Source: Minisyncoccota bacterium (GTDB taxonomy: Bacteria > Patescibacteriota > Minisyncoccia > Phycocordibacterales > UBA918). Taken from it: DNA of 64,000 bases. How positions within the stretch are numbered: position 1 is the stretch's first letter; the number at the start of each line of letters is the position of its first letter. Made by a program: the position numbers and the translations under genes. The stretch is from contig JAIPIB010000001.1 of NCBI GenBank assembly GCA_021734905.1, forward strand, positions 2,230-66,229. The letters are read 5' to 3'. Positions 1 through 64,000 of this stretch are shown piece after piece. The notes beneath the pieces are model-generated. The model was not told the DNA's origin. It ran no database searches and saw only the letters and a list, made by a program, of their open reading frames with translations.

Positions 1-17
1 CCAATGGTTTTAAAGAA

Positions 18-1115
18 ATGTTGGCAGATGGCAAGTTGCGTTCGTCGCTCGGTATCGCACTACAAGAACATAGTAAGGAGGAAGCGATGGCTATTTTTTT
101 AAAACTCAATCGTATTGATGAGGTTCTTCCCAACACACGAAATCTTAGTATGCGCGAGAGAGCCCTCCTCATGTTTGCAAATAGCTTTGACCATAATATT
201 GCAACAGACGATGCTTTTGCCGATTCAGCAGCAGTACACCTAGCCTCTGAAAGTGTGATGGACGGTATGTATGGGTCAGAGCGCGGAAATGAAATATTCG
301 TTGCCTATCCATCAGCTTATGTTGCATCGCAATTAAGATACGGGGGTAAGGGAACTTTAGCTGACAGAGGTATGAGTCAACACAACGATAAGTGGGTATA
401 TACAAAGGATCACGAAGGGATGTCATTGGACGTTGGTTTAGTATTTATTCCCGAGGATGCTCAAGTGGACCCAAAGACTGGATCTCGATATAAAATAGAT
501 GAACGAGGTGAGCCAATTGTTCCAAAACAACGGATGGATGAAGTTCTAAAGGCACGATTTGAAAATTTAGGCTTCGTACAGACCTTCATACAGCAGTTAC
601 CACACCGGATGAATCAAGCACCAGAGCAAGAACGAGAAGCGTTAGCCGAAGCATCATTTGCTGAATTTGGAATTTCTGACCCTGATACAAAGAAGGCTCT
701 CCTAGACCCCCGCCTCATTGATAAGCTCGCAGACATCTGGGGGAAGGACGATGAAAATGAAGAATATGAAAGGATTTTGAATGAGTATTTCCATCATAAT
801 GCCGAGAGTCCGTATGAATTGGCCGGAGGAACCATGTCTTCAAAGGAATATTGGGAAAAACATTTTCAAGAAAATCCAACAGAACGACCATCAAAAGTTG
901 TGTATTACAAAGGAGGCGACCCATCACGTGCACTCAATGAATGGAGAGAGAAGAATGGTATTGTGAAAAAGACGGAAGACCCTACGTATGGGTTTACAGA
1001 ACACAATGTGGCAGACAGTTCAGATGAAGCAAATGTTGGTAAAGATCGTTTTGCATCACTTGCACGAAAGGTGATTGATGACAGATTTCCAGATAGGGAA
1101 GTTGCGCGCACTTAG
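18..1115 (+). CDS. hypothetical protein (365 aa), possibly N-terminally truncated by window edge
   Basis: Long ORF, no recognisable motif in translation; local GC visibly higher than flanks; starts 17 nt from window edge so true start may lie upstream. Confidence 0.4.
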   Translation: MLADGKLRSSLGIALQEHSKEEAMAIFLKLNRIDEVLPNTRNLSMRERALLMFANSFDHNIATDDAFADSAAVHLASESVMDGMYGSERGNEIFVAYPSAYVASQLRYGGKGTLADRGMSQHNDKWVYTKDHEGMSLDVGLVFIPEDAQVDPKTGSRYKIDERGEPIVPKQRMDEVLKARFENLGFVQTFIQQLPHRMNQAPEQEREALAEASFAEFGISDPDTKKALLDPRLIDKLADIWGKDDENEEYERILNEYFHHNAESPYELAGGTMSSKEYWEKHFQENPTERPSKVVYYKGGDPSRALNEWREKNGIVKKTEDPTYGFTEHNVADSSDEANVGKDRFASLARKVIDDRFPDREVART

Positions 1116-1328
1116 AAGTATAGTTAGGGTGTAAAGCAGAGGTACAGACAATGGCTCTTTTCGGATAATGATTCTAGCGTCTCTATATGCTTCGTACTTA
1201 ATAAATTAAATCTGGTACACTTATCAGTATTATGGATACTATTGATATTGTTGGAGGGGCAATTATCATATTCGCGGTAGGGGCGGGTCTTGGTTATTAT
1301 GTTTCTAAGATTTATTTCGGAATATAAA

Positions 1329-2102
1329 TTAATTCTGTGAATAGGGAGGTTCCTCAACATGTTCGTCAACAGCGTGGATATATATACTCAGAAGGGCGAT
1401 CAGAAGTGTGGCAAAAAATGTCGCAGCGAATGTTTTGAAAAAATGATCACGATGCGAATGTTTTAATTCTGGAATGAGGTCTGCAGTGGCAATATAAAGA
1501 AGGTTTCCAGCAGCGACTCCCGTCAGGACAAATACCCACTCACCGAGTGATGACATAAAAAGATATGTAATGAGAACACCAACAATGACAGTTGTTGCAG
1601 ATAGAAAATTATAAAAAGCCGCTTTTTTTCGTGAGTATCCTGATTGGAGTAAAATTCCATATTCTATAATTTCTTGCGGAACTTCATGGAGAGCTATACC
1701 AAGTGTTGTGAGTACTCCAACGGTTGGGCTGAGCATAAAAGCTGAAGCAATAACTATTCCATCAGACATATTGTGGACCGCGTCACCAATGAGAATCATG
1801 CGACCACTATTGTGGGTGCATGCGTCATGATCATCGACATGGTGATGATGAAAGGTATCAAGAAAATGAGAGAGGAGATAAAATCCTAAAAATCCGGCCA
1901 TGATTGTGACCGGGCCCCAGGTTCGTGAAGCATCCATTGTCTCTGGAATAAGTTCAAAAAATACAATGCCAAGAAAAATACCTACAGCAATGGGTAGGAT
2001 AAAACGATGTAATAGGGTTAGTCTAGGATTTTTACCAAAGAAAAATACCCCCGTAAGTGAGAGTAGGGAAATACCAAATGCTCCGATAAGTGCATTAAAC
2101 AT
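1329..2102 (-). CDS. zupT: ZIP-family zinc transporter (ZupT-like)
   Basis: Multi-TM protein with His-rich loop (HHHHVDDHDACTH) and ZIP signature segments GDAVHNMSDGIVIASAF and HEVPQEIIEYGILL. Confidence 0.8.
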   Translation of the reverse strand: MFNALIGAFGISLLSLTGVFFFGKNPRLTLLHRFILPIAVGIFLGIVFFELIPETMDASRTWGPVTIMAGFLGFYLLSHFLDTFHHHHVDDHDACTHNSGRMILIGDAVHNMSDGIVIASAFMLSPTVGVLTTLGIALHEVPQEIIEYGILLQSGYSRKKAAFYNFLSATTVIVGVLITYLFMSSLGEWVFVLTGVAAGNLLYIATADLIPELKHSHRDHFFKTFAATFFATLLIALLSIYIHAVDEHVEEPPYSQN

Positions 2103-2223
2103 GTATTCCTCAAGTGTATACCCGTATGTACGTTTTTTCTAGTTTTTATATAAAACATAATGTATGGTTTCTCTAGGGTGTAGAATTGTAATAAGTTATA
2201 AATATAATGATGATGTTTCACAT

Positions 2224-2604
2224 ATGGAATCTTTTTTAAAAGAATTTAAGGCGTTTGCGATACGAGGGAATGTAGTCGACCTCGCTGTTGCGGTAGTGAT
2301 AGGTGGTGCATTTGGAAAAATTGTTTCGTCCCTCGTTGATACAGTTATAATGCCTACTATGGGGGTTATGCTCGGAGGAATTAATTTTACAGGGTGGGTA
2401 CTTAAAATTGGAGAATCAACTATTGCGTATGGGAAATTTATTCAAGCGATCGTTGATTTTATCATTATCGCTTTTGTAGTTTTTGTTGTAATACGAGCGC
2501 TTTCCCGATTCGAAAAAAAGAAAGAGGTTGAAAAGAAGGCTTCGCCAGCTCCTTCAGAGGAAGTTGTTCTCCTTCGTGAAATTCGAGATAGTTTGAGGAA
2601 ATAG
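2224..2604 (+). CDS. mscL: large-conductance mechanosensitive channel MscL
   Basis: MESFLKEFKAFAIRGNVVDLAVAVVIGGAFGKIVSSLVD matches canonical MscL N-terminus; ORF track starts at 2164 but conserved start is the Met at 2224. Confidence 0.85.
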   Translation: MESFLKEFKAFAIRGNVVDLAVAVVIGGAFGKIVSSLVDTVIMPTMGVMLGGINFTGWVLKIGESTIAYGKFIQAIVDFIIIAFVVFVVIRALSRFEKKKEVEKKASPAPSEEVVLLREIRDSLRK

Positions 2605-2828
2605 TTTGAGATACATAGATTATGTTCATATTTGGAGTATAGACATATTGTCTATACTCCAAAACAGAGAATAGATATACACAAGACTTGCGTACTTCTA
2701 CAAGATGTTGCTATCCACAGACTTTTTCAGCACCGTTTCTTTAAAAGCTATATTTTCCAACCTTATCTCGATCGCGCTTAATTTTAGATATTTTCGCAAT
2801 CGCCCATGAGTGGTATTATTGGTAAGAC

Positions 2829-2902
2829 ACACGCGTAAGCTCTTCGTGTGCGGACGCTTTTGCACATTTTACCTATTTAAATAGCCACGCCAATACGTGG
2901 CT
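2829..2902 (+). promoter_or_regulatory. two short hairpins in nrdA 5' region (cacacg..cgtgtg 2829-2851; gccacg..cgtggc 2885-2902), possible regulatory sites
   Basis: Inverted repeats seen directly in sequence 60-130 nt upstream of nrdA start; function unassigned. Confidence 0.25.
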
Positions 2903-2964
2903 CATTAACCACTTTTTTTCACGGCAAAAAGAGGTATCTTATTAACTAAACTGAGAAACTGCCT

Positions 2965-5880
2965 ATGATCACCACAATTATTAAAAGGAATGGAATGTCA
3001 GTTCCTTTTGACCCAACAAAGATTGTTATCGTTATGAAAAAGGCATTTGCTGCAGAGCAGGTACCTGTTGATGATGACGCTCTTGAACAAATGACGGGTC
3101 GTGTGGTGGTGAGTCTTGGAACGCTGTGTGATGGAAAAGAGAACTGTCCAACAGTTGAACAAGTTCAAGACCTTGTCGAGAACACACTCATGGAGCGAGG
3201 ATATTTTTCTGTTGCAAAGGCATACATTTTGTATCGCTTCCAGCAAAGCGAGGAGCGAAAACAGGAGGTGGTCAAAGAAATCGAAGAACAACGCCTTACT
3301 ATTGAAAGAACAGATGGGAGTATTGAACAATTTTCACGAGAGAAGATGCGTGAGTATCTTCAGGAGTTTACTGAGGGATATGCGGGTGATATTGATTTTG
3401 ATGATTTTGTTTCACAGATAGAGCGTGAAGTGTACGACGGAATCAAAACAAGTGAAATGGCGAAACTTGTTACACTCGTACTTCGGTCGCGAATTGAAAA
3501 TGATCCTGCATATTCAATTGTTGCTGCACGACAACTCTGTAGGCGTATCTCAGATGAAGTCGTTGGAAACTTAAGCGCAATACCCAAAGCAGAGCGGGTA
3601 GCAGCGTATCGTAATGCATTTGTACGAAACATAAAACGTGGCGCTGAAGCAAAGAAGTATGACTCCGTACTTCTTTCATATGATCTCGAAAAGCTTTCTG
3701 CCAGTATCGAACCAGGGCGAGATGATCTTTTTAAATATATTGGTATTGAAACACTCAATGATAGGTATTTTGTTCGTATCGATGGAAAAAAACTTATCGA
3801 AACCCCACAGATGATGTGGATGCGTATTGCGATGGGACTCGCCCTTAACGAGAAAAATAAAGAAGAACGTGCTGTTGAGTTTTACAATATTATGTCTCTT
3901 ATGCACTTTATTCCGTCAACCCCGACATTGTTTCATGCCGGAACGCCGCATCCACAGCTATCATCATGTTATTTAAATGTTGTTGAAGATGACCTTACAC
4001 ATATTTTCAAAGTGTATGGCGACAATGCAATGCTTTCAAAGTGGGCTGGTGGTATTGGGACAGCATGGAGCAAACTTCGAGGCACAGGAGCACTCATTAA
4101 AGCTGCGGGGATTACTTCGCAAGGTGTGATTCCGTTTCTTAAGATCGCCAATGACGTAACGGTCGCAATTAATCGTTCGGGTAGACGCCGAGGTGCAACT
4201 GCAGTGTATATGGAAAACTGGCATATTGATTTTGAAGATTTTCTTGAGCTGCGGAAAAATACTGGTGATGAACGGAGACGTACTCATGATATGAATACTG
4301 CAGCATGGATATCCGACCTTTTCATGAAGCGAGTTCGGGAAGATGGTCAGTGGACACTCTTTTCACCCGATGAGGCAGCAGACCTTACAGAGACATACGG
4401 AAAGCAATTTGATGAATTGTACGAAAAATATGAAGGAATGGCTGATGTGGGTGAAATCAAACTCTTTAAGAGAGTCAAAGCAAGGGATCTTTGGCGACGA
4501 ATGCTCGGCATGTTGTTCGAGACAGGACATCCTTGGATTACCTTCAAAGACCCATCAAATATTCGATCACCACAAGACCATGCAGGAGTGATTCATAGTT
4601 CAAATCTCTGTACAGAGATCACCCTCAATACCTCAGCGGAAGAAACTGCTGTATGTAATCTTGGGTCAGTTAACTTTCCACGACACATCATAAACGGAGT
4701 TTTTGATGAACAGATGGTGAAGCAAACAGTTACGACCGCAATGCGTATGCTTGACAATGTCATTGACCTTAACTTTTATCCAACGGTCGAGGCGCGAAAT
4801 TCGAACATGAAGCATCGACCTGTTGGACTTGGCATCATGGGCTTTCAAGATGCATTGTATATGCAAAATATCCCGTTTGGCTCAGACGCCTGTGTTGAAT
4901 TTTCTGATGCATCTATGGAAATTATTTCATATTATGCAATATTGGCGTCAACAGAATTGGCTCGAGAGCGGGGTATGTATCAAAGCTATAAAGGCTCGAA
5001 GTGGGATCGCGGAATTTTTCCAGTCGATACAATCGCACTCCTTGAAGATGAACGGGGGATTTCCACAGGAACTGACTGTACTGAGCGCCTCGACTGGGGA
5101 GTTGTGAGAGATGCTGTAAAACAGTACGGTATGCGCAACAGTAATACTATGGCAATTGCACCAACGGCTACTATTGCAAACATTGCAGGATCAATTCCTG
5201 GGAATGAGCCAATCTATAAAAATATTTATGTAAAGTCGAATATTTCAGGTGACTTCGTAATTGTAAATTCGTATCTCGTAGAAGATCTCAAGAAGGACGG
5301 ATTATGGGATGATGAAATGCTTCAAGCAATTAAATATAATGATGGAAGCCTTGCAGATATTCCAAGTGTGCCTGTTGAACTTAAGGTTAAATACAAAGAA
5401 ACGTTTGAAATCGATATGAGGTGGCTTGTTAAGGCTGGAGCAAGTCGAGGAAAATGGATTGATCAGTCACAGTCACTCAACATATTTTTCAATGGAACGT
5501 CAGGAAAAGAGCTTTCTGAGTTGTATATGTATGCATGGGAGGCTGGACTCAAGACAACATATTATCTCAGATCCCTTGCTGCGACACAGGTTGAAAAATC
5601 AACAGTTGGCAATGAAGGAACACACCTCCGAAAGGATTCTGATGCTGGAAGAACCCCAGACGCAGCATTTAATACGGCAGTTATTCCTGGCACAGCTTTT
5701 GTTCGAAAGGAAACATCTTCAGTGCCTGTTGCACAGACTACTGATCCTATTCCTTCACCAATGCCAACTCCGTCACCGTTTACCAAGGGTATTCGAGAAA
5801 AAGAGAAGGTTGAATTAAAGAATAAATCTGCGGTGAAACTCCATATTGCAGAGGACGCTATTTGCGAGTCTTGTCAATAA
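2965..5880 (+). CDS. nrdA: ribonucleoside-diphosphate reductase class I alpha subunit
   Basis: N-terminal ATP-cone (IIKRNG..), catalytic core motifs (LSSCYLNVVEDDL, NLCTEITLNTS..AVCNLGSVNF), C-terminal redox Cys pair (..ICESCQ); followed by nrdB. Confidence 0.9.
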   Translation: MITTIIKRNGMSVPFDPTKIVIVMKKAFAAEQVPVDDDALEQMTGRVVVSLGTLCDGKENCPTVEQVQDLVENTLMERGYFSVAKAYILYRFQQSEERKQEVVKEIEEQRLTIERTDGSIEQFSREKMREYLQEFTEGYAGDIDFDDFVSQIEREVYDGIKTSEMAKLVTLVLRSRIENDPAYSIVAARQLCRRISDEVVGNLSAIPKAERVAAYRNAFVRNIKRGAEAKKYDSVLLSYDLEKLSASIEPGRDDLFKYIGIETLNDRYFVRIDGKKLIETPQMMWMRIAMGLALNEKNKEERAVEFYNIMSLMHFIPSTPTLFHAGTPHPQLSSCYLNVVEDDLTHIFKVYGDNAMLSKWAGGIGTAWSKLRGTGALIKAAGITSQGVIPFLKIANDVTVAINRSGRRRGATAVYMENWHIDFEDFLELRKNTGDERRRTHDMNTAAWISDLFMKRVREDGQWTLFSPDEAADLTETYGKQFDELYEKYEGMADVGEIKLFKRVKARDLWRRMLGMLFETGHPWITFKDPSNIRSPQDHAGVIHSSNLCTEITLNTSAEETAVCNLGSVNFPRHIINGVFDEQMVKQTVTTAMRMLDNVIDLNFYPTVEARNSNMKHRPVGLGIMGFQDALYMQNIPFGSDACVEFSDASMEIISYYAILASTELARERGMYQSYKGSKWDRGIFPVDTIALLEDERGISTGTDCTERLDWGVVRDAVKQYGMRNSNTMAIAPTATIANIAGSIPGNEPIYKNIYVKSNISGDFVIVNSYLVEDLKKDGLWDDEMLQAIKYNDGSLADIPSVPVELKVKYKETFEIDMRWLVKAGASRGKWIDQSQSLNIFFNGTSGKELSELYMYAWEAGLKTTYYLRSLAATQVEKSTVGNEGTHLRKDSDAGRTPDAAFNTAVIPGTAFVRKETSSVPVAQTTDPIPSPMPTPSPFTKGIREKEKVELKNKSAVKLHIAEDAICESCQ

Positions 5881-5987
5881 TGCCAGCGTATTTTTGAATG
5901 GTATACTGTGCTACCTAATTATTAACAATGCGGGGTAAGGCGAGTTGGAAACGAGACTCTCTGAACTCATAATAAAAACTAAGCAGC

Positions 5988-7022
5988 ATGTCGATAACAA
6001 AGAATGCACCACCAGTTGATATCAATAAGCGACGAGCCATAAATGGTGAGGACGCGGATGTTATTCAGCTCTATCCAATGAAGCACGCGTGGGCTTGGGA
6101 GTATTATAATGCCGCAAATGCCAATCACTGGCTTCCGACTGAAATTAGCATGCAGCTTGATATTGAGCAGTGGAAATCAGCCACTGTATTAACGACAGAT
6201 GAACGTCACGCATTTGAAACTGTTCTTGGTTTCTTTACTACAGCCGACTCAATTGCAGCAAACAATATAACTATTGCCAACTACCGGCATATCACAAGTC
6301 CAGAAATTCGAATGTATCTATTACGCCAGGCATATGAAGAGGCCATTCACACCCATGCATATCAATATATCGTTGAGTCACTAGCAATGGATGAGTCAAA
6401 GATTTTCAATATGTATCGTGAACGAGACGCAATCTATAATAAAGCGAGTTTTATTTTGTCATTTAATGAGGGTATTTTTGACCCAACGTTTAAAACAGGG
6501 ACATTTGAAAATGACCAAAAATATCTTGAGAATCTCTGTGTCTTCTCACTCATTCTTGAGGGGATATTCTTTTACAGTTCGTTTGCGGTGATGTTTGGTT
6601 TTCAACGGCAGCATAAATTAACTGGTTCTGCAGAACAAATTCAATACATCATGCGCGATGAATCGATGCACCTTAACTTTGGATGTCAGCTTATTAACAC
6701 AATCAGGGAGGAACAACCAGAACTTTGGACGAAAGAATTTCAAGATAAAATCGTCGGATACATCAGAGAAGCAGCTCGTCTTGAATATACCTACGCACAA
6801 GAAGTATTTCCTGCAGGAATATTTGGTATGAATGCTGCTGGATTTAAACAGTATATTGAACATATTGCTGATCGTCGGTTGGAGCGAGTGGGACTTCCAG
6901 AACAATTTGGTGTCACAAACCCGTTCCCATGGATGAGTGAAGCAATCGACCTTCCGAAAGAAAAAAACTTCTTTGAAACAAGGGTGACTGAGTACAAAAC
7001 AGGTGGTGCACTCAATTGGTGA
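5988..7022 (+). CDS. nrdB: ribonucleoside-diphosphate reductase class I beta subunit (di-iron/tyrosyl radical R2)
   Basis: R2 iron-ligand motifs EEAIHTHAY and DESMHLNFG, ferritin-like helix pattern; immediately downstream of nrdA. Confidence 0.9.
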   Translation: MSITKNAPPVDINKRRAINGEDADVIQLYPMKHAWAWEYYNAANANHWLPTEISMQLDIEQWKSATVLTTDERHAFETVLGFFTTADSIAANNITIANYRHITSPEIRMYLLRQAYEEAIHTHAYQYIVESLAMDESKIFNMYRERDAIYNKASFILSFNEGIFDPTFKTGTFENDQKYLENLCVFSLILEGIFFYSSFAVMFGFQRQHKLTGSAEQIQYIMRDESMHLNFGCQLINTIREEQPELWTKEFQDKIVGYIREAARLEYTYAQEVFPAGIFGMNAAGFKQYIEHIADRRLERVGLPEQFGVTNPFPWMSEAIDLPKEKNFFETRVTEYKTGGALNW

Positions 7023-7040
7023 CCAAGAATCAACGAGCAG

Positions 7041-7107
7041 CGCGGCTATGATTATTGAGTCTGTCGCAAAATTCTATTCATAATGAATTTTGTGACGGAC
7101 AGAATCC
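7041..7107 (+). repeat. REP-like element, variant with TATTCATAATG loop (stem gtcgcaaaattc / gaattttgtgac with a G-U pair on + strand)
   Basis: Hairpin with conserved loop shared with copies at 34211-34279, 47800-47866, 19905-19950, 37390-37425; 5' box gctatgattattgag resembles the agcgactatattttctgag box of other copies. Confidence 0.6.
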
Positions 7108-7154
7108 AACTTATGCTGGGCTCCACATGGTGTAGAGAATAGCCCATTATTCTA

Positions 7155-7213
7155 GCGATTATGTCGAATTTATGTCCAGATTTGCTCTTTCCTAGAGCTA
7201 ATTGCTGGACGAC
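7155..7213 (+). repeat. REP-like element, B-variant (gcgattatgtcgaatttatgtcc..hairpin..attgctggacgacc)
   Basis: Shares 5' box GCGAyTATnnnGAATTTnTGTCC and 3' box CGCTGGAC with copies at 9181, 9589, 19801, 56161, 56957. Confidence 0.6.
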
Positions 7214-7365
7214 CAGAAAATAAAGATAGATGTAGATATTTTTGAGGACGAAGCGAAGCATCACGAGTTGTTGTATAGCGAAAATAAGGAACCGAAGGGT
7301 TTAAAAACTGAATACAATCAAACTCTTGAAAGCAAATCCGACAGTGGTTTGATATACTTATAATA

Positions 7366-8298
7366 ATGCGCTTATTAATTCTTATAGGCATACTTATCGC
7401 TACTCTCTTCGGGAGCGGTTTTTGGTATGCTTATATTGATATGGACTGTAAGCTGCCAGTTAAATACAAAATTGGAAATATTGATGAGCGATTTGGTACT
7501 GATGTTAATGAATTAAAAAAGATTGTCGCAAAAGCAGAGACGGTGTGGGAGTCTGCGTTGCAGACAGAATTGTTTGCGTATGATGAAAATGCCTCATTAT
7601 CTATAAATCTCGTTTTTGATGAACGACAAGAGGCCTCTGATAGAGAGGCAGAGTTAAGAGATGATCTACAGATAAAAGAAGGAATGAGTGAAAGTGTTGC
7701 AGAGCAATATACTGAATTGGTTGGTGAATATAGAGCCCTTAAGAAGTCATATGAATTACGTGTTGGAGAATATGAAGAAAAACTTAGTAAACATAATATC
7801 CAGGTTACTGATTGGAATAATAAAGGAGGAGCCCCACAAGATGTTGTCGACAAGTTAGGTGAAGTGCAGAAAGCACTTACGGAGGAACAAAAATCAATTG
7901 AGGGACTTGCAAAGAAGCTTAATCAGTTTGTTGTGCAACTTAATGCAATTGGAGTGAGGGGGAATTCGCTTATTACTGACTACAATGCTGTGGTCAATAA
8001 ATATAATGAACATTTCAAAGAGGTCCAAGAATTTACACAGGGCGATTACACTGGGAAAGCGATCGATGTGTATCAGTTTAATTCTGAAGATGAATTGACG
8101 ATTGTGCTCGCTCATGAATTCGGGCACGCCCTCGCACTTGGACATGTACAAAACGAAAAATCAATCATGTACTTTCAGATGAACGCTCAGGAAGTGTTGG
8201 AAGGGTTGAGTGCTGAGGATATGAACGAATTTACACAAGTGTGTAGTCAAAGAACTCTTGTTCAGCAGATTGCCGTGTGGTTAAAAAGCATTTTGTAA
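7366..8298 (+). CDS. matrixin-like zinc metalloprotease (peptidase M10 family), N-terminal TM anchor
   Basis: HEFGHALALGH = HExxHxxGxxH zinc-binding consensus followed by Met-turn region (SIMYF); N-terminal hydrophobic helix. Confidence 0.7.
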   Translation: MRLLILIGILIATLFGSGFWYAYIDMDCKLPVKYKIGNIDERFGTDVNELKKIVAKAETVWESALQTELFAYDENASLSINLVFDERQEASDREAELRDDLQIKEGMSESVAEQYTELVGEYRALKKSYELRVGEYEEKLSKHNIQVTDWNNKGGAPQDVVDKLGEVQKALTEEQKSIEGLAKKLNQFVVQLNAIGVRGNSLITDYNAVVNKYNEHFKEVQEFTQGDYTGKAIDVYQFNSEDELTIVLAHEFGHALALGHVQNEKSIMYFQMNAQEVLEGLSAEDMNEFTQVCSQRTLVQQIAVWLKSIL

Positions 8299-8370
8299 GG
8301 TCTTTGCTCTTTTGAATGGGATAGAGTACGATTATTCTCAAGTTAATAATATATAAATTATCAAAAAAGT

Positions 8371-9165
8371 ATGTTCCAAGAATCATCAATAAGGAAGGTC
8401 GGAGTTGCTATTGGAGGGATGATCATCATTGCTCTTGCTGCGTATACGTATTACACAATCAAACAGTCGCAGTACATGTTTGGTGGGCCAGTTACGATTT
8501 CTGTCGTTGGAAAGGGTGAAGTGTTCGCAACTCCAGATATTGCAACATTTAGTTTTTCTGTTGTTGCAAAAGAAGATGAGGCAGTAACTGCGCAAAATAA
8601 GGTATCCGAGACATCAGATACAATCTTGGCATATCTTGAGGAAAATGGTGTTGAAGAGAAAGATGTTAAAACAGAGTATTACAATCTCACACCTCGGTAT
8701 GAATATCCTGAAACAGTCTGTACCCAGTGGGGTTGTCCACCGCGAAGCGGAGAACCAAAACTTATCGGATATGAAGTAATGCAAAATATTTCTGTAAAAA
8801 TTCGAGATACGAGCAAGGCAGGTGAAATCATTTCAGCTGTAGGAAGTCGTGGAGCGCTTAATGTGAGCGGACTTTCATTCACTATTGATGACGAGGAGAT
8901 TCTTGTTGCTGAGGCGCGAGAAAAGGCGATTAATGATGCACAAGAAAAGGGTCGCGTTCTTGCTAAGAGTCTTAATGCACATATCGTTAGAATGACTGGA
9001 TATTGGGAAGAGCAAGGAGGATATCCAATGCAGTACGGTATTGGTGGTGGGGTTAATATGATGAAAGCAGAGGACTCGTCAGAAATGATGGTTCGACCAG
9101 CTGCTTTGCCATCAGGTGAAAATAAGATTTCAGCACAAGTTAACATTTCGTACGAAATTAAATGA
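8371..9165 (+). CDS. SIMPL/DUF541 domain periplasmic protein (BP26/Omp28-like)
   Basis: N-terminal TM/signal, sequence pattern typical of SIMPL domain proteins; assignment from overall similarity recalled, not computed. Confidence 0.55.
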   Translation: MFQESSIRKVGVAIGGMIIIALAAYTYYTIKQSQYMFGGPVTISVVGKGEVFATPDIATFSFSVVAKEDEAVTAQNKVSETSDTILAYLEENGVEEKDVKTEYYNLTPRYEYPETVCTQWGCPPRSGEPKLIGYEVMQNISVKIRDTSKAGEIISAVGSRGALNVSGLSFTIDDEEILVAEAREKAINDAQEKGRVLAKSLNAHIVRMTGYWEEQGGYPMQYGIGGGVNMMKAEDSSEMMVRPAALPSGENKISAQVNISYEIK

Positions 9166-9180
9166 GATAATGAGCCCTGG

Positions 9181-9238
9181 CGACATATATCGAATTTATG
9201 TCCCGATTTTTTCTTCCCTAGAGAAAATCGCTGGACTA
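9181..9238 (+). repeat. REP-like element, B-variant
   Basis: cgacatatatcgaatttatgtcccgattttttcttccctagagaaaatcgctggactag; stem cgattttttct/agagaaaatcg. Confidence 0.6.
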
Positions 9239-9259
9239 GTAGTCGTGCAGAAGTAACAT

Positions 9260-9295
9260 AAAAACCCCCAAGACCATAAGGCTCGGGGGTTTTTG
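9260..9295 (+). terminator. intrinsic terminator after SIMPL gene (ccccc..ggggg stem + T-run)
   Basis: aaaaacccccaagaccataaggctcgggggttttt seen in sequence. Confidence 0.6.
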
Positions 9296-9305
9296 ATGAG
9301 TGATA

Positions 9306-9333
9306 TTGACATCTGCTATTTAAGGCGTAATAT
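9306..9333 (+). promoter_or_regulatory. sigma70-like promoter upstream of secE (TTGACA-16-TAATAT)
   Basis: ttgaca at 9306-9311, 16-nt spacer, taatat at 9328-9333; followed by small hairpin cgccc-gtg-gggcg + T-run at 9344-9361. Confidence 0.5.
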
Positions 9334-9386
9334 TATATTAAATCGCCCGTGGGGCGTTTTAATTTTGCTAACCTAATTTATATACC

Positions 9387-9569
9387 ATGAGTCAGTTTAT
9401 TAATTACCTTAAGGATACTGTTTCGGAGCTTAAACACGTGTCATGGCCAACAAACAAACAGACAGTTGTGTATACAGCACTCGTTATAGGTATCTCTATC
9501 GCCGTGTCAGTATTTGTCGGACTTTTTGACTTCGGTTTTTCTAAAGGTCTCGACTGGTTTGTTAAGTGA
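9387..9569 (+). CDS. secE: preprotein translocase subunit SecE
   Basis: 60-aa single-TM protein immediately upstream of nusG-rplK, canonical synteny; KDTVSELKHVSWPT..TALVIGISIAVSVFVGLFDF. Confidence 0.75.
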   Translation: MSQFINYLKDTVSELKHVSWPTNKQTVVYTALVIGISIAVSVFVGLFDFGFSKGLDWFVK

Positions 9570-9588
9570 AATAAAGAAACGAGCTTAA

Positions 9589-9650
9589 GCGACTATTCTG
9601 AATTTCCGTCCCGATTTCTTTATTCATAAAAGAAATCGCTGGACGTATCG
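9589..9650 (+). repeat. REP-like element, B-variant with ATTCATAA loop
   Basis: gcgactattctgaatttccgtcccgatttctttattcataaaagaaatcgctggacgtatcg; perfect stem cgatttcttt/aaagaaatcg. Confidence 0.65.
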
Positions 9651-9784
9651 ATTCTATGTAAAATTATTAAATAGAGGATAGCGGGCAGATAGGGCTGGTG
9701 CGTCGTAAAAATGCATTAGGAATAGCATTTTTCGACAGCCAACTTTTTCTAAACTCGTTACACTCGTAAGAAAAACTAAGCAGC

Positions 9785-10330
9785 ATGGCTAAACAACATA
9801 CAGACGGAGAACGACATTGGTATGCAATTCATACATATTCTGGTTATGAAAATGCAGTTGCACGTAACCTACGACAACGTATCGAATCACTTGGAATGGA
9901 AGATAGAATTTTTGAAGTAGTTGTACCAACCGAAAAGAAAATACGCGTGAAGGGAGGGAAGAGAATTACTGAAGAGGAAAGGATTTATCCTGGATACGTG
10001 CTCGTCGATATGGTTGTGACTGATGATTCATGGTATGTCGTACGTAACACTCCGCGCGTTACCGGATTCGTGGGTAGTGGAACACAGCCAGTCCCTCTTC
10101 GAAAAGAAGAACTTGATACCCTCATGAATCGCATGAAAGATGATGCTCCTAAACATCATATAGACCTTTCGATTGATGATGCCATTATGATTGTAGATGG
10201 ACCATTCAAAGAACTCGAAGGTAAGGTAGGTGAAATTGACTCCGAACGAGGAAAGGTGAAGGTACTCGTCTCGATGTTCGGTAGAGAGACTCCTGTTGAG
10301 CTTGATTTCTTGCAAATCAGAAAAATATAA
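9785..10330 (+). CDS. nusG: transcription termination/antitermination factor NusG
   Basis: NGN domain start (HWYAIHTYSGYENAV), C-terminal KOW region; secE-nusG-rplK synteny. Confidence 0.9.
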   Translation: MAKQHTDGERHWYAIHTYSGYENAVARNLRQRIESLGMEDRIFEVVVPTEKKIRVKGGKRITEEERIYPGYVLVDMVVTDDSWYVVRNTPRVTGFVGSGTQPVPLRKEELDTLMNRMKDDAPKHHIDLSIDDAIMIVDGPFKELEGKVGEIDSERGKVKVLVSMFGRETPVELDFLQIRKI

Positions 10331-10506
10331 AGTTCGGCCATTTTCTCTAAGAGAAAGAGAAGACAGTCTTGCAAACCTGCATTTTCTCTAGTACGATACG
10401 CGGGCTTCTAGAGACGTTCGGTTATGGAACGAATGGCTCAAAATAAAGATATAGTTTAATCTACCGAAGACAGTTTACTGTGTTTCACTCATAATAAAAT
10501 CTAGAC

Positions 10507-10929
10507 ATGGCAAAAAAATTAATTAAAAAAATCAAAGTTCAGGCAGTTGGTGGAAAGGCGACACCTGCTCCACCTCTCGGTCCCGTTCTTGGACAAGCAG
10601 GAATCAACATTGGTGAGTTTGTGAACCAATTTAATGAAAAGACTCGAGAACGAATGGGAGAAGTGGTTCCTGTTGAAATCAATGTATATGACGATCGAAG
10701 TTTTGATTTCATTACAAAGACATCACCGGCCTCTCGACTCATCCTTAAGAAAATTGGAAAGGAGAAGGCGTCAGGAAAAAATCTCACATCAAAAACTGGT
10801 GATATCACACGAGCACAGGTTCGTGAAATAGCAGAAGAAAAGATGCAAGACCTGAGCGCAAATGATATTGAGGCAGCAATGAAGATTATTGAAGGTACAT
10901 GCAGGTCAATGGGGGTCAATGTAATATAA
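10507..10929 (+). CDS. rplK: 50S ribosomal protein L11
   Basis: [46 protein letters not shown] is canonical L11; NOT followed by rplA. Confidence 0.9.
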
Positions 10930-11040
10930 AATTACATTGACCGAGGTTGTGAGTAGTTTGAGTTTACGAAAACTACTGTACAACCTGAACTGCCCATGTA
11001 ATGGGTCAATGTTGTTGAGTAATTAACATATTCATACTCA

Positions 11041-11081
11041 GACACTAAAAAAGACGGGTGATCCCCGTCTTTTTTAGTGTC
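11041..11081. terminator. bidirectional intrinsic terminator (18-bp perfect arms) between convergent rplK and folA
   Basis: gacactaaaaaagacggg-tgat-ccccgtcttttttagtgtc; A-run/T-run on both sides. Confidence 0.7.
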
Positions 11082-11083
11082 TA

Positions 11084-11569
11084 TTAACGTCCAAGTATGA
11101 CCCATGTATAAGGTGGTTCGTGTTCTGGATGATTTTCTTCTTTTAATACCTGTGTGAACATTGAATAGTCAGGAAAATAAGCGTCGGCTTCTCCGTCCTC
11201 TGCGTCAATGACAGTCAAGTAGAGTCTATCAGCCAAAGATATTGTTGAATCGTAGACACGAGCACCCCCAAAAATAAATATTTCGTCATGCTCAATTTCG
11301 TGAGCTTTTTCTAGCGCCGCATCAAGTGAAGTAACGACGATACAACCATCAATTTTTATAGGGGCGGAAGAGAGAACAATATTGGTCCTTCCGGGAAGTG
11401 GCCGCCCGATTGATTTATAGGTATTTAAACCCATAATTATTGGATGACCCATGGTAAGGGCTTTTACTCGCTTGAGATCATCACTAATACGCCAAATAAG
11501 CTCGTTTTTCTTCCCAAGCTCACGATTTCTGCCAACTGCAGCAATAATACTTATGCGAGGGATTTTCAT
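11084..11569 (-). CDS. folA: dihydrofolate reductase
   Basis: ISIIAAVGRNRELGKKNELIW..PIIMGLNTYKSIGRPLPGRTNIVLS matches DHFR consensus. Confidence 0.8.
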   Translation of the reverse strand: MKIPRISIIAAVGRNRELGKKNELIWRISDDLKRVKALTMGHPIIMGLNTYKSIGRPLPGRTNIVLSSAPIKIDGCIVVTSLDAALEKAHEIEHDEIFIFGGARVYDSTISLADRLYLTVIDAEDGEADAYFPDYSMFTQVLKEENHPEHEPPYTWVILGR

Positions 11570-11598
11570 TTGTAAATTATGGCATATTTCTTACGCTT

Positions 11599-12174
11599 TT
11601 GCCTCTTGAGAGATGGTTCCCTGTTCGCTATACTTTACGTATGGCAATTAACACGGGTATTTTTGGGGACACAACAAGTTTTGATCATCGATATATTAGT
11701 GATCATGTCAGACTTGAAGAGTTGGTTAAGTATTGGAAAAAACTTGGTCTTCGTATCGTGCTTACCTCAGGAACATTTGATCTATTTCACATCGGTCATG
11801 CACAATATTTAGAGAAAGCAAAAAGTTATGGAGACCTCCTTATTATCGGAGTCGACAGTGATGCAAAGGTAAAAGAACGGAAAGGCCCACATCGTCCTGT
11901 TGTACCTGAACTCGAGCGTGTCCAGATACTTTCTCATTGTCGACATGCAGATGTCATAACGCTAAAAGATGCTAGTGACCCTAAAAATCATCTTATTAAA
12001 ATAGTTTCCCCAGATGTCCTTGTTGTTTCAAAATCAACAAAACATGAAGATGGTGAGGTTGATGAAAAGGCCCAGTACTGTGGTGAGATCGTTATCCTTG
12101 AACCACAATCAGAAACATCGACAAGTGCAAAACTCAGGCTTATTCAGATAACGAGTGATGATAATGCAAAATAA
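11599..12174 (+). CDS. cytidylyl/adenylyl-transferase family protein (RfaE domain II / TagD-like nucleotidyltransferase)
   Basis: GTFDLFHIGH (GxFDxxHxGH nucleotidyltransferase motif) and ..GVDSDAKVKERKG..RPVVPELER.. pattern like HldE adenylyltransferase domain; true start may be Met at 11641. Confidence 0.6.
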   Translation: MPLERWFPVRYTLRMAINTGIFGDTTSFDHRYISDHVRLEELVKYWKKLGLRIVLTSGTFDLFHIGHAQYLEKAKSYGDLLIIGVDSDAKVKERKGPHRPVVPELERVQILSHCRHADVITLKDASDPKNHLIKIVSPDVLVVSKSTKHEDGEVDEKAQYCGEIVILEPQSETSTSAKLRLIQITSDDNAK

Positions 12175-13024
12175 AATTGCTATTGCGTATGTCCCTATTT
12201 TACATCAGGGCTATTTTTCATTCCTCAAGACTCTTGAAGAAGAAGGAGTTAAAATTTTATATTTAGTTTCAGATGATATTCTCATGTCCCATGAAGAACT
12301 CGACTATATCAATCGAAAAGATAGAATTCGAGCACTTCCTCATGAGGTTATGAAGCAACAGCTCTCATTACTAACTACAATGACAATTGATTCGCTTACT
12401 TCTGAAAAAATTCTTTTTTTGAAACAAGAATCAGCTAGCTTGGTCATGCCACGAGAGGATGTAAATTTATTTCTTGCAGAAACATATTTTGCAGAGTGTG
12501 AGATTGAGTATCTCAATATTTTTCTACGTATCAATCGAGAAAATTCAGGGGAGGGAAATATTCCAGAACATACAGAAATGGCATCATCAGAATTTGAGAG
12601 GAGCACAATGGCTTTAGTTGTTAAAGAGGCGACAAAATCTGCTGATTGGTGGAAACAAGTTGGCGCTGTTCTTGTAAAAGACGGTAAAGCAATTTTCCCA
12701 TCACATAATGAGCATATGCCTGATGAGGAGATTCCAAACGTTTTTGGTGACTTGCGCTCGCTTTATAAAAAAGGAGTTAATATAAACTATTCGACTGCAG
12801 CCCATGCGGAGATTGGAGTCATTGCAGAAGCTGCACGACAAGGCATATCAACACAGGGTGCTGAGTTCTTTGTAACGGATTTTCCATGTCCCTATTGCTC
12901 AAGACTTATCGCAAAAAGTGGAATTAAAAAAGTATATTATCTCAAGGGGTATGCCGTTCTTGAGGGAGACGAATTCTTCAAACAAATGGGGGTTGAAACG
13001 GTGAAGGTTGATGTCTCAGAATAA
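12155..13024 (+). CDS. dCMP/cytidine deaminase-fold protein with ~140-aa uncharacterised N-terminal domain
   Basis: C-terminal zinc-binding CDA motifs HAEIGVIAEAAR and PCPYCSRLIAKSGIKKVYY; N-terminal half has no recognisable motif; overlaps previous gene by 20 nt (operon). Confidence 0.65.
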   Translation: MMIMQNKIAIAYVPILHQGYFSFLKTLEEEGVKILYLVSDDILMSHEELDYINRKDRIRALPHEVMKQQLSLLTTMTIDSLTSEKILFLKQESASLVMPREDVNLFLAETYFAECEIEYLNIFLRINRENSGEGNIPEHTEMASSEFERSTMALVVKEATKSADWWKQVGAVLVKDGKAIFPSHNEHMPDEEIPNVFGDLRSLYKKGVNINYSTAAHAEIGVIAEAARQGISTQGAEFFVTDFPCPYCSRLIAKSGIKKVYYLKGYAVLEGDEFFKQMGVETVKVDVSE

Positions 13025-13071
13025 AAAACACGCGTCGAGTTTGGAAACCCGACGCGCTTTTTCCAGAAAGA

Positions 13072-13602
13072 TCAAACGGGGAATTCACCCGCTTCGTACC
13101 GAGTTGCAAACTCGGCTGCCCGCACCTTGTTCTTTTCACGATCTTTCGGATCTTTGAAGACAGGGATCTTCACTTCGCCGGTACCGTTCGGTATCCAGTA
13201 ATTCCAGTGTAGGTGAGGGACAGTGCCGGCGTTATCATTCATGGGGCCGAAACGCACGTGCAGATTCCCACCTTTGCCTAGCGAGTATTTTCCCTCAGTA
13301 CCTTCAATCCACTGGATAACGCGGAAGAAATCCAGCCACGCCTCTTCGGGGAGTTCTTCGAGGAAACGTACGTGCCACTTGCACACGATGACGAGTTGAA
13401 CCATGAGCGTTTTGCGCGGATATGGATTTTCCCAGACCATCCAGCTTTCATCCTCATAGAGGATGGTGTTGGTTTTGGTATCAACATTGCAGAATGGACA
13501 GGCTTCGGATTCAAAGCGTTTCCGCATTTCGAAGTATTGCTCGTAGTCTCTGCATCCTTCTAGGCAAAAGAGTTCTTCATCGGTGAGAACATGTTTTTTC
13601 AT
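13072..13602 (-). CDS. HIT-superfamily protein, divergent (motif HLHWN, GalT-like branch?)
   Basis: CPFC zinc-knuckle then ..VPHLHWNYWIP where third His of HxHxH is replaced; paralog of adjacent HIT gene. Confidence 0.5.
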   Translation of the reverse strand: MKKHVLTDEELFCLEGCRDYEQYFEMRKRFESEACPFCNVDTKTNTILYEDESWMVWENPYPRKTLMVQLVIVCKWHVRFLEELPEEAWLDFFRVIQWIEGTEGKYSLGKGGNLHVRFGPMNDNAGTVPHLHWNYWIPNGTGEVKIPVFKDPKDREKNKVRAAEFATRYEAGEFPV

Positions 13603-13690
13603 CAGGGATTCCTCCAGAGAATTTGAAACAAAAAAAGATCAGGGAAGACCTGATCATCTTTATATATTATAACATTATTCTGATCGAAAA

Positions 13691-14167
13691 TCAAATCTTC
13701 CAACCAAGCTTCACGCGAATAGCTTCGTCTGTTTCGTTTTGGGTTCCACCAACTATGAGGTGTGCGTGAAGATGTTCTACACTACTGCCGTTGTAAGCGG
13801 TATCACCAAAACGCATAAAAAAGCTTCCACCTTGAATGTCATAAGTGGTTGTTGCCCAGTCAAGAAGAGAGTAAAGATCTTTGAGAGCGCCAGAGTCCAT
13901 TTCTTGAGTTTTTGTAATATGTGAAGGCTTGTATACAAAAAGAAAGTGGTATTTTGTTCCTTCGTAGGGACTCATGTTTTCGGTTACAAACCAAAAATCA
14001 GTTTCTTCCAGAATTGGTTTGGGATGATATTTAGTGAAGTGCTCAGCACAAAAAGGGCAGACACCATCTGACTCAATCTTTGCCATAAGATTTTTTTGTT
14101 CATCAGTTCGAGCGTTCGCATGAACAAGACCTGTTTTGGATGGGATGTTCATAATTTTATATTGCAA
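13691..14167 (-). CDS. HIT-family hydrolase (histidine triad)
   Basis: CPFC motif and canonical HxHxHxx triad VEHLHAHLIVGG; overlaps thyA stop by 11 nt. Confidence 0.65.
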   Translation of the reverse strand: MQYKIMNIPSKTGLVHANARTDEQKNLMAKIESDGVCPFCAEHFTKYHPKPILEETDFWFVTENMSPYEGTKYHFLFVYKPSHITKTQEMDSGALKDLYSLLDWATTTYDIQGGSFFMRFGDTAYNGSSVEHLHAHLIVGGTQNETDEAIRVKLGWKI

Positions 14168-15050
14168 CAGGAATTCCTCTCATCGATTCGCCCGCTTCGT
14201 ATTCACTGAGTTCAAAGTCAGTTGCGCGGATTGTAAAAATATCTTTTGTTGGATTGATAAGCGAAACGGTAGGGAATGGTTTTGTTTCCCTTGCGAGAAG
14301 TTCTTCAACCATAGGAATTTGATCAACATAGATATGTGCATCAGAAATAGTATGTACATATTCATATGCTTCGTAACCTGTTGACTGCGCAATCATCATG
14401 GTAAGTGCTGCGTATTGAATCATGTTTGAAGGGACTCCAACAGGTACATCACCTGAGCGCTGAAACATGTGGAGAATAAGTTTACTGTCGATGATACGGA
14501 TATGGATCCAACCATGGCACGGGCAAACAACAACCTTTTGTTGTTTGCCCGTGCCTCGTATCGTGTATTGTGGCACCCACGGGGAAATGAAGTGAGTTCG
14601 AAGCTCTGGGAATTCTTGTATCTGCTCAACAATATTTTTGAATTGATTAAAAGTAGGCCCTTCCGAGGTGGGAAAGTCATGGAACGCACCGCCGTATGAT
14701 CCTGGACCAAGGTCACCCTCTTCGAGTCCGCGTTTTTCACATTTTTCTTTTGTGCCCCAAGGTGTCCAGAATTTACATCCATACGACTCAAGAGCTTCGA
14801 GTGTTCGTGCGCCATTCATAAACCCAATGATTTCTCCGACTGCCTGTTGCCAAAAACCCTTTACACTACGTTCGGTAATCATAGGGAATCCGTTTTCAAA
14901 TCTGAAGTGCATTGGGGTAGCTCCCATGAGAGTAAGTGCATCAGTGCCTTGCCGACTTGGCGTACGTATTCCTTTTTCTAAGATTTCTCGGAGCAGATTT
15001 TTGTATTGCTCATCAGGAGTACGTTCTGTGTATGGTTTCATCATATACAC
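14157..15050 (-). CDS. thyA: thymidylate synthase (ThyA family)
   Basis: N-terminal EKG..R..GTD..LMG...RF..GFP; active-site VVCPCHGWIH (Cys nucleophile), SGDVPVGVPSNMIQYAALT (Asn present, dUMP-type), C-terminal ..IPVAI. Confidence 0.8.
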   Translation of the reverse strand: MYMMKPYTERTPDEQYKNLLREILEKGIRTPSRQGTDALTLMGATPMHFRFENGFPMITERSVKGFWQQAVGEIIGFMNGARTLEALESYGCKFWTPWGTKEKCEKRGLEEGDLGPGSYGGAFHDFPTSEGPTFNQFKNIVEQIQEFPELRTHFISPWVPQYTIRGTGKQQKVVVCPCHGWIHIRIIDSKLILHMFQRSGDVPVGVPSNMIQYAALTMMIAQSTGYEAYEYVHTISDAHIYVDQIPMVEELLARETKPFPTVSLINPTKDIFTIRATDFELSEYEAGESMRGIPVAI

Positions 15051-15108
15051 ATCATGATACTTGATTTGTAAATGAAGTGAAACTAACGGGCGGTGTTAAA
15101 ATATAAAT

Positions 15109-15534
15109 ATGATGAAAATGCAAGTTGTACGCCTTAATGACTCAGCAAAATTGCCACAATTTGCGCATGATACAGATGCGGGAATGGATCTGTTTTGTAA
15201 TGAGGTCATTGTCGTCGCTTCTGGTGAAAGAGTGCAAATTAAGACGGGGATTGCTGTAGCAATTCCTGATGGACATGCTGGTCTTATTTGGGACAAGAGC
15301 GGACTTTCACAAAAATATGGTTTAAAAACCCTTGGCGGTGTTATTGATTCAGAATATCGTGGTGAAATCATTGTTGGAATGGTGAACTTGGGTCAGGACT
15401 CGTATACAATCCAGGTTGGTGATAAAATTGCACAGATACTTATCCAGAAAGTTGAACATCCAAGTATAGAAGAGGTTACTTCGCTCGAGGAGACTCTTCG
15501 CGGAGAAAATGGTTTTGGAAGTACAGGAATTTAA
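15109..15534 (+). CDS. dut: dUTP diphosphatase
   Basis: Dut motifs (AGMDL, GVIDSEYRGEI, C-terminal GFGSTG). Confidence 0.85.
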   Translation: MMKMQVVRLNDSAKLPQFAHDTDAGMDLFCNEVIVVASGERVQIKTGIAVAIPDGHAGLIWDKSGLSQKYGLKTLGGVIDSEYRGEIIVGMVNLGQDSYTIQVGDKIAQILIQKVEHPSIEEVTSLEETLRGENGFGSTGI

Positions 15535-15587
15535 ATATGATTTAACGAACTAACATACGAAGTTTATTAAACAATAGTATTTTTGAT

Positions 15588-16853
15588 ATGAATTACGAAT
15601 ATATAGAGAAACAAGACAAAGAAGTGTTTGGGGCAATACAAGGAGAAGAGGAGCGGGAAGCGAAGGGGTTTGAGCTTATTCCAAGTGAGAACTATGTGTC
15701 GCGAGCCGTTCGCGAAGCGAACGGCTCAGTGTTTACGAATAAATATTCAGAGGGGTATCCGGGGAAGCGATACTACGGTGGTCAGGAATTTACCGATGTT
15801 GTCGAGACGATCGCAATTGATCGTGCAAAAAAACTTTTCAACTGTGCATATGCAAATGTGCAGCCACTCTCAGGAGCGCCTGCAAATGCCGCAATGTATT
15901 TTGCTCTCCTTGAGCCAGGGGACACCGTTCTTGGTATGGACCTCTCCCATGGTGGACATCTTACACATGGTCATCCAACCACTTCAATTAACAAAGTCTT
16001 CAATTTCGTACGGTACAAGATGAAGGACGTGAACACTGGTGAGATTGATTATGACCACCTTAGACAAGTTGCGCTCGAGCATAAACCAAAAGTCATTCTC
16101 GCGGGATTTTCTGCATATAGCCGAGAACTCGATTATGCGAAGTTTGTAGAAATTGCGAAAGAGGTTGGAGCATACACTGTTGCTGACATGGCGCATATTG
16201 CGGGCCTGATTGCAGGTGGTGCGGCACGGAATCCATTTGATGATGGCTTTGATGTTATTACGACCACAACACATAAGACTCTCCGAGGTCCCCGTGGCGG
16301 AATGATTCTTACCCGTGAGAATGAAGAAATTTCAAAGAAAATCAATAAGACAGTGTTCCCGGGAATGCAGGGAGGGCCACACATGAATATTATTGCAGGG
16401 AAGGCGGTTGCTTTTGGGGAAGCAATGAGCCCAAAGTTTAAAGTGTATGCCGTACAAATTCTAAAAAATGCTAAAGCGATGGAAGCTGTATTTCACACTG
16501 CGGGCATCCGTATGCAGGGAGGAGGGACATCAAACCACCTCATTCTTGCGGATGTCTTTGGCTCACTCGGAATTTCAGGAAAGGAAGCGGAAGTTGCTCT
16601 TGATGCGATTGGCATCACACTCAACAAAAACATGATTGCAGATGAGACGCGTACTGCAATGGATCCTTCAGGTATTCGATTTGGCACACCAGCAATGACA
16701 ACCCGTGGGATGAAAGAAGAGGATTCAACGAAAGTCGCTGAATTCATGGTCGCCAGACTCAAAGATCACACAAGTGAATCAAAGGCACAAGAACTCAAAG
16801 CAGGAGTTGAAGCACTTTGTGCAAAGTTTCCAATTCCTGAAGTGATGGTGTAG
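15588..16853 (+). CDS. glyA: serine hydroxymethyltransferase
   Basis: LIPSENYVS, PLP-Lys region TTTTHKTLRGPRGG, canonical SHMT. Confidence 0.9.
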   Translation: MNYEYIEKQDKEVFGAIQGEEEREAKGFELIPSENYVSRAVREANGSVFTNKYSEGYPGKRYYGGQEFTDVVETIAIDRAKKLFNCAYANVQPLSGAPANAAMYFALLEPGDTVLGMDLSHGGHLTHGHPTTSINKVFNFVRYKMKDVNTGEIDYDHLRQVALEHKPKVILAGFSAYSRELDYAKFVEIAKEVGAYTVADMAHIAGLIAGGAARNPFDDGFDVITTTTHKTLRGPRGGMILTRENEEISKKINKTVFPGMQGGPHMNIIAGKAVAFGEAMSPKFKVYAVQILKNAKAMEAVFHTAGIRMQGGGTSNHLILADVFGSLGISGKEAEVALDAIGITLNKNMIADETRTAMDPSGIRFGTPAMTTRGMKEEDSTKVAEFMVARLKDHTSESKAQELKAGVEALCAKFPIPEVMV

Positions 16854-16926
16854 AGCATGAAAAACCCCGACCGCGAAGGGGTCGGGGTTTTTCATTGCGA
16901 GCATTCATGCGTTACAATGTTTTAAC

Positions 16927-18018
16927 ATGCAGATACTTATCAGGATATACAAAGCGCTGCGAGACTTTATCCGGCACCATTGGCTTACAGCAGCTTTTCT
17001 TTTTGGTTTTATCCTCGATACCATTACACTCAATCGTGTCGATCAGGTATTTGATAACATAGTACTCTTTTCATACGTTATTCTCGCAATGACCTCAATT
17101 TTACTCCTCTATTCCGGAGTTGCTGAGAGGTATAGTGATCGAGTAAATTTATTCCTTAGAAAGAAAGCACCGCTCCTTATGCAATATTCTTTTGGAGGAC
17201 TTCTTTCAGGGATGCTTATTTTCTACGGACGAGGTGGTTCGTTTTCTGAAAGCTGGCCGTTTATTTTTTTGATACTTAGTGTTATCTACGGAAACGAGAC
17301 AATTAAAGACCGAGCAGGGCGCCTTGTATACAACCTGGTGATATTTTTTGTCGGACTGTTTGCGTACGTTGTTCTTGTTGTACCCGTTGCCCTCGCAAAA
17401 ATGGGACCGATGATTTTTGTTGGAAGTGGATTTCTTGCGCTTTTCATAATGTATATGTTTCTTCGGACTTTGGAAAAAATTGTACCGAATTTTATTCGTT
17501 TGCAAAAACGGAATATTGTATTCATTATAGGATTGATATATGTCTCATTAAACTTTTTGTACTTTACCAATATTATTCCGCCGATACCGCTCTCACTAAA
17601 AGACGTTGGGATATATCACAATGTTACACATGTTCAGGATGGCTCATATGAACTCACGTATGAAAAGCCAAAGTGGTGGGTATGGTACCGAGACTCAGAT
17701 AGCAGTTTTCATTACAGTTCAGGCGGAGAGGTCTATTGTTATGCATCTGTGTTTGCGCCAGCAAGGCTCGTTGTAGATATTTATCATAGATGGGAGTATT
17801 ACAACGAGGTGGCTGGTGAATGGGTGCAGCACTATAGAATTGCTTATCCAATTTCTGGTGGACGGGGTGAAGGATATCGTGGATATACTAGTATCAGTGC
17901 GTACCAAGAAGGGAAATGGCGGTGTATCGTTGAGACTGGACGAGGACAGGTTATTGGAAAGGAGACATTTACCATCGTCAGTGGAATGCAAGGTGAGCTT
18001 ATGTCGCGAACTGAGTAA
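16927..18018 (+). CDS. hypothetical polytopic membrane protein with C-terminal beta-rich extracytoplasmic domain
   Basis: 6-7 predicted TM helices then soluble domain (YHNVTHVQDGSYELTYEKPKWWVWYRD..); no known motif recognised. Confidence 0.4.
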   Translation: MQILIRIYKALRDFIRHHWLTAAFLFGFILDTITLNRVDQVFDNIVLFSYVILAMTSILLLYSGVAERYSDRVNLFLRKKAPLLMQYSFGGLLSGMLIFYGRGGSFSESWPFIFLILSVIYGNETIKDRAGRLVYNLVIFFVGLFAYVVLVVPVALAKMGPMIFVGSGFLALFIMYMFLRTLEKIVPNFIRLQKRNIVFIIGLIYVSLNFLYFTNIIPPIPLSLKDVGIYHNVTHVQDGSYELTYEKPKWWVWYRDSDSSFHYSSGGEVYCYASVFAPARLVVDIYHRWEYYNEVAGEWVQHYRIAYPISGGRGEGYRGYTSISAYQEGKWRCIVETGRGQVIGKETFTIVSGMQGELMSRTE

Positions 18019-18103
18019 GGTTATTAGTTGTATAAAGAGATATTGATGAATGCTTTGCACAACTTGGAAACTCCTTGTATTGTGTTGATACAATATATAA
18101 AGC

Positions 18104-19783
18104 ATGGAACCTTTAATAAGAAAAGCAATTGAAAACGCTCTTGAAGAACTCGGCATTACTGGTGTCCTTTTTGCTGTGGAACACCCCGCAGAAATTACTC
18201 ATGGTGATTACTCAACGAATGTTGCGATGGTGTGCGCTAAAAAGTTGGGGAAGAGCCCTCACGAAATTGCGGAGCAATTTCGTGAGGTACTTGAGGGAAA
18301 AATTTCTCATGTTGATTCAGTAAGTATTGCGGGCTCAGGGTTTATTAATTTTCACCTCACGCGTGATTTTTTCTCCGAAAAAATCACGGACGTGAATACA
18401 AATCCAGAAACATTTGGAAAAAATGATTCACTCAAAGGTGAAAATATTATTTTTGAATATACGAGTCCAAATCTCTTTAAACCACTTCACATTGGTAATC
18501 TTGTCGGGAACATCGTGGGTGAATCCATCTCACGACTTTTTGAATACGGTGGAGCAACACTTAATCGTGTTAATTATCCTTCTGATATTGGACTCACTGT
18601 TGCAAAAGGTGTTTGGGGACTCCAGAAGACAGGTGGAGATCCAAAGGATATTAATCAAATTGGCGATGCATACCGTGTAGGAAATGATGCATATGAACAT
18701 GATCCAGAGGCCAAGGAAGAAATTGAGTTTGTAAACCGATCTCTGTATCTTAACGACAATGAAGACCTTACAAATCTTCGTGCACAGGGAATAGAAACAT
18801 CACGTGCCCGACTTGCAGATTTATGTCGAATGCTCGGAACAACATTTGATACAGAAATTTTTGAAAGTGAGGTTAGTGCACTTGGTACGAAGATTGTTCG
18901 TGAAAATATTGGTAAGGTCTTTGAGGAAAGTAATGGGGCAGTCATATTTCGAGGTGAAAAATATGGTTTTCATACTCGTGTCTTTCTCAACTCGCAAGGA
19001 CTTCCAACATATGAAGCAAAGGATGTTGGAAACTTTGCAAAGAAGCAGGAAAAATACCCAGATTGGACACAAACTTTTGTAGTAACAGGTGGAGAACAAC
19101 GTGAATATTTTAAGGTGCTCATTGCCGCTCTCCGTGAGGTATTTCCTGATATAAGTCACAAAAAAATTGAGCACATTCCAACAGGTTTTCTTACGCTCAC
19201 TACAGGAAAAATGTCATCTCGAAAAGGAAACGTCCTTACAGGGGAGTCGTTGATTGCTGAGGTTAAGGATGAGGTAGAAGCTCGCGCGAAAGAAAGTAGG
19301 GCAGAGAACGTTACGGAACTTACCGAGCAAGTTTCCATCGGTGCGCTTAAATATCAGATTCTCCGTCAATCAGTCGGGTCCGATATTGTCTTTGATAAAG
19401 AACGAGCACTATCACTTGAGGGAGACTCTGGCCCGTACCTCATGTACACGCACGCGCGCATTTCCTCTATAGAAGAGAAGGCACATAAGATAGGGATGAA
19501 TTCTGATACAAAGGTTGCCCCAAGTGTTCCGTATGAAATTGAGAAGCTTATCTATCAGTTCCCTGAAGTCATCGTAAAAGCACAAACAGAACGAGCACCT
19601 CATTATGTGGTTACGTACCTTACTGCACTCGCAAGTTCATTTAATTCATTCTACGCACATGAAAAAATTATTGATAATGAAGATATGTACGCACCATACA
19701 AATTAGCGGTCGCGTCATCAGTAAAAAATATTCTCAGAAACGGACTCTGGGTACTTGGAATGAAAGCTCCCGAGAAAATGTGA
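18104..19783 (+). CDS. argS: arginine--tRNA ligase
   Basis: Class I HIGH-type motif SPNLFKPLHIGNLVGN and KMSSRKG (KMSK), length and N-terminal add-on domain fit ArgS. Confidence 0.8.
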   Translation: MEPLIRKAIENALEELGITGVLFAVEHPAEITHGDYSTNVAMVCAKKLGKSPHEIAEQFREVLEGKISHVDSVSIAGSGFINFHLTRDFFSEKITDVNTNPETFGKNDSLKGENIIFEYTSPNLFKPLHIGNLVGNIVGESISRLFEYGGATLNRVNYPSDIGLTVAKGVWGLQKTGGDPKDINQIGDAYRVGNDAYEHDPEAKEEIEFVNRSLYLNDNEDLTNLRAQGIETSRARLADLCRMLGTTFDTEIFESEVSALGTKIVRENIGKVFEESNGAVIFRGEKYGFHTRVFLNSQGLPTYEAKDVGNFAKKQEKYPDWTQTFVVTGGEQREYFKVLIAALREVFPDISHKKIEHIPTGFLTLTTGKMSSRKGNVLTGESLIAEVKDEVEARAKESRAENVTELTEQVSIGALKYQILRQSVGSDIVFDKERALSLEGDSGPYLMYTHARISSIEEKAHKIGMNSDTKVAPSVPYEIEKLIYQFPEVIVKAQTERAPHYVVTYLTALASSFNSFYAHEKIIDNEDMYAPYKLAVASSVKNILRNGLWVLGMKAPEKM

Positions 19784-19800
19784 AATGAGCAAAGGAATAA

Positions 19801-19858
19801 AGTGACTATTGCGAATTTCTGTCTCAGTTTTCTATTCCTGATGAAAACTGCTAGACGC
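19801..19858 (+). repeat. REP-like element, B-variant
   Basis: gtgactattgcgaatttctgtctcagttttctattcctgatgaaaactgctagacg; stem cagttttc/gaaaactg. Confidence 0.6.
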
Positions 19859-19904
19859 TGTTATATTTAAGATAATCTCGGTCGCTTGCAGCGACAATGC
19901 TGAA

Positions 19905-19950
19905 CTTCCTTCCTGATTTTCTATTCATAATGGAAATCACTGGAAGTTTC
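19905..19950 (+). repeat. REP-like hairpin with TATTCATAATG loop
   Basis: gaacttccttcctgattttc-tattcataatg-gaaatcactggaagtttcc. Confidence 0.55.
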
Positions 19951-19972
19951 CAACTACCTCAGTCTCTGCACA

Positions 19973-20030
19973 TAAGCGACTATTGCGAATTTTTATCGTT
20001 CATCATTAATAGTGCGTATTACCGGAAATC
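19973..20030 (+). repeat. REP-like element, partial (5' box only)
   Basis: gcgactattgcgaatttttatcgttcatcattaatagtgcg. Confidence 0.45.
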
Positions 20031-20105
20031 AATTCTTGCAGGTTTTGGCGCTCTACGGTAAAGTAGTTTTGGAATTCACGACATGGTCGTGGAAACAACA
20101 AGGAG

Positions 20106-20378
20106 ATGATAAAGATGAAGAATTCAATGAAGATACTTGGTCCCAGTGAGACTGCCTGGGCAGTCCAATGTGACGTTGAGGAAATAGATCCACAACAACT
20201 GTTTGCTCGAGATCTACTCGTGAAGAAAGCGAATGTGCCGTTTGATCAGGCGGATGAATACGTCAGGAGAATCGGGACATCTGCCTCGGCGAACCTCAAG
20301 CTCCTTCTTCAAAAGTCGCTTGATCCAGCCGACGACTTCCGTTCCTTCGAAGCAAGTCTGGCGACGGTGGCACATTGA
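20106..20378 (+). CDS. hypothetical small protein (90 aa) in a GC-rich islet
   Basis: Only gene in window with a clear SD (aaggag 4-9 nt upstream); own terminator at 20403-20427; GC visibly ~50% vs ~38% surroundings. Confidence 0.4.
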   Translation: MIKMKNSMKILGPSETAWAVQCDVEEIDPQQLFARDLLVKKANVPFDQADEYVRRIGTSASANLKLLLQKSLDPADDFRSFEASLATVAH

Positions 20379-20402
20379 GGACGAAAAACCAGCAAAGAGG
20401 AA

Positions 20403-20427
20403 AGGCCGGCACTGTCGGCCTTTTTCT
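20403..20427 (+). terminator. intrinsic terminator (ggccggcactgtcggcc + TTTTT)
   Basis: seen in sequence directly after 90-aa ORF. Confidence 0.7.
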
Positions 20428-20481
20428 ATGAGTAGCAGAGCTAATGATTTATGCTATGATGCTTAGGCATGTCTGATATAC

Positions 20482-23400
20482 ATGCTTATTATTATGTCTG
20501 ATATACATAACCATATGGATACAAATAAAGAGGATGAGAAGAGTGATGTTGCGCGTCGTGAAGAGGATGTTCTGGCGTTTTGGAACGAGCGCGATATTTT
20601 TAATAAAAGTCTAGAAAAGGAATCACCGAATGGTGATTTTGTGTTTTATGACGGTCCACCGTTTGCGACGGGGACTCCCCACTACGGGCATATTCTTGCG
20701 GGGACAATCAAAGATGCTATTCCAAGGTTTTGGACAATGAATGGATACCGCGTGAAGCGGAAGTGGGGTTGGGACTGCCATGGTCTTCCCCTTGAAAATA
20801 TTATTGAGAAGAGGCTTGGACTTGCAACAAAGAGGGATATTGAAGAACTTGGCGTAAAGAAATTTAACGAGGCTGCACGGGATGCAGTGCTTGAGTATGA
20901 GGATGACTGGAAAGTGGTCGTGCCACGAATGGGACGGTGGGCAGACATGGAACATGACTACAAGACAATGGATTCAACATATACCGAATCAGTATGGTGG
21001 GTTTTTTCTGAACTTAACCGTAAGGGGCTTGTGTATGGAGGATTTAAGTCAATGCACCTCTGTCCACGTTGTGGTACTACACTCTCAAACTTTGAGGTGA
21101 ATCAGGGATACAAAGATATCAAGGATATTGCTGTAACGGTAGAACTTCCACTTCTTGATGAGGAAGGAAAAATCACTGACACATCTCTTCTTGTGTGGAC
21201 GACGACTCCGTGGACACTTCCAGGGAACATGGCTGCAGCAGTGCACAATGATATTGAGTACGTAGTAGTTGAAAAAAAAGATGAAGGTGAGGGAGAATTA
21301 GTGCGCTTCATTGTTGCAAAAGGCAGACTCGAAGCAATTTTCGGAGGTCAGGAATACACCATCGTCGAGGAGATAAAAGGAAGTGAGCTTGTGGGAAAAT
21401 CATATCAACCTCCTTTCGACTATTTTCAGAAACAAGAATTTCAACATAAAGAAAAGGCATGGAAAATTTACCACGCAGACTATGTTGAGCTTGGTGAGGA
21501 TGGAACAGGCGCGGTACATATTGCTCCTGCGTATGGAGAAGAGGATATGGAGCTCGCAAAAAAAGAAGGATTTCCTATCATGCACCATGTTGATGAGTTG
21601 GGACACTTCAAAGATTTTGTAACTGATTTTAAGGGGCAGTTGGTTAAGCCAAAGGATGATGACGATGCTGGAGTAACTCACCTTGAGGCCGATATAGAGA
21701 TTGTTAAGGCCTTGAAAGTATCCGGAAAATTGTTTCAAAAGGAAAATATTACGCACTCGTATCCACACTGTTGGCGATGTGACACTCCGCTTATTAACTA
21801 CGCAACAACATCATGGTTTGTTCGTGTAACTGATCTCAGAGATCGTCTTGTCGAAGAGAACAGTAAGGTATGCTGGGTTCCTGAACACGTCGGGAGAGCA
21901 CGATTTGGAAAATGGCTTGAGGGTGCTCGTGACTGGGCAATATCACGACAACGCTATTGGGGAGCACCACTGCCAATTTGGAAGAATCAAAAAACTGGTG
22001 AAGCAAAAATTATTGGTTCACTCAGTGACCTCCAGCAGTATGTTCGAAAAACTGGGAATTCGTATTTCCTCACACGTCATGGAGAATCAGAATTTAATAC
22101 GAAGTGGATTTTGAACGGGACCACTGGTGTTGAAAACGGACTTACTGAAAAAGGGAAAGAACAAGTTGACACTGCTTCAGCAATTCTTAAAGATGAAAAG
22201 ATAGACCTTATCTACCACTCTCCACTTGAAAGAACAACCGAGACAGCGCTAAAAATTGCACAAACACTCGGACTTGGAGAGGACTCACTTATTGCAGATG
22301 ATCGTTTGAAAGAGATGCAATTTGGTGAATTTGAGGGAAAAGAAGTCAATGATTATCTAGCCTTCTTTGGGAGTGGCTACAATCGACTTATTATGCATCC
22401 TGAGGGCGGTGAGTCATGGAGTGATGTGAAACGACGCGTTGGAGCATTTCTTTATGAAATAGATTCAAAACACACGGGGAAGCGTATTCTCATTGTTTCT
22501 CACAATGGTACGCTTCAAATGCTTCAGGCAGTTGCACAAGGCCTTGAACATGAGAGACTAGGCCATCTCGTTGGAGAAGATAGACTCGATATACAGAACG
22601 CAGAAGTTCGAGCGTTTTCATTTGTTCCAATGCCACATAACGACGATTACGTTCTCGATTTTCACCGGCCATACATTGATGAGATTGGACTCGTTGATAC
22701 AGATGGAGAAATTATGAAACGCATCCCCGACGTCTTTGATTGTTGGTTTGAGTCTGGCTCTATGCCGTATGCACAAAACCACTACCCATTTGAAAATAAA
22801 GATGTTTTTAACGCAGAGCAAGGGCGAGGGTTTCCGGCACAATTTATCGCGGAAGGCCTCGACCAAACCCGAGGATGGTTTTACTCACTTATTGTTTTAG
22901 GAGTGTCACTCTTCGGTAAGTCGCCCTACGAAAACGTTATTGTGAATGGCCTTGTTCTTGCCGAAGACGGAAAGAAGATGAGTAAACGTTTACAGAATTA
23001 CCCAGATCCGATGGAACTTGCTGATCGGGTTGGCGCCGATGCGATGCGGTACTACCTTCTTTCTTCGTCGATTGTTCGTGGGGAAGATCTTAATTTCTCA
23101 GAAAAAGAAGCACTTGAATTGCAGAGAAAAAATATTGGACGCCTTCACAACGTACTCGCGATGTATCAAATGTATGCGGACGAAGGTATCGCGCCAAGTA
23201 ACAGCTCAGAGAACCCACTTGACCGGTGGATACTTTCTCGAACAAATGAAATGCTTCGTGACGTTACAGTAGGATATAAGAATTACGAGCTCGACAAAGC
23301 AACACGTCCAATCGCAGACTGCATTGAGGATCTCTCAGTCTGGTATTTGCGCCGTTCTCGTGAGCGCTTGAAGGGGGGTGATAGCAATGATAAAAAACAC

Positions 23401-24048
23401 GCACTGGGGACACTTCGCTATGTGTTACAGAGCTTGTCTCTAGTGATGGCGCCGGTTATGCCTTTCTACGCAGAACACCTTTTTCAACGTGTTCGTGAAG
23501 CTAATGATGCAGAAAGTGTCCACTTAATGAATTGGCCTAGCGTAGGAGCTGTAGATGCAGACATTCTTTCAGGGATGAGTGAAGTGAGGCGTATTGTTAC
23601 AGAGGCTCTTGAACTGAGAACAAAGGCAAATATGAAAGTTCGTCAGCCACTCGCAAAACTCACCTTTGGTTCTGATGTTCCAAGCATGAAAGATGATTTA
23701 TTTTTCTTGTTAGTGGATGAGGTAAATGTGAAAGTTGTGGAAAAAATAAACGATAAAGAAAAAACAGCAGTATGGCTCGACACGACTATTACCGAAGAGC
23801 TTAAGCGTGAAGGTGACGTCCGAGAGCTTATGCGAAGTATTCAGGATTCCAGAAAGGTGAAAGGACTGAGTCCACAAGACAGGATAGTGCTCCGTGTTTC
23901 AGAAGGGACAAAACAACTTATTTCTGGATTCGAAATAGAAATAATGTCTGTCGTTGGAGCTGTAGATATACGCACTGATTCGAATGTGTCTGGCGGGGAA
24001 GTCATCATTGATTCTGTTATCTATAACTTTGCAATAGAAATGCAATAA
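20482..24048 (+). CDS. ileS: isoleucine--tRNA ligase, type 2 (eukaryote-like), with inserted histidine-phosphatase (PGM-type) domain
   Basis: FYDGPPFATGTPHYGHIL (type-2 IleS HIGH), GWDCHGLPLE, DVFDCWFESGSMPYAQ, KMSKRLQNYPDP; internal ~190 aa FLTRHGESEFN...ILIVSHNGTL matches phosphoglycerate-mutase-type histidine phosphatase. Confidence 0.9.
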   Translation: MLIIMSDIHNHMDTNKEDEKSDVARREEDVLAFWNERDIFNKSLEKESPNGDFVFYDGPPFATGTPHYGHILAGTIKDAIPRFWTMNGYRVKRKWGWDCHGLPLENIIEKRLGLATKRDIEELGVKKFNEAARDAVLEYEDDWKVVVPRMGRWADMEHDYKTMDSTYTESVWWVFSELNRKGLVYGGFKSMHLCPRCGTTLSNFEVNQGYKDIKDIAVTVELPLLDEEGKITDTSLLVWTTTPWTLPGNMAAAVHNDIEYVVVEKKDEGEGELVRFIVAKGRLEAIFGGQEYTIVEEIKGSELVGKSYQPPFDYFQKQEFQHKEKAWKIYHADYVELGEDGTGAVHIAPAYGEEDMELAKKEGFPIMHHVDELGHFKDFVTDFKGQLVKPKDDDDAGVTHLEADIEIVKALKVSGKLFQKENITHSYPHCWRCDTPLINYATTSWFVRVTDLRDRLVEENSKVCWVPEHVGRARFGKWLEGARDWAISRQRYWGAPLPIWKNQKTGEAKIIGSLSDLQQYVRKTGNSYFLTRHGESEFNTKWILNGTTGVENGLTEKGKEQVDTASAILKDEKIDLIYHSPLERTTETALKIAQTLGLGEDSLIADDRLKEMQFGEFEGKEVNDYLAFFGSGYNRLIMHPEGGESWSDVKRRVGAFLYEIDSKHTGKRILIVSHNGTLQMLQAVAQGLEHERLGHLVGEDRLDIQNAEVRAFSFVPMPHNDDYVLDFHRPYIDEIGLVDTDGEIMKRIPDVFDCWFESGSMPYAQNHYPFENKDVFNAEQGRGFPAQFIAEGLDQTRGWFYSLIVLGVSLFGKSPYENVIVNGLVLAEDGKKMSKRLQNYPDPMELADRVGADAMRYYLLSSSIVRGEDLNFSEKEALELQRKNIGRLHNVLAMYQMYADEGIAPSNSSENPLDRWILSRTNEMLRDVTVGYKNYELDKATRPIADCIEDLSVWYLRRSRERLKGGDSNDKKHALGTLRYVLQSLSLVMAPVMPFYAEHLFQRVREANDAESVHLMNWPSVGAVDADILSGMSEVRRIVTEALELRTKANMKVRQPLAKLTFGSDVPSMKDDLFFLLVDEVNVKVVEKINDKEKTAVWLDTTITEELKREGDVRELMRSIQDSRKVKGLSPQDRIVLRVSEGTKQLISGFEIEIMSVVGAVDIRTDSNVSGGEVIIDSVIYNFAIEMQ

Positions 24049-24623
24049 TGGCATACCAAACGTACATTACCGAAGCGCTCGTATGTGGGAGTACCGATAG
24101 TCATACTGCAGACCGGTCCTTTCTGCTCTTTACGAGAGAAGCAGGGATGATTTTTGCGCACGCAAAGAGTGTTCGCGAGGAGCGGTCGAAACAGAGGTAC
24201 GCACTTCAAGACTGCTCACATATTCGAGTGACACTCATCCGCGGGAAGAGTGGATGGAAAATTGCAGGCGTTGAATCATTTCACAACTTCTATACTCTTG
24301 CAAAAACTCGAGAAACTCGAGCATTTTTGCGCAACACGATACACTTACTCAGACGAGTGGTCCATGGTGAGACGTCATACAAGGAAATCTTTGATGACGT
24401 TATATCTGCATGTCTAAAATCAGAAGAATATTCGCATAAAAAGCTTGAGCTCGTCCTTTTTGCACGCATTTTACATGCACTTGGATACATTGCCTCAGTT
24501 AAAGAACTCGAACCACTATTGAAAAAAGAGATGCCATTTTCTTTGATTGCCACGTTAGTGCCAGAAGATGAAGAAATATGTCGAGAGGCGATTGACCATG
24601 CACTTGTCCAGAGCCAATTGTAG
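24048..24623 (+). CDS. recO: DNA repair protein RecO-like (short)
   Basis: N-terminal OB-fold pattern (..FLLFTREAGMIFAHAKSVREERSKQRYALQ..HIRVTL) resembles RecO; start codon overlaps ileS stop; glyQS nearby as in common recO-glyQS synteny. Confidence 0.45.
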   Translation: MAYQTYITEALVCGSTDSHTADRSFLLFTREAGMIFAHAKSVREERSKQRYALQDCSHIRVTLIRGKSGWKIAGVESFHNFYTLAKTRETRAFLRNTIHLLRRVVHGETSYKEIFDDVISACLKSEEYSHKKLELVLFARILHALGYIASVKELEPLLKKEMPFSLIATLVPEDEEICREAIDHALVQSQL

Positions 24624-24665
24624 GTCGGAGATTTTACCTATACATGCTGTGATATACTCGTAACA

Positions 24666-26735
24666 ATGAGCAATAATGATCGAAAGTCAGAAGATCAGAA
24701 AACACTGAATGAAGAGGCAAATACTTCAAATGATAATGCTCGTGCGCGGGCACAGCAGGAGGCTGAACGGATTGGGGCACTTCGTGAACGGCTTTATTCT
24801 CGCGGGAATGTGTCTACTCCATACACCCGACACACACTCAAGAGAAATACGTCTTTAGAACAAACTAGTATTCCTCAAAGTGTTAAACCAAAACCCCAAC
24901 CAAGCCCTGTCATGAATGAGATTCCTAAAGAGGTGGATGTTAGCACATCATCTAATGGTGATAGACACAGAGTAGAGGAGAATGCGATACAATACAGTGA
25001 CATGGTATCGAACAAGCGAAAATCATTTCGAAAAAAAACAGTACTTCTTGGGGTGGTATTTTTTGTAGTGGCTCTCGCCACATCAAGTCTGTTCATGTTG
25101 TCAGGTACAAATACAATCTCTGGTGAAAATATTTCTATAAATGTTGCAGGACCAATCGCTATTGGTGGCGGTGAAGAAATGCCATTTCAGGTATCAATAG
25201 CAAACCAAAACACTGTCGCGATTCAGGCCGCAACACTGATTATTGAATACCCAAGCGGAACACATAGTTCAACAGAGTCAAATAAAGAAATCGGAATTGT
25301 TAGGCAGTCACTTGATACTATCGGGACAGGAGAACTCATCAATGTCCCCCTCAAGGCTAGATTTTTTGGTGGAGAAAATGATGAGAAAGAGATAAAGGTA
25401 TCCATTGAGTATCGCATCGCCGGTTCAAACGCGACATTTCGGAAGGCGGCAACACCACTCAGATTTAAAGTCAGTACATCACCAATCGTGATGACATTTG
25501 ACTCAATAAAAACTATTTCATCAAATCAGGAGATAACGCTTAAACTTACTATCCAATCAAATTCGCCGACAGTGCTTACTGACATTCTTGTAAAAACATC
25601 ATACCCATTAGGGTTTGATTTTACTGAATCGGATGTTGAAACAGTCTCTGGTGAAGACACTTGGAAATTTAGCTCATTAAAACCAAATGAGAAGAAGACA
25701 GTTACTATCAAAGGCCTTATGACTGGGTATGAGGACGAAGTACGTAAATTTACGGCAACTGCCGGTGTCGCAAATGAAACTGATAAAAATACACTTACTT
25801 CTACACTTGCGAGTGCGAGTACTGAAATTATTATTGAACAGCCATTCCTTGATGTAGAAGTCCTTGTGAACGGGATTTCGACAGAGACTGTAGTTATTAG
25901 TACAGACGAAATAGCAAATATAGAAATTAGATACAAAAATGTCCTCGACACAGCCATCTATGATGGAAAAGTGCTCGTAGAACTCGGCGGAAATGCTCTG
26001 AACGAATTTACTGTTGGAGACGGCGGAGGATTTTATAATTCAACAAATAACACGCTGACGTTGGACAGTGCAGACGAAAAAGGCCTTGAGGAAATTTTAC
26101 CAGGACGGATGAGTAAAGTTTTCTTTACGATTAAACCAAAGGAAAATATTGGACGTGCGCCAGAAGTTAAGCTCAATGTTACGGTGAAAGGACAGAGGAT
26201 TTTTGAGGATAGGGCAGCGCAAGAACTTGTGGGGACTGTATCAAAGTCTATAAAAATAGAGAGTATTCCAACACTCGCCTCGTCGGTGGTGTACGAGGGT
26301 GGTCCTTTTATGAATACAGGACCAACTCCGCCAATTGCGGAAAAAATGACACAATATACATACAAGCTTGTTGTAAAGTCAGGCGCGAATGATGTGACTG
26401 GCGCCGAGTTGACTGCGGTTGTACCACAATACGTAAATTGGTTAGACTTAGTTACTGATGGCGACACCGTTACATATAATGCGACGACGCGCACTATCAA
26501 ATGGAATATTGGAGATCTTAGTTCAAATACTGAAGTAGAAGTCAGTATGCAAGTTTCGTTTATTCCAAGCTTCTCACAGGTTGGAAAGACGCCAACACTC
26601 CTCGAAGCACAACGACTAAAAGCGACAGATCGCTTTACAGGAACAGTAATTCGGGCAGAACACCCAGCGCTTACAACGGGGCGTTTGGGTGAGACAGACG
26701 AAGCACTACGGGATGGGAAAGTGCGGGCAGAATAG
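24666..26735 (+). CDS. hypothetical surface protein: disordered charged N-terminus, single TM, repeated beta-rich (Ig-like) extracellular domains
   Basis: TM segment VLLGVVFFVVALATSSLFML; remainder T/S/V-rich beta-pattern repeats. Confidence 0.45.
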   Translation: MSNNDRKSEDQKTLNEEANTSNDNARARAQQEAERIGALRERLYSRGNVSTPYTRHTLKRNTSLEQTSIPQSVKPKPQPSPVMNEIPKEVDVSTSSNGDRHRVEENAIQYSDMVSNKRKSFRKKTVLLGVVFFVVALATSSLFMLSGTNTISGENISINVAGPIAIGGGEEMPFQVSIANQNTVAIQAATLIIEYPSGTHSSTESNKEIGIVRQSLDTIGTGELINVPLKARFFGGENDEKEIKVSIEYRIAGSNATFRKAATPLRFKVSTSPIVMTFDSIKTISSNQEITLKLTIQSNSPTVLTDILVKTSYPLGFDFTESDVETVSGEDTWKFSSLKPNEKKTVTIKGLMTGYEDEVRKFTATAGVANETDKNTLTSTLASASTEIIIEQPFLDVEVLVNGISTETVVISTDEIANIEIRYKNVLDTAIYDGKVLVELGGNALNEFTVGDGGGFYNSTNNTLTLDSADEKGLEEILPGRMSKVFFTIKPKENIGRAPEVKLNVTVKGQRIFEDRAAQELVGTVSKSIKIESIPTLASSVVYEGGPFMNTGPTPPIAEKMTQYTYKLVVKSGANDVTGAELTAVVPQYVNWLDLVTDGDTVTYNATTRTIKWNIGDLSSNTEVEVSMQVSFIPSFSQVGKTPTLLEAQRLKATDRFTGTVIRAEHPALTTGRLGETDEALRDGKVRAE

Positions 26736-26818
26736 AAGGAAGCTTGAAATATGGAGCGTTTCTCTATATTGTGGTCTAGAAGTTAATGAACGAGTCACCC
26801 TAAATTGCATATATACAT

Positions 26819-28210
26819 ATGGCACAAGAAAAAACAGATAAAATGGAAAAAATAGTGTCGCTCTGTAAGCGCCGGGGGTTTGTGTTTCAAGGGTCTGAAA
26901 TATATGGCGGCCTTGCCGGAGTGTATGATTTTGGTCCACATGGAGTTGAACTTCTCAACAACATCAAGAAATCTTGGTGGAAAGAAAATGTCTACGATAA
27001 AGAAAACTATTTTGGGATTGATTCAGGAATGTTTAAAAATCCTAAAGTATGGGAGGCCTCGGGACACACAAGTGGTTTTTCTGACCCACTCGCTGAATGT
27101 CGTGAGTGTAATACACGTATTCGGGTTGATAAAGAGCTTGAACGAGTCGGGGTCACTGCTGACGAAAAGATGTCGGACGAAGAGATAAACAGACTTTTTA
27201 ATGAGCACAGAGATGAAATTGTATGTACAAAATGTGGCAAGAAAGATTTCACCGAAGCTCGTTCGTTTAACTTGCTCGTCAAATCTAACCTTGGTGACTT
27301 TACTTCAGAAGCTAGTGAGCCAGTGTATTTACCAGGTGAAGCGTGTCAAGGAATTTATCTCAATTTTAAAAATATTGTTGATACGATGCAACCGAAAGTT
27401 CCATTCGGTGTTTCTCAGATTGGGAAAGCATTTAGAAATGAAATTTCACCACGTAATTTTCTGTTCCGAACACGCGAGTTTGAACAAGCAGATACACAAT
27501 ATTTTGTTCGACCAAATGAAAACAAAGAGGCATTTGAAAGGATTAAAAAAGAACGGTGGGATTGGTACATATCTCTTGGTATTGATGAAAAGAAACTTCG
27601 TTTCAAGCAGCATGAGAACCTTGTTTTCTACGCAGCTGATGCATGGGATATAGAGTACGAATTTCCAACAGGGTTTGATGAAATTGAAGGAATTCACGAT
27701 CGTACTGATTATGATCTCACGCAGCACATGAAGTTTTCAGGGGTTGACTTGCGGTACACAGATCCAAATTCAGGAGAGAAGTATATTCCATGGATTCTTG
27801 AGACGTCGATGGGTCTCGGCAGGGCATTCTTTGCAGTGATGACAGATGCATATTATGAAGAAGAGATGAATGGAGAGACACGTGTTGTTTTGAAGCTTGC
27901 GAAGCATCTTTCGCCATACCGAGCAGCGGTCTCACCACTCCTTAAAAATAAACCAGAGCTTGCAGAAAAAGCTCGCGAGGTCTTTCTCATGCTCAAAAAG
28001 ATGTTTGGAAATATTGCATGGGACGATAATGGCAATATTGGAAAGCGGTACCGGCGACAGGACGAGATCGGCACACCAGCGTGTATTGTCATCGATTTTG
28101 AGACCCTTGAAGGTGATACAAAAGATACTGTGACCGTGCGTGATCGTGATACAGGTGCCCAGAACCGAGTCCCTATTGCCGAGCTCGTCACATATTTGAC
28201 TCAGGTGTAA
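26819..28210 (+). CDS. glyQS: glycine--tRNA ligase (alpha2 dimeric type)
   Basis: RRGFVFQGSEIYGGLAGVYDFGPHG.. canonical class II GlyRS N-terminus. Confidence 0.85.
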   Translation: MAQEKTDKMEKIVSLCKRRGFVFQGSEIYGGLAGVYDFGPHGVELLNNIKKSWWKENVYDKENYFGIDSGMFKNPKVWEASGHTSGFSDPLAECRECNTRIRVDKELERVGVTADEKMSDEEINRLFNEHRDEIVCTKCGKKDFTEARSFNLLVKSNLGDFTSEASEPVYLPGEACQGIYLNFKNIVDTMQPKVPFGVSQIGKAFRNEISPRNFLFRTREFEQADTQYFVRPNENKEAFERIKKERWDWYISLGIDEKKLRFKQHENLVFYAADAWDIEYEFPTGFDEIEGIHDRTDYDLTQHMKFSGVDLRYTDPNSGEKYIPWILETSMGLGRAFFAVMTDAYYEEEMNGETRVVLKLAKHLSPYRAAVSPLLKNKPELAEKAREVFLMLKKMFGNIAWDDNGNIGKRYRRQDEIGTPACIVIDFETLEGDTKDTVTVRDRDTGAQNRVPIAELVTYLTQV

Positions 28211-28221
28211 TATCAAATTGC

Positions 28222-29673
28222 ATGGAGAAAGAAAAATTTTATCTTACGACAACTCTTCCATACGTGAATGCAAGTCCACATATTGGGTTTGCTACAGAAA
28301 TTATTCGTGCTGATGTTATAGCACGGTATCAGAAGGGGCTTGGAAAAGATATCTTTTTCAATACGGGTACTGATGAGCACGGACAAAAGATTTATGATAA
28401 AGCTACTGAGGCAGGTAAAACTCCTCAAGAATATGTCGACGGATACTCAGCTGAATTTCAAAAGATTATTCCTTTACTTGGTATTTCTTCAGATATTCAT
28501 TTTGTTCGTACCACTGATGATCATCATAAAATAGCTGCTCAGGAGATGTGGCGGAGATGTGTTGCAAACGGAGATATTTATAAAGCAAATCATCAAGTTA
28601 AATATTGTAAGGGGTGCGAGCTTGAAAAGACTGATTCAGAGCTTGAAGATGGAAAGTGCCCACTTCACACAACATATGAGATTGAAATTCGTGAAGAGGA
28701 AAATTATTTCTTCAGATTTTCAAAATATCAAGAAGCACTCCTTGAACTCTATAGGAAAAACCCAACGTTTGTTGTTCCTGAGTTCAGACTCAAAGAGATA
28801 ACATCATTTGTTGAAGGGGGCTTGCAGGACTTTAGTGTTTCACGACTCAAGTCAAAAATGTCATGGGGTATTCCAGTCCCCGATGATGAAGACCATGTGA
28901 TGTACGTATGGTTTGATGCGCTTACAAATTACATATCGACGACAGGATGGCCAGAAAAAGAAGATTTTGGCGGTTGGTGGCCGGGGATTCAATTTGCAGG
29001 GAAGGACAACCTCCGACAGCAGAGCGCGGTGTGGCAGGCCATGCTTCTTTCTGCAAAGCTCCCAACCTCAAAACAAATATACATTGGGGGATTCATTAAT
29101 AGCGGGGGACAGAAGATGAGTAAATCACTCGGAAATGTCATTAGTCCTCATGAGCTTGTAGAGCGCTATGGTACCGATGCAACCAGATATCTTCTCCTTC
29201 GACATGTGCATCCATATGAAGATACTGATATTACGTGGGAGCGTCTCGATGAGTGGTACACCGCGAATCTTGTGAATGGTCTGGGAAATCTTACATCACG
29301 AATTTTAAAAATGTCAGAGACTTATTTAGATAAAAGTCCGTATTCTCAAGGAGTTGAAGTTATGAATGCTGTTAGGAATGATACAAAAGAAAGAGAGTTT
29401 GAATACGCACTCAGATCGTTTAATTTACAAGTAGCTATTGATGAAATTTGGAGAATTGTGGGTCAAATTGATTTACAAATTACACATGAGGAACCATTTA
29501 AGGTGGTAAAAGAAGACAAGAAAAAGGCAAAGGAGATGATAGAAGTATATTTATACTACCTTGTTAGAATAGGCCTGCTTGTAGAACCATTTATGCCAGA
29601 GACCTCAAAGACAATCCTTGATGCAATCAAGACAAACAAAAAACCAGAAAATCTATTCCCACGACTTCTGTAA
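28222..29673 (+). CDS. metG: methionine--tRNA ligase (short form)
   Basis: LPYVNASPHIGFATE (HIGH), zinc-knuckle CKGCELEK..CPLH, KMSKSLGNVI. Confidence 0.85.
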   Translation: MEKEKFYLTTTLPYVNASPHIGFATEIIRADVIARYQKGLGKDIFFNTGTDEHGQKIYDKATEAGKTPQEYVDGYSAEFQKIIPLLGISSDIHFVRTTDDHHKIAAQEMWRRCVANGDIYKANHQVKYCKGCELEKTDSELEDGKCPLHTTYEIEIREEENYFFRFSKYQEALLELYRKNPTFVVPEFRLKEITSFVEGGLQDFSVSRLKSKMSWGIPVPDDEDHVMYVWFDALTNYISTTGWPEKEDFGGWWPGIQFAGKDNLRQQSAVWQAMLLSAKLPTSKQIYIGGFINSGGQKMSKSLGNVISPHELVERYGTDATRYLLLRHVHPYEDTDITWERLDEWYTANLVNGLGNLTSRILKMSETYLDKSPYSQGVEVMNAVRNDTKEREFEYALRSFNLQVAIDEIWRIVGQIDLQITHEEPFKVVKEDKKKAKEMIEVYLYYLVRIGLLVEPFMPETSKTILDAIKTNKKPENLFPRLL

Positions 29674-29725
29674 ATTAACCAAGAAACTAGAGCCAAAGAG
29701 AGGAAATGACAGAAAGTACGAGTGT

Positions 29726-29755
29726 AAAAATAGTACGATCGATCGTACTATTTTT
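29726..29755. promoter_or_regulatory. 30-bp perfect palindrome AAAAATAGTACGATC|GATCGTACTATTTTT (overlaps 3' end of TrpR-like gene; also hairpin+T-run after metG)
   Basis: Perfect dyad seen directly; second copy at 30169-30194. Confidence 0.6.
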
Positions 29756-30164
29756 CAGTAAGGAGTTTGGTTACTTTTTTCCATCTCCCTTTGCCACGGG
29801 GTGACATACCGCAATTAATAATAATTTCTAGTGTGTTGCAGATCCGTTCATATTCAATTGTATTTTTCAGTAGTGTCTTTTCGATATAAGCGTAACGCCC
29901 ATCTCTGTAATTGTCACGGATTCTATCTGCGGTTGATGGACTGATTTTGAGTGCATTCCATATCTTGTATGAAGAATCACCACGTACACACATGAGAATC
30001 GCAGTAAGTCTTTTTGAGAGCATGATGTACTCTTCTGTCCCCAAGAGCTCGTCTAAAAATAAAGCAGTTGATGATTTGTTAAGTTTTGCCAAAGAATCAC
30101 TCAATTGGTTTGCGAGTGATTCGAGTTGTTCTTCTTTGAGTGGGGTATGTGATACGTGAGCCAT
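29748..30164 (-). CDS. TrpR/YerC-YecD-like helix-turn-helix DNA-binding protein
   Basis: Pattern ..LLGTEEYIMLSKRLTAILMCVRGDSSYKIWNALKISPSTADRIRDN.. resembles TrpR-family HTH; bracketed by identical palindromes. Confidence 0.5.
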   Translation of the reverse strand: MAHVSHTPLKEEQLESLANQLSDSLAKLNKSSTALFLDELLGTEEYIMLSKRLTAILMCVRGDSSYKIWNALKISPSTADRIRDNYRDGRYAYIEKTLLKNTIEYERICNTLEIIINCGMSPRGKGRWKKVTKLLTEK

Positions 30165-30168
30165 TGTT

Positions 30169-30194
30169 AAATAGTACGATCGATCGTACTATTT
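30169..30194. promoter_or_regulatory. 26-bp perfect palindrome AAATAGTACGATCGATCGTACTATTT, 5 bp upstream of TrpR-like start and 60 bp upstream of divergent tatD (candidate operator)
   Basis: Perfect dyad identical in core to 29726-29755. Confidence 0.6.
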
Positions 30195-30254
30195 TACGAA
30201 CATGCAGAGTGGATATTTTGTGTTGTCTGCGAAAGTGCTATATTGATGTAATTC

Positions 30255-31055
30255 ATGACTGAAAGATTTCGCTATATTGATATTCATACGCATCTCAATC
30301 TTGAGGCTTTTGATAAAGATGGAAAAGAAGTGGGTGAGCGCACTCGAGATACGGGTGTTTCATATATAAATATCGGTACAGGTCTTGAGACTAGTAAAAA
30401 AGCCGTTGTGCTCGCCCATGAAGCAAGTGGTGTATATGCAACTGTAGGAATACATCCAACGCATACGGTAGAAGAAGGTGGAGGTGAAAATTTTACATAT
30501 GACGACCTTATGATTCTTGCAGGCGACGAGAAGGTGGTAGCGATTGGTGAATGTGGGCTTGATTATTTTCGTGTATCAAAAGATGGAAAGGAGATTGAGG
30601 AAGGGGTTTTTATAAAACATATAGAGCTTGCAAATGAATTCAATAAACCGCTCATGCTCCACATTCGCTCGAGTGAGCGGAGTATGGATGCGTATGAGGA
30701 TGCTCTTGGTATTTTGAAAGCACACGCAAAAATTCTCGGTAACGTGCATTTTTTTGCAGGTACGTATGATATCGCAAAACAGTTCTGGGATATTGGTTTT
30801 AGTACTTCGTTTACCGGAGTCATTACTTTTGCAAATCAATATGATGAGGTGATAAGAAATGCGCCACTTAATATGATTCATGCAGAAACCGATGCGCCTT
30901 ATGTTGCACCTGTTCCATACAGAGGGAAGCGTAATGAACCTCTCTTTGTAAAGGAGGTGTATAGGCGCATTGCAGAAATACGGGGTGAGAATGAAGAAGA
31001 AGTTCGGAAGGTTCTCGTAGAGAACGCAAAAAAGTTATTTAATATAGAATTTTAG
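30255..31055 (+). CDS. tatD: TatD-family metal-dependent hydrolase (DNase)
   Basis: IDIHTHL.. start, conserved His/Glu/Asp pattern of TatD. Confidence 0.85.
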   Translation: MTERFRYIDIHTHLNLEAFDKDGKEVGERTRDTGVSYINIGTGLETSKKAVVLAHEASGVYATVGIHPTHTVEEGGGENFTYDDLMILAGDEKVVAIGECGLDYFRVSKDGKEIEEGVFIKHIELANEFNKPLMLHIRSSERSMDAYEDALGILKAHAKILGNVHFFAGTYDIAKQFWDIGFSTSFTGVITFANQYDEVIRNAPLNMIHAETDAPYVAPVPYRGKRNEPLFVKEVYRRIAEIRGENEEEVRKVLVENAKKLFNIEF

Positions 31056-31100
31056 AATATCAATTTTGTGGAGTGTGTCATCGAAACGATTTAAGGAAAT

Positions 31101-31137
31101 AAAAAAATCGCCCAAGACCATGATGGTCTTGGGCGAT
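31101..31137 (-). terminator. intrinsic terminator for GGDEF gene (12-bp perfect stem tcgcccaagacc/ggtcttgggcga, A-run on + = T-run on -)
   Basis: seen in sequence. Confidence 0.7.
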
Positions 31138-31151
31138 CAGGATTGACCTAC

Positions 31152-31733
31152 TTAATCTTTTTCAGAGTGAAAGACGATACAGTTGCGTCCATTCTGTTTG
31201 GCGGAGTAAAGTGAAACATCTGCACGTTTGAAAAATGTCTGGGCAGTATCATCTTTCTGCAGTTCCGTGATGCCAAAACTGCAGGTCAGCTTAATGTCAC
31301 TGTCGATTTGTGTGACTCCATTTCGCAGGCGCTCAAAATAAAGTTGAGCACCTTCCGTTGTCGAATTTTTGAGAAGTATTACAAACTCCTCTCCACCCCA
31401 CCTTCCGACAAAATCTGTCTCTCGACACATGCGGTTGAGAAATGTTCCAAGGAGCTGAAGAACTCTATTGCCTGCATCATGCCCAAAGGTGTCATTGAAC
31501 TCCTTGAAGTGATCAATGTCGATAAGCGCAAGTGTAAGGGAACCCCCGTGTCTTTTCGAGTATGCAATATCACGGTGGACCCTCTCTTTGTAGGCTCTTG
31601 CGTTAGGAAGTCCGGTTAGTTCATCCGTGAATGCCCACTTCTTTGCCTGGTTATATTTTTTGTATCCACGCGCTCTCCTTCGTTTGTACTCCGCTGCACA
31701 GTTTTTGCAGGGAAAGGTGGTATGTTTACTCAC
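31152..31733 (-). CDS. stand-alone GGDEF-domain diguanylate cyclase with intact A-site (GGEEF) and I-site (RETD)
   Basis: RWGGEEFVIL preceded by RETD five residues upstream; DIDHFKEFND; short basic N-terminus with CKNC. Confidence 0.8.
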   Translation of the reverse strand: MSKHTTFPCKNCAAEYKRRRARGYKKYNQAKKWAFTDELTGLPNARAYKERVHRDIAYSKRHGGSLTLALIDIDHFKEFNDTFGHDAGNRVLQLLGTFLNRMCRETDFVGRWGGEEFVILLKNSTTEGAQLYFERLRNGVTQIDSDIKLTCSFGITELQKDDTAQTFFKRADVSLYSAKQNGRNCIVFHSEKD

Positions 31734-31802
31734 GAGAACCTCCTGTAGTTGTAATATGAGGAACGTAAAAACTCTACTTACAATCTGACACAGAGTGTTT
31801 GA

Positions 31803-32729
31803 CTAGTCAAATAACGAAATCAAGTATGCATCGATTTCTCGTTGGCTGAGATCGTAGAAATATTTGTTGTCACGATTAAGATCTCGCGCAAGATCTGTGC
31901 CAACGAAACGCCAATGCCATGGTTCAAAAACATAGTATGTGTTGTCTTTGGGATAGGAAAGAGCGAAGCCGTATCGGTATGCGTTTTTTAGAAGCCAGGC
32001 GTACGCCTTTGTCGTCTCAAAATCGTAAAGGGTTCCGTTGATTTCAGTTGTTGTGAAATCTATCGTCGTTCCGAGTTGATGTTCCGAATACCCTTGGTCA
32101 GCCGAAAAACTGTTTGCACCTGTTCCGTACTGGACGGAGTATCCATTTTTTAGACTTCCTTGCTCGTCGAAAGAACGGTAAGCAGATGCTACAAGGAGGC
32201 TGATTCCGTCACGATCTGCTCGTTTAAGAAGATCAGTAAGGAACGGGGCTACTTTTTCATGGATAAAAAGAGATGTATTACCATCCCGACGAAATTCTTT
32301 TGGTATTTCAAGTACGACTCCTGGCATGTAATTTTCATTCAGGAAGTATATTTTGGAATATTTCTGGAGAAGTTGCGGATCGGTCTTGGAGAGCTTGTCG
32401 AGAAGTCCGACCGTCCCCGAGATACCAGTAATTTGGTCTTCAAATTCCTGATTACGCTCCTTTTCTGCTTTAAGTAATCCAAGAAGTTCGCTACCATTTT
32501 CTTCCGAAAGAGCGAATTCTTGTTTGATAATTTCAATAATTGCTTCAAGGTTTGATGCCCGTTCTTTTTCAGTAGAAAGAGTTTCTTTGGTTGCCTCGAG
32601 TTCTGTTCCTCGTGCTGTATAAGCATCTTTGAGTTTTGTGAGATTGTTATAACCGTAAAATAAAAGCCCAACTAAGATGACAATAAGTAGTAAGCTGCCA
32701 TACACATATGTCTTCGCGTGTTTCTCCAT
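31803..32729 (-). CDS. D-alanyl-D-alanine carboxypeptidase, VanY/peptidase M15 family, membrane anchored with coiled coil
   Basis: SEHQLGTTIDF and EPWHWRF zinc-ligand motifs of M15B; N-terminal TM. Confidence 0.7.
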   Translation of the reverse strand: MEKHAKTYVYGSLLLIVILVGLLFYGYNNLTKLKDAYTARGTELEATKETLSTEKERASNLEAIIEIIKQEFALSEENGSELLGLLKAEKERNQEFEDQITGISGTVGLLDKLSKTDPQLLQKYSKIYFLNENYMPGVVLEIPKEFRRDGNTSLFIHEKVAPFLTDLLKRADRDGISLLVASAYRSFDEQGSLKNGYSVQYGTGANSFSADQGYSEHQLGTTIDFTTTEINGTLYDFETTKAYAWLLKNAYRYGFALSYPKDNTYYVFEPWHWRFVGTDLARDLNRDNKYFYDLSQREIDAYLISLFD

Positions 32730-32813
32730 ATCCTAAAGAGTTTACCACGGTATTGAAAATATGACATATCTATGGTACGGTATCGCCATATTATAAGGTA
32801 ACGACAATAGTAA

Positions 32814-33362
32814 ATGTCAGAAACAACAATGCCAGCAGCCGAGGCGACAGATGTAGCATTCGATGAACGAAACAGCTACGAATTCGCCTTCCACGTACTT
32901 CCAACGGTTGCTGAGGGGGAAGTAGCAGGTGCCTTTGATGAAATCAAAGCGCATATTGCGAAAAACGCAGAGATCACAAGTGAAGAGGCCCCAGAACGAG
33001 TAGACCTTGCGTATCCCATAGTAAAATCTATGGAAGGTAAGAATCGAAAGTTCACGAGTTCCTACTTTGGGTGGGTTCGGTTTAAAATGGATGGCGAAAA
33101 GGTTAATGAACTCACTGAAGAGTTTTCTGGAATTCAAACAAATCTTCGTCACTTACTTATTAAACTTACAGCACAAGAGGAAATACATCCTTTTCGTTTT
33201 CATGAAAACCGAAAGTCAGTAAAAATGGTTGAGGTTGTAAAGGACGATAGTGATACTCTCGGGGAAATTCAGACAGAAACAGAGGAAAGTGCCGAGGTGT
33301 CAGAGGAAGCCCTTGATGAGTCATTGGAGAAAATCACCCACGAGGAAGAAAAAGTTGCATAG
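32814..33362 (+). CDS. rpsF: 30S ribosomal protein S6 with acidic C-terminal tail
   Basis: YEFAFHVLP..RVDLAYPI..SSYFGWVRF pattern of S6; rpsF-ssb-rpsR synteny; start uncertain (32814 or 32829). Confidence 0.7.
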   Translation: MSETTMPAAEATDVAFDERNSYEFAFHVLPTVAEGEVAGAFDEIKAHIAKNAEITSEEAPERVDLAYPIVKSMEGKNRKFTSSYFGWVRFKMDGEKVNELTEEFSGIQTNLRHLLIKLTAQEEIHPFRFHENRKSVKMVEVVKDDSDTLGEIQTETEESAEVSEEALDESLEKITHEEEKVA

Positions 33363-33495
33363 TATTGTATAGTTGAAGTAGTGGAACATTACAAAAGATA
33401 GATGAGATGAGTGTCGGAGCTTAGTTTGTCAAGAAAAAGTATTTCAGGATAACAGAGTTTTTCTCACTCGTTTCACTCGTAATAAAAACATAAGT

Positions 33496-33939
33496 ATGTA
33501 CCTTAACAAAGCAATGATTTTCGGAAATTTGACCCGTGATCCAGAACTCAAAGCACTTCCAAGCGGAATTCAAGTATGCTCATTTAGTCTAGCGACGAAT
33601 CGTGTCTATAAAGATCGTGATGGTAAGCGAGCAGAGCAAACTGATTATCATAATGTCGTTGTTTTTGGTCGACAGGCTGAAACAAGCGCACAGTATCTCA
33701 AGAAGGGGGCTAGCGCATATATAGAAGGACGTCTCCAAACACGGAGTTGGGATGCTGAAGGGACAAAACACTACAGAACCGAAATTATTGCTGATCGAGT
33801 ACAGTTTGGTCCACGTACTGGAGGTGCTCCAAGTAGCGAGACACAACAACAGGGAAATGCAAACAACGCAGCGCCTGCGGCGGGGAATGCACCTGAATAT
33901 CCAGAAGAAGACATTAATCCTGAAGACATCCCGTTCTAG
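33496..33939 (+). CDS. ssb: single-stranded DNA-binding protein
   Basis: OB-fold SSB N-terminus, Gly/Asn/Ala-rich linker, C-terminal DIPF. Confidence 0.9.
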   Translation: MYLNKAMIFGNLTRDPELKALPSGIQVCSFSLATNRVYKDRDGKRAEQTDYHNVVVFGRQAETSAQYLKKGASAYIEGRLQTRSWDAEGTKHYRTEIIADRVQFGPRTGGAPSSETQQQGNANNAAPAAGNAPEYPEEDINPEDIPF

Positions 33940-33994
33940 AGCTAGTCATCGGACTTTAAACTTAAACAAATTATTATAGGAATTAAATAGATCT

Positions 33995-34195
33995 ATGGTG
34001 GAAAAGAAAACAAAAACAACGAATGTTGAGCATTATGATTACAAGGATGTTGTACGACTCCTTGCCCATATGAATCCACATTCACGTATGTTCAATCGAA
34101 GACGAACAGGGCACACAGCACATGAGCAACGAACGTTTGCGCAAGCAGTGAAGCGAGCACGTTTCATGGCACTTGTGCCGTACGTTTCAGAATGA
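33995..34195 (+). CDS. rpsR: 30S ribosomal protein S18
   Basis: ..RRRTGHTAHEQRTFAQAVKRARFMALVPYV canonical S18; not followed by rplI. Confidence 0.85.
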   Translation: MVEKKTKTTNVEHYDYKDVVRLLAHMNPHSRMFNRRRTGHTAHEQRTFAQAVKRARFMALVPYVSE

Positions 34196-34210
34196 CCAGA
34201 AAATAAAGAG

Positions 34211-34279
34211 CATAGCGACTATATTTTCTGAGTCTGTCATAAAATTCTATTCATTATGAATTTTAGGACGAACAGACTC
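34211..34279 (+). repeat. REP-like element (5' box agcgactatattttctgag + hairpin with TATTCATTATG loop)
   Basis: outer stem gagtctgt/acagactc, inner aaaattc/gaatttt; near-identical architecture to 47800-47866. Confidence 0.65.
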
Positions 34280-34317
34280 CAACGTGCACAAAGTTTAGCG
34301 TGGTGCGGAGATGGAAT

Positions 34318-34354
34318 ATAAAAAAACCGCGAGCCTCTGGCTCTGGGTTTTTTT
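34318..34354. terminator. bidirectional terminator-like hairpin flanked by A-run and T-run between rpsR and efp
   Basis: aaaaaaccgcgagcctctggctctgggttttttt. Confidence 0.5.
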
Positions 34355-34473
34355 ATATGTCCCATTAGAGTCAAGTTGCTAAGTAAAATTTTCACTACGT
34401 GCAAATTCCTATTAAACACTTCGCTCTGGTTTATAAGACGTTAAAACCGTCTTAGGGTGCTGTTTTTAACGTC

Positions 34474-35049
34474 TTATGCCTTTTCGACTCTCTCTGTATA
34501 CTCACCTAGTTCAGTATTCACTCGGATTACGTCTCCTTCGTTGATAAACATCGGCACCTGAATTGTCGCCCCAGTTTCAAGGATGACCTCTTTTGTTGCT
34601 CCAGATGAAGTATTTCCTTTGACCGCTGGAGCAGCTTCCTTTACTTTAAGCTCAACTTTTACAGGGATTTTGATACTGATGATTCGATCTTCAAAGAGAA
34701 GAGCATCAATGACCGTGCGAGGCTTGAGGTATTGTATTTCGTCACCTACAACATCTTCTGGAAGCGCAAATCGCTCACTTGGTTTACCAGGGGTGTTAAA
34801 CCAGTATTCGCCTTTACTCTCATAAATAAATTCAACTGGTTTTGTTTCAATGTCAGCCTCGTTAGCAGTCTCATTTGCATGGAAGGTTTGTTCAGCCACA
34901 CGGCCTGAAACAAGACTCTTCAGTTTTGTTACGTTGACAGGCTTTCTTTGTTGTTTTCGAAAGACATGGGAAGAGAGAACAATAAAGGGCTCATTGTCCC
35001 AAATGATGACTTTCTTAATGGAAATTTCGTTGTATGAGAGGACGGACAT
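34474..35049 (-). CDS. efp: elongation factor P
   Basis: canonical EF-P length and motifs (..KPVNVTKLKSLVSG..). Confidence 0.9.
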   Translation of the reverse strand: MSVLSYNEISIKKVIIWDNEPFIVLSSHVFRKQQRKPVNVTKLKSLVSGRVAEQTFHANETANEADIETKPVEFIYESKGEYWFNTPGKPSERFALPEDVVGDEIQYLKPRTVIDALLFEDRIISIKIPVKVELKVKEAAPAVKGNTSSGATKEVILETGATIQVPMFINEGDVIRVNTELGEYTERVEKA

Positions 35050-35154
35050 AACTTTTTTAGTGTATACTATGGTTAATTATTTATAGAAACATTCAAATAT
35101 CGACCATGGTTGATGTTTGAATATGTGTTAAGAGCGCGTGAATAGTATCAGGAT

Positions 35155-35733
35155 ATGTTTGGACTTACAACTGGTGATAATATAAAGAACCTTACCGACG
35201 AAGAAATTCTTGCCCGAGTGCAAGTCGAACCGTGGCTTTTTACTGCAATTCTTGAACGGTATCAGGCAGCTTTTTTACGTAAGTCAAAATCAATAATTTT
35301 CAATGAACAGGATGCAGAAGAAGTTGTACAAGATGCGTTTACAAAGATTTATATAAATGCTCATAAATTTGAAGTACGTGAAGGTGCGAAGTTTTCATCG
35401 TGGGCGTACACGATTCTTGTGAATACAGCACTGACGCGCTATCAGAAATGTGTGAAGGAGGGGAAGCGGACACTCTTGCTTGATCCTGAGTATATGGAAC
35501 TCATCGGTGACATTCGTGAACATTCAGGTTTTGATCATGATAAGGATGCGATAGAACGTATTCTTGTTAATCTTCCTGGTCATTTTGCACGGGTGTTGAG
35601 ATTACACTATCTTGAGCACTGGTCCCATAAGGATATCGCAAACGAAAGCGGAGAAAGTGTCGGAGCTATTAAGGCTCGAATTCATAGAGCAAAGGCAGAA
35701 TTCAGGAAGGAGGCCAAAAATCAAGGAGTATAA
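35155..35733 (+). CDS. ECF-type RNA polymerase sigma factor
   Basis: sigma-70 region 2 (EEVVQDAFTKIY..FSSWAYTILVN) and region 4 HTH (WSHKDIANESGESVGAIKARIHRA). Confidence 0.8.
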   Translation: MFGLTTGDNIKNLTDEEILARVQVEPWLFTAILERYQAAFLRKSKSIIFNEQDAEEVVQDAFTKIYINAHKFEVREGAKFSSWAYTILVNTALTRYQKCVKEGKRTLLLDPEYMELIGDIREHSGFDHDKDAIERILVNLPGHFARVLRLHYLEHWSHKDIANESGESVGAIKARIHRAKAEFRKEAKNQGV

Positions 35734-35876
35734 GACCGTAGCTTCTCGTCTGTCTCCTTTTTCTTTTACAAAGAAGAAAAAGCGACAAGGTGAAAGACTT
35801 TCCCTTGTGAAGTAATTTAACGAAACTTTTCTATATAGTACGAGGTTATACAAAAGATCAATATAAGAATATCTAT

Positions 35877-36194
35877 ATGAAAACATTACAGCGAAAAATA
35901 ATGAGGGGAATCTACTATGCATACGCACTCAGGTTAGCGAGTCTTCCGGGAGTGTTCCATGGTTTTGTTATGCTTGGAATCATGATTGCTCTTACACATT
36001 TTGTTTCTATCGGAAACGTAATTGAAAATCTCTCGAATATTCAGTTGAGTCACGTTGGTACGTTTGTCTACAATGCAATCAGTACGACTGAATTATGGAC
36101 GCTTATCCTTATTGGGATGTTTGTGTTTCTCTCACTATCTCTTCGATTTAGTCTTGAGCCAAAGAGGGGAGGTTATACATTCATTCGAGCGTAA
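35877..36194 (+). CDS. small membrane protein downstream of ECF sigma (candidate anti-sigma factor)
   Basis: 3 predicted TM helices; position only. Confidence 0.3.
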   Translation: MKTLQRKIMRGIYYAYALRLASLPGVFHGFVMLGIMIALTHFVSIGNVIENLSNIQLSHVGTFVYNAISTTELWTLILIGMFVFLSLSLRFSLEPKRGGYTFIRA

Positions 36195-36204
36195 AAGAAG
36201 TAAT

Positions 36205-36241
36205 AAAACACCCGCGGCCCTTTGGGCCGCGGGTGTTTTAT
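36205..36241. terminator. bidirectional intrinsic terminator (acacccgcggcc-cttt-gggccgcgggtgt) between convergent genes and recA
   Basis: perfect 12-bp GC-rich stem with A/T runs both sides. Confidence 0.8.
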
Positions 36242-36252
36242 TTATTGAGAAC

Positions 36253-37347
36253 TTATACCACTTCCTTCAATGATTTTTTTACGAGCTTCAGTACTTCATT
36301 CATGAGTTTTGCATCCCCACGAAGTGTCGTCCTTGCTGCGTCGTATCCTCTTCCGAGTTTCACTTCTGTACTAGCGTCTCCACCAGGAGGGAGGTATGTG
36401 TACGAAGATCCCGATTTTTTTATAAAGCCAAATTTTTCTCCAAGAGCGAGAAGCTCTCCTTCTCGACTAATTCCTTCGTTATAGATAAGGTCGAATTCAG
36501 TTGTCTTGAAAGGCGCAGCAACTTTATTTTTAACTACCTTTACACGATGACGACCTCCGACTACCTCGTCGCCCTTTTTGATTTGAGCTATTCGTCGAAT
36601 GTCTAGACGAACGGATGTGTAAAATTTAAGTGCCTTTCCTCCGGGTGTTGTTTCTGGATTCCCAAACATCACACCAATTTGCATACGTATTTGGTTGATG
36701 AAAATAACAATAGTTTTTGATTTCGCAACGATTGAAGTAAGTTTTCGAAGAGCCTGACTCATGAGTCGAGCCTGTTTTCCAACATGATGTGCACCCATCT
36801 CACCTTCAATTTCATCACGAGGAGTAAGCGCAGCAACTGAGTCAATGACAATTATGTCAATTTTACCGGAACGAACAAGCGATTCAACAATTTCTAGAGC
36901 TTGTTCGCCGTTGTCGGGTTGTGAGATGAGGAGTTCATCAAGCTTCACACCGAGATTTTGTGTGTATATAGGATCCATTGCATGTTCAGCATCAATAAAT
37001 GCACAGATACCACCAAGTTTTTGTGCCTCAGCAATTGCATGAAGAGAGAGGGTGGTTTTTCCTGAAGATTCAGGTCCATATATCTCAATAATTCGACCTC
37101 GCGGGAAGCCGCCAATACCGAGAGCCTCATCAAGACCTATGGATCCAGTCGAGACAGCATCAACGTCTACTTTTCGTGTGCTACCAAGCGTCATGATTGC
37201 CTCGTCTCCAAATTTTGTCTTAATGCTCCTTAATGTCTCTGCAATACCAGCCATGCCTTCCTTTACAGCATCGTCAGGACTCATATTTTTCGAAACTTCT
37301 TCTTTGGGTAAAACTTTTGGCTTTAATTCTTTCTTTTTTGCTGGCAT
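36253..37347 (-). CDS. recA: recombinase RecA
   Basis: Walker [12 protein letters not shown]1/L2 loop regions, full-length RecA. Confidence 0.95.
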
Positions 37348-37360
37348 GCTTAGATTTTGT

Positions 37361-37562
37361 TACGAACGCAGTGAGTTAGAAAATCTTAGCTGTCGGAAAA
37401 TACTATTCATAATGTATTTTAACGACGAACGAAGTCAAACTACCACTTCACTTGTTCTTGATAATACACTGATAATTATACAGTACGAACGCAGTGAGTT
37501 AGAAAATCTTAGCTGTCGGAAAATACTATTCATAATGTATTTTAACGACGAACGAAGTCAAA
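37361..37562. repeat. two ~80-bp direct repeats (37361-37440, 37484-37562) in recA upstream region; each contains TATTCATAATG hairpin and a segment homologous to rplL leader
   Basis: units identical over ~79 nt; reverse complement reads ..cagctaagattttctaactcactgcgttcgtaacaaaatctaagcATG (recA start), cf. 48518-48575. Confidence 0.75.
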
Positions 37563-37612
37563 ACTCGTGCGTTTCTCTATTTATAATTCTAATTAAGTAT
37601 ACTACATTGATT

Positions 37613-37987
37613 TTATGACGGTAACGGCACATACACGTACCCTCTCATAAGGGAAGTGGTTCTACCAAATCGGTCCTGTGCATTAAGAGACATTATTGTG
37701 TAGCCATTTTCAAGAACTAACATTTGTGTAAAACCACCATCTTGATTTGTGTGGATTTCATTACCGTTGAGTGTTAGTTTTACAACGTTATGAGCGTCTC
37801 CAGAAAGCACTATACTGCGTTCATGTTGAATTGGGACGTATTCACCAGTAAGAGAAATGGTTGGGCCAAGGATGATGTTTCTGGCTTGAAACTGTATATA
37901 CAAAGCAAGAAGTACGAGTAAAAGGATACCCCCAATCACACGAATGCTAGTACCAAGTGTTGTTTCCGATATGCCAAAAGGAGCCAT
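37613..37987 (-). CDS. hypothetical small membrane-anchored protein
   Basis: N-terminal TM then beta-rich domain; downstream of ftsK. Confidence 0.35.
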   Translation of the reverse strand: MAPFGISETTLGTSIRVIGGILLLVLLALYIQFQARNIILGPTISLTGEYVPIQHERSIVLSGDAHNVVKLTLNGNEIHTNQDGGFTQMLVLENGYTIMSLNAQDRFGRTTSLMRGYVYVPLPS

Positions 37988-37993
37988 AATTAA

Positions 37994-40162
37994 TTAAACC
38001 TCGTCTTCAGACTCTGAATCTCGAGCACTGTCGATGACTAATCGAGGCCGTGAACCATCTGCAGGGCCAATAACACCACGTTCTTCAAGTACATCCATGA
38101 GTCGTGCGGCGCGTGAGTAGCCGAGGCGGAGTTTTCGCTGAAGGTATGATGTGGATGCTTTTCCAGCTTCAAGTACAGCAAGTCGTGCATCCTCGTAGAG
38201 TTCATCATCATCCTCATCATCACCGATACTTGAAGCAAATATAGAGTCCGAATCGGTCTTGTCGCCAGATGGATCAAGATTGATGGTGTCGAGCTCTTGG
38301 ATGGACTCCTGATCCTTTAGATAGCTCACGACACGCTTCACTTCATCAATGGTCACAAAGGCAGATTGTAAGCGCATTGGTTTTGGACTTTCAGCTGAAA
38401 GGAAGAGCATGTCACCTTGCCCAAGAAGTTTTTCTGCACCGCTTTGGTCAAGGATAGTACGAGAATCAATTTGTGACGCTACTTGGAGTGCAATACGAGT
38501 AGGGACATTGGCCTTAATGAGGCCTGTGATGACGTTCACAGACGGTCGCTGTGTAGAAAGAATGAGGTGAATTCCCACAGCACGACTCATTTGTGCGAGG
38601 CGCACAATACACGCTTCAAGTTCTTTTGGATATGTAGACATGAGGTCTGCAAGTTCATCAATGATGATGACAATGTACGGTAGTGGTTCTGGAAGAGCGT
38701 CACGTTCTTCGTCTGGAGATCCTTTTTCCTCGAAGGCACGTTTTGCTGGATGGTAGATTGTTTCGTGGTAGGTCGCGATATTTTGGACACGTTCTTTTCC
38801 AAGAATATCAAGTCGTCGTTCCATTTCTTTCATTGACCACTTGAGTGCGACGATTACTTTCTTAGCATCAATAATGACGGGAGTAAGGAGGTGCGGAATT
38901 CCATTGTAGAGGGTGAGTTCAATACGTTTTGGATCAACCATAATGAAACGAAGTTGGTCTGGTGAGTTACGGAAGAGAAGTGATATGACGACGTTGTGAA
39001 TCGCAACAGATTTTCCAGATCCGGTCGTACCAGCAATCAGTCCGTGTGGCATGCGTGCAATGTCTGCGAATTGTGCTTCGCCGGTAATATTTTTTCCAAG
39101 CGCAGTAAGGAGTGGTTTCGGTGAGTCAGTATATTCTGGGGAAGAGAAGAGTGACGCGAGTCCGAGTGTCTGCTTTTGTTTATTAGGCACCTCGATACCA
39201 ACAAGTGATTTTCCAGGAATTGGCGCTTCGATACGAATTGGACTTGAAGCAAGGGCGTATTCGAGATTCGTTTGAAGACCGACAATTTTTTCAAGCTTAA
39301 CGCCTTCTGCGGGCTTTATGGCGTATCTTGTGACCGACGAGCCAATAGTTACCGCGTCCATCTCAACATCAATGTTAAATTTCTTTAACGTCCGTTTAAT
39401 GGTGTTCGAGTTTGCTTTTACGTCACCAACATCAGGTTTCCCCTTGTCTTTATGTAAAAGAGAGAGTGGGGGTGCGGCATATGTCCCTCGGAAGCTTGAA
39501 ACAACAAACTCAGCCCCAGTTGCGCGACTAAGAATCTTCTCAGCAAGAGATTTCTTTTTGGGAGCAGCTTCATCAGCTGATTCAGCTTCCTCATTTTCCT
39601 GTTCGGATTCCTCGGAGTCTGTTGCGGGGAGGTTAACAATAGGTTCAGTGTCTTCGAGGTCCTCGGAATCTTTTCTTTGGAAGAGATGAAGGAAATTTGT
39701 GTTGAATGTAAGGAAGAGACCAACCATAAATAGTGCTACGAGGATGATTCCTGTAACAACACCTCCGAAGAGACTCGTGAGAGGTCGAAATACAATGGTT
39801 CCGAGAGCACCACCTTCTGAAAATGACAACTCAAGAAGAGCGAGAGCTGCGAGAAAGGCAAGAGAGATTCCTACTATTTTAGAACCACTGACACGGTTGT
39901 CTTCTCGAGGCTTTAAAAATACATAGACGAGAAGAGAACAGACAATTGGCGCAAGGACAAACCCATACCCAAAGAGGTAGTAAAGTGCATCATGTGTCAT
40001 CTCTCCTGCAATACCCGCATACCCGAGTGATGAAAAGATAAAGAAAATAGCAAGGACGACAAAGAAAATAGCAACAATTGCTTGTTTCGTGTGAGGGGAA
40101 AGATCGTCAAAAAATGAACCTTGTATTTGTGAAGCTGAATTTTGTTTGCGCCGCTTAGCCAT
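37994..40162 (-). CDS. ftsK: DNA translocase FtsK/SpoIIIE
   Basis: N-terminal TM domain, acidic linker, Walker A GTTGSGKS, C-terminal gamma wHTH (..SYLQRKLRLGYSRAARLMDVLEERG). Confidence 0.9.
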   Translation of the reverse strand: MAKRRKQNSASQIQGSFFDDLSPHTKQAIVAIFFVVLAIFFIFSSLGYAGIAGEMTHDALYYLFGYGFVLAPIVCSLLVYVFLKPREDNRVSGSKIVGISLAFLAALALLELSFSEGGALGTIVFRPLTSLFGGVVTGIILVALFMVGLFLTFNTNFLHLFQRKDSEDLEDTEPIVNLPATDSEESEQENEEAESADEAAPKKKSLAEKILSRATGAEFVVSSFRGTYAAPPLSLLHKDKGKPDVGDVKANSNTIKRTLKKFNIDVEMDAVTIGSSVTRYAIKPAEGVKLEKIVGLQTNLEYALASSPIRIEAPIPGKSLVGIEVPNKQKQTLGLASLFSSPEYTDSPKPLLTALGKNITGEAQFADIARMPHGLIAGTTGSGKSVAIHNVVISLLFRNSPDQLRFIMVDPKRIELTLYNGIPHLLTPVIIDAKKVIVALKWSMKEMERRLDILGKERVQNIATYHETIYHPAKRAFEEKGSPDEERDALPEPLPYIVIIIDELADLMSTYPKELEACIVRLAQMSRAVGIHLILSTQRPSVNVITGLIKANVPTRIALQVASQIDSRTILDQSGAEKLLGQGDMLFLSAESPKPMRLQSAFVTIDEVKRVVSYLKDQESIQELDTINLDPSGDKTDSDSIFASSIGDDEDDDELYEDARLAVLEAGKASTSYLQRKLRLGYSRAARLMDVLEERGVIGPADGSRPRLVIDSARDSESEDEV

Positions 40163-40441
40163 GCTGAAGTCTAATTCTTATGAATGCAATGAAGTATAAA
40201 ATTTGATCGTCTACGGATAACGATTGTATGCAATTTCTATGAGCAATAGAACTCTAATTCTACTTCATTAATTCTCCTAATAATTTCTTTAGAGTATTTA
40301 GTAATTATACAGTATAGCTGCGGCAAACTATAAAGGTAAACTGTCAAAAAAAGATCATCAAAGACCCCTTTTCATATAAGACAAAAAGGCGTATACTGGT
40401 CTTAAATGTGTCCGATATTATAAAGTCACCTATACGTCATT

Positions 40442-41143
40442 ATGGAAGTTAAAGAGACATCATTAAGGACTAAAGATCAGTTCAGTATCCTTGAGGATAC
40501 TGAATACTATAAGTATATTTTTAAAAAGACAGAAAAAATGTCATGTGCAGTCTTTTATATTTTACGGTCAGACCCAACTAACAGACAAACAGACAGTGTC
40601 GTGAATGACCTTGAAACTGCAGCGCAGGACCTATTGGACGCATCACTTGAGTCTTTAAGAAGTACGTCAAGCACTATAGAGAAGAAAGCAATGAACGTAA
40701 GGTATATGCTTATGCGCTTTGAGTCCAAATTGCGTGTTGCTCACGCTGCCAGACATCTTAGTGTAGACCTTCTCGAGGTCTTTCTCCATGAAATTGATTC
40801 TGTCCAAAGATCACTTAAAAAATACACAGAGCCAAGCGCTCGAAACCCACTTGAGGTCGCTGAAATACAGTACGAGAATGCGCGTGGCAAGCGGACAATG
40901 CGTGCGCGAATCGAGACGGCGATCCAAAAAGATGACATGGGTACTGAACAGGTGATTGTGGGGAGGCGTGAGAGAGTCCTCTCTGTCCTGAAGGACAAAG
41001 GGGAGGCGACAATAAAAGACATTGTGGGTGTCGTGACTGACTGTAGCGAAAAGACAATTCAAAGGGAACTCACGAGTCTTATAAAGGACAATGTAATACT
41101 TCGTGAAGGCGAAAGAAGGTGGAGTAAATACAGGCTTTTGTAA
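40442..41143 (+). CDS. hypothetical protein with C-terminal winged-helix-like DNA-binding region
   Basis: C-terminal ..VLSVLKDKGEATIKDIVGVVTDCSEKTIQRELTSLIKDNVI.. HTH-like pattern; moderately GC-rich. Confidence 0.35.
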   Translation: MEVKETSLRTKDQFSILEDTEYYKYIFKKTEKMSCAVFYILRSDPTNRQTDSVVNDLETAAQDLLDASLESLRSTSSTIEKKAMNVRYMLMRFESKLRVAHAARHLSVDLLEVFLHEIDSVQRSLKKYTEPSARNPLEVAEIQYENARGKRTMRARIETAIQKDDMGTEQVIVGRRERVLSVLKDKGEATIKDIVGVVTDCSEKTIQRELTSLIKDNVILREGERRWSKYRLL

Positions 41144-41845
41144 AAGACGTATTCTTCAACTATGATGGACACACACTTTTTCCGTGACCTTAATCTTTTA
41201 TATCTGTCTTTGATTATTTCAATTGTCCGATTAGGTTGGGTATAAAAATTGTTCTTCAGGTAAGCGGTAAGAAATACTGATTGTAAGCGTCATAATCACA
41301 TAGAGAGGGGTATGTTAGGTTGACTTTGTTCGCCTAGAAACGTATGCTCTCTATCAGATTTTGTATCTATATATGTGTTACTTATACACATATTCACATA
41401 CAAGATAGGTATACACGATGAACTGTTTTGTATACTATGGTCATATGCGCTTCGCTGCGCCCTTTTTTGAAGAAAGGTTGAGATAATTTTAGAGATTATA
41501 TCAACGCTTTAAAATGAGGGATTGCTTAGAAGAGGTGCGTATTAGCTCTTTGACAACGCGGATGATTTTCATACCGCTACATATAATATGTACGTTCAAA
41601 ACAGATCTCAATCTTCATTAGGTTTTGGTTTGTTTGTATTTCAGAATCACCTTATTCCTCTTTGGTCAGTAAAAGAAAAGTATTTCCAACTGGAACTCGT
41701 AACTATCCTATAGCAGGTGGGGTGTCGACCCAAAAAACACCTCTATAGGCTAGTGATATTGGTGAGCAATTCTTCGACGGGTTGCTCGCAAATAAGAATT
41801 AATTCTTATTATTAGATTAACGTTATTTATACGTAATTCATTATT

Positions 41846-43759
41846 ATGAATATTATTGCAAACAACGTTGCTTCAAAGCTCTTCGTAGCTTTTGTAGCAG
41901 CAGCTATGCTTGTTATGCTTGTGGCACCTTCAGCGAAGGCAGCAACAGCTGACGAGCTCCAAGCACAAATCACTGCCCTTATGGCACAAATCGCAGCCCT
42001 TCAAGGTTCAACTGATGCTTCAGCATCAGCTGCATGTACATTTACTCGATCTCTTACAGATGGTTCAGAAGGAGCTGATGTAAAGTGTCTACAAGACTCT
42101 CTTACACCTACATACTTCAACTTCGCTGGTGGTTCAACTGGTTACTTCGGTTCAGTTACCAAATCAGCAGTTGCAGCATGGCAGGCAGCTAACGGTGTAG
42201 CACCAGCAGTTGGATACTTCGGTCCTGTTTCACAGGCTAAGTACAATGCTATGATGGCAGCAGCACCAGTAGTAACTACACCAGATACAGATGATTCTGA
42301 TTCATCAGATGATTCTTCAACTTCACTTTCAGGTGAGGCTTCACTTAAGGATTTCCAAATCGACACAGCGAGTGATGACACTATCGAAGAGAGCTCAAAC
42401 GATCAAGAGATCGGAGTTGCTACAGTTGAATTCCAGAACGGTGACGCAAGAATCACACGTATGGATGTACGACTTAGTGGAGTTGAGAAGGTGTGGAACA
42501 TTTTCGATGAAGTTGCCATCGTGGTTGATGGTGACGAAGTCGCACGAATGGATGCATCTTCAAAGGGTGATTACATCAATACTTCAGGAAACGCAGGAAC
42601 ACTTCGTTTCTCCAGTCTTGACCTCGTAGCAGTGGAAGACGAAGAAGTAGAAATTACCATTATTGCAAGTGTCAACAATGTTGACACAGCTGACCTCGGT
42701 ACATACACCGTTGCAGTTCAGTCAATGCGATTTGTTGACGGTACTGACGTAACAAGTACTCTTGATTCTACAGACGATTCAGATATTACTTCAACTGTTA
42801 ACTTTACCATTGCAGTAGCAGGTGGAGATGACGAAATTGTCGTAAAGTCATCATCTGTCAATCCAGATGGAACAACTCTTGAATTGAAAAATAATGCGAA
42901 GTCAGACTGGTACAATGTGTTCACGTTTGATCTCGATACTGATGATTCGGTAAATGATATCGAACTTACAACAGTTGTTGTACACTTGGCTTTCAGTTCA
43001 TCAACATACGCTACATTTGTTGATAAAGCAGAGCTTGTTATCGATGGGACAACTATCGATAGCGTTACTGCTTCAACTTCAGGAATGGCAACAGACCTTA
43101 CCTTCGATGTTGATGGAGATGTTACTATCGATGCAGGAGATCGAGTTGCTGCAAAGCTTAACCTACAATTCAAGTCACTTGCACTTGGAAATGAGGGTGT
43201 GACTGTTACAGGATCTGTAACAGCAGCAAACCGAGCACTTATCGATGCAGTAGGAGCTGACGACCTTGCAACGTCACAGCTCTCAGGTGCTGCAACAGGA
43301 GACCCAATGACACTTCGAACATCTGGAGTTACTGTTGAGAAGGTCAGTATGGCTTCAGCTGTAACTACTGGAACTAATGATGATGATGATTATGCAACAT
43401 ACACTCTTACGTTTAAGGTTACTGCCTTCAACCAGGATGTATACATCTCAACATCTCCAGCTACAGCAGTCACTTACACAGTTGAGGATGGATCTAGTGT
43501 AGCAACAACTTCTGCTACAACAGCTACATTTTCTTCAACAGGTGATGAAGTAGGCTCATCATTTGAGGTCGCTGAAGGTTCAGCTGAAACCTTTACCCTC
43601 AAGGTAACGTACGACCCAACAGTTACTACAAGTACTGATGCGCGAGTACAACTTGAGACACTTATCTTTGGTTCAACATCTGGAACGCCAACAGGTCAGA
43701 CCTGGACAGCGTCACCTGATACAGATTACCGAACAGCTGTTGAAACAATCGTTAACTAA
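41846..43759 (+). CDS. secreted cell-surface (S-layer-like) protein with PG_binding_1-type peptidoglycan-binding domain and acidic T/S/D-rich beta region
   Basis: Signal peptide ..LVAPSAKA, coiled segment, GADVKCLQDSL..GYFGSVTKSAVAAWQAANG.. (PGBD1 pattern); strongly biased codon usage suggesting high expression. Confidence 0.5.
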   Translation: MNIIANNVASKLFVAFVAAAMLVMLVAPSAKAATADELQAQITALMAQIAALQGSTDASASAACTFTRSLTDGSEGADVKCLQDSLTPTYFNFAGGSTGYFGSVTKSAVAAWQAANGVAPAVGYFGPVSQAKYNAMMAAAPVVTTPDTDDSDSSDDSSTSLSGEASLKDFQIDTASDDTIEESSNDQEIGVATVEFQNGDARITRMDVRLSGVEKVWNIFDEVAIVVDGDEVARMDASSKGDYINTSGNAGTLRFSSLDLVAVEDEEVEITIIASVNNVDTADLGTYTVAVQSMRFVDGTDVTSTLDSTDDSDITSTVNFTIAVAGGDDEIVVKSSSVNPDGTTLELKNNAKSDWYNVFTFDLDTDDSVNDIELTTVVVHLAFSSSTYATFVDKAELVIDGTTIDSVTASTSGMATDLTFDVDGDVTIDAGDRVAAKLNLQFKSLALGNEGVTVTGSVTAANRALIDAVGADDLATSQLSGAATGDPMTLRTSGVTVEKVSMASAVTTGTNDDDDYATYTLTFKVTAFNQDVYISTSPATAVTYTVEDGSSVATTSATTATFSSTGDEVGSSFEVAEGSAETFTLKVTYDPTVTTSTDARVQLETLIFGSTSGTPTGQTWTASPDTDYRTAVETIVN

Positions 43760-43806
43760 CGTTAACCCTTGTTCTAACAATGTGACGTAAGTCAGAGTTA
43801 GGTAAG

Positions 43807-43838
43807 GAAAAACCCGACACGAAAGTGTCGGGTTTTTC
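43807..43838 (+). terminator. intrinsic terminator (aacccgacac-gaaa-gtgtcgggtt + TTTTT)
   Basis: seen in sequence. Confidence 0.8.
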
Positions 43839-44025
43839 TGTTGTCACAATTTATCCCTAACAGGACCGACCTGTTTATTGTTAGAGCCCGACCTCCGGGT
43901 GTTATGTTGGGGGTACGGTTTTCTTTATTCAGATGGGCAATACATTTTTGTGTCATTGGGTGTTAATATTTTATTTAGGTTTAATTTAAATAAAATAGAT
44001 ACAGCGTGTTGCATTATGTCTATAT

Positions 44026-46401
44026 ATGTTTAATAAATTTCTTAGAATAGGTGCAATTCTCGGGTTTGGTATTTTATTGGTAGTTCCATCGTATTCACAT
44101 GCGCAAGTAGCTTGTGGAAATATTGTCGAAATCTATTACGGAGATAGATATGAATCGCCAATTGAAGATTGTTTTAATCCATTTGGGCTCGTTACCATAA
44201 ATCCTGACGTCAGTGTCGCTCTTAGTGATACTGACATTACCGAAGCTGGAGAATATCCATTCCTTGGAACGACGCAAAGTCTGGATATTAAAGGATCTTC
44301 CGCATTTTCCGCTTATGCTGAACTCTATTTTCATGATGGACAAGATTACCTAATGATAGATGAGACAGGAAATAATCAGTATTCTTTTACAGAACAGGGA
44401 ACTTATACACTCGTTATTTATGAAATGGATCAGCCAATGGTCTCGCAGAGGTCATTGTTCCAAAAAGCAATTTATTTTCTCACTCCACAAGCATTTGCGT
44501 ATTTTGATGGTCCATCACTCGTCATAACATTTACCGTTACTGAAGTGACACCTGAAGGCATCTCCAACATCCTCTTCCTCCCAGGCATTCAAGCAAGTAG
44601 GTTGTATACAGACGAAAATGGGAATGAACGAAAGCTGTGGGAACCAATAGGGGACAGTGATGTGGAGCTTCTCAGAATGACAGAAAATGGTGAAAGTATT
44701 GCAGATGTGTACACAGAGGATGTTGTTGATGAAATCGGAGGTATTGCACTCGGAGGAAACATATATAAAGGATTTTTAGAATATCTTAAAAATATAGATG
44801 GAGTATTAAAAGGACCTCTTGTTGAAACATATCCATATGATTGGAGACATGATGTTTTTGATATTGTGGATAAAGGCACGAAAATGAGTAATGGCGCCTT
44901 TAAGACACCGATTTCTTCGATTGAATTTCTCGCGGGTACTTCACCGACTCATAAGGTAACCCTCATTGCACACTCAAACGGTGGTCTACTTGCGAAAGCT
45001 ATCATGTTAAAACTTAAAGAAGAAGGAAAGACGGATCTCGTCGATAAGGTGATTTTTATCGCCACACCGCACATAGGTACTCCAAAGGGACTCGCCGCTA
45101 TTCTTCATGGATTTGATCAGGAACATTTGGGAGGCCTTATTTCGAGTGATGAAAAAGTTCGTTCAGTGATGAAAAATATGCCTGGTGTGTACGGACTTCT
45201 CCCGAGTGAATCCTTTGTGGGGACACTTGCGGAGCCAATGATATCTTTTGATGGCTCAGATACTGCAAAGATTTTTAGAGATAAATATGGGTTCACCATA
45301 TCAAACATGACTGAATACACCGATTTTCTCAGTGGTATGGAAGGAAGGGGAGATGCTGGAAATAGTATTAATGAGCCCGGTATAGCAAATCAATCAATGC
45401 TCGAGGCCGCATTAACAGAACATAGGGATAAGCTTGATACGTGGAGTCCGCCAGGAGGGGTAGAAGTATTCAATATCGTCGGTACAGGACTTGCAACGCC
45501 GAAATCAATTGAGTATAGAGAATTTATGGAGACAGACTGTAATACAGACCAAAGTATATGTATTCCAAAAGGAAAGATAGAGCCTGTTTTGCATTTTACG
45601 AGTTATGGGGATGAGACTGTTGTTTCGAGGTCGGCTGGAGATACTCAAGAAGGTAGTAAGTATTATTTTGATATAAGTTCTTCTAGAAAGGAATCTCCCT
45701 CATTTATTAAGTACACACATGCCAATATCACTGAAGATGGGACAATTCAAAGCGTAATTGACCACATTCTACACGCATCAAGCACCCAAGAAATTGAGTT
45801 TGTATCAGAAGATGAACCAACGTTTACAAATAATACAGATATCCTTACGATTCATTCGCCAGCGCGCATCTATCTTCGTGATATTGACGGGAATATTACT
45901 GGAAGAACTATGAGGGACGGTAATTGGTATTCGGAGATACCAGAGAGTGATTATTTTGAGGCTGGTGGCATAAAGTACGTACTCGTACCAAGTAACACTT
46001 CGTACGAGGTTGTGATTGAAGGAGAGGGAGAAGGGGTGTACACCAATATCATTTCACAACTTCAGGGAGACACAGAAGGAGTTTTGCATAGTTTTGTAGC
46101 AACAACTTCGCCGACTATGATTACGCATTACCAGAAAGTTGATGGCATATTTAGTACTGTTACTGTAGATACAAATGGTGATGGGAAGATTGATATGGAG
46201 ATGACTCAGGATGGTACTATAATTACTAAAGAAGATGATGATTGTAAAGACCGTGGGGACAAACACCCGCAGGAAGATAAGAAGAAAAAAAAGAAGTGCA
46301 AGGTAAATAAGAAGGAGGACTCTTACAAGGAGGAGAAAGATAAAAAGGAGAATGAGAAACCCAGAAAGAATAAAAGAAATGGAGCGAAGAAAGATCGTTG
46401 A
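44026..46401 (+). CDS. secreted LCAT-like lipase/acyltransferase (alpha/beta hydrolase) with poly-Lys C-terminal tail
   Basis: Signal peptide; YDWR motif and IAHSNGG nucleophile elbow typical of lecithin:cholesterol acyltransferase-like family; C-terminus KKKKKKCKVNKKED.. Confidence 0.6.
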   Translation: MFNKFLRIGAILGFGILLVVPSYSHAQVACGNIVEIYYGDRYESPIEDCFNPFGLVTINPDVSVALSDTDITEAGEYPFLGTTQSLDIKGSSAFSAYAELYFHDGQDYLMIDETGNNQYSFTEQGTYTLVIYEMDQPMVSQRSLFQKAIYFLTPQAFAYFDGPSLVITFTVTEVTPEGISNILFLPGIQASRLYTDENGNERKLWEPIGDSDVELLRMTENGESIADVYTEDVVDEIGGIALGGNIYKGFLEYLKNIDGVLKGPLVETYPYDWRHDVFDIVDKGTKMSNGAFKTPISSIEFLAGTSPTHKVTLIAHSNGGLLAKAIMLKLKEEGKTDLVDKVIFIATPHIGTPKGLAAILHGFDQEHLGGLISSDEKVRSVMKNMPGVYGLLPSESFVGTLAEPMISFDGSDTAKIFRDKYGFTISNMTEYTDFLSGMEGRGDAGNSINEPGIANQSMLEAALTEHRDKLDTWSPPGGVEVFNIVGTGLATPKSIEYREFMETDCNTDQSICIPKGKIEPVLHFTSYGDETVVSRSAGDTQEGSKYYFDISSSRKESPSFIKYTHANITEDGTIQSVIDHILHASSTQEIEFVSEDEPTFTNNTDILTIHSPARIYLRDIDGNITGRTMRDGNWYSEIPESDYFEAGGIKYVLVPSNTSYEVVIEGEGEGVYTNIISQLQGDTEGVLHSFVATTSPTMITHYQKVDGIFSTVTVDTNGDGKIDMEMTQDGTIITKEDDDCKDRGDKHPQEDKKKKKKCKVNKKEDSYKEEKDKKENEKPRKNKRNGAKKDR

Positions 46402-46431
46402 GTTATAAGTAAATAAACTAATAAAGTAGTT

Positions 46432-46839
46432 ATGAATAAAGAAAAGAGACATAATTTTTATGCGATTTTTGTCACAGCAGTAGTTCTCGCTGGTATTTAT
46501 TTGATGTTCAAATTGAGCTTCTTTGATTCTTGGAGTCCAGAAATAATTTCAGATATAGTTAATCCTTTATATTTTGGCCTTTTGGCACTCATACCGACGC
46601 TTATGTTTCTCTTGTTCTTCATGGGGAGACTTTTTATCTTGTGGATCAAACATGTTGCATGGTGGTTCTTTGCATTTACAGTTCTTATGGTCGGAAATAC
46701 ATCTCAAGGCGGATTTCTCCCACTTTACGATAAGGTACAGGTCGCGCTTTTTTGGATGGCAATTCTCTTCATTGTTACCGTTGTCTATGCTCTTATTATG
46801 AATAAGAGATTAAAGAATGAGAACAAATTGTTTGCTTAA
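46432..46839 (+). CDS. hypothetical 4-TM membrane protein
   Basis: hydrophobic helices only. Confidence 0.35.
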   Translation: MNKEKRHNFYAIFVTAVVLAGIYLMFKLSFFDSWSPEIISDIVNPLYFGLLALIPTLMFLLFFMGRLFILWIKHVAWWFFAFTVLMVGNTSQGGFLPLYDKVQVALFWMAILFIVTVVYALIMNKRLKNENKLFA

Positions 46840-46992
46840 CAAACCATTTGTTAGTTTGAATAGAGGCGCGGTATACTAATAGTAATGTTTAATAAAACAT
46901 TTTATCGATTTTTATTTGGATTTTTAACAATCATCGCCGCTGTGCTCGTAGTCATTTTAATAGTTGGGTCAAGTCAGAGTAATTAATGTCAT

Positions 46993-47472
46993 ATGCGAAT
47001 CACTGATCAATATTTTTGGAATTTTGTTTTTCTGGTTTTCTTTCTTATCTTGGTATTTATGGGAATGGTTGTTCTTGATAGTGAAGCATATAAAGTGTAT
47101 TCAGAATTAACATTTGTTGATTTTACACTCATGACACTTGCTACATTTCGAGTCATACGGCTTTTTACGCATGACAAAATCACTGCTTTTTTCAGGGAAC
47201 AATTTTATGACGCAACTGAGTCGAGAGGGAAGGTAATACTTATTAAACCAGCAAACGGGCCACGTCGTACTATTGCAGATCTTCTTTCTTGTCCATGGTG
47301 TTTTGGTGCGTGGGCAAGTGCTGTCGTTGTGTTTCTTTATCTTCTTACTCCGTATGCATTTTTCCCGATTATGTTTTTGGCGATTGCAGGAGTTGCTACT
47401 TTTATTCACCTACTCGCGAGTGTTGTCGGCTGGAAGGCAGAGCAGACAAAGATGGATGTGGAAGGGGGGTGA
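46993..47472 (+). CDS. hypothetical membrane protein (DUF1360-like, CPWCFGAW motif)
   Basis: LSCPWCFGAWASAVV motif flanked by TM helices. Confidence 0.35.
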   Translation: MRITDQYFWNFVFLVFFLILVFMGMVVLDSEAYKVYSELTFVDFTLMTLATFRVIRLFTHDKITAFFREQFYDATESRGKVILIKPANGPRRTIADLLSCPWCFGAWASAVVVFLYLLTPYAFFPIMFLAIAGVATFIHLLASVVGWKAEQTKMDVEGG

Positions 47473-47529
47473 GTAAGGCATATTCTAGAGTCGTGAGGGT
47501 TCTTTTTGCCGGAAGATACATGCCAAAGA

Positions 47530-47612
47530 AATATCGCGATTAATCGCGATATTTTTTTTAGAGGGTTATGAAAAGCAGCAAAGGCCAAAGGCCTTTGCTG
47601 CTTTTCATTTTT
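47530..47612 (+). terminator. tandem intrinsic terminators (atatcgcgat-taa-tcgcgatat+T8; aaaagcagcaaaggcc-aaa-ggcctttgctgctttt)
   Basis: two perfect hairpins each followed by T-runs. Confidence 0.75.
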
Positions 47613-47799
47613 AAAAATTCTGGTATAGTGTTCGTCATACAGACTCATGACAGCTGGTCGTATATCGAAAAGGATATACTATAATGAACCGTTTGGTTTG
47701 CCAGCCGAAGTCCCTTCTCTTTTAAGGTTGGGGGTCGAAACTCAAGTCTGTACCACGCATTTGCTTGGTACGTCTGTGTCCAAAAAATAAGAAGCGGAA

Positions 47800-47866
47800 G
47801 CGACTATATTTTTTGAGACCGTCTTGAAATTCTATTTATAATGAATTTCAAGACGTACATACTTTA
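47800..47866 (+). repeat. REP-like element (5' box agcgactatattttttgag + perfect 12-bp hairpin gtcttgaaattc/gaatttcaagac, loop TATTTATAAT) upstream of rplJ
   Basis: seen in sequence. Confidence 0.65.
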
Positions 47867-47894
47867 TTTTTCAAAGAAGTATAAATTAAAAAGC

Positions 47895-48383
47895 ATGGCA
47901 ATTACAAAAGCAAAAAAAGAAGATATTCTTTCAAGACTTGAGAGTATCAAAAAAGATTCAGATTCAATTGTTTTCGTGAACTTTAAGGGTGTGACGGTGA
48001 AAGAAACTACGGTAATGCGACGAGCTATGCTTGAAGCTGGGGTAGGATATTTTGTCGCAAAAAAGACACTCATGAAGCGAGCGTTTGGGGAAGCTTTCGA
48101 AGGCGAAATGCCAGAACTCGATGGCGAAATTGCTGTAGCATATAGTACAGATGCAATCGCTCCTGCACAGACCGTAAAGGAATTTGCAAAGAAGTATAAA
48201 GATGCAATTGCTATTGCTGGAGGAATTTTCCAGGGAGTTTTCAAGGATAAGGATGAGATGACAGAAATCGCATCAATCCCATCACTTCAAATACTCCGCG
48301 GTATGTTCGTCAATATTATCAATTCCCCGATACAAGGACTTGTTGTTGGGCTTGATGCTATTGCAGATAAGAAGAGTGCGTAA
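47895..48383 (+). CDS. rplJ: 50S ribosomal protein L10
   Basis: MAITKAKKEDILSRLESIKKDSDSIVFVNFKGVTV.. canonical L10; followed by rplL. Confidence 0.85.
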   Translation: MAITKAKKEDILSRLESIKKDSDSIVFVNFKGVTVKETTVMRRAMLEAGVGYFVAKKTLMKRAFGEAFEGEMPELDGEIAVAYSTDAIAPAQTVKEFAKKYKDAIAIAGGIFQGVFKDKDEMTEIASIPSLQILRGMFVNIINSPIQGLVVGLDAIADKKSA

Positions 48384-48449
48384 TTAATAATCTATTGGGT
48401 GTAGTGGTTTAGAAAAGTCCTGGGCAAGAAACAGAGCAAATGAAGTGAT

Positions 48450-48493
48450 GGTCGATTTTTCTTCTTTGGGGAAGAAAAATCGACAGACTCAGA
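48450..48493. repeat. REP-like hairpin (perfect 14-bp stem gtcgatttttcttc/gaagaaaaatcgac) between rplJ and rplL
   Basis: stem sequence related to B-variant stems (cgattt..ttct). Confidence 0.55.
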
Positions 48494-48572
48494 AATTATA
48501 GTCATTTCATTCCTTAATTTCTGGCCACAGCTAAGATTTTCTAATTCGGTGCCCTCATAACAAAATCTAAAC

Positions 48573-49001
48573 ATGACAGATGAAACAACAGTTGCTGCTG
48601 CAGAAGCGGTAGTCGAAGAAGTCGTAGAGGTTCCTGCAGAATTTAAAAAGATTGTAGAAGAGATTGAAAAAATGACTGTTCTTGAGCTTCACTCACTCGT
48701 GAAGGTTCTTGAAAAGAAGTTTGGTGTATCAGCACAAGCCGTTGCGGTTGCTGGACCAGCTGCAGGAGGAGGCGATGCTGCAGAAGAGCAGAGTACATTC
48801 ACTGTAGAACTTACTGAGGCTGGAGCACAGAAGATTGCTGTGATTAAGGCTGTTAAAGAAGTTCTTGGTCTTGGTCTCAAGGAGGCAAAAGACATGGTAG
48901 ATGCAGCACCTTCAGTTGTTAAGGAAGGTCTTAAGAAGGAAGATGCAGATGCTCTCAAGGCAAAGCTTGAAGAAGCTGGAGCAAAAGTTACCTTGAAATA
49001 A
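48573..49001 (+). CDS. rplL: 50S ribosomal protein L7/L12
   Basis: canonical L12 N-terminal dimerisation, Ala/Gly hinge, C-terminal domain ..EAGAKVTLK. Confidence 0.9.
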
Positions 49002-49014
49002 GGTTTCTTATAAA

Positions 49015-49050
49015 ATAAAAGCCTCGGACTTTTGTCTGAGGCTTTTATTT
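49015..49050 (+). terminator. intrinsic terminator after rplL
   Basis: aaaagcctcggacttttgtctgaggctttt + T-run. Confidence 0.7.
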
Positions 49051-49204
49051 TATGTAGAACCTTTCAAGGTAACTTTTGAACCACAGGCACGCCCGCGGGG
49101 CGGTGAGGAGTGTCGAAGTGGGGTCGCGAGCACTTAGTAGAATTCGACTGAAAGGAAGAATTATACTTAGTGACTTGTGACAAGGTTACACTTAAATTAC
49201 TTAG

Positions 49205-49238
49205 AAAAACAAAAAGCCCCGCTATGAAAGCCGGGGCC
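49205..49238 (-). terminator. intrinsic terminator for minus-strand gene 49360-50010
   Basis: gccccg..cggggc hairpin with T-run on minus strand. Confidence 0.55.
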
Positions 49239-49359
49239 AGAAAGAACTTAGTGGACGGTGGTTGTCACAGACGATGAAGTTGTGTGACATGAAGTGTACA
49301 AGTAACACGAGCAGTCTCACCTCCCTTGATCATGACACTTTCTCCTTGTTTTGCTCGCA

Positions 49360-50010
49360 TCACAGGTTCGATACAGACGTATACTTGCTTTTGTTGTCAG
49401 TCCACACACAGATGTGCGTGTAACCTATCATTGTGATGGTGATAAGGTTGTGTCCGGCGAACAATGTAACAATTTTCCGACGATTAAGTGGAATGAAGAG
49501 TGGGCTATCATGCAGAACCTTTTGGCTCTTGAGTCTCATGTCGCCATGTCGGATTTCAAACGGCTTCCCGTATGTACTCAAATACGGATGAAAGCCGAGG
49601 GAAATAGGCATCGGGCATTTTTCCTGATTTCTCAACTGTATTGAGTGCACCAAGGTTTTGCCACCTTTTGGGATGGTGATAGCGGTTTTTACCGAATGAT
49701 GCCATGGTTCATAAAACCACATCCTTGATTTTGCCGTACCGCGGGAGAAGCTACCCTTTCTGTTTTTGAAATAATGCTGCCGGATAAGCCCATGCTTGGG
49801 AAGATCCGTTGCTTCGTATATCTTGGCCTGCAATTGCGTGCCAAAAAATGGAGAACATACGAATGCTCCACCTCGAACTTTCGTCACTCCATTGATCTTG
49901 ACTTCATTTTCGGGAAAGATGATACTTTCCATACATCCGAGGGGAGTCCAAGATCGTACGGTACCGTTTCCTGCGACTGCGATGTGTGATCCGTTCATTG
50001 ATTCCTCCAA
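49360..50010 (-). CDS. aldose-1-epimerase-like (glucose-6-phosphate 1-epimerase/YeaD-like) protein
   Basis: RGGAFVCSPFFG resembles YeaD RGGIPICWPWFG; His-rich catalytic pattern (WHHSVK, HPYL). Confidence 0.45.
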   Translation of the reverse strand: MEESMNGSHIAVAGNGTVRSWTPLGCMESIIFPENEVKINGVTKVRGGAFVCSPFFGTQLQAKIYEATDLPKHGLIRQHYFKNRKGSFSRGTAKSRMWFYEPWHHSVKTAITIPKGGKTLVHSIQLRNQEKCPMPISLGFHPYLSTYGKPFEIRHGDMRLKSQKVLHDSPLFIPLNRRKIVTLFAGHNLITITMIGYTHICVWTDNKSKYTSVSNL

Positions 50011-50150
50011 ATCGTGATTTTGTTGACCAAATTATTCCGTCGGGACTATATCACACCTTTATGAAAAGTATAGACTTTCATATGCGACATTGTCTGTGCA
50101 AAATGTCCAGATTTGTGAATCTGAAGACCGTGCTATAATCGCATCACTAT

Positions 50151-50780
50151 ATGACAGATCCACTTGCGATACTTTTTGGAAGTCAGGCACGAGTAAAACT
50201 CCTTCGCTTTTTCTTATTTAATCCAACACAAGAATTTAGTTTTGATGACATTTCACGACGGGCGCGTCTTGTGCGGAGAACTGCACGTACAGAAATTAAT
50301 GCACTCGAACGAGCTGAAGTTATTAAGAAAAAAATAATTTTTGCTAAGCACAAGACGAAAGAAACAAAAGTCCGAACACAGGGATACATGCTTAATACGA
50401 AATTCCCGCAACTGAGTTCGTTGCAAACATTCCTTTTTGAGACAGCTCCAATCAATGGAACAACTGTCTTGAAACATATTCGTAAAATCGGCCCGCTTGA
50501 TTTTGTTGCATGTACAGGAATTTTCATGCGCGAGTTTGATCGAAGACTTGATCTTATCGTAGCAATGAAAAAACTGAACGAAGGGAAGGTTGAGGTTGCC
50601 ATACGTTCTCTTGAAGCGGAGCTTGGAATTGAGATTCGGTACGCAACTTTTACCACAGAAGATCTTTTATATCGTGTTGGCATGTATGACAAACTCACCA
50701 GAGACGTTTTTGACTATCAGTACCAAATTATCATTGATAAAATAGGCGTTCGGAATGAGCTCCGTAGGCCAAATGTTTGA
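50151..50780 (+). CDS. hypothetical protein with N-terminal winged-helix-like segment
   Basis: LFGSQARVKLLRFFLFNP.. pattern; otherwise unassigned. Confidence 0.3.
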   Translation: MTDPLAILFGSQARVKLLRFFLFNPTQEFSFDDISRRARLVRRTARTEINALERAEVIKKKIIFAKHKTKETKVRTQGYMLNTKFPQLSSLQTFLFETAPINGTTVLKHIRKIGPLDFVACTGIFMREFDRRLDLIVAMKKLNEGKVEVAIRSLEAELGIEIRYATFTTEDLLYRVGMYDKLTRDVFDYQYQIIIDKIGVRNELRRPNV

Positions 50781-50829
50781 CAAAACAAGATCACAATTGT
50801 CTTATGATCTATTGTGAGCTTATATGCTA

Positions 50830-50852
50830 CAATTTATATGTTAGTAACTAAC
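50830..50852. promoter_or_regulatory. perfect palindrome ATATGTTAGT-A-ACTAACATAT upstream of 50864 gene
   Basis: seen in sequence. Confidence 0.3.
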
Positions 50853-50863
50853 ATATACAATAT

Positions 50864-51559
50864 ATGACAACTGAATGGATACAGGTCCTTCAATATTCGT
50901 TTCAAACACTCTGGGTGGAAGTCGTTTCTTTTTTACCACAGTTTCTCATCGCATTTCTCATCCTCATTGTTGGATGGATCATCGGTGGCGTGTTGAAGCG
51001 AATCGTTGAAAAAGTATTTGCTACGCTCAAGGTAGACCAACTTCTCGATATGGCAGGGGTTGATGAGTTGAGTGAAAAAGCTGGATATAAACTTAGAGCA
51101 GGAGCATTCGTTGGGTCACTCGTGAAGTGGTTTACCATCATCGTATTTTTTGTTGCATCACTAGATGTACTTAATCTGGATCAGGTAACAGTTTTCTTTA
51201 GGGAAGTTGTTCTCTCATACCTCCCACAAGTAATTGTCGCAGTACTCATACTTTTTGGAGCAATGATTATTGCGAAAGTTGTGGACACAAGTATTGTTGC
51301 AACATCTCGCGCAGCAGGCTTTAGTTCTCCAGACCTTCTTGGTCATTTTGCTCGATATGCGATCCTTGTGCTTGCTGTACTTGCAGCACTTAGTCACCTT
51401 CAGATTGCACCGCAGCTTGTTGAGATGCTTTTTGCAGGCTTTGTCTTTGCAACATCACTCGCGCTCGGACTTGCTTTTGGTCTTGGTGGTAAGGAAACTG
51501 CTGCACATTGGCTTAATGCCTTTACACAGAAGAAGAACGATCATATGAACCATCGGTAG
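50864..51559 (+). CDS. membrane protein with repeated conserved-TM-helix motif (MscS-associated TM_helix-like)
   Basis: Repeated ~25-aa hydrophobic units with charged caps. Confidence 0.4.
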   Translation: MTTEWIQVLQYSFQTLWVEVVSFLPQFLIAFLILIVGWIIGGVLKRIVEKVFATLKVDQLLDMAGVDELSEKAGYKLRAGAFVGSLVKWFTIIVFFVASLDVLNLDQVTVFFREVVLSYLPQVIVAVLILFGAMIIAKVVDTSIVATSRAAGFSSPDLLGHFARYAILVLAVLAALSHLQIAPQLVEMLFAGFVFATSLALGLAFGLGGKETAAHWLNAFTQKKNDHMNHR

Positions 51560-51591
51560 GAAACACGAATAACGGAGTGTTTTAAAAGAAA

Positions 51592-51622
51592 AAAGCAACG
51601 GTTTCCGTTGCTTTTTTCTTTT
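51592..51622 (+). terminator. intrinsic terminator (aaaagcaacgg-tttc-cgttgcttttttc)
   Basis: seen in sequence. Confidence 0.8.
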
Positions 51623-51701
51623 AAAAAGAGCTCGAAAAATCGCAGTGCTTAGATCCTAAAAAATGAAATGCTATCATCCATGCTAATTTCATGCAAAATG
51701 C

Positions 51702-51729
51702 TTGACTCTTAAACCGTTTCATATATAAT
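51702..51729 (+). promoter_or_regulatory. strong sigma70-type promoter (TTGACT-16-TATAAT) for the 23S-tRNA-5S operon or a short leader RNA
   Basis: ttgact 51702-51707, tataat 51724-51729. Confidence 0.6.
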
Positions 51730-51735
51730 GGCGCC

Positions 51736-52465
51736 TACGTGTTTATGAGTATTACTAAAGAAACTAACTAGCGGAGAGAAGTCGCCTTGCGAATTCTTAT
51801 GCCGCGAAGCGCGGTTTTTTTAGTCAAAAAATTCAGGGATGAATTTTGAGAGGTATTCAGGGAAACATGCGATTTTTGACAAACACCACGAGTGAGCGTT
51901 GCGGAAGAGTTTACTCTTCCATAACCGAACGAGTGGTGGTTGTATGCTTGTCATACAATTGCATATTCTAGAGACGAGGTTGATAAGGCCTCGTCTCGAA
52001 AAATCCTATGTGTTCGACGCACATAGGTACTTGTCTGTGCTACTCGTTACTCAGAGTTTCATTTCTAATGAAATCTCTAGCGTAGTACAGACAAGCAGGT
52101 AAGCGTATGTAGCGTAAAGACAATTGGAATTTTTCCGGGTCTTTTCGTCCGCTACATACACAAACATAAACAAGTCTTATCAGAGTTTGTATCTCTGGTA
52201 AGCACACTCAAAAGTATCGTGAACTTCATAGAGGTGAAGTTCAAAAAATCGTGGATGATAGTAATTTGAAGTTCGCTTTTTAATTACTATCACAAAAGGG
52301 ACAATGCTTCGATTAAGGGGGGATATCAAATCTCTGCCACACTATACGAAGTTTAAGCGTAACCCCTGCGGCGGTAGCATTTTGCTATCATCCACGACCC
52401 AACTTTTTGTTGGGGTCTCTATGAAGTTCACGATACGATCAAAAAATTGTACAGCGGTGTACAGC
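51736..52465 (+). other. highly structured rRNA leader (multiple perfect hairpins; long-range stem cgtgaacttcatagag 52218-52233 / ctctatgaagttcacg 52419-52434; processing stem gtacagcattccttacagg with 56018-56036)
   Basis: inverted repeats seen in sequence; hairpin+T7 at ~51800-51822 inside leader. Confidence 0.5.
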
Positions 52466-53025
52466 ATTCCTTACAGGAATGTTAAGGGTGTATGGTGGAT
52501 GCCTAGGCTTCAAGAAGCGATGAAGGACGTGATATGGCTGCGATAAGCGTGGGGGAGATGCCAAATAATCGTTATATCCCACGATTTCCGAATGAGGAAA
52601 CTCACCTGCTTACGGCAGGTACCCTTGAATGAGGGAGCGTACCCAGGGAAGTGAAACATCACAGTACCTGGAGGAAAAGAAAGCAAAAAACGGGACTTTC
52701 TTTCTGACTTTTGAACAGCTTGCTGTTCTCCATTGAAGTCAGGAAGAAGGTTCTCGCGATTCCCTTAGTAGCGGCGAGCGAAAAGGGTAGAGCCCAAACC
52801 ATTCGTATTTATATGGATGGGGTTGTAGGGCAGTAGTGTCATTTAGTTGAGAAGAGTTACAAAATGTTGTCATAATAAAACGCGTTGGGAAGCGCGACCC
52901 AAGAAGGTAATAGTCCTGTATATGAAATTTCAACAACTCTTTTGCTACTGTTCCTGAGTAGTTCGGGACATGAATAGCCCGAATGAATCTGGGAGGACTA
53001 ACTCCTAAGGCTAAATATTCTTGAA

Positions 53026-53071
<46 letters not shown>

Positions 53072-53639
53072 GGAGAGGGGAGTGAAATAGATCTGAAACC
53101 ATACATCTACAAGGAGTCGAAGCCCTGCGGGGCGACGGCGTGCCTATTGAAGAATGAGCCGGCGAGTGTATCTTTATTCTTTGTCTAAGTGGTAAACCCA
53201 CGGAGGCGTAGTGAAAGCGAGCGTGAATAGCGCGAATATAGAGTAAGGATACGACCCGAAGCGGGATGAGCTTGCCATGTGCAGGGTGAAGCGAAGGTAA
53301 AACTTCGTGGAGGCCCGAACCGGTTGGCCGTTCAAAACCATCGGATGACATGTGGTAGGGAGTGAAAAGCTAATCGAATTCCGTAATAGCTGGTTCTCTC
53401 CGAAACAGCTTTAGGGTTGGCGTCGTGTGTTCCTCCTGGGGGTAGAGCTCTGGAAGGTCTAAATAGGGAGAAATCTCGTTAGACCTATCAAACTACGAAT
53501 ACCAGGTAGTCACAGCACGGCAGTTAGACTACGGGGGAGAAGCTCCGTTGGTCGAAAGGGAAACAGCCCAGATCGCCAGTTAAGGTCCCAAAATATATGC
53601 TCAGTGCAACTTGAGGAGGTGAGGATTCATAAACAGTCA

Positions 53640-53671
<32 letters not shown>

Positions 53672-54514
53672 GAAAGCGTAACAGCTCACTGATCGAGAGT
53701 CCTTGCGCCGAAGATGATCGGGGCTCAAGCATATTACCGAAACTGCGGATGTCACTTTTCTTCGGAAAAGTGGCGTGGTAGGAGAGCGTTCTGTTCTGCA
53801 ATGAAGCCAAGGTGTAAACCACGGTGGAGCGTACAGAAGTGAGAATGCCGGCACAAGTAACCGCAAGACGGGTGAGAACCCCGTCCGCCGAAATACCGAG
53901 GTTTCCTTCGCTATGCTGATCAGCGAAGGGTTAGTCGGTCCTAAGCCGATCCCGAATGGGGGAGGCGATGGATAGCAGGTTAATATTCCTGCACACTGTT
54001 GCGTTGCGATGGAGGGACGGAGGGTTGTACCCAAAGCATCTTATTGGATTGGTGCTGGAACTATGAGGAGGTGTGGTAGGCAAATCCGCCACACAATACT
54101 CCGAGTAGGGTCTGAACGTAAGGCTTCGGCCGAGCGAATGAGGGGAGCACGCTTCCTAGAAAAACTTCTAAGCATAAACGTAACGGTTCCGTACCGCAAA
54201 CCGACACAGGTGGTAGGGTCGAGAAGACCAAGGCGAACGAGTGAGGGGTCCTTAAGGAACTCGGCAAAAAAGCGGCCGTAACTTCGGGATAAGGCCTGCC
54301 TTTGCCCCTTCGGGGGTTAAAGGCCGCAGCGAAAGATTTCCTGGCAACTGTTTAACAAAAACACAGCTCCCTGCGAACACGTAAGTGGATGTATAGGGGG
54401 TGACGCCTGACCAATGCCGGAAGGTTAAATATGGGGGGTCTTATGTATTTATATGTAAGGCTGGACTATATAAGCCCCGGTCAATGTCAGCGATAACTAT
54501 AATCGTTCTAAGGT

Positions 54515-54712
54515 TCAGCAATTTTTCTTCGGAAAAATTGCTGATAGGACTGGAACGATTATGGGTTAAACATATAACGCCGAACAAGCTACCTTGCATC
54601 CAGAAATGTATGCATAGTCCAAATTGCAACCAACAAGAGACCAAATGTTGCACATCTTAACTATCGAAAGATAAAAGATGAAGATAGAGTCCTTCTGCAA
54701 TAGGAATAGAAG
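54515..54712 (+). other. 198-nt intervening sequence in 23S domain IV between AAGGU and AGCG (E. coli ~L1917-1923 region); degenerate group-I-like mini-intron?
   Basis: Exon sequence contiguous in E. coli; insert preceded by U, ends in G; contains gatgaagatagagtcc nearly identical to S-element segment of the downstream intron; starts with perfect UUCG-type hairpin cagcaattttt-cttcgg-aaaaattgctg. Confidence 0.55.
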
Positions 54713-55279
54713 AGCGCAATTCCTTGTCGGGTAAGTTCCGACGTGCACGAAAGGCGTAATGACTGGGAAACTGTCTCAAGGACCTGCTCGGTGAAAATAC
54801 AATGGGGGTGAAGATGCCCCCTACCTGCAGTTAGACGAAAAGACCCCAGGAGCTTTACTGTAGCTTCGTATTGGGGCTGTTGAATTAATGCGTAGCATAG
54901 AAGGGAGACTTTGAAGCGAGCTTTCGGGTTTCGTGGAGTCGCCAGTGAAATACCTTTCTTTAATTTGGCAGTTCCTAACCTCTTAGAAAAAATCTAAGAG
55001 AGACAGTGCGTGGCAGGCAGTTTTAGTGGGGCGCTACCCTCCTAAAAAGTAACGGAGGGGTCTCAAGGTTGGCTAGGCGCGAATGGAAACCGTGCCGATA
55101 GTGTAATGGCATAAGCCAGCTTGACTGTAAGGCGTCAGTGCCGAACAGATGCGAAAGCAGAGCATAGTGAACCGACGGTACGCTTTAGACGCGGCCGGAG
55201 ATTATCTGACAAAAGTTACCCTGGGGATAACAGGCTAGTCGTGCCCAAGCGTCCATAGCGACGGCACGGTTCGGCACCT

Positions 55280-55646
55280 TAACTTATTTATGGTATTTCA
55301 CTCAGCAATGGGTGTTTATATCAAGTTATAAATACATCGGGGTGCCTAGAGTAGCAATACTCTATAAAAATAAATTGGCTATATGCTGGAACTCCTGAGT
55401 CAAAATTAAGCATACAAGGCCCAAACAGTAATTTGAAAAAATAAGCTGTGTGGCTTGAAAACATTGTATGTTCAGGACAATCAGCAGGGAAGACTTCTAA
55501 GTTATTTAAAATAATATGAAGAACCCTCAGAGACTACACGCCAATCTCCAACTCTAAGTAGAGCTGGATGAAGATATAGTCCGATCCTCGTAGTAATACG
55601 AGTGTATAGTAAAAGTAGATAGAATTTTTACTATACAAAACGACAG
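55280..55646 (+). other. group I self-splicing intron (367 nt, no ORF) in 23S domain V at E. coli L2500-equivalent site
   Basis: Interrupts GGCACCU|CGAUGUCGGCUC; 5' exon ends in U, intron ends in G; candidate IGS gggtgt (55310-55315) pairs with exon gcaccu giving U-G at splice site; conserved Q aatcagcagg (55479-55488), R cctcagagactacacg (55525-55540), S aagatatagtcc (55571-55582). Confidence 0.85.
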
Positions 55647-55676
55647 CGATGTCGGCTCAACTTATCCTGGGGCTGG

Positions 55677-55712
<36 letters not shown>

Positions 55713-55717
55713 AAGTT

Positions 55718-55755
<38 letters not shown>

Positions 55756-56160
55756 CTCTATCTACTGCAGGCGTCGATTCTTGAAGAGATTTGTCCCTAG
55801 TACGAGAGGACCGGGATGAACTGACCTCTGGTCTATCTGCTGTCACGCCAGTGGCACCGCAGAGTAGCTATGTTGGGAATGGATAACTGCTGAAAGCATC
55901 TAAGCAGGAAGCCAACTCTAAGATTAGGAATCATTAAGTCCCCTGAGAGATGATCAGGTTGATAGGCACTAGGTGTAAGCGCAGCAATGTGTGGAGCCGA
56001 GGTGTACTAATTAGACGTAATTCCTGTAGGGAATGCTGTACATCGCCCCAAATGAACAAAATTAACGCACTGTTTTTAATTTTGGACATTTAGGAGTGAA
56101 AAGCTATACAATTTTTTGGAGTATTGTTTTATGTTTGTCGTCGTTTTAGAATATGTGATT

Positions 56161-56232
56161 GAACAAACGAGCGTAGCGACTATTGTGAAATTATGTCCCG
56201 ATTTCTTCTAACAGAGAAGTAATCGCTGGACC
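56161..56232 (+). repeat. REP-like element, B-variant, in 23S-tRNA spacer
   Basis: gagcgtagcgactattgtgaaattatgtcccgatttcttctaacagagaagtaatcgctggacc; ~66/66 identical to 56957-57030 copy. Confidence 0.7.
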
Positions 56233-56261
56233 TTAGGATTCATGAGGTTATGTACGCTCAA

Positions 56262-56730
56262 ATTGACAATTGAATACTGTAATGTGGTTTTTAAACCATA
56301 AAGATCAGAGACGAATCAAAATTTCCGCTATCGGTCGCCAACCTCCCAAGTTTCAGGCATATCCGATACGTGTGTGTTTACATTTTGATTGACTTGCTCA
56401 GGTAGGCATTCCATGGCGGCTTTTGCCTCCTAACCTGCCGCCCGCGATTCTTCGCTACCTTGCGCAGTCATGCAAGTTGGGAGCTTTCTCCCCGTCTCTC
56501 CCTCGTTCTTTGTCTGTCGGTGGTGTATAGAAATTGTACGATTTTTCTGCCTTTCTTCATTCTTTTGGGATGTAGCTCAGCTAGAGGGTTATTGCAACTT
56601 CTTAGGTAGAGTGCCAATTGTTCCCGGTTGTCAACATCCGGTAAAAAGATTGGAGGTCGCTGGTTCGAATCCAGCCATCCCGACCATTGCTATTTCTTTG
56701 GAAATAGCATCACATTACAGTATTCAATAG
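56262..56730 (+). other. inverted repeat attgaatactgtaatgtg (56270-56287) / cacattacagtattcaat (56711-56728) bracketing the tRNA: candidate processing stem
   Basis: 18-bp perfect complementarity seen in sequence. Confidence 0.5.
56566..56686 (+). tRNA. aberrant over-long tRNA gene (121 nt) with canonical acceptor/T-arm/encoded CCA but ~22-nt insert in D-loop and ~23-nt insert in anticodon loop; isotype unresolved
   Basis: 5' tgggatg-ta-gctc-ag.. and 3' ..gaggtc-gctgg-ttcgaat-ccagc-catcccg-a-cca; anticodon stem ccaat/attgg encloses 30 nt instead of 7. Confidence 0.5.
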
Positions 56731-56956
56731 ATAAAATGCACCATTACAGCTTTTGTAGGGGAGATAGGAAGTAGTTTAAGGAGGAAAACATACAGGAAGT
56801 AACCCAAAGGGTAAACATAACTGCCAGATCCGTCTGTCAGAATCGCCTGCATATGACCAATTCGAGTTTGGTCCGCCTATCTTTCCCGCCTGAATCTAGA
56901 TATTCAGGTTTCCTACAAAAGCTATAATGAATTGAAAATTGAATATTTAAAGTTGA

Positions 56957-57030
56957 ATGAACAAAGGAGCGTAGCGACTATTGTGAAATTATGTCCCGAT
57001 TTCTTCTAACAGAGAAGTAATCGCTGGACG
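56957..57030 (+). repeat. REP-like element, B-variant, in tRNA-5S spacer
   Basis: near-identical to 56161-56232 copy. Confidence 0.7.
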
Positions 57031-57147
57031 GTGGTTTCATAAGGGGTTGTCGATATCTTGACGGAAGGAACGATATCATATAACCTGAACAGCGACTGAA
57101 AGTCGAATCCGTTCCTAAAAAGAATTTTGAAAATTGAATAATTGAAG

Positions 57148-57267
<120 letters not shown>

Positions 57268-57296
57268 TCTTCAATTTTCAAAAATTCTTTTTAGAT

Positions 57297-57325
57297 AAAA
57301 ACCAGAATCAATTCTGGTTTTTATT
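57297..57325 (+). terminator. rRNA operon intrinsic terminator (accagaat-caa-ttctggt + TTTTT)
   Basis: seen in sequence. Confidence 0.8.
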
Positions 57326-57476
57326 TATTCCGAACACGAAAAATATCACTTTCCTCATTCGTTCGGAAATGTAAGAAAGTGTTCTTCCACTTCACTCGCT
57401 CATTCGAAAACCAAGCTTGCTTGCATCGATAAAACATCATCCCATGATATTTTATCCCCTTCAGGGGGAGAGAAAT
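57325..57476 (+). pseudogene. degenerate partial 5S rRNA copy (pseudo-5S) downstream of operon terminator
   Basis: ttattccgaacacg.., 18/18 identity aagcttgcttgcatcgat, ccttcagggggagag vs ccttcggggggagag of the intact 5S; interrupted by ~60-nt and ~25-nt inserts. Confidence 0.5.
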
Positions 57477-57861
57477 GTGATGGGACCCATTTCGCAAGAC
57501 TCATTGAGATAGTTTGTGAGCGAAGCGAAACAAAATATCCAATGAGTGGACAGTTCCTGTAGGGAAAGTAGATCGCCTTCGCCCAGCACATTCCTCTGGG
57601 TAGAGGAATGTGGCGTAGAAATTCAACATAGTCGTTGCACTCCTTGTTTCATTCCACTTTAAGTGCTTTTTATGTATGAAGGAAGGTCCTCCTTACAGGA
57701 GCTGTTCAGGTCGTATGACAATTTCTTGCGAAAGTTTCCCAAACTTCCTCACGCCAACTTAGAGTTTTCAAAAGAAAAAGACCCCACAAAGGGGTCTTTT
57801 TCTTTGATGCAGCAAAATTTTGTTACATCTGTTTTCAGTTTCATCTGGTACAATATTCAAT

Positions 57862-59235
57862 ATGTTTAGACCGTGGGCATTTTGGAGACGAACGCAATAC
57901 TTAGCTGGAGCCACTGCGGTGGTCATGATTATTTGTGTCAGTTTTTATTATGCTTATTGGTATGAGACCCCGAGTTGTTTTGATCTATCGCAGAATGGAG
58001 ATGAACGGGGTATCGATTGCGGAGGCGGGTGTATGCGAATTTGTAGCTTTGACACTCTTGCTCCAGTCTCCTTGTGGACTCAATCATTTAAGATTTCAGA
58101 TGGACAGTATAATGCGGTCTCATATGTTGAAAATAGAAATCTAAATATTGGTACAGCTGAACTTGATTACACAATTAAACTTTTTGATGGTGAGGGTCTT
58201 ATTATTGAACGGAAGGGAACAACAGTTTTTCCTGCGGATAGCGTGTACCCAGTATTTGAAGGAAAGATTCTTACTGGTTCTCGAGTACCAACTAGAACCG
58301 TAATAGAATTTGACGGAAGTAAGACGGTTTGGCAACTCAGTGAAACAGGAAGAGAACAATTTGTTCTCGAGAAACGTGATCTCGTAAATGCAGACAGCAG
58401 GCCACGACTCACTGCTCAGTTTCGTAACACATCACTTGATGAGGCTAGGGATATAGAAATAGTCGCTACAATATTTGATGCTACAGGAAAACCACTTACT
58501 ACAGCAGGCACTTTCGTCAGCTTGTTTGGAGGACGAACGTCAAAAGACGTTGTGTTTACATGGCCAGAACCAATTGCAAAGACACTCCGAAGTTGTGAAA
58601 TCCCTACTGATGTTTTACTCGCGATTGATCTTTCTGGAAGTATGAATGACGATGGTGGGATTCCTCCAGAACCAATTTCGTCTGTTCTCACTGCAGCAGA
58701 GTCTTTCGTTGCACGACTTCAAGATAGTGATCAAATTGGTGTCGTCACATATGCGACAGGTGCATCTCTTGTAGAAAAGCTCACACATGACAGTGTTCGT
58801 GTTGGTAAGGTAATTTCACAACTTGTTATTGAACCCAAGGAAGAAAGAGGGAGTACGAATACAGGCGATGCTTTGAAGCGTATGCGGGAGGAATTAAGCT
58901 CTGCGCGACATAGTGCTGATGCGCGAAAGGTGGCAATTCTATTGACTGACGGTTTAGCAACTGCGCCTGCAAAAGAGCCTGAGCAGTATGCACTTAATGA
59001 AGCACGCCTTCTTAAATCTTTAGGAGTACAACTCTTCACTATTGGTCTTGGAGAAAAAGCGAATAAAGATTTTCTTAAAAATATAGCCTCTGAAGAGAAT
59101 CAGTATTACCAAGCTCCAACAGCAGGGGAACTTAAATCAATTTACAATTCTATTACGAACAGTATTTGTGAAGATGGTGTCGCGGTCATTGAGATAATTC
59201 CAAAAGCCAAGACTTCTTTTCCTCCACTGAAATAG
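57862..59235 (+). CDS. membrane-anchored von Willebrand factor A (VWA) domain protein
   Basis: MIDAS motif DLSGSMND, ..AILLTDGLA.., N-terminal TM; ORF extends to 57820 but first 14 codons overlap 5S-remnant region. Confidence 0.6.
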   Translation: MFRPWAFWRRTQYLAGATAVVMIICVSFYYAYWYETPSCFDLSQNGDERGIDCGGGCMRICSFDTLAPVSLWTQSFKISDGQYNAVSYVENRNLNIGTAELDYTIKLFDGEGLIIERKGTTVFPADSVYPVFEGKILTGSRVPTRTVIEFDGSKTVWQLSETGREQFVLEKRDLVNADSRPRLTAQFRNTSLDEARDIEIVATIFDATGKPLTTAGTFVSLFGGRTSKDVVFTWPEPIAKTLRSCEIPTDVLLAIDLSGSMNDDGGIPPEPISSVLTAAESFVARLQDSDQIGVVTYATGASLVEKLTHDSVRVGKVISQLVIEPKEERGSTNTGDALKRMREELSSARHSADARKVAILLTDGLATAPAKEPEQYALNEARLLKSLGVQLFTIGLGEKANKDFLKNIASEENQYYQAPTAGELKSIYNSITNSICEDGVAVIEIIPKAKTSFPPLK

Positions 59236-59279
59236 GATACGTTATTGGACAAGCGACTTTTTTCGCGCATAATGAGTAC

Positions 59280-60395
59280 GTGAGACTTTTAAAGACTCTG
59301 TTTGCAAGCGTTGATTGGTGGCTTATTTCCTCGGTTATTTTGCTGACGCTCCTTGGACTTGCCACAATGTATACATTTGACGGAGACAACTCTTATTTTC
59401 AAAAACAAATTGCATGGATTGGAGTTGCACTCGTTGGTCTTTGTATAGCAATCATTCCAGATTATCGATTTCTTCGACAAGGCAACACAACATTTTTTAT
59501 ATACCTCGGGATACTTTTTTTGTTGGTTACGGTTCTTTTTTTGGGAGAAACAGTGAAGGGTGCGCAGAGTCGATTTGACCTCTTTTTCTTTTCGCTACAA
59601 CCGTCTGACCCAGCGAAATTGGTACTCATTGCAATTCTTGCAAAATATTTTTCGAAACGACATGAACTCATTGGCGACTTTAGGCACATTCTCGTCTCTG
59701 GTACATACGCACTTCTTATTTTTGGTCTTGTATTTATCCAGCCAGACTTTGGATCTGCTATTATTCTTTTTTCGATTTGGTTTGGAATGGTACTTGTTGC
59801 AGGAATTTCGTTTCGACATCTTGCGGTGGTGGGAATGATTGGCGTCATCGCGTTCATGGCTTTGTGGAATTTTGGTTTTCAAGAATATCAAAAGCAACGC
59901 ATTATGACCTTCCTTCATCCGCTCGCGGACATACGGGGAACTGGCTATAATGCCTACCAATCAACAATTGCTGTTGGCTCTGGGCAGCTCCTTGGAAAGG
60001 GTGTCGGATATGGAACACAGTCAAAGCTTCAATTTCTTCCTGAGTATGAGACAGATTTTATATTCGCAGCTTTTGCTGAAGAGTGGGGGCTTGTCGGTTC
60101 GGCACTTCTTTTTTTCTTATTCAGTATCGTGATTTGGCGTCTTCTATACCACGCTGTTAGAGGTGCAACAAATTTTGAGAGACTGTTTGCAGTTGGCGTT
60201 GCAATTCTCATTACAAGCCATTTTTTTGTGCATATAGGTATGAATATTGGATTACTGCCAGTGACCGGTACAACGGTACCGTTTCTTTCATATGGAGGCT
60301 CACATCTTTTCACAGAGTTTCTTGGTATCGGTGTTGTTATTGCCATGGCAAGATACACAAAGCAACATTATATCGCTCGAGAACTGATTGAATAG
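59280..60395 (+). CDS. SEDS-family peptidoglycan polymerase (FtsW/RodA)
   Basis: 10-TM profile, ..QSTIAVGSGQLLGKGVGYGTQSKLQFLPEYETDFIFAAFAEEWG.. and ..LPVTGTTVPFLSYGGS.. Confidence 0.85.
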   Translation: MRLLKTLFASVDWWLISSVILLTLLGLATMYTFDGDNSYFQKQIAWIGVALVGLCIAIIPDYRFLRQGNTTFFIYLGILFLLVTVLFLGETVKGAQSRFDLFFFSLQPSDPAKLVLIAILAKYFSKRHELIGDFRHILVSGTYALLIFGLVFIQPDFGSAIILFSIWFGMVLVAGISFRHLAVVGMIGVIAFMALWNFGFQEYQKQRIMTFLHPLADIRGTGYNAYQSTIAVGSGQLLGKGVGYGTQSKLQFLPEYETDFIFAAFAEEWGLVGSALLFFLFSIVIWRLLYHAVRGATNFERLFAVGVAILITSHFFVHIGMNIGLLPVTGTTVPFLSYGGSHLFTEFLGIGVVIAMARYTKQHYIARELIE

Positions 60396-61538
60396 TTATT
60401 CTTTATATAGGGTAATAGTTTTCTGGAGCATTTTTTCAAAAGTAAAATCTTGTGCACGGAGAAGTGCATTTTGTGCGAGAGTTTCTCGAAGGGTTGGATC
60501 AGTATTGATATCGGTATAGCTTGTCGCAAGTGCCGTAACGCTCCCCGAAGGAAAGAGAAGTCCTGAATTCTTGTGTGTAATAATTTCTGGAATACCACCG
60601 ACATTACTCGCAATGATCGGCAGTCCGGCGATACAGGCTTCAATAATGACGTATGCAAGCGCTTCAGAGCGAGACGAGAGAACAAAGAGATCAAACGCTT
60701 TGAGATATTGTGATGCTTCAGGAATATTTCCGGTAAAGAATACAACTCCTTCAAGGTCAAGTTCTTGTACAAGTGACTCCAGTCTCTTCCGTTCCTCACC
60801 TTCGCCAATAATGAGATGTCTAATATTTGGAAGCTGCTTCGATAGTGAAGCAAGCGCTCGAATGGTGACATCGTGTTGCTTAATGGGATGGAGTTCACCG
60901 ATAGTTACTGACCAAAAATCATTTTCATGATCGCGCAGCGTTGGGACATACCCAGAAAAGAATGATCGGGAAAATTCGCGGCTGTATAGATCTTTTATTG
61001 TTCTTCCGTTATGCACAACATGCATTTTGCTGTGCGCGAATGGGAAATTCATCTGCTGTTTCGTTGTCTTCGATACTACAATTGTGTGATGGGAAAGAAG
61101 GATGGTTATTCCGTGTAGTATTTTAATAATAAATTTTTGCCACGTCGGACGTTCTTCATTGAATGCCCATCCGTGCGCAGTGAATATAATTTTTTGGACA
61201 AAACACAGCCTTCCGATGAGCGCTCCTAAGCCTCCTGCTTTTGAGCTATTAATGTGGAGAATATCAGGCTTCTCAGATTTCATGGTGTTCCAAAGCTCGA
61301 GGGCTGTCTTTATTTCGCGAATTAGGGAGATATCTCGTTCAAGGGTATTGAGTGAAATGACACGCACTCCTTTTTTCACAAGTTCCTCCGTGAGTCGCCC
61401 GGTACCACCAAGTGCAACAATAATCTCAAATTCATTTGGATTGAGGTTTGTAGCAAGGTCATACACATAGCGCTGGGCGCCGCCCCAATTGCTCTTGGTA
61501 ATAAGGAAAAGAATCTTTTTTCGAGTATGTTGTGTCAT
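60396..61538 (-). CDS. glycosyltransferase family 4 (GT-B, group 1)
   Basis: N-terminal ..ILFLITKSNWGGAQRYVYDLA.. and C-terminal E-x7-E region typical of GT4. Confidence 0.75.
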   Translation of the reverse strand: MTQHTRKKILFLITKSNWGGAQRYVYDLATNLNPNEFEIIVALGGTGRLTEELVKKGVRVISLNTLERDISLIREIKTALELWNTMKSEKPDILHINSSKAGGLGALIGRLCFVQKIIFTAHGWAFNEERPTWQKFIIKILHGITILLSHHTIVVSKTTKQQMNFPFAHSKMHVVHNGRTIKDLYSREFSRSFFSGYVPTLRDHENDFWSVTIGELHPIKQHDVTIRALASLSKQLPNIRHLIIGEGEERKRLESLVQELDLEGVVFFTGNIPEASQYLKAFDLFVLSSRSEALAYVIIEACIAGLPIIASNVGGIPEIITHKNSGLLFPSGSVTALATSYTDINTDPTLRETLAQNALLRAQDFTFEKMLQKTITLYKE

Positions 61539-61663
61539 ATATCTCTATGTAGAATGTCTGTGGTATTGGGGCGTATTTCTGAAAAGGTACCCCATACCTT
61601 TTCAGCCCGACAATTGCTCTTGGTAATAAGGAAAAGAATCTTTTTTCGAGTATGTCGTGTCAT
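61486..61663 (-). repeat. tandem direct duplication (~53 bp, 1 mismatch) of the 5' end of the GT4 gene (61486-61538 and 61611-61663), separated by perfect hairpin gaaaaggta-cccca-taccttttc
   Basis: seen in sequence; second copy encodes MTRHTRKKILFLITKSN then diverges to a stop. Confidence 0.7.
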
Positions 61664-61766
61664 GTCTTATATCACTATACCAGCATACAGGTTGTTCCAT
61701 AAATGGGTAATTGTACTAGGAAAGACTTGCTAATTTACACCACTCGCGTAGGATATTTTTAACAGT

Positions 61767-63155
61767 ATGGGAGAAAGAACACGAGAATTACTTGTATTAC
61801 TTATAGGAGACACAATGCTCTTTGGTGCAGCCTTGTGGTTTTCGTTATTTTTAAGGTATTTGAAGGTTCCGAATGCTGAGATACTCGAACTTCACCTGAC
61901 TCCGTTTACTGCCATGTTCTTGGGATGGATATTTATATTTTATATAGCAGGGCTGTACGACAAACATACTATATTCTTGAAATCACTTCTCAGAGCTCGT
62001 ATCATCGTCGCTCAGGTATGTAACGTTGCGATTTCTGGATTTCTTTTTCTTGTGCTTCCGCTTGGTATTACCCCCAAGACAACACTTATTATTTATGTTG
62101 TTGTTTCCTCACTGCTAATCTTATTGTGGAGACTCAGTTTATTTAATTTATTTTCTTCTAAAAAAATACACAATGCACTTCTTATTGCAGACGGGGAAGA
62201 GGCAGAAGAACTTATCCAAGAGGTAAATCAAAATAAACGATACAATTATCGGTTTATAAAAATGATCAACGAAGAACTTATTAACCAGACTCCAGATTTT
62301 GAACAGAAGCTTCTCGATGTTATTGAAGAGGAAAAGATTTCAGTGATTGTTGTTGACTCACGAAGTCCTCATTTTGAGAATTTTTTACCGAAGTTATTTG
62401 AACTTACTTTTTTGAAATTTAAGTTTACATTTCTCGACTTTCACAGAATATATGAGGAGACCTTCGATAAGGTCGCGTTGTCATCACTTCATTATGAGTG
62501 GTTTATTACAAATGTATCGCAGTCTCGTCGATATGTGTACGACATTATAAAACGCATGGGTGATATTGTTGGTGCAATTGTTGTTGGTTTTATATTTTTG
62601 GGACTTCTGCCAATTATATATATTGCAATGAGGATAGAAGGAAACAGACGAATATTCATGACTCAAAAGAGAATGGGGCAGCACAATACACGCATTACTG
62701 TGTATAAGGTTCAAACAATGACAAGCAATGACCAAGGTAGCTCCACATGGCTTCCTGAAGACGCCCTGAAATCAAATGTTGTAACGAAGGTGGGTGCTGT
62801 GCTGCGAAAGATGAGCATTGATGAGATGCCACAGGTGTGGAATATCCTTAAAGGAGAGATGTCTCTTATTGGTCCCCGGAATGATATCGAAGGACTTGGT
62901 GAACGTTTGGCTCGTGAAATTCCATATTATAATATACGAAATCTTGTTAAGCCCGGAGTTACTGGTTGGGCACAAACACATCAGCACTATATGGGAGATA
63001 ATATAAGCCCACAATCACTTGAGGAGACGAGGTGTCGGCTTGCATACGATTTATATTATGTAAAAAACAGATCAATTCTTCTTGATCTTTCAATAGCACT
63101 GAGGACGATTAAAACTTTACTCTCACGCTTTGGGTTAACTATAAAAGTAAGGTAA
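61767..63155 (+). CDS. polyprenyl-phosphate sugar phosphotransferase (WbaP/bacterial sugar transferase family)
   Basis: C-terminal ..KMSIDEMPQVWNILKGEMSLIGPRN.. and ..PGVTGWAQT.. signature of PF02397; 4-5 N-terminal TM. Confidence 0.8.
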   Translation: MGERTRELLVLLIGDTMLFGAALWFSLFLRYLKVPNAEILELHLTPFTAMFLGWIFIFYIAGLYDKHTIFLKSLLRARIIVAQVCNVAISGFLFLVLPLGITPKTTLIIYVVVSSLLILLWRLSLFNLFSSKKIHNALLIADGEEAEELIQEVNQNKRYNYRFIKMINEELINQTPDFEQKLLDVIEEEKISVIVVDSRSPHFENFLPKLFELTFLKFKFTFLDFHRIYEETFDKVALSSLHYEWFITNVSQSRRYVYDIIKRMGDIVGAIVVGFIFLGLLPIIYIAMRIEGNRRIFMTQKRMGQHNTRITVYKVQTMTSNDQGSSTWLPEDALKSNVVTKVGAVLRKMSIDEMPQVWNILKGEMSLIGPRNDIEGLGERLAREIPYYNIRNLVKPGVTGWAQTHQHYMGDNISPQSLEETRCRLAYDLYYVKNRSILLDLSIALRTIKTLLSRFGLTIKVR

Positions 63156-63173
63156 TATAGTGGAACATAAATT

Positions 63174-64000
63174 TATGCAAAACGTTTTTATTGTTGGAGG
63201 GGCTGGATATGTTGGGGAGATGCTCTCTCACCAATTATCACTTCGTGATGATGTGGGGACTATTGTTTTGTTAGATAAGGAGCCACAATCTGATTTTTCT
63301 AAGACATTGCCTAAAGTTGTATACGTAGAGACAAATATGGCTGATGATGGTTGGCAAGAACAAGTTGCAAAATATCGAGTTGATGTTGTCATTCATACTG
63401 CGTGGCAGATCCGCGCAATGTACGGTAATCCAAAAGAACAATGGAGATGGAATGTTGAGGGTTCAGAAAAGGTATTTGACTTTGCTTTTAATCAGGAATC
63501 AGTCAAGAAGCTCATTTACTTTTCAACAGCATCATCGTATGGGGCGCGTGTTGATAATACTGTTGACCATTATTTCACGGAAGCCGAAGGCTTCCGTGAT
63601 GATGACTATATCTATGCAGAAGAGAAGAAGGTAACTGAAGAAAACCTTGAAAAGAAATATAAAGAAGCCAAAAAAATAGGACATCGTGTGCCACAGATTT
63701 TTATTGTACGCCCAGCAGCAATCACAGGACCACGAGGAAGATATATGCGAATACGGTTCGGCCTTCAGTCTGCGCTCCAAGGCAATCTCAAAGGAGGATT
63801 TATCTATAAAATAGTGACACTACTTACGACCTTTGTTCCAGCAACAAAAGGATGGGTGCGACAATTCATTCATGAGGATGATGTGAGTGACATTGTAATC
63901 ATGTTTACCACAGAACATTTTGACTTTGAATATGATGCATTCAATATCACTCCATTGGGGGCCCCTGTTTTTGCATCTGATATGGCAGAGGCAGTCGGTA
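63174..64000 (+). CDS. NAD-dependent epimerase/dehydratase (SDR), 3'-truncated by window edge
   Basis: Rossmann start MQNVFIVGGAGYVG, YxxxK region (YIYAEEKK), frame open to window end; not in ORF track because no stop in window. Confidence 0.6.

Follow-up and report, generated by a model that had tools for sequence, protein, structure and literature searches.

A histidine phosphatase nested within, or encoded beside, the isoleucyl-tRNA synthetase of Parcubacteria

The window, that is, the whole 64,000-nucleotide stretch of DNA analysed here, carries ileS at positions 20482–24048. Like all features with a strand given below, ileS lies on the + strand. It is one unbroken ORF of 1188 amino acids, predicted to encode a type-2 isoleucyl-tRNA synthetase (IleRS) with a nested histidine phosphatase. 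The same protein is in NCBI as MCF7816154.1, starting at Met12 (nt 20515), where PGAP gives it only the generic name "class I tRNA ligase family protein". The flanking genes are argS (18104–19783), a conserved upstream neighbour, and a recO-like gene (24048–24623), a conserved downstream neighbour.

The synthetase identity is clear from profile and structure searches. The protein scores 889.8 bits against the ileS model TIGR00392 (cutoff 621.4), with the match split into two stretches by an insert. The Pfam order is tRNA-synt_1, His_Phos_1, tRNA-synt_1, Anticodon_1, and DUF5915; the expectation of a PF00300 domain embedded between tRNA-synt_1 stretches was thus borne out. PDB matches to the human, yeast, Candida, P. 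megaterium IleRS2, and T. thermophilus enzymes have E values from 6e-209 to 2e-196, and the type 1 IleRS of S. aureus is a weaker match than these type-2 chains (7.5e-88). The sequence-only reading had called the gene a type-2 ileS, and the gap between the two kinds of match (about 1e-200 for the eukaryotic, T. thermophilus, and IleRS2 chains versus 1e-88 for S. aureus) agrees with it. By these matches the protein is a type-2 IleRS, nearer to the eukaryote/archaeal-like enzymes than to bacterial type 1.

Canonical type-2 IleRSs (S. cerevisiae, C. albicans, human, T. thermophilus, and P. megaterium IleRS2) are colinear with the window protein over the core (E about 1e-200) and have in common the HIGH and KMSKS signatures, a CP1 editing site, CP2, CP3, and an anticodon-binding domain. 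In the window protein the HIGH signature reads HYGH (residues 67–70; 20680–20691) and the KMSKS signature reads KMSKR (residues 832–836; 22975–22989); H67, G69, and H70 of the former and K832–K835 of the latter are invariant in 69 fusion homologues. The CP1 editing domain spans about residues 215–420 (21124–21741), with borders set by analogy with the Sc/Ca IleRS. Its editing motifs TTTPWT (240–245) and GTGAVHIAP (341–349) are conserved as invariant columns in the alignment of fusion homologues, and the CP1 region is well folded in the predicted model, the full-length pTM of which is only 0.60. Further on lie the CP2–CP3 linker ARDWAISRQRYWG (residues 482–494; 21925–21963) and the N-terminal half of CP3 (residues 494–519; 21961–22038), ending in PIWKNQKTGEAKIIGSLSDLQQY. 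The C-terminal part consists of the anticodon-binding domain (Anticodon_1 by Pfam, residues 914–1058; 23221–23655) and DUF5915 (Pfam, residues 1088–1186; 23743–24039). The gene is thus probably the housekeeping type-2 synthetase of a Parcubacteria (Patescibacteria/CPR) bacterium, and charging of tRNA-Ile is predicted to be normal.

The place of the insert follows from alignment to human cytoplasmic IleRS (9w01). Window residues 24–519 align with chain residues 13–490, and residues 724–1099 with 496–893. A module of about 204 residues (520–723; 22039–22650) thus takes the place of a five-residue CP3 loop; canonical IleRSs have about 5 residues at this site, versus 204 in the window protein. The borders proposed earlier, 22030–22630, differ from these by no more than about 20 nt. 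The accompanying claim that the module lies beside the CP1/editing region is to be corrected: on this alignment, the insertion site is the tip of the CP3 subdomain, just past the CP2–CP3 linker ARDWAISRQRYWG. In yeast IleRS, the equivalent segment lines the tRNA 3′-end/reveromycin pocket. At the C-terminal junction a linker, PMPHNDDYVLD, leads back into CP3, which resumes with FHRPYIDE (22627–22683). The GC content of the insert is 0.40–0.44, the same as that of its flanks. Some relatives have a second nesting site.

The module contains a His_Phos_1 domain (PF00300; residues 529–696; 22066–22569) with E = 4.6e-37 and 128–133 bits (cutoff 21.7), covering profile positions 2–169 of 194. It has the α/β fold of the histidine phosphatase superfamily, and its predicted model is of high confidence. 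The catalytic pentad is complete. The RHGE motif (residues 532–535; 22075–22086) supplies Arg532 and the nucleophile His533, with R and H in 157 of 157 aligned domains. Arg584, the second phosphate-binding Arg, lies in an ERT motif (22231–22233; 161/161); Glu644 of GGES (22411–22413; 159/160) is the proton donor; and His674 of VSHNG (residues 672–676; 22501–22503; 157/158) is the second catalytic His. All five residues, Arg-His-Arg-Glu-His, are present together in 152 of 153 domains. The sequence-only reading was right that a branch-1 histidine phosphatase lies here in frame and has both of the catalytic His motifs, and the motifs that it quoted (RHGE, VSHNG, HYGH, and KMSKR) are all present. 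The nested domain is apparently a complete and active member of branch 1.

The relatives closest to the domain are small-substrate phosphatases, PspA, PhoE, GpgP, and CobC; mutases and SixA are further away. The earlier comparison with dPGM, CobC, and SixA was to this extent imprecise. Identity with any one of these enzymes was rejected. For dPGM, TIGR01258 gives 46.3 (cutoff 81.7) over profile positions 4–105 only, dPGM_arch gives 83.9 (225), every PRK dPGM model is far under its cutoff, and the dPGMs of the PDB align only to the N-terminal half of the domain. CobC (TIGR03162, 96.5 versus 162.9), PspA (NF045917, 82 versus 350), and SixA (TIGR00249, 30.5 versus 74.5) fail likewise. The domain falls short of every equivalog cutoff that NCBIfam has for a known metabolic phosphatase or mutase, and homology does not give its substrate. 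The assignment is to a PhoE/PspA/CobC-like phosphomonoesterase, predicted to be catalytically competent. Sequence change in the nested domain outpaces that in the IleRS core (45% versus 68% identity in the closest bin), and the substrate-cap loops of the domain vary. A metabolic enzyme of broad specificity, simply co-expressed with IleRS, would show this pattern too.

The fusion is found in at least 294 Parcubacteria species genomes and in at least 148 protein clusters at 50% identity, so that the search for homologues nested inside IleS elsewhere, as the sequence-only reading had proposed, was successful. The best 120 full-length matches of the window protein all have it. The in-frame nested architecture is shared by 80 of 80 independent species-genome loci, and the in-frame join recurs on 37 metagenome contigs. 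Together with the even composition, these counts rule out chance, an assembly chimera, or a frameshift, as far as sequence can tell. It is therefore most improbable that the module is an assembly or frameshift artefact, or a non-catalytic structural spacer; the general commonness of large inserts in CPR proteins is all that speaks for this, and the intact pentad and high-confidence model, with the in-frame joins, effectively refute it. Apparent gene fission in two proteins, P0001 and P0006, was traced to a frameshifted assembly of 2x coverage (L001) and a relative with UGA recoded to Trp (L002). Some protein representatives carry the phosphatase domain in tandem, in 2–4 copies; none of the fetched loci do. 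On this evidence, the window fusion is no artefact and not peculiar to one genome; it belongs among the synthetases that carry an extra catalytic domain.

The supposition that the architecture is undescribed survives in part. No description of an IleRS–phosphatase fusion or gene pairing was found in the literature, and no NCBIfam model for a phosphatase-containing IleRS exists. The fusion itself is widespread in public databases, where its Pfam domains are precomputed and its names are generic. That is, it is common, which had been named as grounds for refutation, and it is not annotated as such, which had been named along with it. What is new here is the ileS-linked split form and the switching between arrangements.

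In the split form, the phosphatase gene sits between argS and ileS. The closest free-standing relatives of the domain, of ~198 aa, are from Nealsonbacteria/Minisyncoccales and are always encoded just upstream of an ileS that has no insert, at a median gap of 4 nt. The CP3 loops of split-form synthetases lack the P-x-N…LD linker that is common to nested forms. In the window, the corresponding argS–ileS spacer of 698 nt (19784–20481) holds no Rfam family, and a search of it for a remnant of an upstream phosphatase, a T-box, or another leader found none; a 90-aa ORF within it (20106–20378) is not conserved in relatives. A census of 166 loci, 163 of them classifiable, gave 120 nested, 41 upstream, 2 convergent-adjacent, and 0 unlinked cases. 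The linkage persists through a change of IleS type and through inversion of ileS, and more distant phosphatase relatives have no linkage to ileS. On the IleS tree, nested and split states switched at least 5–9 times, a count taken from midpoint-rooted NJ trees without a species tree. The same CP3 loop was used every time. End-to-end fusion by N-terminal read-through was seen at 0 of the 41 upstream loci, and no locus of 168 has both an upstream and a nested copy. The free-standing phosphatases have a pI of about 10, versus about 6.4 for the nested ones. Electrostatic docking of the free-standing form was considered on this account and rejected: same-clade nested members and their IleS cores are equally basic, so the gap is an effect of lineage composition. 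We propose an IleRS-associated histidine phosphatase subfamily, nested in CP3 or adjacent to ileS, to which the window protein belongs.

Because the close relatives are always linked to ileS and the arrangements interconvert, the phosphatase seems to be a partner dedicated to IleRS. The constant adjacency of the split gene to ileS, which the sequence-only reading had no means of seeing, is the best evidence that the functional link is real. Gene fusion together with a neighbourhood signal usually marks a true functional partnership. We give about an even chance to the proposal that it has long been inherited with IleRS as its partner across Parcubacteria, nested or upstream, and that its substrate is tied to the IleRS cycle. 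In this proposal, the gene translationally coupled upstream of ileS and the CP3-nested domain are interchangeable arrangements. The nested domain would hydrolyse a phosphomonoester through a phospho-His533 intermediate while the IleRS part charges tRNA-Ile as usual. Selection would keep the phosphatase made together with IleRS and held at it, as its substrate would be tied to the reaction cycle of the synthetase.

The main competitor, which we regard as possible though rather less probable than a dedicated partner, is an ordinary broad-specificity or pathway phosphatase of the PhoE/PspA/CobC/GpgP kind. Its chemistry would be unrelated to IleRS, and it would ride with ileS only for constitutive, stoichiometric expression in a little-regulated genome. 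Every one of the nearest relatives of solved structure is a metabolic phosphatase acting on small molecules, the domain is variable in its cap loops and quick to evolve, the tandem copies resemble a dosage effect, a second nesting site exists, and matches to defence systems are lacking, all as such a passenger would have it. Long-kept adjacency of genes with no known functional link also has a precedent in ileS–lspA of Proteobacteria. Against it stand the linkage at all 163 classifiable loci, even where IleS changed type or ileS was inverted; the repeated switching at one CP3 loop, never to the trivially easy terminal fusion; and the failure to reach any NCBIfam equivalog cutoff for a known metabolic phosphatase or mutase.

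If the phosphatase is a dedicated partner, we would guess that it acts on a small phosphoester or phosphoanhydride of nucleotide type, met at the mouth of the synthetic site, such as AMP, 2′/3′-nucleotides, PPi, or ApnA-type by-products. The substrates put forward by the sequence-only reading, aminoacyl-adenylate, tRNA 3′-phosphate, and Ap4A, are likewise guesses. A generic by-product of aminoacylation (AMP, PPi) would be odd, since the other synthetases in the window (argS, a class II aaRS, and metG) have no phosphatase domain. A macromolecular substrate is less likely than a small one. One such reading, which we hold to be unlikely, is repair or licensing of tRNA ends: 2′/3′-phosphate, cyclic-phosphate, or pyrophosphate remains would be taken off A76 of tRNA-Ile, making it chargeable on IleRS, and the damaged ends could come from RNases or from toxin-mediated pyrophosphorylation of CCA. 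Another, very unlikely and purely speculative, has the enzyme remove an inhibitory phosphate from IleRS or another translation factor, for example reversing Hip-type kinase toxins. Protein phosphatases have precedents in the superfamily (SixA, PGAM5, Sts-1/2, tau55), and the tight physical and genetic coupling to one aaRS would suit such a role. However, these members are less similar to the domain than the metabolic ones are, no conserved kinase gene was found around ileS in the neighbourhoods compared, and PADLOC defence-system models gave no match for the insert or for P0015 or P0008.

Known systems resemble the window protein in part. PspA of H. thermophilus (4ij5), PhoE of B. stearothermophilus (1h2e), mycobacterial GpgP (6s2q), the riboflavin-pathway HFP (9mmh), and CobC (6e4b/6nru), all small-substrate branch-1 phosphatases, are free-standing metabolic enzymes, whereas the window phosphatase is nested in, or in relatives operonic with, IleRS. 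His_Phos_1 also occurs in other bifunctional proteins, namely the RNase H/acid phosphatase of PRK07238 (Rv2228c type), the Nudix protein MutT1 (3fjy, 9cxx), PFK-2/FBPase-2 (1bif), and TFIIIC tau55 (2yn0). These are end-to-end fusions, none of them loop-nested and none with an aaRS. NF040702, "ileS_w_GNAT", is a curated IleRS with an extra catalytic domain, in that case an N-acetyltransferase, and the window protein scores 324.9 against its cutoff of 1999. The MetRS of Mycoplasma penetrans is reported to carry an appended aminotransferase that supplies the synthetase with its amino-acid substrate (PMC7694997; PMC13215547). There too, a class I aaRS with a housekeeping role, in a bacterium of reduced genome, has a second enzyme domain, active in that case and predicted to be so in ours; the aminotransferase is an N-terminal appendage of another fold, of known function, in a single lineage. 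In the window IleRS the added domain is instead a phosphatase nested in CP3, an arrangement that extends across a superphylum-level group and is matched by a split-gene form.

Few enzymes are as conserved as the aminoacyl-tRNA synthetases. Their cores seldom gain a catalytic domain, and the cases that are understood, such as the editing domains and the M. penetrans aminotransferase, are informative. We know of no phosphate ester that matters specifically for IleRS. Here, a large bacterial radiation ties an apparently active phosphatase to one synthetase, as a coupled gene or beside the tRNA 3′-end pocket, and hundreds of entries are called just "class I tRNA ligase family protein" or "PhoE". 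If the link to IleRS is not direct, the family still shows cleanly, in nature, how a domain can nest and un-nest again and again at a single permissive loop. If it is direct, it points to unknown translation chemistry in CPR bacteria. Tentatively, Ile-tRNA synthesis in Parcubacteria may include a phosphate-removal step, carried out by a phosphatase at the CP3 tip or docked there in split lineages. Its target could be the 3′ end of tRNA-Ile, a nucleotide that the synthetic site binds or forms as a by-product, or IleRS itself, and the phosphatase would license, repair, or regulate aminoacylation. Among the accessory activities that act in cis on an aminoacyl-tRNA synthetase, such a step would form a new class.

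The ileS gene of the window is a single, uninterrupted forward-strand ORF (20482..24048, 1188 aa). Pfam matches tRNA-synt_1 in two stretches of its product (E = 9.9e-135), with His_Phos_1 (PF00300) between them at aa 529–696 (E = 4.6e-37; 128 bits versus a cutoff of 21.7) and Anticodon_1, then DUF5915, on the C-terminal side. The curated ileS model TIGR00392 is also passed in two pieces (889.8 bits, cutoff 621.4). Among solved structures, those of eukaryotic, T. thermophilus and IleRS2-type enzymes align colinearly with the protein (E ~1e-200), the type-1 IleRS structure of S. aureus being far more distant (E = 7.5e-88). When aligned to human IleRS, residues 24–519 match 13–490 and residues 724–1099 match 496–893. 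Thus, about 204 residues (aa 520–723, nt 22039–22650) stand in place of a 5-residue loop. GC content is equal within and outside the insert. The ORF, the Pfam and TIGR00392 matches and the structure alignment bear out the sequence-only reading, which had placed an in-frame histidine phosphatase in ileS by coordinates and motifs and expected PF00300 embedded between tRNA-synt_1 segments. The HIGH (HYGH, 67–70) and KMSKS (KMSKR, 832–836) motifs and the CP1 editing motifs TTTPWT and GTGAVHIAP are present and invariant across 69 fusion homologues; by its motifs, the synthetase part has the look of an ordinary housekeeping IleRS under selection.

CP3 comprises residues 459–526 in yeast IleRS and 473–534 in Candida IleRS, and the CP2–CP3 linker, ARDWNVSRNRYWG in yeast, lines the pocket that accepts the tRNA 3′ end and reveromycin A (PMC7955072, PMC7191050). 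The window's counterpart of the linker is ARDWAISRQRYWG (aa 482–494), and the insert begins 25 residues past it, between the 'IIGSLSDLQQY' helix and 'DFHRPYIDE'. Its position on these domain maps puts the phosphatase in the tip of CP3 and not beside the CP1/editing region, where it had earlier been placed. Dephosphorylation of the tRNA 3′ end is a rather improbable role for the domain.

The gene belongs to a group of four clustered, same-strand aaRS genes (18104–29673): argS (18104–19783), ileS, a class II aaRS with tRNA-synt_2b and HGTP_anticodon (26819–28210) and metG (28222–29673), interspersed with recO and the gene of a DUF11 surface-type protein. Of the four, ileS is the only one with the phosphatase. 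The 698-nt argS–ileS spacer (19784–20481), unusually long for a compact genome, holds no Rfam family or phosphatase remnant, and its 90-aa ORF (20106–20378) has no Pfam match and no counterpart in any related locus. Further along the window, the 23S rRNA gene (52472–56030) is 3559 nt long, compared with 2925 nt for its model, and a group I intron (55328–55603; Rfam RF00028, 92.8 bits) lies within it; introns in rRNA are a typical feature of CPR bacteria. Between the 23S and the 5S rRNA (57155–57262), Rfam reports a 118-nt tRNA match (56566–56683, 37.7 bits), perhaps a tRNA with an intron or some other atypical feature; ARAGORN finds no tRNA in the whole window.

An exhaustive HMMER search (E ≤ 1e-30) with the junction-spanning 270-aa segment matched at least 148 representatives of 50%-identity clusters, nearly all over the whole segment in one stretch (approximately positions 440–770, in proteins of up to ~1200 aa). 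Scanning a single genome per species gave matches in at least 294 genomes, so the segment does have homologues inside IleS elsewhere, a question the sequence-only reading had raised. All of the best 80 genomes, the closed 0.99-Mb CP060229.1 among them, are Patescibacteria/Parcubacteria MAGs (Nomura-, Kaiser-, Adler-, Zambryski-, Taylor-, Yonath- and Vogelbacteria, Paceibacteria, Minisyncoccia), and each encodes an IleS whose alignment to the window protein, insert included, stays in a single frame. The full-length search recovered the window protein itself (P0205, MCF7816154.1, named 'class I tRNA ligase family protein [Candidatus Pacebacteria bacterium]'); the remaining 119 of the best 120 matches listed are 63–76% identical to it. 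All 120 contain both PF00133 and PF00300, and no source name among the matches listed mentions a phosphatase. The architecture had been called undescribed: no description of an IleRS-nested histidine phosphatase was found in the literature searched, but hundreds of database entries already hold the fusion, unremarked. Some MAGs with fusion-type ileS are labelled Bacillota bacterium or Candidatus Azotimanducaceae (locus L069, protein P0273), and many 'uncultured Candidatus Saccharibacteria'; errors of binning or of taxonomic labelling probably explain these names.

A further observation concerns the fusion ileS at L002:4423-8016 (GCA_027024305.1, JALVSO010000054.1; locus L003, ENA ERZ23491057, is also listed), which has 10 in-frame TGA codons. 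Nine align to columns with Trp in 40/40 homologues; 15 TGG codons are used as well, and other genes of the contig are fragmented under code 11. From these alignments, UGA appears to encode Trp in this Parcubacteria-type MAG, code-4-like, and not the Gly of code 25. The literature searched holds no description of this.

P0008, P0015 and P0016 (171–221 aa), the free-standing relatives closest to the insert, are each encoded directly upstream of an insert-less ileS (961–985 aa), in a synteny shared with the window: L20-L35-IF3, smpB, argS, [phosphatase], ileS, recO. A metagenome scan with this subfamily gave 80 loci: 37 with a separate phosphatase gene directly upstream of ileS, 37 with the phosphatase nested in frame in CP3, 2 with it after argS and ileS convergent and adjacent, and 4 too short or partial. 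Across 166 loci the phosphatase is nested in 120, upstream in 41 and convergent in 2, with 3 loci unclassifiable; in none is it unlinked from ileS. The phosphatase is obligately linked to ileS over deep divergence, with IleS cores down to ~40% identity. At split loci, a median of 4 nt separates the phosphatase stop codon from the ileS start, and several show a -4 overlap, typical of translational coupling. The genes of more distant His_Phos_1 relatives (P0022, P0019, P0030) lie away from ileS, so that ileS linkage defines a subfamily. The free-standing form (at least 120 clusters, ~198 aa) is labelled 'histidine phosphatase family protein [Candidatus Nealsonbacteria / Minisyncoccales]' or 'PhoE'. 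JGI gives one free-standing phosphatase, P0416 (197 aa), the label 'isoleucyl-tRNA synthetase', presumably carried over from fused homologues.

The nested and split states intermingle; free-standing P0015 shares 74% identity with nested L089 and L090. Fitch parsimony gives 11 state changes on the phosphatase NJ tree and 6 (5–9 over 30 bootstraps) on the IleS-core NJ tree (863 columns, 134 taxa), counts that rest on simple NJ trees, no species tree being used. Nesting is uniform in the window's own clade. Split-form phosphatases, 60–74% identical to each other, accompany two very different IleS types ('...DVGNPWLDAGI' and '...EVxDCWFDSG'), which points to in-situ ileS replacement or phosphatase movement. 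The CP3 region reads '...PHRPWVDKVKIKCxKCG..VSRIPDVGNPWLDAGI' in one of them (L084, L091, L093, L095, L108, L118, L125, L137, L139) and '...DLHRPxIDE..C.C.G.MKR.PEV.DCWFDSG' in the other (L085, L087, L105, L106, L114, L127, L128, L151). Both split-associated types keep a CxxC...CxxC zinc knuckle in CP3, lost from the window clade. Nesting is always in one and the same CP3 loop, and all nested forms share a C-junction linker, P-x-N...LDFHRPYID, absent from split-form loops. No N-terminal phosphatase–IleS fusion occurs in the 41 split loci, although loss of one stop codon would suffice, and no locus examined has both an upstream and a nested copy. The two states may have come about by repeated nesting, by fission, by gene conversion at the level of the domain, or through lateral replacement of the module as a whole.

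More than one phosphatase copy is found in 10 of 150 representatives. Tandem arrays of 2–4 His_Phos_1, almost all catalytically intact, occupy the CP3 site in P0154, P0146, P0157, P0140, P0195, P0117 and P0201; P0129, P0131 and P0193 have a copy at a second site ~380 residues further towards the C-terminus, with the KMSKS region before it and the anticodon-binding domain after it. Such copies are known from protein representatives alone (0 of 168 DNA loci). At the nested-form locus L022, a second, more distant His_Phos_1-like ORF (11832–12281) lies ~5 kb downstream of ileS and scores 75 bits with the insert profile.

Arg-His-Arg-Glu-His is kept in 152 of 153 phosphatase domains from the representatives, and both enzyme parts retain their catalytic machinery as judged by residue conservation; that the domain is a structural insert or an artefact is scarcely credible. 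The phosphatase is probably an active phosphomonoesterase, which would hydrolyze phosphomonoesters through a phospho-His533 intermediate, and selection may favor its co-production with, and retention at, IleRS. The favored substrate would be small, probably nucleotide-type, and connected with the IleRS synthetic site. A small substrate is favored because all nearest folds are small-molecule enzymes, substrate-cap loops differ between clades, predicted active copies can be amplified in tandem or at a second site, and split lineages have the phosphatase as a free, putatively working protein; action on proteins is very doubtful. We give about even weight to a dedicated IleRS partner with a coupled small substrate. 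Counted against a direct link are the faster evolution of the nested domain than of the IleRS core (45% versus 68% identity, closest bin), its absence from the window's other aaRSs, and the precedents for conserved gene adjacency without functional link; a pure metabolic passenger is possible, if less probable than the dedicated partner. The pI difference between split (~10) and nested (~6.4) forms is a lineage composition effect and hence no evidence of charge-based docking. No defence-system signature was found for the phosphatase.

Other aaRSs with an added catalytic domain are known, such as the MetRS-aminotransferase of M. penetrans (PMC7694997) and likewise the NCBIfam 'ileS_w_GNAT' model. 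His_Phos_1 occurs in other bifunctional proteins: the RNase H/acid phosphatase of PRK07238 type, MutT1, PFK-2/FBPase-2 and TFIIIC tau55. The literature searched yielded no histidine phosphatase that is nested in IleRS CP3 and has a split-gene alternative. The IleRS-nested phosphatase is real and conserved, and its split-gene counterpart upstream of ileS is the key new result.

Follow-up and report, generated by a model that had tools for sequence, protein, structure and literature searches.

A small protein predicted to be a dimeric helix-turn-helix (HTH) autorepressor of the TrpR/HisR type probably recognizes a 20-bp dyad operator, TAGTACGAT-YR-ATCGTACTA, positioned at both the start and the stop of its own gene. 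We consider this reading likely. The locus lies in what we call the window, the whole 64-kb stretch of DNA that was analyzed. From the sites, their conservation and co-variation, the promoter geometry and the predicted fold, all of which come from sequence and comparison, we infer binding and repression, as well as a start without a leader and a role for the downstream copy. The locus would then represent a new, Patescibacteria-wide variant of a TrpR/HisR-type autorepressor, in which two identical operators mark the ends of a leaderless gene, one at its start and one at its stop. The features are:

28222–29673, plus strand: metG, methionyl-tRNA synthetase (Pfam tRNA-synt_1g, E 3.7e-89), convergent with the regulator gene
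29726–29755, no strand: downstream dyad, perfect over 30 bp, A5-core-T5, with a 20-bp core at 29731–29750
29748–30164, minus strand: regulator gene, an ORF of 138 aa, with a predicted TrpR/HisR-type fold plus one extra helix
30169–30194, no strand: upstream dyad, perfect over 26 bp, with a 20-bp core at 30172–30191
30171–30176, minus strand: −10-like hexamer TACTAT, inside the gene-proximal operator arm and 6 nt before the ATG
30195–30200, minus strand: weak −35-like hexamer TTCGTA, abutting the operator, 18 nt upstream of TACTAT
30236–30244, plus strand (tatD): extended −10 of tatD, TGCTATATT, 10 nt before the tatD ATG
30255–31055, plus strand: tatD, TatD-family metal-dependent hydrolase/DNase (Pfam TatD_DNase, E 5e-69), divergent from the regulator gene

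The 26-mer AAATAGTACGATCGATCGTACTATTT occurs at exactly two sites in the window, 29728–29753 and 30169–30194, with no further site elsewhere in the 64 kb at up to three mismatches, and a degenerate core, TAGTACGATNNATCGTACTA, matches the same two dyads and no more. This pair of identical dyads is non-random; the 26-mer never appeared in 100 dinucleotide-preserving shuffles (mean and maximum both 0). The dyads were detected by a dedicated script and were not listed by a repeat search at default settings. A look-alike dyad at 47529–47554 has no match in any fetched homologous locus. Between the two dyads lies a single ORF, that of the 138-aa regulator. An initial annotation of this DNA had described two identical perfect palindromes flanking a small HTH gene, and both sites were reproduced here, although parts of the geometry needed revision. 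The upstream dyad, placed about 60 bp from tatD, is indeed 60 nt from the tatD ATG at 30255, but its distance from the regulator start codon, given as 5 bp, is a gap of 4 nt (30165–30168) from the minus-strand ATG at 30164–30162; the center of the dyad lies 17.5 nt ahead of the A of this ATG. The downstream 30-bp dyad does overlap the regulator stop, as claimed: the minus-strand TAG (29750–29748) falls inside it and forms the outermost triplet of its core. The T5 run that was said to follow this dyad (29751–29755) is the outer part of the dyad itself. Nor does the dyad stand directly after metG, which ends at 29673, 52 nt before it; it lies between the convergent regulator and metG genes.

The bracketing of the gene by two dyads recurs throughout the family. 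A scan of metagenome contigs provided 59 more homologous loci, down to 26% identity, and we counted the 48 loci in which the gene has 70 nt or more of sequence on either side (55% to 26% identity), scoring dyads that are loopless and perfect with arms of at least 9. Among these phylogenetically related and thus non-independent loci, a start-side dyad is found in 40 and a stop-side dyad, no more than 25 nt from the stop codon, in 30. Both are present in 28, and in 27 of those the two copies share a core of at least 12 nt (12–28 nt). The background is 7 loopless dyads with arms of at least 9 in 201.6 kb of more distant flank. Positions are also constrained. The center of the upstream copy is at −17.5 in 16 of 29 bracketed loci, this window included, and that of the downstream copy falls 9.5–26 nt past the first stop-codon base in 26 of the 29 (overall range −12.5 to 33.5, median 14.5; 9.5 in the window). 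In distant family members, which have MPRxSK N-termini, the upstream dyad is the more frequently retained of the two.

How the sequence of the dyad varies suggests what reads it. The five closest homologues (~53% identity) and a Candidatus Elulimicrobium genome all have both dyads, one ending 1–6 nt before the ATG and the other on or just after the stop. It is from these close homologues that the operator consensus given above derives. Its central 2 bp vary (CG, TA, TG or CA), with symmetry there optional, while the 9-bp half-sites do not vary at all, a pattern to be expected if a dimer reads the site. Between lineages, by contrast, the core differs, falling into ~15 half-site classes that include TAGTACGGTTAACCGTACTA, TAGTACAGTTAACTGTACTA, TCATACGATTAATCGTATGA, CTTACGGTTAACCGTAAG, CCTTTCGGTTAACCGAAAGG, CCTTTCAGTTAACTGAAAGG, CCAATCGATTGG and CTAATATACTAGTATATTAG. 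The more the half-sites diverge, the more the recognition helix (residues 75–87) diverges as well (r=0.72; partial r=0.48 when the rest of the protein is controlled for); the loci being related, these correlations are not independent, and the co-variation is supportive rather than a formal test. A conserved 20-bp dyad changing in step with the recognition helix fits operator binding by a dimer. Because the arrangement is kept across the family and the palindromes change along with the protein, the dyads are most likely the repressor's own binding sites.

Assigning the protein to a superfamily required a family-level scan, because scans of the single protein gave no TrpR call. By itself, the window protein has a weak Pfam match to HTH_23 (E 0.0023), a weak one to HTH_29 and none to PF01371 at E≤0.1; in NCBIfam it matches neither TIGR02531 nor TIGR01321, with weak matches to IS630 and ISNCY models. 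Among 135 homologues, 116 match Pfam Trp_repressor (PF01371; best 8.9e-14), 50 match TIGR02531 (YerC) at E≤0.01 and 26 match TIGR01321 (TrpR) weakly, with all matches to the two TIGR models below cut-off. Searched against the PDB, the family profile finds the YerC/HisR-type structures 3kor, 3g1c and 3frw at E 2e-7 to 4e-6. An hhalign comparison with E. coli TrpR (E 3e-5, probability 73%) pairs R52 with Arg54, T78 with Thr81, R81 with Arg84 and Y66 with Arg69; the last three pairs preserve positions at which TrpR contacts DNA, and a Tyr at the TrpR Arg69 position is also seen in HisR (PMC9413887). The equivalent of TrpR Thr44 is retained in the family consensus and is Gly42 in the window protein.

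An AF2 model of the regulator (pLDDT 88) is all-helical, with helices at 11–26, 30–40, 43–60, 65–72, 76–87, 92–100 and 102–116, and displays the all-helical TrpR fold with an HTH formed from helices D and E. The top 40 Foldseek matches of this model in the PDB are all TrpR or TrpR-like, with target-normalized TM scores of ~0.7 and probabilities up to 1.0 but E-values of just 0.04–3. Beyond the TrpR core, the C-terminal tail is conserved, basic and Gly-rich (GMSPRGKGRWKK); its GMPxxGxxRW motif is conserved in the family and modeled with low confidence. By family profile and predicted fold, the 138-aa protein appears to be a TrpR-superfamily member outside the characterized TrpR and HisR families. 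Thus, the description 'TrpR-like' in the initial annotation holds at the family level, where PF01371, the three solved relatives and the predicted fold concur, and the window protein alone yields a weak HTH_23 match. The locus lacks what marks HisR (a TIGR02531 score above cut-off, the operator and his genes) and what marks E. coli-type TrpR (TIGR01321 and trp/aro genes).

An exhaustive profile search recovered 1333 family representatives (50% clusters) at E≤1e-3, nearly all of 130–145 aa. Named members belong to Parcubacteria/Paceibacteria, Niyogibacteria, Taylorbacteria and the 'Patescibacteria group', and they are labeled hypothetical, 'YerC', 'Trp repressor' or 'Trp family regulator'. We found no study of this Patescibacteria family in the literature; the relevant work comprises comparative studies of HisR and TrpR and reports of anti-Shine-Dalgarno loss in Parcubacteria. 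The family appears to be a large, uncharacterized and distinct Patescibacteria branch of TrpR/HisR(YerC). No paralogue of the regulator was found in the window or in the loci with dispersed sites described below.

The promoter geometry is what would be expected if the upstream dyad were an operator. A TAnnnT hexamer stands at −12 to −7 from the ATG in 26 of the 48 loci, compared with at most 9 at other offsets outside the operator; variants at this position include TACTAT, TAATAT, TATGAT, TAAGAT, TATACT and others. A TTGnnn or TTGACA box lies 16–18 bp upstream of the hexamer in 14 of the 48. The −35 in the window is poor, and a consensus promoter scan of the window did not report the regulator promoter. 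No Shine-Dalgarno sequence was seen before the regulator ATG, where there is no room for one. More broadly, an SD-like motif precedes 5 of 40 large ORFs in the window, and many of these ORFs have −10-like hexamers 6–11 nt before the ATG. This scarcity agrees with the loss of the anti-SD motif from many Parcubacteria (PMC9297842). We infer that the regulator transcript starts at or next to the ATG and is a leaderless mRNA. The upstream dyad, lying over the promoter spacer and −10, fits autorepression of such a leaderless promoter: with the operator covering these elements and the transcript beginning at or beside the start codon, a bound repressor should exclude RNA polymerase. The operators and autoregulation proposed in the initial annotation thereby gain strong comparative support from three directions, namely the bracket that persists down to 26% identity, the co-variation of core and recognition helix, and the overlap with the −35/−10 region.

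The genomic neighborhood is conserved over a similar range. In ~35 loci, spanning 55% to 27% regulator identity, the gene order is tatD (divergent), the regulator, zero to two small genes, metG (convergent) and glyS, in some cases with VanY and GGDEF genes on the far side of tatD. The regulator therefore sits between metG and tatD well beyond this window, a check that the initial annotation had suggested. No trp genes occur at the locus, and no his genes are found among the neighbors (tatD, metG and glyS). Distant members with MPRxSK N-termini occupy other contexts, several of them beside a class II aaRS gene; no consistent functional partner emerged in this distant clade, where the PHP, DHH and class II aaRS neighbors are heterogeneous. 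Extra operator copies in 10-kb loci all lie within a few hundred bp of the regulator gene, several of them before tatD. In loci with a long spacer between the regulator and tatD (L040, L044, L045, L047 and L059), tatD has an additional operator copy 15–60 bp before its start, suggesting that tatD is a target in those lineages. Here, the shared operator ends 44 bp ahead of the extended −10 that tatD itself has, and tatD may be a second target. The control of a flanking gene put forward in the initial annotation is thus no more than suggested, by the five lineages with a longer intergenic region.

The downstream copy is probably a second operator that also serves as a barrier or bidirectional terminator between the convergent regulator and metG genes, since it lies between genes transcribed toward each other. 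Its core is the lineage-specific one of the upstream copy, so it must be read by the same protein or homogenized with its partner. Its position tracks the regulator stop codon and not the end of metG, from which it can be separated by one or two small genes. As RNA, the downstream dyad folds to −14 to −15 kcal/mol from either strand, and many downstream copies in homologous loci have A-run or T-run flanks and lie between convergent genes. The alternative offered in the initial annotation, that the palindromes are terminators, has some basis: the downstream copy resembles one in its A5/T5 flanks and convergent setting, but its stem is AT-rich without a designed loop, and a consensus scan called no terminators at the dyads. 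No Rfam RNA family was found at the locus, and GC skew gives no origin or terminus signal there.

In the model that we favor, a dimer of the regulator would occupy the upstream operator, fill the promoter spacer and −10 and exclude RNA polymerase, giving negative autoregulation. On the stop codon, the second operator would most likely form a protein-reinforced barrier and bidirectional terminator, which could both end the regulator transcript and stop metG read-through from running antisense through the regulator gene into tatD. There are two other potential roles for this site. First, it could be the second anchor of a ~440-bp repression loop (dyad centers are 432–486 bp apart). Second, it could be a roadblock that cuts short the transcript of the regulator itself. 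The protein probably works with a small-molecule co-repressor, because equivalents of TrpR Arg54 and Arg84 are kept and that of Thr44 persists in the family consensus (Gly42 here).

Copies of the operator beyond the regulator locus invite a bolder interpretation. The exact 20-mer is present at ≥8 loci in the Paceibacterota MAG JALHRC01, and a few more copies occur in three other MAGs, in each case with no regulator within 8 kb. Most dispersed copies follow gene 3′ ends or lie between convergent genes, some of them next to an operator of a second class and a GC-rich terminator, and their flanks have nothing in common beyond the dyad. They resemble either REP/BIME-like spread or an enlarged 'barrier' regulon. 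The initial annotation had advised searching for the 26-mer more widely, and held that a palindrome found at many unrelated loci with no regulator close by would refute its reading, marking a generic terminator; such loci exist in JALHRC01, but not in this window. One way to combine these observations is a 'gene in brackets', in which the protein would clamp both ends of its gene. The 3′ operator would act as a roadblock before the stop codon, generating non-stop transcripts as a form of post-initiation autoregulation and gating metG read-through into tatD, and in JALHRC01 REP-like spread of the operator would have made the protein a genome-wide, sequence-specific termination/insulation factor. 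We regard this fuller scheme as unlikely.

A more doubtful possibility, to which we give little weight, is that the dyads are nucleic-acid hairpins not bound by the regulator, functioning as transcript-end or mRNA-stabilizing stem-loops and as terminators that insulate a small gene. The arms are perfectly complementary well past the shared core, up to 20–25 bp, through compensatory bases that differ between the two copies of one locus. Protein recognition by itself does not account for this complementarity, which hints at a constraint from a hairpin, a cruciform or a symmetric promoter. The RNA folds (−13 to −15 kcal/mol for the dyads, z −2.6 to −5.5), the A-run and T-run flanks of many downstream copies between convergent genes, and the dispersed JALHRC01 copies at gene 3′ ends point the same way. 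Hairpins, however, need be neither loopless nor symmetric through the center, as these dyads are, and ordinary terminators in the window have 3–5-nt loops and GC-rich stems; the terminator scan, as noted, calls none at the dyads. Moreover, a terminator would serve no purpose at the upstream copy, whose flanking genes are divergent, and this copy would be untranscribed if the mRNA is leaderless. Finally, the presence of the same core in both copies, shifting between lineages with the recognition helix, calls for a common reader.

We think it very unlikely that the palindrome–gene–palindrome unit is a mobile or REP-like element, or the descendant of one, with the HTH protein as an end-binding factor comparable to those of RAYT/REP systems or to a transposase HTH acting on terminal repeats. 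The gene is exactly delimited by two repeat copies, sub-threshold matches to the IS630 transposase N-terminal HTH occur in the window protein and in 59 of 135 members, and the 20-mer at JALHRC01 loci is sometimes clustered with other palindromes in a BIME-like manner. Against this stand the deep conservation of the tatD–regulator–metG–glyS order, the absence of a HUH motif or DDE domain from the protein, the limit of two copies in the 64-kb window, viral contigs that contain neither operator copies nor homologues of the regulator, and the dissimilar flanks of the dispersed copies. An insertion sequence or mobile cassette was likewise rejected: synteny is conserved, and neither a catalytic domain nor viral-contig relatives were found. 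Recent insertion of a small cassette, an alternative raised in the initial annotation, is contradicted by the tatD–regulator–metG synteny in ~35 loci down to 27% identity.

Least probable of all is that the dyads are symmetric bidirectional core promoters with mirrored −35/−10 elements and no dedicated repressor, the downstream copy being an antisense promoter: a −10-like hexamer is present on both dyad strands, the palindromes of L036, L037 and L039 reach mirrored TTGC.../...GCAA boxes and even CAT/ATG, and the upstream copy occupies a divergent intergenic region, but tatD has its own extended −10 near its ATG here and in most loci, the downstream copy faces no gene start, and a lineage-specific core that tracks the recognition helix is unlike a general promoter element. 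Overall, several points disfavor the rivals of the two-operator autorepressor: the dyads are symmetric and loopless, one stands between divergent genes, the core changes with the recognition helix, synteny is deep, and neither a catalytic domain nor viral relatives were found.

More generally, the genomes of Patescibacteria/CPR are tiny and encode few regulators, next to no genetics exists for these organisms, and a family with 1333 representatives at 50% clustering appears to be among their commonest transcription factors. As the operator can be read from the two flanks of the gene, the family offers dozens of natural protein–operator pairs that could yield a recognition code for the TrpR fold as well as orthogonal repressor/operator parts. 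The loci also show clearly how SD-less, apparently leaderless promoters are built in Parcubacteria, and point to TatD, a widely conserved and poorly understood hydrolase, as a candidate regulated gene. An operator on a stop codon would be an unusual autoregulatory design. If the protein does act in termination or insulation genome-wide, such a factor would be operating in organisms with minimal regulatory repertoires.

Among known systems, the palindromes bound by characterized TrpR and HisR proteins are 20 bp long, and autoregulation applies to about half of the hisR genes (PMC9413887). The regulator shares with E. coli TrpR the predicted fold (AF2 model and Foldseek), the Arg54 and Arg84 equivalents, and a ~20-bp palindromic operator that overlaps the regulator's own promoter, as in trpR. 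Elements of the TrpR motif, TGTAcTnGTnnACnAgTACA (PMC9413887), also recur, with GTAC and, in sister lineages, AGTTAACT appearing in several cores of the family (L029 has TAGTACAGTTAACTGTACTA). By contrast, E. coli TrpR has 108 aa, whereas the regulator has 138, an extra helix and the GMPxxGxxRW tail, does not reach TIGR01321 or PF01371, and is distinguished by a stop-codon operator, a putative leaderless promoter and no trp genes nearby. HisR (YerC/YecD, TIGR02531), the Firmicutes histidine repressor, provides the closest solved relatives by profile (3g1c, 3kor and 3frw), has Tyr at the TrpR Arg69 position and uses 20-bp dyad operators with lineage-specific consensus; its frequent autoregulation (PMC9413887) parallels that proposed here. 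However, HisR is shorter (<100 aa), has a single upstream site only, recognizes a consensus (cacTTTAnnnnnnTAAAgtg) unrelated to our operator, and controls a regulon of his biosynthesis and transport genes, none of which is at this locus.

Two further systems resemble the arrangement more than the protein. Like REPtrons, in which RAYT genes are flanked by REP palindromes, the locus places a small gene between two palindrome copies, and dispersal is seen in JALHRC01; unlike them, it encodes a predicted HTH repressor of the TrpR fold and not a HUH/Y1 transposase, has two copies in 64 kb and is syntenic over deep divergence. In the lac system, O3 is located where lacI ends, a few hundred bp away from a promoter-proximal operator, and autoregulation by roadblock and looping has been proposed there. 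Together with the auxiliary operators of gal and lac, O3 is a mechanistic analogue, being an operator at the 3′ end of a repressor's own gene. LacI belongs to another protein family, however, and the locus described here differs in that its 3′ and 5′ sites are identical, that the 3′ site overlaps the stop codon, and that both are sites of the regulator gene itself, not of an operon downstream.

A further loopless palindrome in the window resembles the putative operator that stands at both ends of the TrpR-like regulator gene.

Window 47529-47554: loopless perfect 26-bp dyad, AAATATCGCGATTAATCGCGATATTT.

Compared with the regulator's operator, this dyad keeps the common frame AAATA..CGAT-TA-ATCG..TATTT and has three of the nine half-site bases changed. 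It lies 3' of the ORF at 46993-47472 and upstream of rplJ, shortly ahead of a hairpin at 47568-47608 that is a terminator of ordinary type. The window holds no paralogue of the regulator, and none of the fetched loci compared, from other genomes and metagenome contigs, matched it.

Dispersed copies of the operator core were found in another MAG, JALHRC01 (Paceibacterota), where the exact 20-mer TAGTACGATCGATCGTACTA is present at eight loci (L001-L003, L005, L007 and L011-L013), in most cases at gene 3' ends and with no regulator nearby. At three of these (L005, L007 and L011), the 20-mer lies 20-40 bp from a dyad of a second operator class, that is, another lineage-specific version of the core (CCTTCGGTTAACCGAAGG-like); at L007 a GC-rich loopless terminator also adjoins the copy. 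Additional, unrelated loopless dyads are found at L001 and L012.

Longer palindromes accompany the regulator at other loci. The longest of those described here lies shortly upstream of the regulator's operator at locus L050.

L050 1202-1251: 50-bp perfect palindrome, TTAGTACGTTCTCTAGTACGTTCCTAGGAACGTACTAGAGAACGTACTAA.

Repeated inside it are TAGTACG units, which are those of a different operator class. At L036, L037 and L039, the upstream dyad reaches 38-40 bp and takes in the start codon (CATTGC...GCAATG), so that a -35-like TTGC box is mirrored between the -10 element and the ATG. In the window itself, many large ORFs carry a -10-like hexamer (TATACT, TACAAT or TATAAT) 6-11 nt ahead of the ATG, and an SD-like motif precedes only 5 of the 40 ORFs of at least 150 aa; mRNAs of the source genome seem to be mostly leaderless or to have a very short leader.

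Other features lie in the rRNA region of the window.

Window 52472-56030: 23S rRNA gene, 3559 nt against a model length of 2925.
Window 55328-55603, 56566-56683 and 57155-57262: jointly, a group I intron, a tRNA match and 5S rRNA.

The intron lies inside the 23S rRNA gene, and the 5S rRNA comes after that gene. As the 118-nt tRNA match was made by Rfam without an ARAGORN call there, the tRNA may have an interrupted gene or be of an unusual kind.

Two genes adjoin tatD, the regulator's divergent neighbor.

Window 31152-31733, minus strand: GGDEF diguanylate cyclase.
Window 31803-32729, minus strand: VanY-type peptidase.

Many of the related loci likewise have a VanY gene adjacent to tatD (L014, L017, L026, L029 and L034 are named with the VanY/GGDEF block), and thus the conserved block extends beyond the regulator unit; a GGDEF gene was found only in L017-L019. 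In the main clade of the regulator family, metG and glyS are the regulator's neighbors; in the distant clade, a gene for a class II (ProRS-like) aminoacyl-tRNA synthetase often adjoins it (L065, L069, L078 and L079). The association with aminoacyl-tRNA synthetase genes may be a recurrent one.

Follow-up and report, generated by a model that had tools for sequence, protein, structure and literature searches.

The repeats upstream of recA in a Minisyncoccota genome belong to a dispersed two-hairpin family often in register with start and stop codons

The recA gene lies on the minus strand of the 64-kb window (the whole 64,000-nucleotide stretch of Minisyncoccota DNA analysed here), and the 265 nt that separate it from the upstream ORF 37613-37987 hold both members of a pair of direct repeats. 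A preliminary description of this DNA had placed two repeats of about 80 bp immediately 5′ of recA, and these are present as units of 79 nt (37361-37439 and 37484-37562; repeat family D4) that are 100% identical, with a spacing of 123 nt. The proximal unit (37439-37361 in the direction of recA) stops 13 nt short of the recA start codon and is followed by ACAAAATCTAAGC and then the ATG, whereas the distal unit (37562-37484) runs on into CTGTATAATTATC and lacks the final 13 nt and the ATG present in the proximal copy. The features of this region are listed below, where R1 and R2 are covariance models built from the copies of the repeat, R2 being the full-module model, run with filters off.

36253-37347, minus strand: recA (Pfam RecA, E=2.8e-135)
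37348-37390, minus strand: hairpin B of the proximal, complete recA module (R1 71.5 bits, E=1.2e-13; predicted fold; covariation)
37392-37426, minus strand: hairpin A of the proximal recA module (sequence, minimum-energy fold, covarying stem across 12 modules)
37409-37438, minus strand: promoter-like site in the proximal recA unit (consensus scan, 9/12 matches)
37440-37483, minus strand: 44-nt spacer between the recA units (TATAAT at 37480-37475, within TACTGTATAATTA at 37485-37473)
37484-37562, minus strand: distal truncated module, comprising hairpin A and the 5′ three-quarters of hairpin B (R2 60.2 bits; R1 21.5 bits)

The sequence next to recA had been reported to be about 80% identical to that upstream of rplL over some 55 nt up to the start codon, and this is what we measured: 44 of 55 positions are identical (80%) in the interval ending at the ATG, identity is 85% over 53 nt, the two leaders are homologous, and the end of the shared cassette coincides exactly with the start codon. 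The 17-mer CAGCTAAGATTTTCTAA has three exact occurrences in the window, two at recA and one at rplL, and when up to three mismatches are permitted there are four matches, compared with 0.39 expected from shuffled sequences. None of 100 shuffles reaches four, and TAACAAAATCTAARCATG gives a similar result. The 13-residue peptides shared by the two regions, which had been taken for artefacts, are opposite-strand translations of the recA and rplL leaders. The label of an rplL leader does not hold at the level of a family, as Rfam shows no L10 or other leader family there, and neither is the feature private to two genes. There are at least six copies in the leader (sense) orientation and at least five inverted copies in the window, all of them intergenic, and there are more in other Patescibacteria. 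The earlier proposal of a leader that is shared and convertible captures the spirit of this, but is far too narrow.

We traced the family by comparing the 160 nt upstream of every ORF and with an nhmmer profile, taking gene identities from Pfam. The leader ends at the ATG of nrdB (5988), nusG (9785), rplK (10507), ssb (33496), recA and rplL, and weakly at that of ftsK, and the covariance models recover the copies at recA, nusG, rplL, ssb and rplK, together with the distal recA copy, on the sense strand. Besides those at recA, the copies are as follows.

5946-5990, plus strand: nrdB leader, the 3′ half of the hairpin-B type, with the 5′ strand lost (nhmmer E=5.9e-07)
9689-9787, plus strand: complete leader module ending at the nusG ATG (R2 91.4 bits, R1 55.5 bits, Pfam NusG)
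10463-10509, plus strand: hairpin-B-type leader at rplK (R1 47.1 bits)
33415-33498, plus strand: ssb leader, with hairpin A degenerate and hairpin B intact (R2 34.6 bits, R1 53.1 bits)
40160-40263, minus strand: degenerate module at ftsK (R1 21.0 bits, E=0.026; alignment to the recA upstream region)
48451-48526, plus strand: hairpin-A-like stem-loop (48451-48484) and degenerate second B-like hairpin (48486-48526), upstream of the rplL hairpin B (repeats I2, I7)
48529-48575, plus strand: hairpin B and ATG of rplL (R1 68.8 bits; Pfam L7/L12)

The R2 match at rplL spans 48473-48575 (51.1 bits). Several of the decayed copies have better preserved orthologues elsewhere: a canonical ssb copy is present in L137, canonical ftsK copies in L003 and L110, and a full nrdB module in L130 (NrdB 95% identical), where the hairpin A lost in the window is retained.

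The module is about 95 nt long and bipartite, consisting of hairpin A, two bases, hairpin B and then, in the leader form, the ATG. Hairpin A has approximately 12 bp; its GTCG/CGAC foot is conserved, its stem varies and its loop is rich in purines, and in the proximal recA copy it is made up of GTCG-TT-AAAATAC, the loop ATTATGAATA, and GTATTTT-C-CGAC. Hairpin B is long and irregular, with about 17 base-pair layers, which are in order a basal 12-bp AU-rich stem, A-U and Y-R pairs, a conserved UC/UC 2x2 internal loop, an inner RY/RY helix of 2 bp, and a loop of 3 or 4 nt. At the proximal recA copy it reads GCTAAGATTTTCT-AACTC-AC-TGC-GT-TCGTA-ACAAAATCTAAGC, with the last base adjoining the recA ATG (37347-37345), and the full proximal module (37345-37439) scores 106.4 bits with R2. 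The consensus of the leader alignment ends in GTTCGTCGnnAAAATGCATTAGGAATAGCATTTTnCGACGGCTAAGATTTTCTAACTCGCTnCGCTCATAACAAAATCTAAGC directly before the ATG, and the invariant positions cluster in the A-rich 3′ strand beside the AUG.

Both hairpins carry compensatory base changes. Across 12 full modules, 27 pairs are 90% paired (35-44% in slid controls) and 11 pairs show double changes, a result that none of 500 shuffles reaches. One example is pair 18-50 in hairpin A, which is GC in seven modules, CG in two, AU in one and UA in one; in hairpin B, the inner 2-bp helix is GC14/AU8/GU1 and CG15/UA6 in 23 copies, and pair 71-84 is UA6/CG5. The evidence for structure comes from explicit structures and pair counts; RNAalifold predicted no structure from the first raw alignment, in which the rows were misaligned. 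Minimum-energy folds give both hairpins in most copies, although hairpin B alone is weak and AU-rich (-2 to -6 kcal/mol). This low predicted stability leaves room for a possible thermometer-like working, but a fourU or ROSE RNA thermometer as such was rejected, since the UUUU pairs with AAAA and not with a Shine-Dalgarno sequence, and the AUG lies outside the stem. The UC/UC mismatch is destabilising in the leader sense RNA and the opposite strand usually folds better; counts of G.U versus A.C pairs showed no usable asymmetry and did not identify the functional strand. A boxA or nut site (GCUCUUUAACAA-like), the box that binds NusB-S10 in antitermination, was also considered and rejected: although CGCUCAUAACAA resembles one in some copies, the GC positions are free to vary and do so jointly, like those of a helix (GC/AU), the copies in the rRNA spacers are inverted, and the 23S leader has no such box.

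The two-hairpin family was not found in Rfam or in the searchable literature. Rfam 15 at the gathering threshold identifies only rRNA, tRNA and a group I intron in the window, permissive scans of the recA, rplJ-rplL, L106 and L103 copies gave only sub-threshold chance matches, and searching the literature by topic and by literal sequence yielded no description of such a family. The group I intron is in the 23S rRNA of the window, which fits a member of the Candidate Phyla Radiation, and the RplL of the window is 100% identical to a protein from a MAG labelled 'Candidatus Pacebacteria bacterium'.

The arrangement upstream of recA therefore needs to be described in terms of this module, and it amounts to 1.8 copies, one complete and one truncated extra. 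It had been called a tandem duplication, but a simple one, in which the whole 123-nt period is repeated, is ruled out because the 44-nt spacer resembles neither flank: its alignment scores against the 44 nt upstream and downstream are within the shuffled range, being reached by 90 of 500 and 339 of 500 shuffles respectively. The distal copy is a 100% match to 37361-37439 without the 3′ strand of hairpin B and the terminal ATG, so the decoy start that had been proposed for it can be set aside, and with an R1 score of only 21.5 bits it is predicted to be unable to form hairpin B. Short-read contigs with an identical recA end inside hairpin B, and the module accounts for assembly breaks in front of housekeeping genes.

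The start-codon register is close to absolute for copies in the leader form. All 19 leader copies have an ORF start at the same model position, 18 at offset 0 and the L130 copy at +4, and wherever a copy adjoins an ORF the polarity is fixed, with hairpin B facing the ORF and hairpin A distal. Twelve of the 36 scored copies adjoin neither a start nor a stop codon. Most of the leaders precede the second or an internal cistron of an operon (groES-groL, nrdA-nrdB, rplJ-rplL, secE-nusG-rplK and ssb-rpsR). No copy has a Shine-Dalgarno sequence (GGAGG-like, 5-10 nt upstream) separating hairpin B from the ATG, and such a motif, weak ones included, precedes only about 8 of 54 genes. Because a TATAAT-like box lies 7-17 nt before the ATG in many genes of the window, the sequence suggests that the mRNAs may be leaderless or near-leaderless.

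The other dispersed repeats of the window (D1-D3) are the same module in reverse. R2 finds five full-length inverted copies on the opposite strand, four of which begin at a TGA stop codon, and there are additional D1-type elements.

7018-7109, minus strand: inverted module at the TGA of nrdB (7020-7022) (R2 30.8 bits)
9565-9657, minus strand: inverted module at the TGA of secE (9566-9568) (R2 22.1 bits)
19777-19869, minus strand: inverted module at the TGA of ORF 18104-19783 (R2 23.1 bits)
34191-34282, minus strand: inverted module at the TGA of rpsR (34193-34195) (R2 46.0 bits)
47775-47867, minus strand: inverted module upstream of rplJ, the true start of which is probably 47895 (R2 46.5 bits)
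56156-56231, plus strand: D1-type inverted element in the 23S-tRNA spacer (repeat family D1)

Further D1-type copies follow the nrdB inverted module (7135-7210), and the last element listed has a 97% identical twin in the tRNA-5S spacer (56954-57029). Read with the neighbouring genes, the inverted copies have the order B′-A′, and their apical part is the reverse complement of that of the leaders (GAGCRTAGCGACTA versus TAGTCGCTAYGCTC), with tandem GA/GA replacing UC/UC. Among the 36 scored copies, six inverted ones overlap a TGA at offset -2 or -4, namely those of nrdB, secE, rpsR and ORF 18104 in the window, nrdB in L130, where the trailer is orthologous, and a 561-aa ORF in L084. A seventh stop-codon case is the related D1-type copy at 9166-9236, after the TGA of ORF 8371-9165. 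The rpsR trailer is missing in L137, where there is a TAA stop codon at the same position.

Three simple roles for the inverted copies were considered and rejected. Pairing between a leader and the inverted trailer of its own gene (5′-3′) is not supported, as the apical sequences, compared by eye, are not complementary gene by gene. A TGA and hairpin acting as a selenocysteine or readthrough signal does not fit, the downstream frames being short and not conserved. The inverted modules are also not intrinsic terminators: they have no T-run and the true terminators are further downstream (e.g. at ~34320-34360). A terminator scan of 36100-38100 found only that of recA (36202-36242).

Part of the module resembles a promoter. 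The proximal recA unit contains TTGACT, a gap of 16 or 18 nt, and TACATT or CATTAT, with the second hexamer in the loop of hairpin A, and the distal unit has its own TTGACT (37561-37556). The duplicated promoter previously suggested for recA is thus plausible, in the form of predicted sites in each unit. The 13-mer TACTGTATAATTA, which contains the TATAAT of the spacer, recurs 140 nt upstream of ftsK, and from this box through the ATG the whole stretch aligns between recA and ftsK at ~55%, so that the functional unit probably comprises promoter, spacer, hairpin A, hairpin B and ATG, and the recA spacer is probably the promoter part of the proximal cassette. The proximal copy and its TATAAT-bearing 44-nt spacer would then form a promoter-leader cassette, of which a diverged form is at ftsK, while the distal copy would add a second promoter-like site and no start codon. 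Judged from the sequence, recA could have two or three stacked promoters.

It is a further step to propose that the module as a whole is a DNA-level promoter cassette, in which the -35-like TTGACT or TTGGAG and the -10-like CATTAT or CATAAT in the hairpin A loop are the functional parts and recA has two to three stacked promoters. The sites in both recA units and the TATAAT box in the spacer are in keeping with it, as are TTGGAG-N17-CATAAT/CATTAT-like boxes in several other copies, and stacked promoters would be expected for a highly expressed, inducible recA. However, the commonest loop, CATTAGGAATAG, lacks the final T and hence a good -10 hexamer, the inverted copies would fire antisense into the preceding genes, and neither the covariation of the stems nor the fixed register of hairpin B with ATG or TGA is explained, and we consider this proposal very improbable. 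Other readings of these boxes were rejected. The CTG-N9-CAG in the recA spacer is one base short of the gamma-proteobacterial LexA box, and the same 13-mer at ftsK has no second arm. The 3′ strand of hairpin B cannot be the -10 box of a leaderless transcript, as the critical final T is missing in a third of copies. An upstream ORF (MNSIFRQLRFSNSLRS) could begin within the loop of hairpin A only in copies where that loop is ATTATG, and is therefore not conserved.

A search for the module upstream of other genes found copies both in the window and in other Patescibacteria genomes. A pattern scan of one genome per species returned mostly chance matches, together with 12 near-identical leaders ending at an ATG in Patescibacteria MAGs, where the genes behind them are groL (three instances), rpmG (two), ftsK, rplO, nrdB, rplB, rpsR, ssb and an htpX-like gene. 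Compared with the copies that precede htpX, rplB, rplO and groL in other genomes, the recA copy shows 88-90% identity, yet compared with the nusG, ssb, rplK and nrdB copies of its own genome it shows only 49-65%; this is the pattern of a spreading element. There are also informative differences between close relatives. One example is recA itself: of 80 recA loci, L016 and L017 alone carry the leader, and in the closest recA relative (L003, 85% identical) the gene is preceded by a plain promoter and the leader is found at ftsK instead. In a second example, six relatives with RplL proteins 80-88% identical have rplJ-rplL spacers of 12-141 nt without the module, indicating that the 189-nt spacer in the window represents an acquisition and that copies are gained and lost. 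A third is the inverted copy upstream of rplJ, which has an orthologue in L167 and none in L165, L166, L168 and L169. The turnover is that of a repeat that spreads or converts while its older copies decay, and this copy-and-paste or convertible behaviour supports the transposable or convertible cassette proposed earlier. Of the hallmarks of a MITE, neither terminal inverted repeats nor target duplications can be seen where the module begins and ends, although the filled and empty sites at rpsR and rplJ-rplL are too diverged to align across the junctions; the hairpin was found neither in viral contigs (by scan) nor in plasmids (by BLAST).

Hairpin B extends beyond the Patescibacteria. It is present in three Rhizobiales/Hyphomicrobiales MAGs, one of which has a tandem pair beside the tmRNA gene, and in one Clostridia MAG; there the nucleotides of the internal loop are identical and the stem is compensated (AGCTTTTCT/AGAAAAGCT). 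These copies are not beside start codons, which argues against a role related purely to the start codon.

These distributions bear on whether the module is instead a vertically inherited cis-regulatory leader, through which a trans-acting factor (the ribosome, S1, an RNase III-type enzyme or a global RNA-binding protein) drives Shine-Dalgarno-independent, IRES-like initiation of internal cistrons, with the inverted copies forming a separate 3′ processing or stability signal and the recA duplication being a local accident. The exact register with the ATG, the position of most copies before second or internal cistrons of conserved operons, the covariation of both hairpins and the concentration of invariant positions in the A-rich 3′ strand beside the AUG all agree with such a leader, and copies are retained orthologously at nrdB, ssb, groL, rpmG and ftsK. 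Nonetheless, presence and absence vary among close relatives at rplL, rpsR and recA, non-orthologous copies are ~90% identical across genomes and 50-65% within the genome, the module occurs in both orientations, and the Rhizobiales hairpin B is also found away from genes. We therefore regard a vertically inherited leader as unlikely.

The reading we favour, and hold to be reasonably probable, is that the 1.8 copies at recA belong to a dispersed element of ~95 nt, probably mobile or subject to gene conversion, that is transcribed into mRNA ends. Copies would have spread by transposition or gene conversion, and the module would be co-transcribed as part of the mRNA of the adjacent genes. In an ultra-small host mostly without Shine-Dalgarno sites, the weak AU-rich hairpin B would leave the AUG as the first unpaired codon, and hairpins at both ends may fold away untranslated RNA, making an insertion between cistrons tolerable and shielding the ends of the mRNA. 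On this reading the module would affect translation or mRNA stability. It is not required for initiation, since the rplL genes of relatives are translated from short AT-rich spacers without it; these relatives, the better folding of the antisense strand, and the copies outside the Patescibacteria that lie off start codons all count against a strict translational requirement.

A more ambitious proposal is that hairpins A and B are an mRNA punctuation system in bacteria largely without Shine-Dalgarno sequences, with hairpin B marking the first codon in the leader form and the UGA stop in the inverted form and serving as an internal ribosome entry or processing signal. A universal factor would recognise hairpin B, and internal operon genes would be translated much as leaderless mRNAs are. 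Such a factor would explain the conservation of hairpin B in Patescibacteria, Rhizobiales and Clostridia, but we think the proposal decidedly unlikely.

The Patescibacteria (Candidate Phyla Radiation) account for a large share of bacterial diversity and are poorly understood; to our knowledge almost nothing has been established about their translation start and transcript organisation. The module offers a concrete handle on these matters, being compact, structured, multicopy, probably mobile between genes and in single-nucleotide register with ATG and TGA, and standing in place of the usual ribosome-binding site context. It could also serve as a portable expression cassette when genetic systems are first built for these bacteria. 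That unrelated phyla share this hairpin prompts one to ask whether a common recognition factor or horizontal spread lies behind it.

Among known systems, the element most closely recalls REP sequences, and we considered whether it belongs to the REP/REPIN type, owing its mobility to a Y1 (RAYT-like) transposase whose gene lies in another part of the genome and playing no part in gene expression. It is a multicopy, extragenic, imperfect palindrome occurring in both orientations and often, as REPs do, right after stop codons, and palindrome-flanked Y1_Tnp genes are common in related Patescibacteria (L166, L170 and 11 recA loci). Against this, tblastn with the L166 Y1 protein finds no Y1 transposase in the 64-kb window, and no cognate Y1 (RAYT) gene flanked by the same repeat was found in the window or at the Y1 loci of relatives. 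Those Y1 genes are flanked by short, GC-rich palindromes that differ from species to species and do not resemble hairpin A or B; such palindromes do not occur in the window, and the relatives' Y1 loci contain no module. Membership of the RAYT/REP system is not supported, although the behaviour of the element is similar, and an origin of this kind strikes us as most unlikely. We describe the element as a modular, structured repeat of REP/BIME-like character, unusual in being tied to ORF boundaries at the level of the single nucleotide.

The likeness to the REP/BIME elements of enterobacteria and pseudomonads lies in short, structured intergenic palindromes that are multicopy and in both orientations, form mosaics, are co-transcribed (presumably so for the module) and are often just after stop codons in operons. 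Unlike these, the module combines two hairpins in ~95 nt, its loops are large and its internal loops conserved, its polarity is fixed in that the hairpin B end faces any ORF that it adjoins, and it adjoins start as well as stop codons; no associated RAYT was found in the window and the palindromes flanking the RAYT genes of relatives are different. Moreover, hairpin B is conserved across phyla, whereas REPs are species-specific. The pneumococcal BOX, enterobacterial ERIC/IRU and Neisseria Correia elements are likewise modular, hairpin-forming intergenic repeats with promoter-like boxes, and their copy content also varies between close relatives. They are transcribed and can alter the expression or stability of neighbouring mRNAs, and the module is probably transcribed too, but it has no sequence similarity to them and no visible terminal inverted repeats or target duplications. 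We know of no description of a single-nucleotide register with ATG and TGA for these families. Finally, the split ribosome-binding sites of T4 genes 38 and 25, the 5′ stem-loops of ompA and ermC, and the RNase III hairpins of T7 are also folds directly upstream of a start codon or between cistrons. They bring signals together, protect mRNA ends or are processed, and by analogy the module might act in any of these ways. Those hairpins, however, are single-gene or phage-specific and accompanied by a Shine-Dalgarno sequence, whereas the module is without one, is multicopy, and occurs in inverted form at stop codons.

The recA and ftsK genes share more than an upstream module. A 13-mer, TACTGTATAATTA, which contains a perfect TATAAT, is present in two identical minus-strand copies: one at 37473-37485, 126 nt ahead of recA, and one at 40302-40314, 140 nt ahead of ftsK. 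In the recA copy the box has the form CTG-N9-CAG, one base shorter than the gamma-proteobacterial LexA box. Across all ORF starts of the window, a Shine-Dalgarno-like motif, even a weak one, is present at only about 8 of 54. Many ORFs have a TATAAT-like hexamer 7-17 nt 5′ of the ATG, which suggests that leaderless or very-short-leader mRNAs are widespread. For rplJ, the longest-ORF start (47841) falls in the hairpin A loop of an inverted module. The true start is probably 47895, where the conserved N-terminal sequence MAITKAKKEDIL sets in.

Two weak module-like pieces are also present in the window:

57617-57657, minus strand, downstream of the 5S gene
19971-19994

The first precedes what may be a small ORF or an sRNA, which ends at a terminator near 57780.

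The 23S rRNA (52472-56030) spans 3559 nt as against 2925 nt in the model, contains a group I intron (55328-55603), and is flanked by a 27-nt processing-stem repeat (52454-52480 and 56020-56046) that is 93% complementary; there is no 16S gene near it. Between the 23S and 5S genes Rfam calls a 118-nt tRNA (56566-56683; model 71 nt), which may be a tRNA gene carrying an insertion or intron. ARAGORN finds no tRNA anywhere in the window.

Hairpin B is present outside Patescibacteria in Rhizobium/Hyphomicrobiales MAGs (62-66% GC) and one Clostridia MAG, with the internal-loop nucleotides unchanged and the stems compensated. The copies lie at:

L087, 6704-6750, one copy
L103, 4680-4726 and 4783-4829, two copies
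L144, 4626-4672, one copy
L091, 7597-7643, one copy

Start codons do not adjoin hairpin B in any of these copies, and the two in L103 are in tandem and adjoined by a tmRNA gene (4275-4600).

The window contains other repeats. A perfect 27-nt palindrome, AAATAGTACGATCGATCGTACTATTT, occurs at 29727-29754 and 30169-30195, on either side of a 138-aa ORF (29748-30164, minus strand) and upstream of a divergent gene at 30255; the palindrome looks like an operator. ORF 60396-61538 (minus strand) has its 5′ end duplicated 125 nt upstream, as a 53-nt direct repeat (61486-61538 and 61611-61663; 98% identical).

Related Patescibacteria encode Y1 (HUH) transposase-like proteins of 190-225 aa, at the following loci:

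L166, 2686-3490
L170, 3396-4192
L036, L034, L013, L024, L043, L057, L064 and L008

Each Y1 gene has its own short perfect palindrome on both sides (e.g. ATCAAGGTGWCACCTTGAT). This is the classical RAYT/REP layout, an arrangement that is apparently common among these relatives.

Follow-up and report, generated by a model that had tools for sequence, protein, structure and literature searches.

The 198-nt insertion that interrupts the 23S rRNA gene of the window (the whole 64-kb stretch of DNA that was analysed) is best explained as a group I intron derivative without a P4-P6 domain, belonging to a conserved family at position L1931 of CPR 23S rRNA genes and still spliced by group I chemistry, a reading to which comparative evidence leads us to assign a probability of about 70%. 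Splicing is considered probable because the element sits at a critical 23S junction, because one of its segments would compete with helix H69 of the rRNA, and because its helices have kept their pairing across sequences with a mean column identity of about 49%. The family itself, hereafter the mini-introns, is widespread and previously uncharacterised: it has no entry in Rfam 15, no account of it was found in the literature, and it is not described in the CPR survey PMC11270868, whose supplement consists of summary counts.

Gene setting and insertion site

Within the window, Rfam models placed a 23S rRNA gene of bacterial type at 52472..56030 (2320 bits) and a 5S gene at 57155..57262; no 16S gene was found, and ARAGORN returned no matches over the same sequence. 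The genes flanking the 23S gene are bacterial, with a G+C content of ~40%, and the same upstream genes are present on a Logan metagenome contig; an exact-protein look-up of the downstream ORF gave no match. The closest named relative of the 23S gene (L112, described below) points to a host of the CPR/Patescibacteria type. The insert is bounded by ...CUAAGGU, ending at 54514, and by AGCGCAAUUCCUUGUCGGGUAAG, starting at 54713, and these boundaries are unambiguous. The initial annotation of this DNA had described a 198-nt insert inside the 23S gene, preceded by U and ending in G, and both bases were confirmed (U 54514 and G 54712, the latter being the terminal or omega G). Its placement of the site at E. 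coli positions ~1917-1923 requires correction, since alignment to E. coli rrl locates the insertion after U1931 (L1931): the sequence CCUAAGGU ends at U1931, in the exon context CCUAAGGU1931/A1932.

L1931 corresponds to the inter-helix junction between H69 and H70/71. It is a classic group I insertion site, in agreement with the earlier suggestion that a known group I site is occupied, and the insert obeys the U...G rule. Among CPR genomes, 82% of 23S genes have been reported to contain insertions, position 1931 is a hotspot, many short 23S insertions were left unclassified by Rfam, and rRNA insertions were reported to be removed from transcripts (PMC11270868). When folded as a single sequence, the insert was more stable than its shuffled versions (z = -3.9). 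The features identified in the insert and its exons are collected in Table 1.

Table 1. Features of the L1931 mini-intron and adjoining exons, in window coordinates
Feature	Coordinates	Strand	Partner or basis
Whole mini-intron, 198 nt	54515..54712	+	"i" numbering counts from the first base; window coordinate = 54514 + i
5' exon -16..-7, AUAAUCGUUC (E. coli 1916-1925, H69 3' half)	54499..54508	+	Pairs with segment A
5' exon end AAGGU, P1 5' strand	54510..54514	+	Complementary to intron ACCUU (i77-81), 99% paired
H1, 13-bp hairpin, UUCG loop	54515..54544 (i1-30)	+	89.9% paired; 13/13 pairs change on both sides
H2 5' strand GGACUG, P2-like closing helix	54547..54552 (i33-38)	+	95.4% paired with 54615..54620
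Segment A, GAACGAUUAU, exon-binding	54553..54562 (i39-48)	+	Pairs with 54499..54508
Variable region: small hairpin (i49-67) and conserved UAAACA	54563..54587	+	Alignment, fold
Guide GCUACCU	54588..54594 (i74-80)	+	GCU with AGC of the 3' exon (P10); ACCU with AGGU of the 5' exon (P1)
HX hairpin, GNRA loop GAAA	54595..54614 (i81-100)	+	90-92% paired; 5/5 stem and 2/2 loop-closing pairs covary
H2 3' strand UAGUCC	54615..54620 (i101-106)	+	Covariation alignment
P3 5' strand UGCAAC	54625..54630 (i111-116)	+	Pairs with 54647..54652; 6/6 pairs change on both sides, 98.6% paired
R-like element AAGAGACCAA, J6/7 and P7 5' strand (GACC, 54639..54642)	54635..54644	+	Inside the 16-nt P3 loop, at the expected place of P4-P6
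P3 3' strand GUUGCA	54647..54652 (i133-138)	+	Covariation alignment
P8 hairpin: outer 6-bp stem, inner 4-bp stem, GAAA loop	54653..54680 (i139-166)	+	5/6 outer pairs covary, 87.5% paired
S element AAGAUAGAGUCC; P7 3' strand G(A)GUC, 54687..54691	54681..54692 (i167-178)	+	Rfam alignment, S-box match
P9.0-like hairpin CUUCU/AGAAG	54692..54712 (i178-198)	+	4/5 stem pairs covary, 95.8% paired
L9, AGGAAU, in the P9.0-like loop	54702..54707 (i188-193)	+	Pairs with 3' exon +7..+12
3' exon: +1..+3 AGC, P10 partner; +7..+12 AUUCCU, pairs with L9	54713..54724	+	

A family of mini-introns at L1931

Relatives of the insert were collected with two scans. The first, run on one genome per species, sought 3' exons preceded by an S box and yielded 120 L1931 introns from many phyla, mostly about 625 nt long and ORF-containing, and including 6 clear homologues of the insert (191-285 nt), all from Paceibacteria, Nomurabacteria or Lloydbacteria genomes. 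The second scan searched metagenome contigs for an R...S pattern without requiring the exons, and recovered at least 81 loci where the element is flanked by both L1931 exons; among the matches listed, another 11 were cut by contig ends or had only one exon recognised, and 28 were unrelated. These unrelated R...S matches were dismissed as chance matches in coding DNA or as ordinary group I introns, e.g. mitochondrial cox1 introns. Even with this exon-independent pattern, the mini form was detected at L1931 only, among the matches listed.

Overall, at least 76 unique sequences were gathered, including at least 72 distinct ones devoid of P/Q motifs (187-415 nt, median about 211), whose differences in length fall in the variable region between segment A and the guide. 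Among the matches listed, these 72 homologues are all located at L1931, and all in CPR/Paceibacteria-type 23S genes. A covariance model (R1) built from 56 family sequences separated the family, which scored 105-219 bits, from any other L1931 intron (at most 56 bits), and its single match in the window was the insert, at 199 bits. Sub-threshold group I matches of ~106 nt in two further loci (L135 and L151) were considered as even smaller introns and rejected, the one in L151 being the 3' portion of a regular, ORF-bearing intron whose insertion site lies 20 nt further downstream.

Group I signature and missing core

Similarity to group I introns was detected with the Rfam model Intron_gpI (RF00028), the one Rfam family to match the insert. 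In this local alignment (20.2 bits, E=0.0036), the insert extends over the whole model, ends on the terminal G and matches the R and S elements, which supports the earlier view of an element derived from a group I intron and lacking part of the core, although the score stays below the gathering threshold of 50 bits, as do those of the mini relatives (20-34 bits). The S box had been recognised in the initial annotation from its resemblance to that of an intron further downstream, and this 15/16 match between GATGAAGATAGAGTCC (54677..54692) and GATGAAGATATAGTCC (55567..55582) was reproduced; the S-box pattern has no further occurrence in the window, where 0 would be expected by chance. The same annotation found no obvious Q or R. 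Q is indeed absent, along with the whole P/Q pair, but an R element is present: the R-like AAGAGACCAA is aligned by Rfam to AAAGACUAAA of RF00028 (J6/7-P7), has UCAGAGACUACA as its counterpart in the downstream intron, and recurs unchanged in full-length relatives whose Rfam score attains the gathering threshold. Across the family, the P7 pairs formed by R and S are 100% paired and invariant, an invariance due in part to the collection scans, which required R and S. Each of the 76 unique sequences is preceded by U (...AAGGU) and has G as its last base.

The P4-P6 domain, by contrast with these conserved elements, is missing. Only 16 nt (54631..54646) are enclosed within P3, 8 of them belonging to the R element; J6/7 and the 5' strand of P7 are thus directly enclosed by P3, which leaves no room for P4-P6. 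Neither P nor Q motifs were found in any of the 72 minis, whereas both are present in three longer introns from the same site (L170, L173 and L232) and Q in a fourth (L155). We count this loss of the defining core domain against splicing, together with the sub-threshold Rfam scores and with three points described below: the lack of a wobble pair at the 5' splice site, the crossing of P1 with the segment A:exon helix, and the slowness of an engineered ribozyme without P4-P6.

The longer relatives at L1931 provide the ancestral state. L170 (301 nt, 54.4 bits) and L173 (349 nt, 61.7 bits) both reach the Rfam gathering score, have H1, segment A, R and S in common with the minis, and contain UAUAUGCUGGAAA...AAUCAGCAGGAAA (P4, P5 and P6). 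In L232 (625 nt), the order of elements matches that of the minis at both ends, with H1, H2, segment A, GCUACCU and HX at the 5' end and R, the P3 3' strand, P8, S and P9.0/L9 at the 3' end, and the middle is longer by about 400 nt, which hold P (UAUAUGCUGGAAA), P5, Q (CAAUCAGCAGGAAA) and P6 with an ORF. On this comparison the insert is of group I descent, being colinear with L232 and having 5' and 3' domains in common with L170 and L173, and the mini form appears to be a clean deletion of P4-P6 and ORF. Since L232 has both H2-HX and a real P4-P6, the H2-HX region is not a P4-P6 in disguise, and by the same alignment it is a P2-type domain rather than a replacement P4-P6.

More generally, the canonical L1931 introns of CPR and other bacteria (23IS7 of Tsurumaki et al. 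2024, PMC11270868; here L170, L173, L232 and L155) are clearly homologous to the minis: they occupy the same site, share with them R AGAGACCA and S AAGAUAGAGUC, and have a flush 5' hairpin, a segment A and a guide in the same place, while P9.0/L9 is the same as in the minis in L232, L175 and L233. They differ in containing P4, P5 and P6 (with P/Q), and often an ORF, where the mini-intron has 16 nt, in reaching the gathering score and, for L173 and L155, in having a G.U wobble where the minis have U-A.

Helices maintained by covariation

Base pairing was evaluated on a model-based alignment of the 72 distinct sequences, with a mean column identity of about 49%. In this alignment, 94.7% of cells were paired compared to 76.4% after shuffling (0 of 500 shuffles reached the observed value), and sliding the partners reduced pairing to at most 41%. 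An alignment made with MAFFT alone agreed, except for H1, which it misaligned. Both-sided changes were observed for all or most pairs in H1, HX, P3, P8 and P9 (Table 1) and for 3 of 6 pairs in H2, so that each testable helix of the mini family is backed by covariation. With at least 72 distinct relatives and covariation of this strength, the insert is not the isolated degenerate copy that it was first taken for.

The opening hairpin is as originally reported, i.e. a perfect 13-bp stem with a C(UUCG)G closure at i1-30, and when H1 regions were folded singly it was opened by intron nucleotide 1 or 2 in 74 of 74 unique family sequences. The possibility that P1 forms as an extension of this first hairpin was rejected, since the nucleotides following H1 (U or A, then GG) cannot pair with ...GGU. 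The loop of HX, which is GAAA in the window, reads GUAA in most relatives. An assignment of H2 as P3 or P4 was also discarded: the 3' strand of P3 must follow the 5' strand of P7, and only UGCAAC/GUUGCA fits.

H2 displays double changes from GC to UA in 6 sequences and from CG to UA in 12. Its 5' strand has, however, a second potential partner, as GGACU (i33-37) is also 97.5% compatible with the S element, where covariation is blind because S is invariant. Given the double changes in H2, the GGACU:S pairing was rejected as the main fold; as judged from complementarity, it may possibly represent an alternative conformer. That GGACU can pair with either UAGUCC or the S element is nevertheless counted against a settled active fold.

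Pairings between the mini-intron and its exons

Pairings between intron and exons were left out of the alignment model and are hence independent of it. On the 5' side, segment A and the 5' exon are 96.8% paired over the 72 distinct sequences, and four of the pairs change on both sides (with pair counts of, for instance, CG36/UA29/UG6, CG35/GU27 and CG42/UA29). The 5' exon differs by lineage (AUAAUCGUUC vs AUAACGGUCC), and the intron segment A changes along with it. P1, between ACCU(U) at 54591..54595 and AAGGU, is 99% paired and nearly invariant, its exon bases being fixed so that no covariation is possible. In sequence order P1 and the segment A:exon helix cross, i.e. they form a pseudoknot.

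Over its whole length, the guide GCUACCU is perfectly complementary to the ligated junction AGGU/AGC, in the P10-then-P1 order known from group I guides, and reads G[CU]UACCU in 69 of the 76 unique sequences, when about 0.006 occurrences of a GCUACCU-like 7-mer would be expected in 198 nt. P10 (54588..54590 with 54713..54715) is 100% paired, and the C-to-U changes observed in the intron (CG45/UG27) keep the pairing with an invariant exon side. One departure from group I convention is found at the splice site, where A77 lies opposite the splice-site U and the near-universal G.U wobble is not formed: this base is G in the full-length L173 and L155, and A in the minis, L170 and L232.

On the 3' side, L9 and the 3' exon are 97.9% paired, with both-sided changes (AU59/UA7 and UA50/AU16) illustrated by the co-variants AGGUAU with AUACCU and GGGUAC with GUACCU. 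We infer that, at the 3' splice site, the P9.0 stem would combine with the L9:exon helix into an H-type pseudoknot.

These pairings bear on two readings in which the insert would not be spliced. First, it could be an intervening sequence (IVS) cut out by host RNases without ligation, which would leave the 23S rRNA broken between H69 and H70/71, and the initial annotation had similarly considered a non-spliced, fragmenting IVS. The incomplete core and the absence of a G.U wobble at the splice site are in line with such a reading, and short insertions that escape classification are frequent in CPR 23S genes, with some thought to be RNase III-type IVSs (PMC11270868). However, IVSs occupy terminal loops (23IS2 and 23IS4 of PMC11270868) and have a long stem between their ends. 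L1931 is an inter-helix junction, not a known IVS site such as the hairpin loop of helix 9, 25 or 45, and the ends of the insert form separate local hairpins, H1 and P9, with no end-to-end stem in either the single-sequence fold or the family structure. In addition, a guide spanning the ligated junction, a conserved terminal G and covarying exon pairings would have no role in simple excision. Taken together, this makes an IVS a poor fit, and we regard it as improbable.

Second, the insert could be retained in the mature 23S rRNA, where it would be an expansion segment or else a dead relic that is tolerated, consistent with the lack of an intron call at the Rfam gathering score. H69 is a universally conserved bridge between the ribosomal subunits. 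In a retained insert, segment A would compete with H69, with whose 3' strand and loop it covaries, and a dead relic would not keep 13/13 H1, 6/6 P3 and 5/5 HX covarying pairs over 72 sequences. Retention thus appears very improbable.

A model for splicing without P4-P6

The conserved fold of the mini-introns, which base-pairs with the rRNA on both sides, instead suggests that they are probably still spliced out. We propose that an ancestor lost the P4-P6 domain along with the homing-endonuclease ORF located in it. Removal of the present intron would proceed by guanosine attack at the 5' splice site, followed by attack of the 5' exon after the terminal G, with a predicted ligated junction CUAAGGU/AGCGCAAUUCC. 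Precedents that lend plausibility to such an intron are an engineered td intron and the fungal PaSSU remnants, both discussed below, and the reported removal of CPR rRNA insertions from transcripts (PMC11270868). Four pairings (P1, P10, segment A:exon and L9:exon) would hold the exons in place. In a model drawn on paper, linkers of 0-1 nt connect the segment A:exon helix, P1, HX and H2 in the manner of a four-way junction, and this junction and the GNRA-capped P2-like domain could stand in for the missing P4-P6 scaffold. Because the 5' exon partner of segment A is the 3' half of H69, the intron would have to leave before H69 forms.

Whether such a scaffold would suffice by itself is a separate matter. 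Protein-free self-splicing of the mini-intron is a prospect that we advance only tentatively, and so is the broader idea of a widespread natural class of group I introns that would self-splice without P4-P6, their scaffold consisting of the four intron-exon pairings and a partly exonic four-way junction, and the host rRNA being in effect part of the ribozyme. Many weak-core organellar group I introns need maturases or CYT-18-type proteins. Here, the P4-P6 scaffold could similarly be replaced by a protein, such as a host RNA chaperone or the LAGLIDADG maturase of a related intron, with group I splicing taking place only in the presence of this cofactor. In favour of this reading, the T4 td intron engineered without P4-P6 is, by the account cited in PMC2879505 (Ikawa 2000), active at about 1/1000 of the normal rate, i.e. 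about 1000 times slower. LAGLIDADG ORFs are also abundant at L1931 and neighbouring CPR sites (PMC11270868; also L151). No intron-encoded ORF was found, however, in or beside the mini-intron, either in the window or in its closest named relative (L112, see below), and the extensive RNA-RNA pairing suggests an RNA-based solution. We consider a strict need for a protein rather unlikely. The protein-cofactor reading overlaps with that of a spliced P4-P6-less intron and does not exclude it.

Help could also come from another RNA, as in the partner dependence raised in the initial annotation, in which the mini-intron would obtain P4-P6, or the activity of a whole ribozyme, in trans from a canonical group I intron present on its transcript or elsewhere in the cell. 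In vitro, the Tetrahymena core can be complemented by P4-P6 transcribed as a separate RNA. A candidate partner is found 568 nt downstream of the mini-intron, within 55280..55646: this canonical intron (92.8 bits) follows the canonical U2500 (L2500), is the sole intron in the window to reach the Rfam gathering score, and is the one with which the mini-intron shares 15 of 16 S-box positions. Canonical introns are also found in some of the other 23S genes that carry homologues (L131, L164, L098 and L151).

Against such a dependence, the closest named 23S relative, from a 'Candidatus Paceibacteria' metagenome-assembled genome (L112, 91.8% identity), carries the mini-intron alone. Its 23S gene (3220 nt) differs from that of the window by two gaps of at least 8 nt, namely a 12-nt stretch and the 367-nt L2500 intron, which is missing from L112, and no group I match at gathering score was found in 8 kb of this locus. 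Similarly, four complete 23S genes with a mini-intron (L142, L026, L140 and L157) had no group I match at gathering score. The L2500 intron is moreover from a different lineage, with R = AGAGACUA and unlike P1 and P9, and nothing in the mini-intron covaries with a partner. With five such 23S genes devoid of a gathering-score match, reliance on a co-resident intron seems hardly plausible, and a mini-intron spliced on its own core and exon pairings, with or without a protein, is the reading that we retain.

Significance and comparison with known systems

P4-P6 is generally regarded as a core domain universal to group I introns and is a textbook independently folding RNA domain. A large natural family without it, and with every remaining helix under selection, would make it possible to test in nature the "minimal catalytic domain" idea, for which the evidence to date comes mainly from one engineered td mutant and a few tiny fungal introns. 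The mini-introns would also hold their splice sites differently, with two exon-binding sites per side, which is reminiscent of the EBS/IBS pairings of group II introns. In practical terms, they affect the annotation and amplification of CPR 23S genes, and the family would explain part of the short "unclassified" CPR rRNA insertions that Rfam-based surveys leave unnamed (20-34 bits vs a threshold of 50). Finally, with a length of about 190-200 nt and exon pairings that can be programmed, such a splicing element could serve RNA circularisation or trans-splicing designs.

Among known systems, compact bacterial group I introns of the Azoarcus type are similar in size, the Azoarcus tRNA-Ile intron being about 205 nt long. 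Similarly to the mini-intron they have no ORF and display GNRA peripheral loops; in contrast, their core is complete, with P4-P6 included, their splice site has a G.U wobble, and their guide directly adjoins the 5' splice site. RNase III-processed 23S IVSs are, like the mini-intron, short and ORF-less bacterial 23S insertions, but their hairpin-loop location, terminal stem and excision without ligation have no equivalent in what was observed here. The engineered td intron resembles the mini-intron in retaining P3-P7-P8-P9 without P4-P6 and indicates that such a core still does the chemistry (PMC2879505); it is nonetheless an artificial construct, not shaped by evolution, and is not known to have compensating exon pairings of the kind found in the mini family.

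Natural analogues are provided by the PaSSU-type introns of fungal SSU rRNA genes, which are 56-81 nt long and represent group I remnants from which most of the core is gone (Harris and Rogers 2011, PMC3160393). These are not homologous to the minis, differing in host, site, size and helices: they are located at positions 1516 or 516 of eukaryotic nuclear SSU genes, lack P3, P8 and P9, and have a P7 said to derive from P9.2, and PaSSU ends in U where the minis end in G (PMC3160393). Their comparative support is also much thinner. In other respects they parallel the mini-introns, as natural P4-P6-less remnants that form a monophyletic family at one site, as the minis do at L1931, and that keep P1, P7 and P10 as well as an extra pairing with the 3' exon, and whose folding appears to depend on exon sequence (PMC3160393). 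PaSSU itself, at 67 nt, has been reported to splice in vitro with the help of exon sequence (PMC3160393).

Alternative pairings within the mini-intron

Two partners are available to the GGACU motif of the 198-nt mini-intron at L1931 (window 54547..54551): an internal UAGUCC, with which it can form the P2-like helix H2, or the AGUCC of the S element (54688..54692). H2 covaries, and the pairing with the S element is compatible in 97.5% of the mini-intron family and is the one selected by the minimum-energy fold of the single sequence. The choice between H2 and the S element could, on these predicted pairings, constitute a conformational switch.

Neighboring introns in the 23S gene

The 23S gene of the closest relative, a ‘Candidatus Paceibacteria’ metagenome-assembled genome (L112), is 91.8% identical to that of the window and has no L2500 intron, the alignment gap being exactly 367 nt. 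This clean presence/absence difference fixes the boundaries of the canonical L2500 intron in the window. In several relatives (L151, L135, L140, L143), a second group I intron containing a LAGLIDADG-like ORF directly follows CCUUGUCGGGUA; it is separated from the mini-intron by a 20-nt micro-exon, inside which sits the exon site pairing with L9, the loop of the P9.0-like hairpin.

Coordinates of features in the window and in related loci
Feature	Sequence	Position	Strand	Details
IleRS-like class I aminoacyl-tRNA synthetase	window	20482..24048	+	1188 aa
Canonical group I intron at L2500	window	55280..55646	+	367 nt, ORF-less
tRNA-like gene	window	56566..56683	+	Rfam tRNA, 37.7 bits
Counterpart of the tRNA-like gene	L112	4266..4438		173 nt
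tRNA	L026	4096..4169		74 nt; Rfam, 54.4 bits
Region with second, ORF-containing group I intron	L151	275..1000

Gene context

The 64-kb window (1..64000) contains no 16S rRNA gene, the 23S–5S unit being unlinked from 16S; upstream of this unit, a run of protein-coding genes extends to 51559. Among the window's genes, the IleRS-like synthetase has its catalytic domain interrupted by a histidine-phosphatase domain (His_Phos_1, aa 529-696, E=4.6e-37). Between the 23S and 5S genes lies a 118-nt tRNA-like gene, not called by ARAGORN, in which ~27 nt replace the D-loop and the anticodon loop spans 29 nt. In a Paceibacterota genome (L026), a tRNA falls within the 23S gene span (882..4590), which may reflect a 23S insertion with an embedded tRNA gene.

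Distribution beyond CPR

Among the metagenome matches listed, two mitochondrial cox1 group I introns (L147, L202) carry the same P7 variant (R = AGAGACCA, S = AAGAUAGAGUC), which is thus not peculiar to the CPR mini-intron family. By their genome labels, carriers of ~625-nt introns at L1931 (L002..L121) span many phyla outside the CPR, among them Acidobacteriota, Eremiobacterota, Proteobacteria, Nitrospirota, and Chloroflexota. Across bacteria, invasion of this site appears to be far more widespread than the few classic cases would imply.
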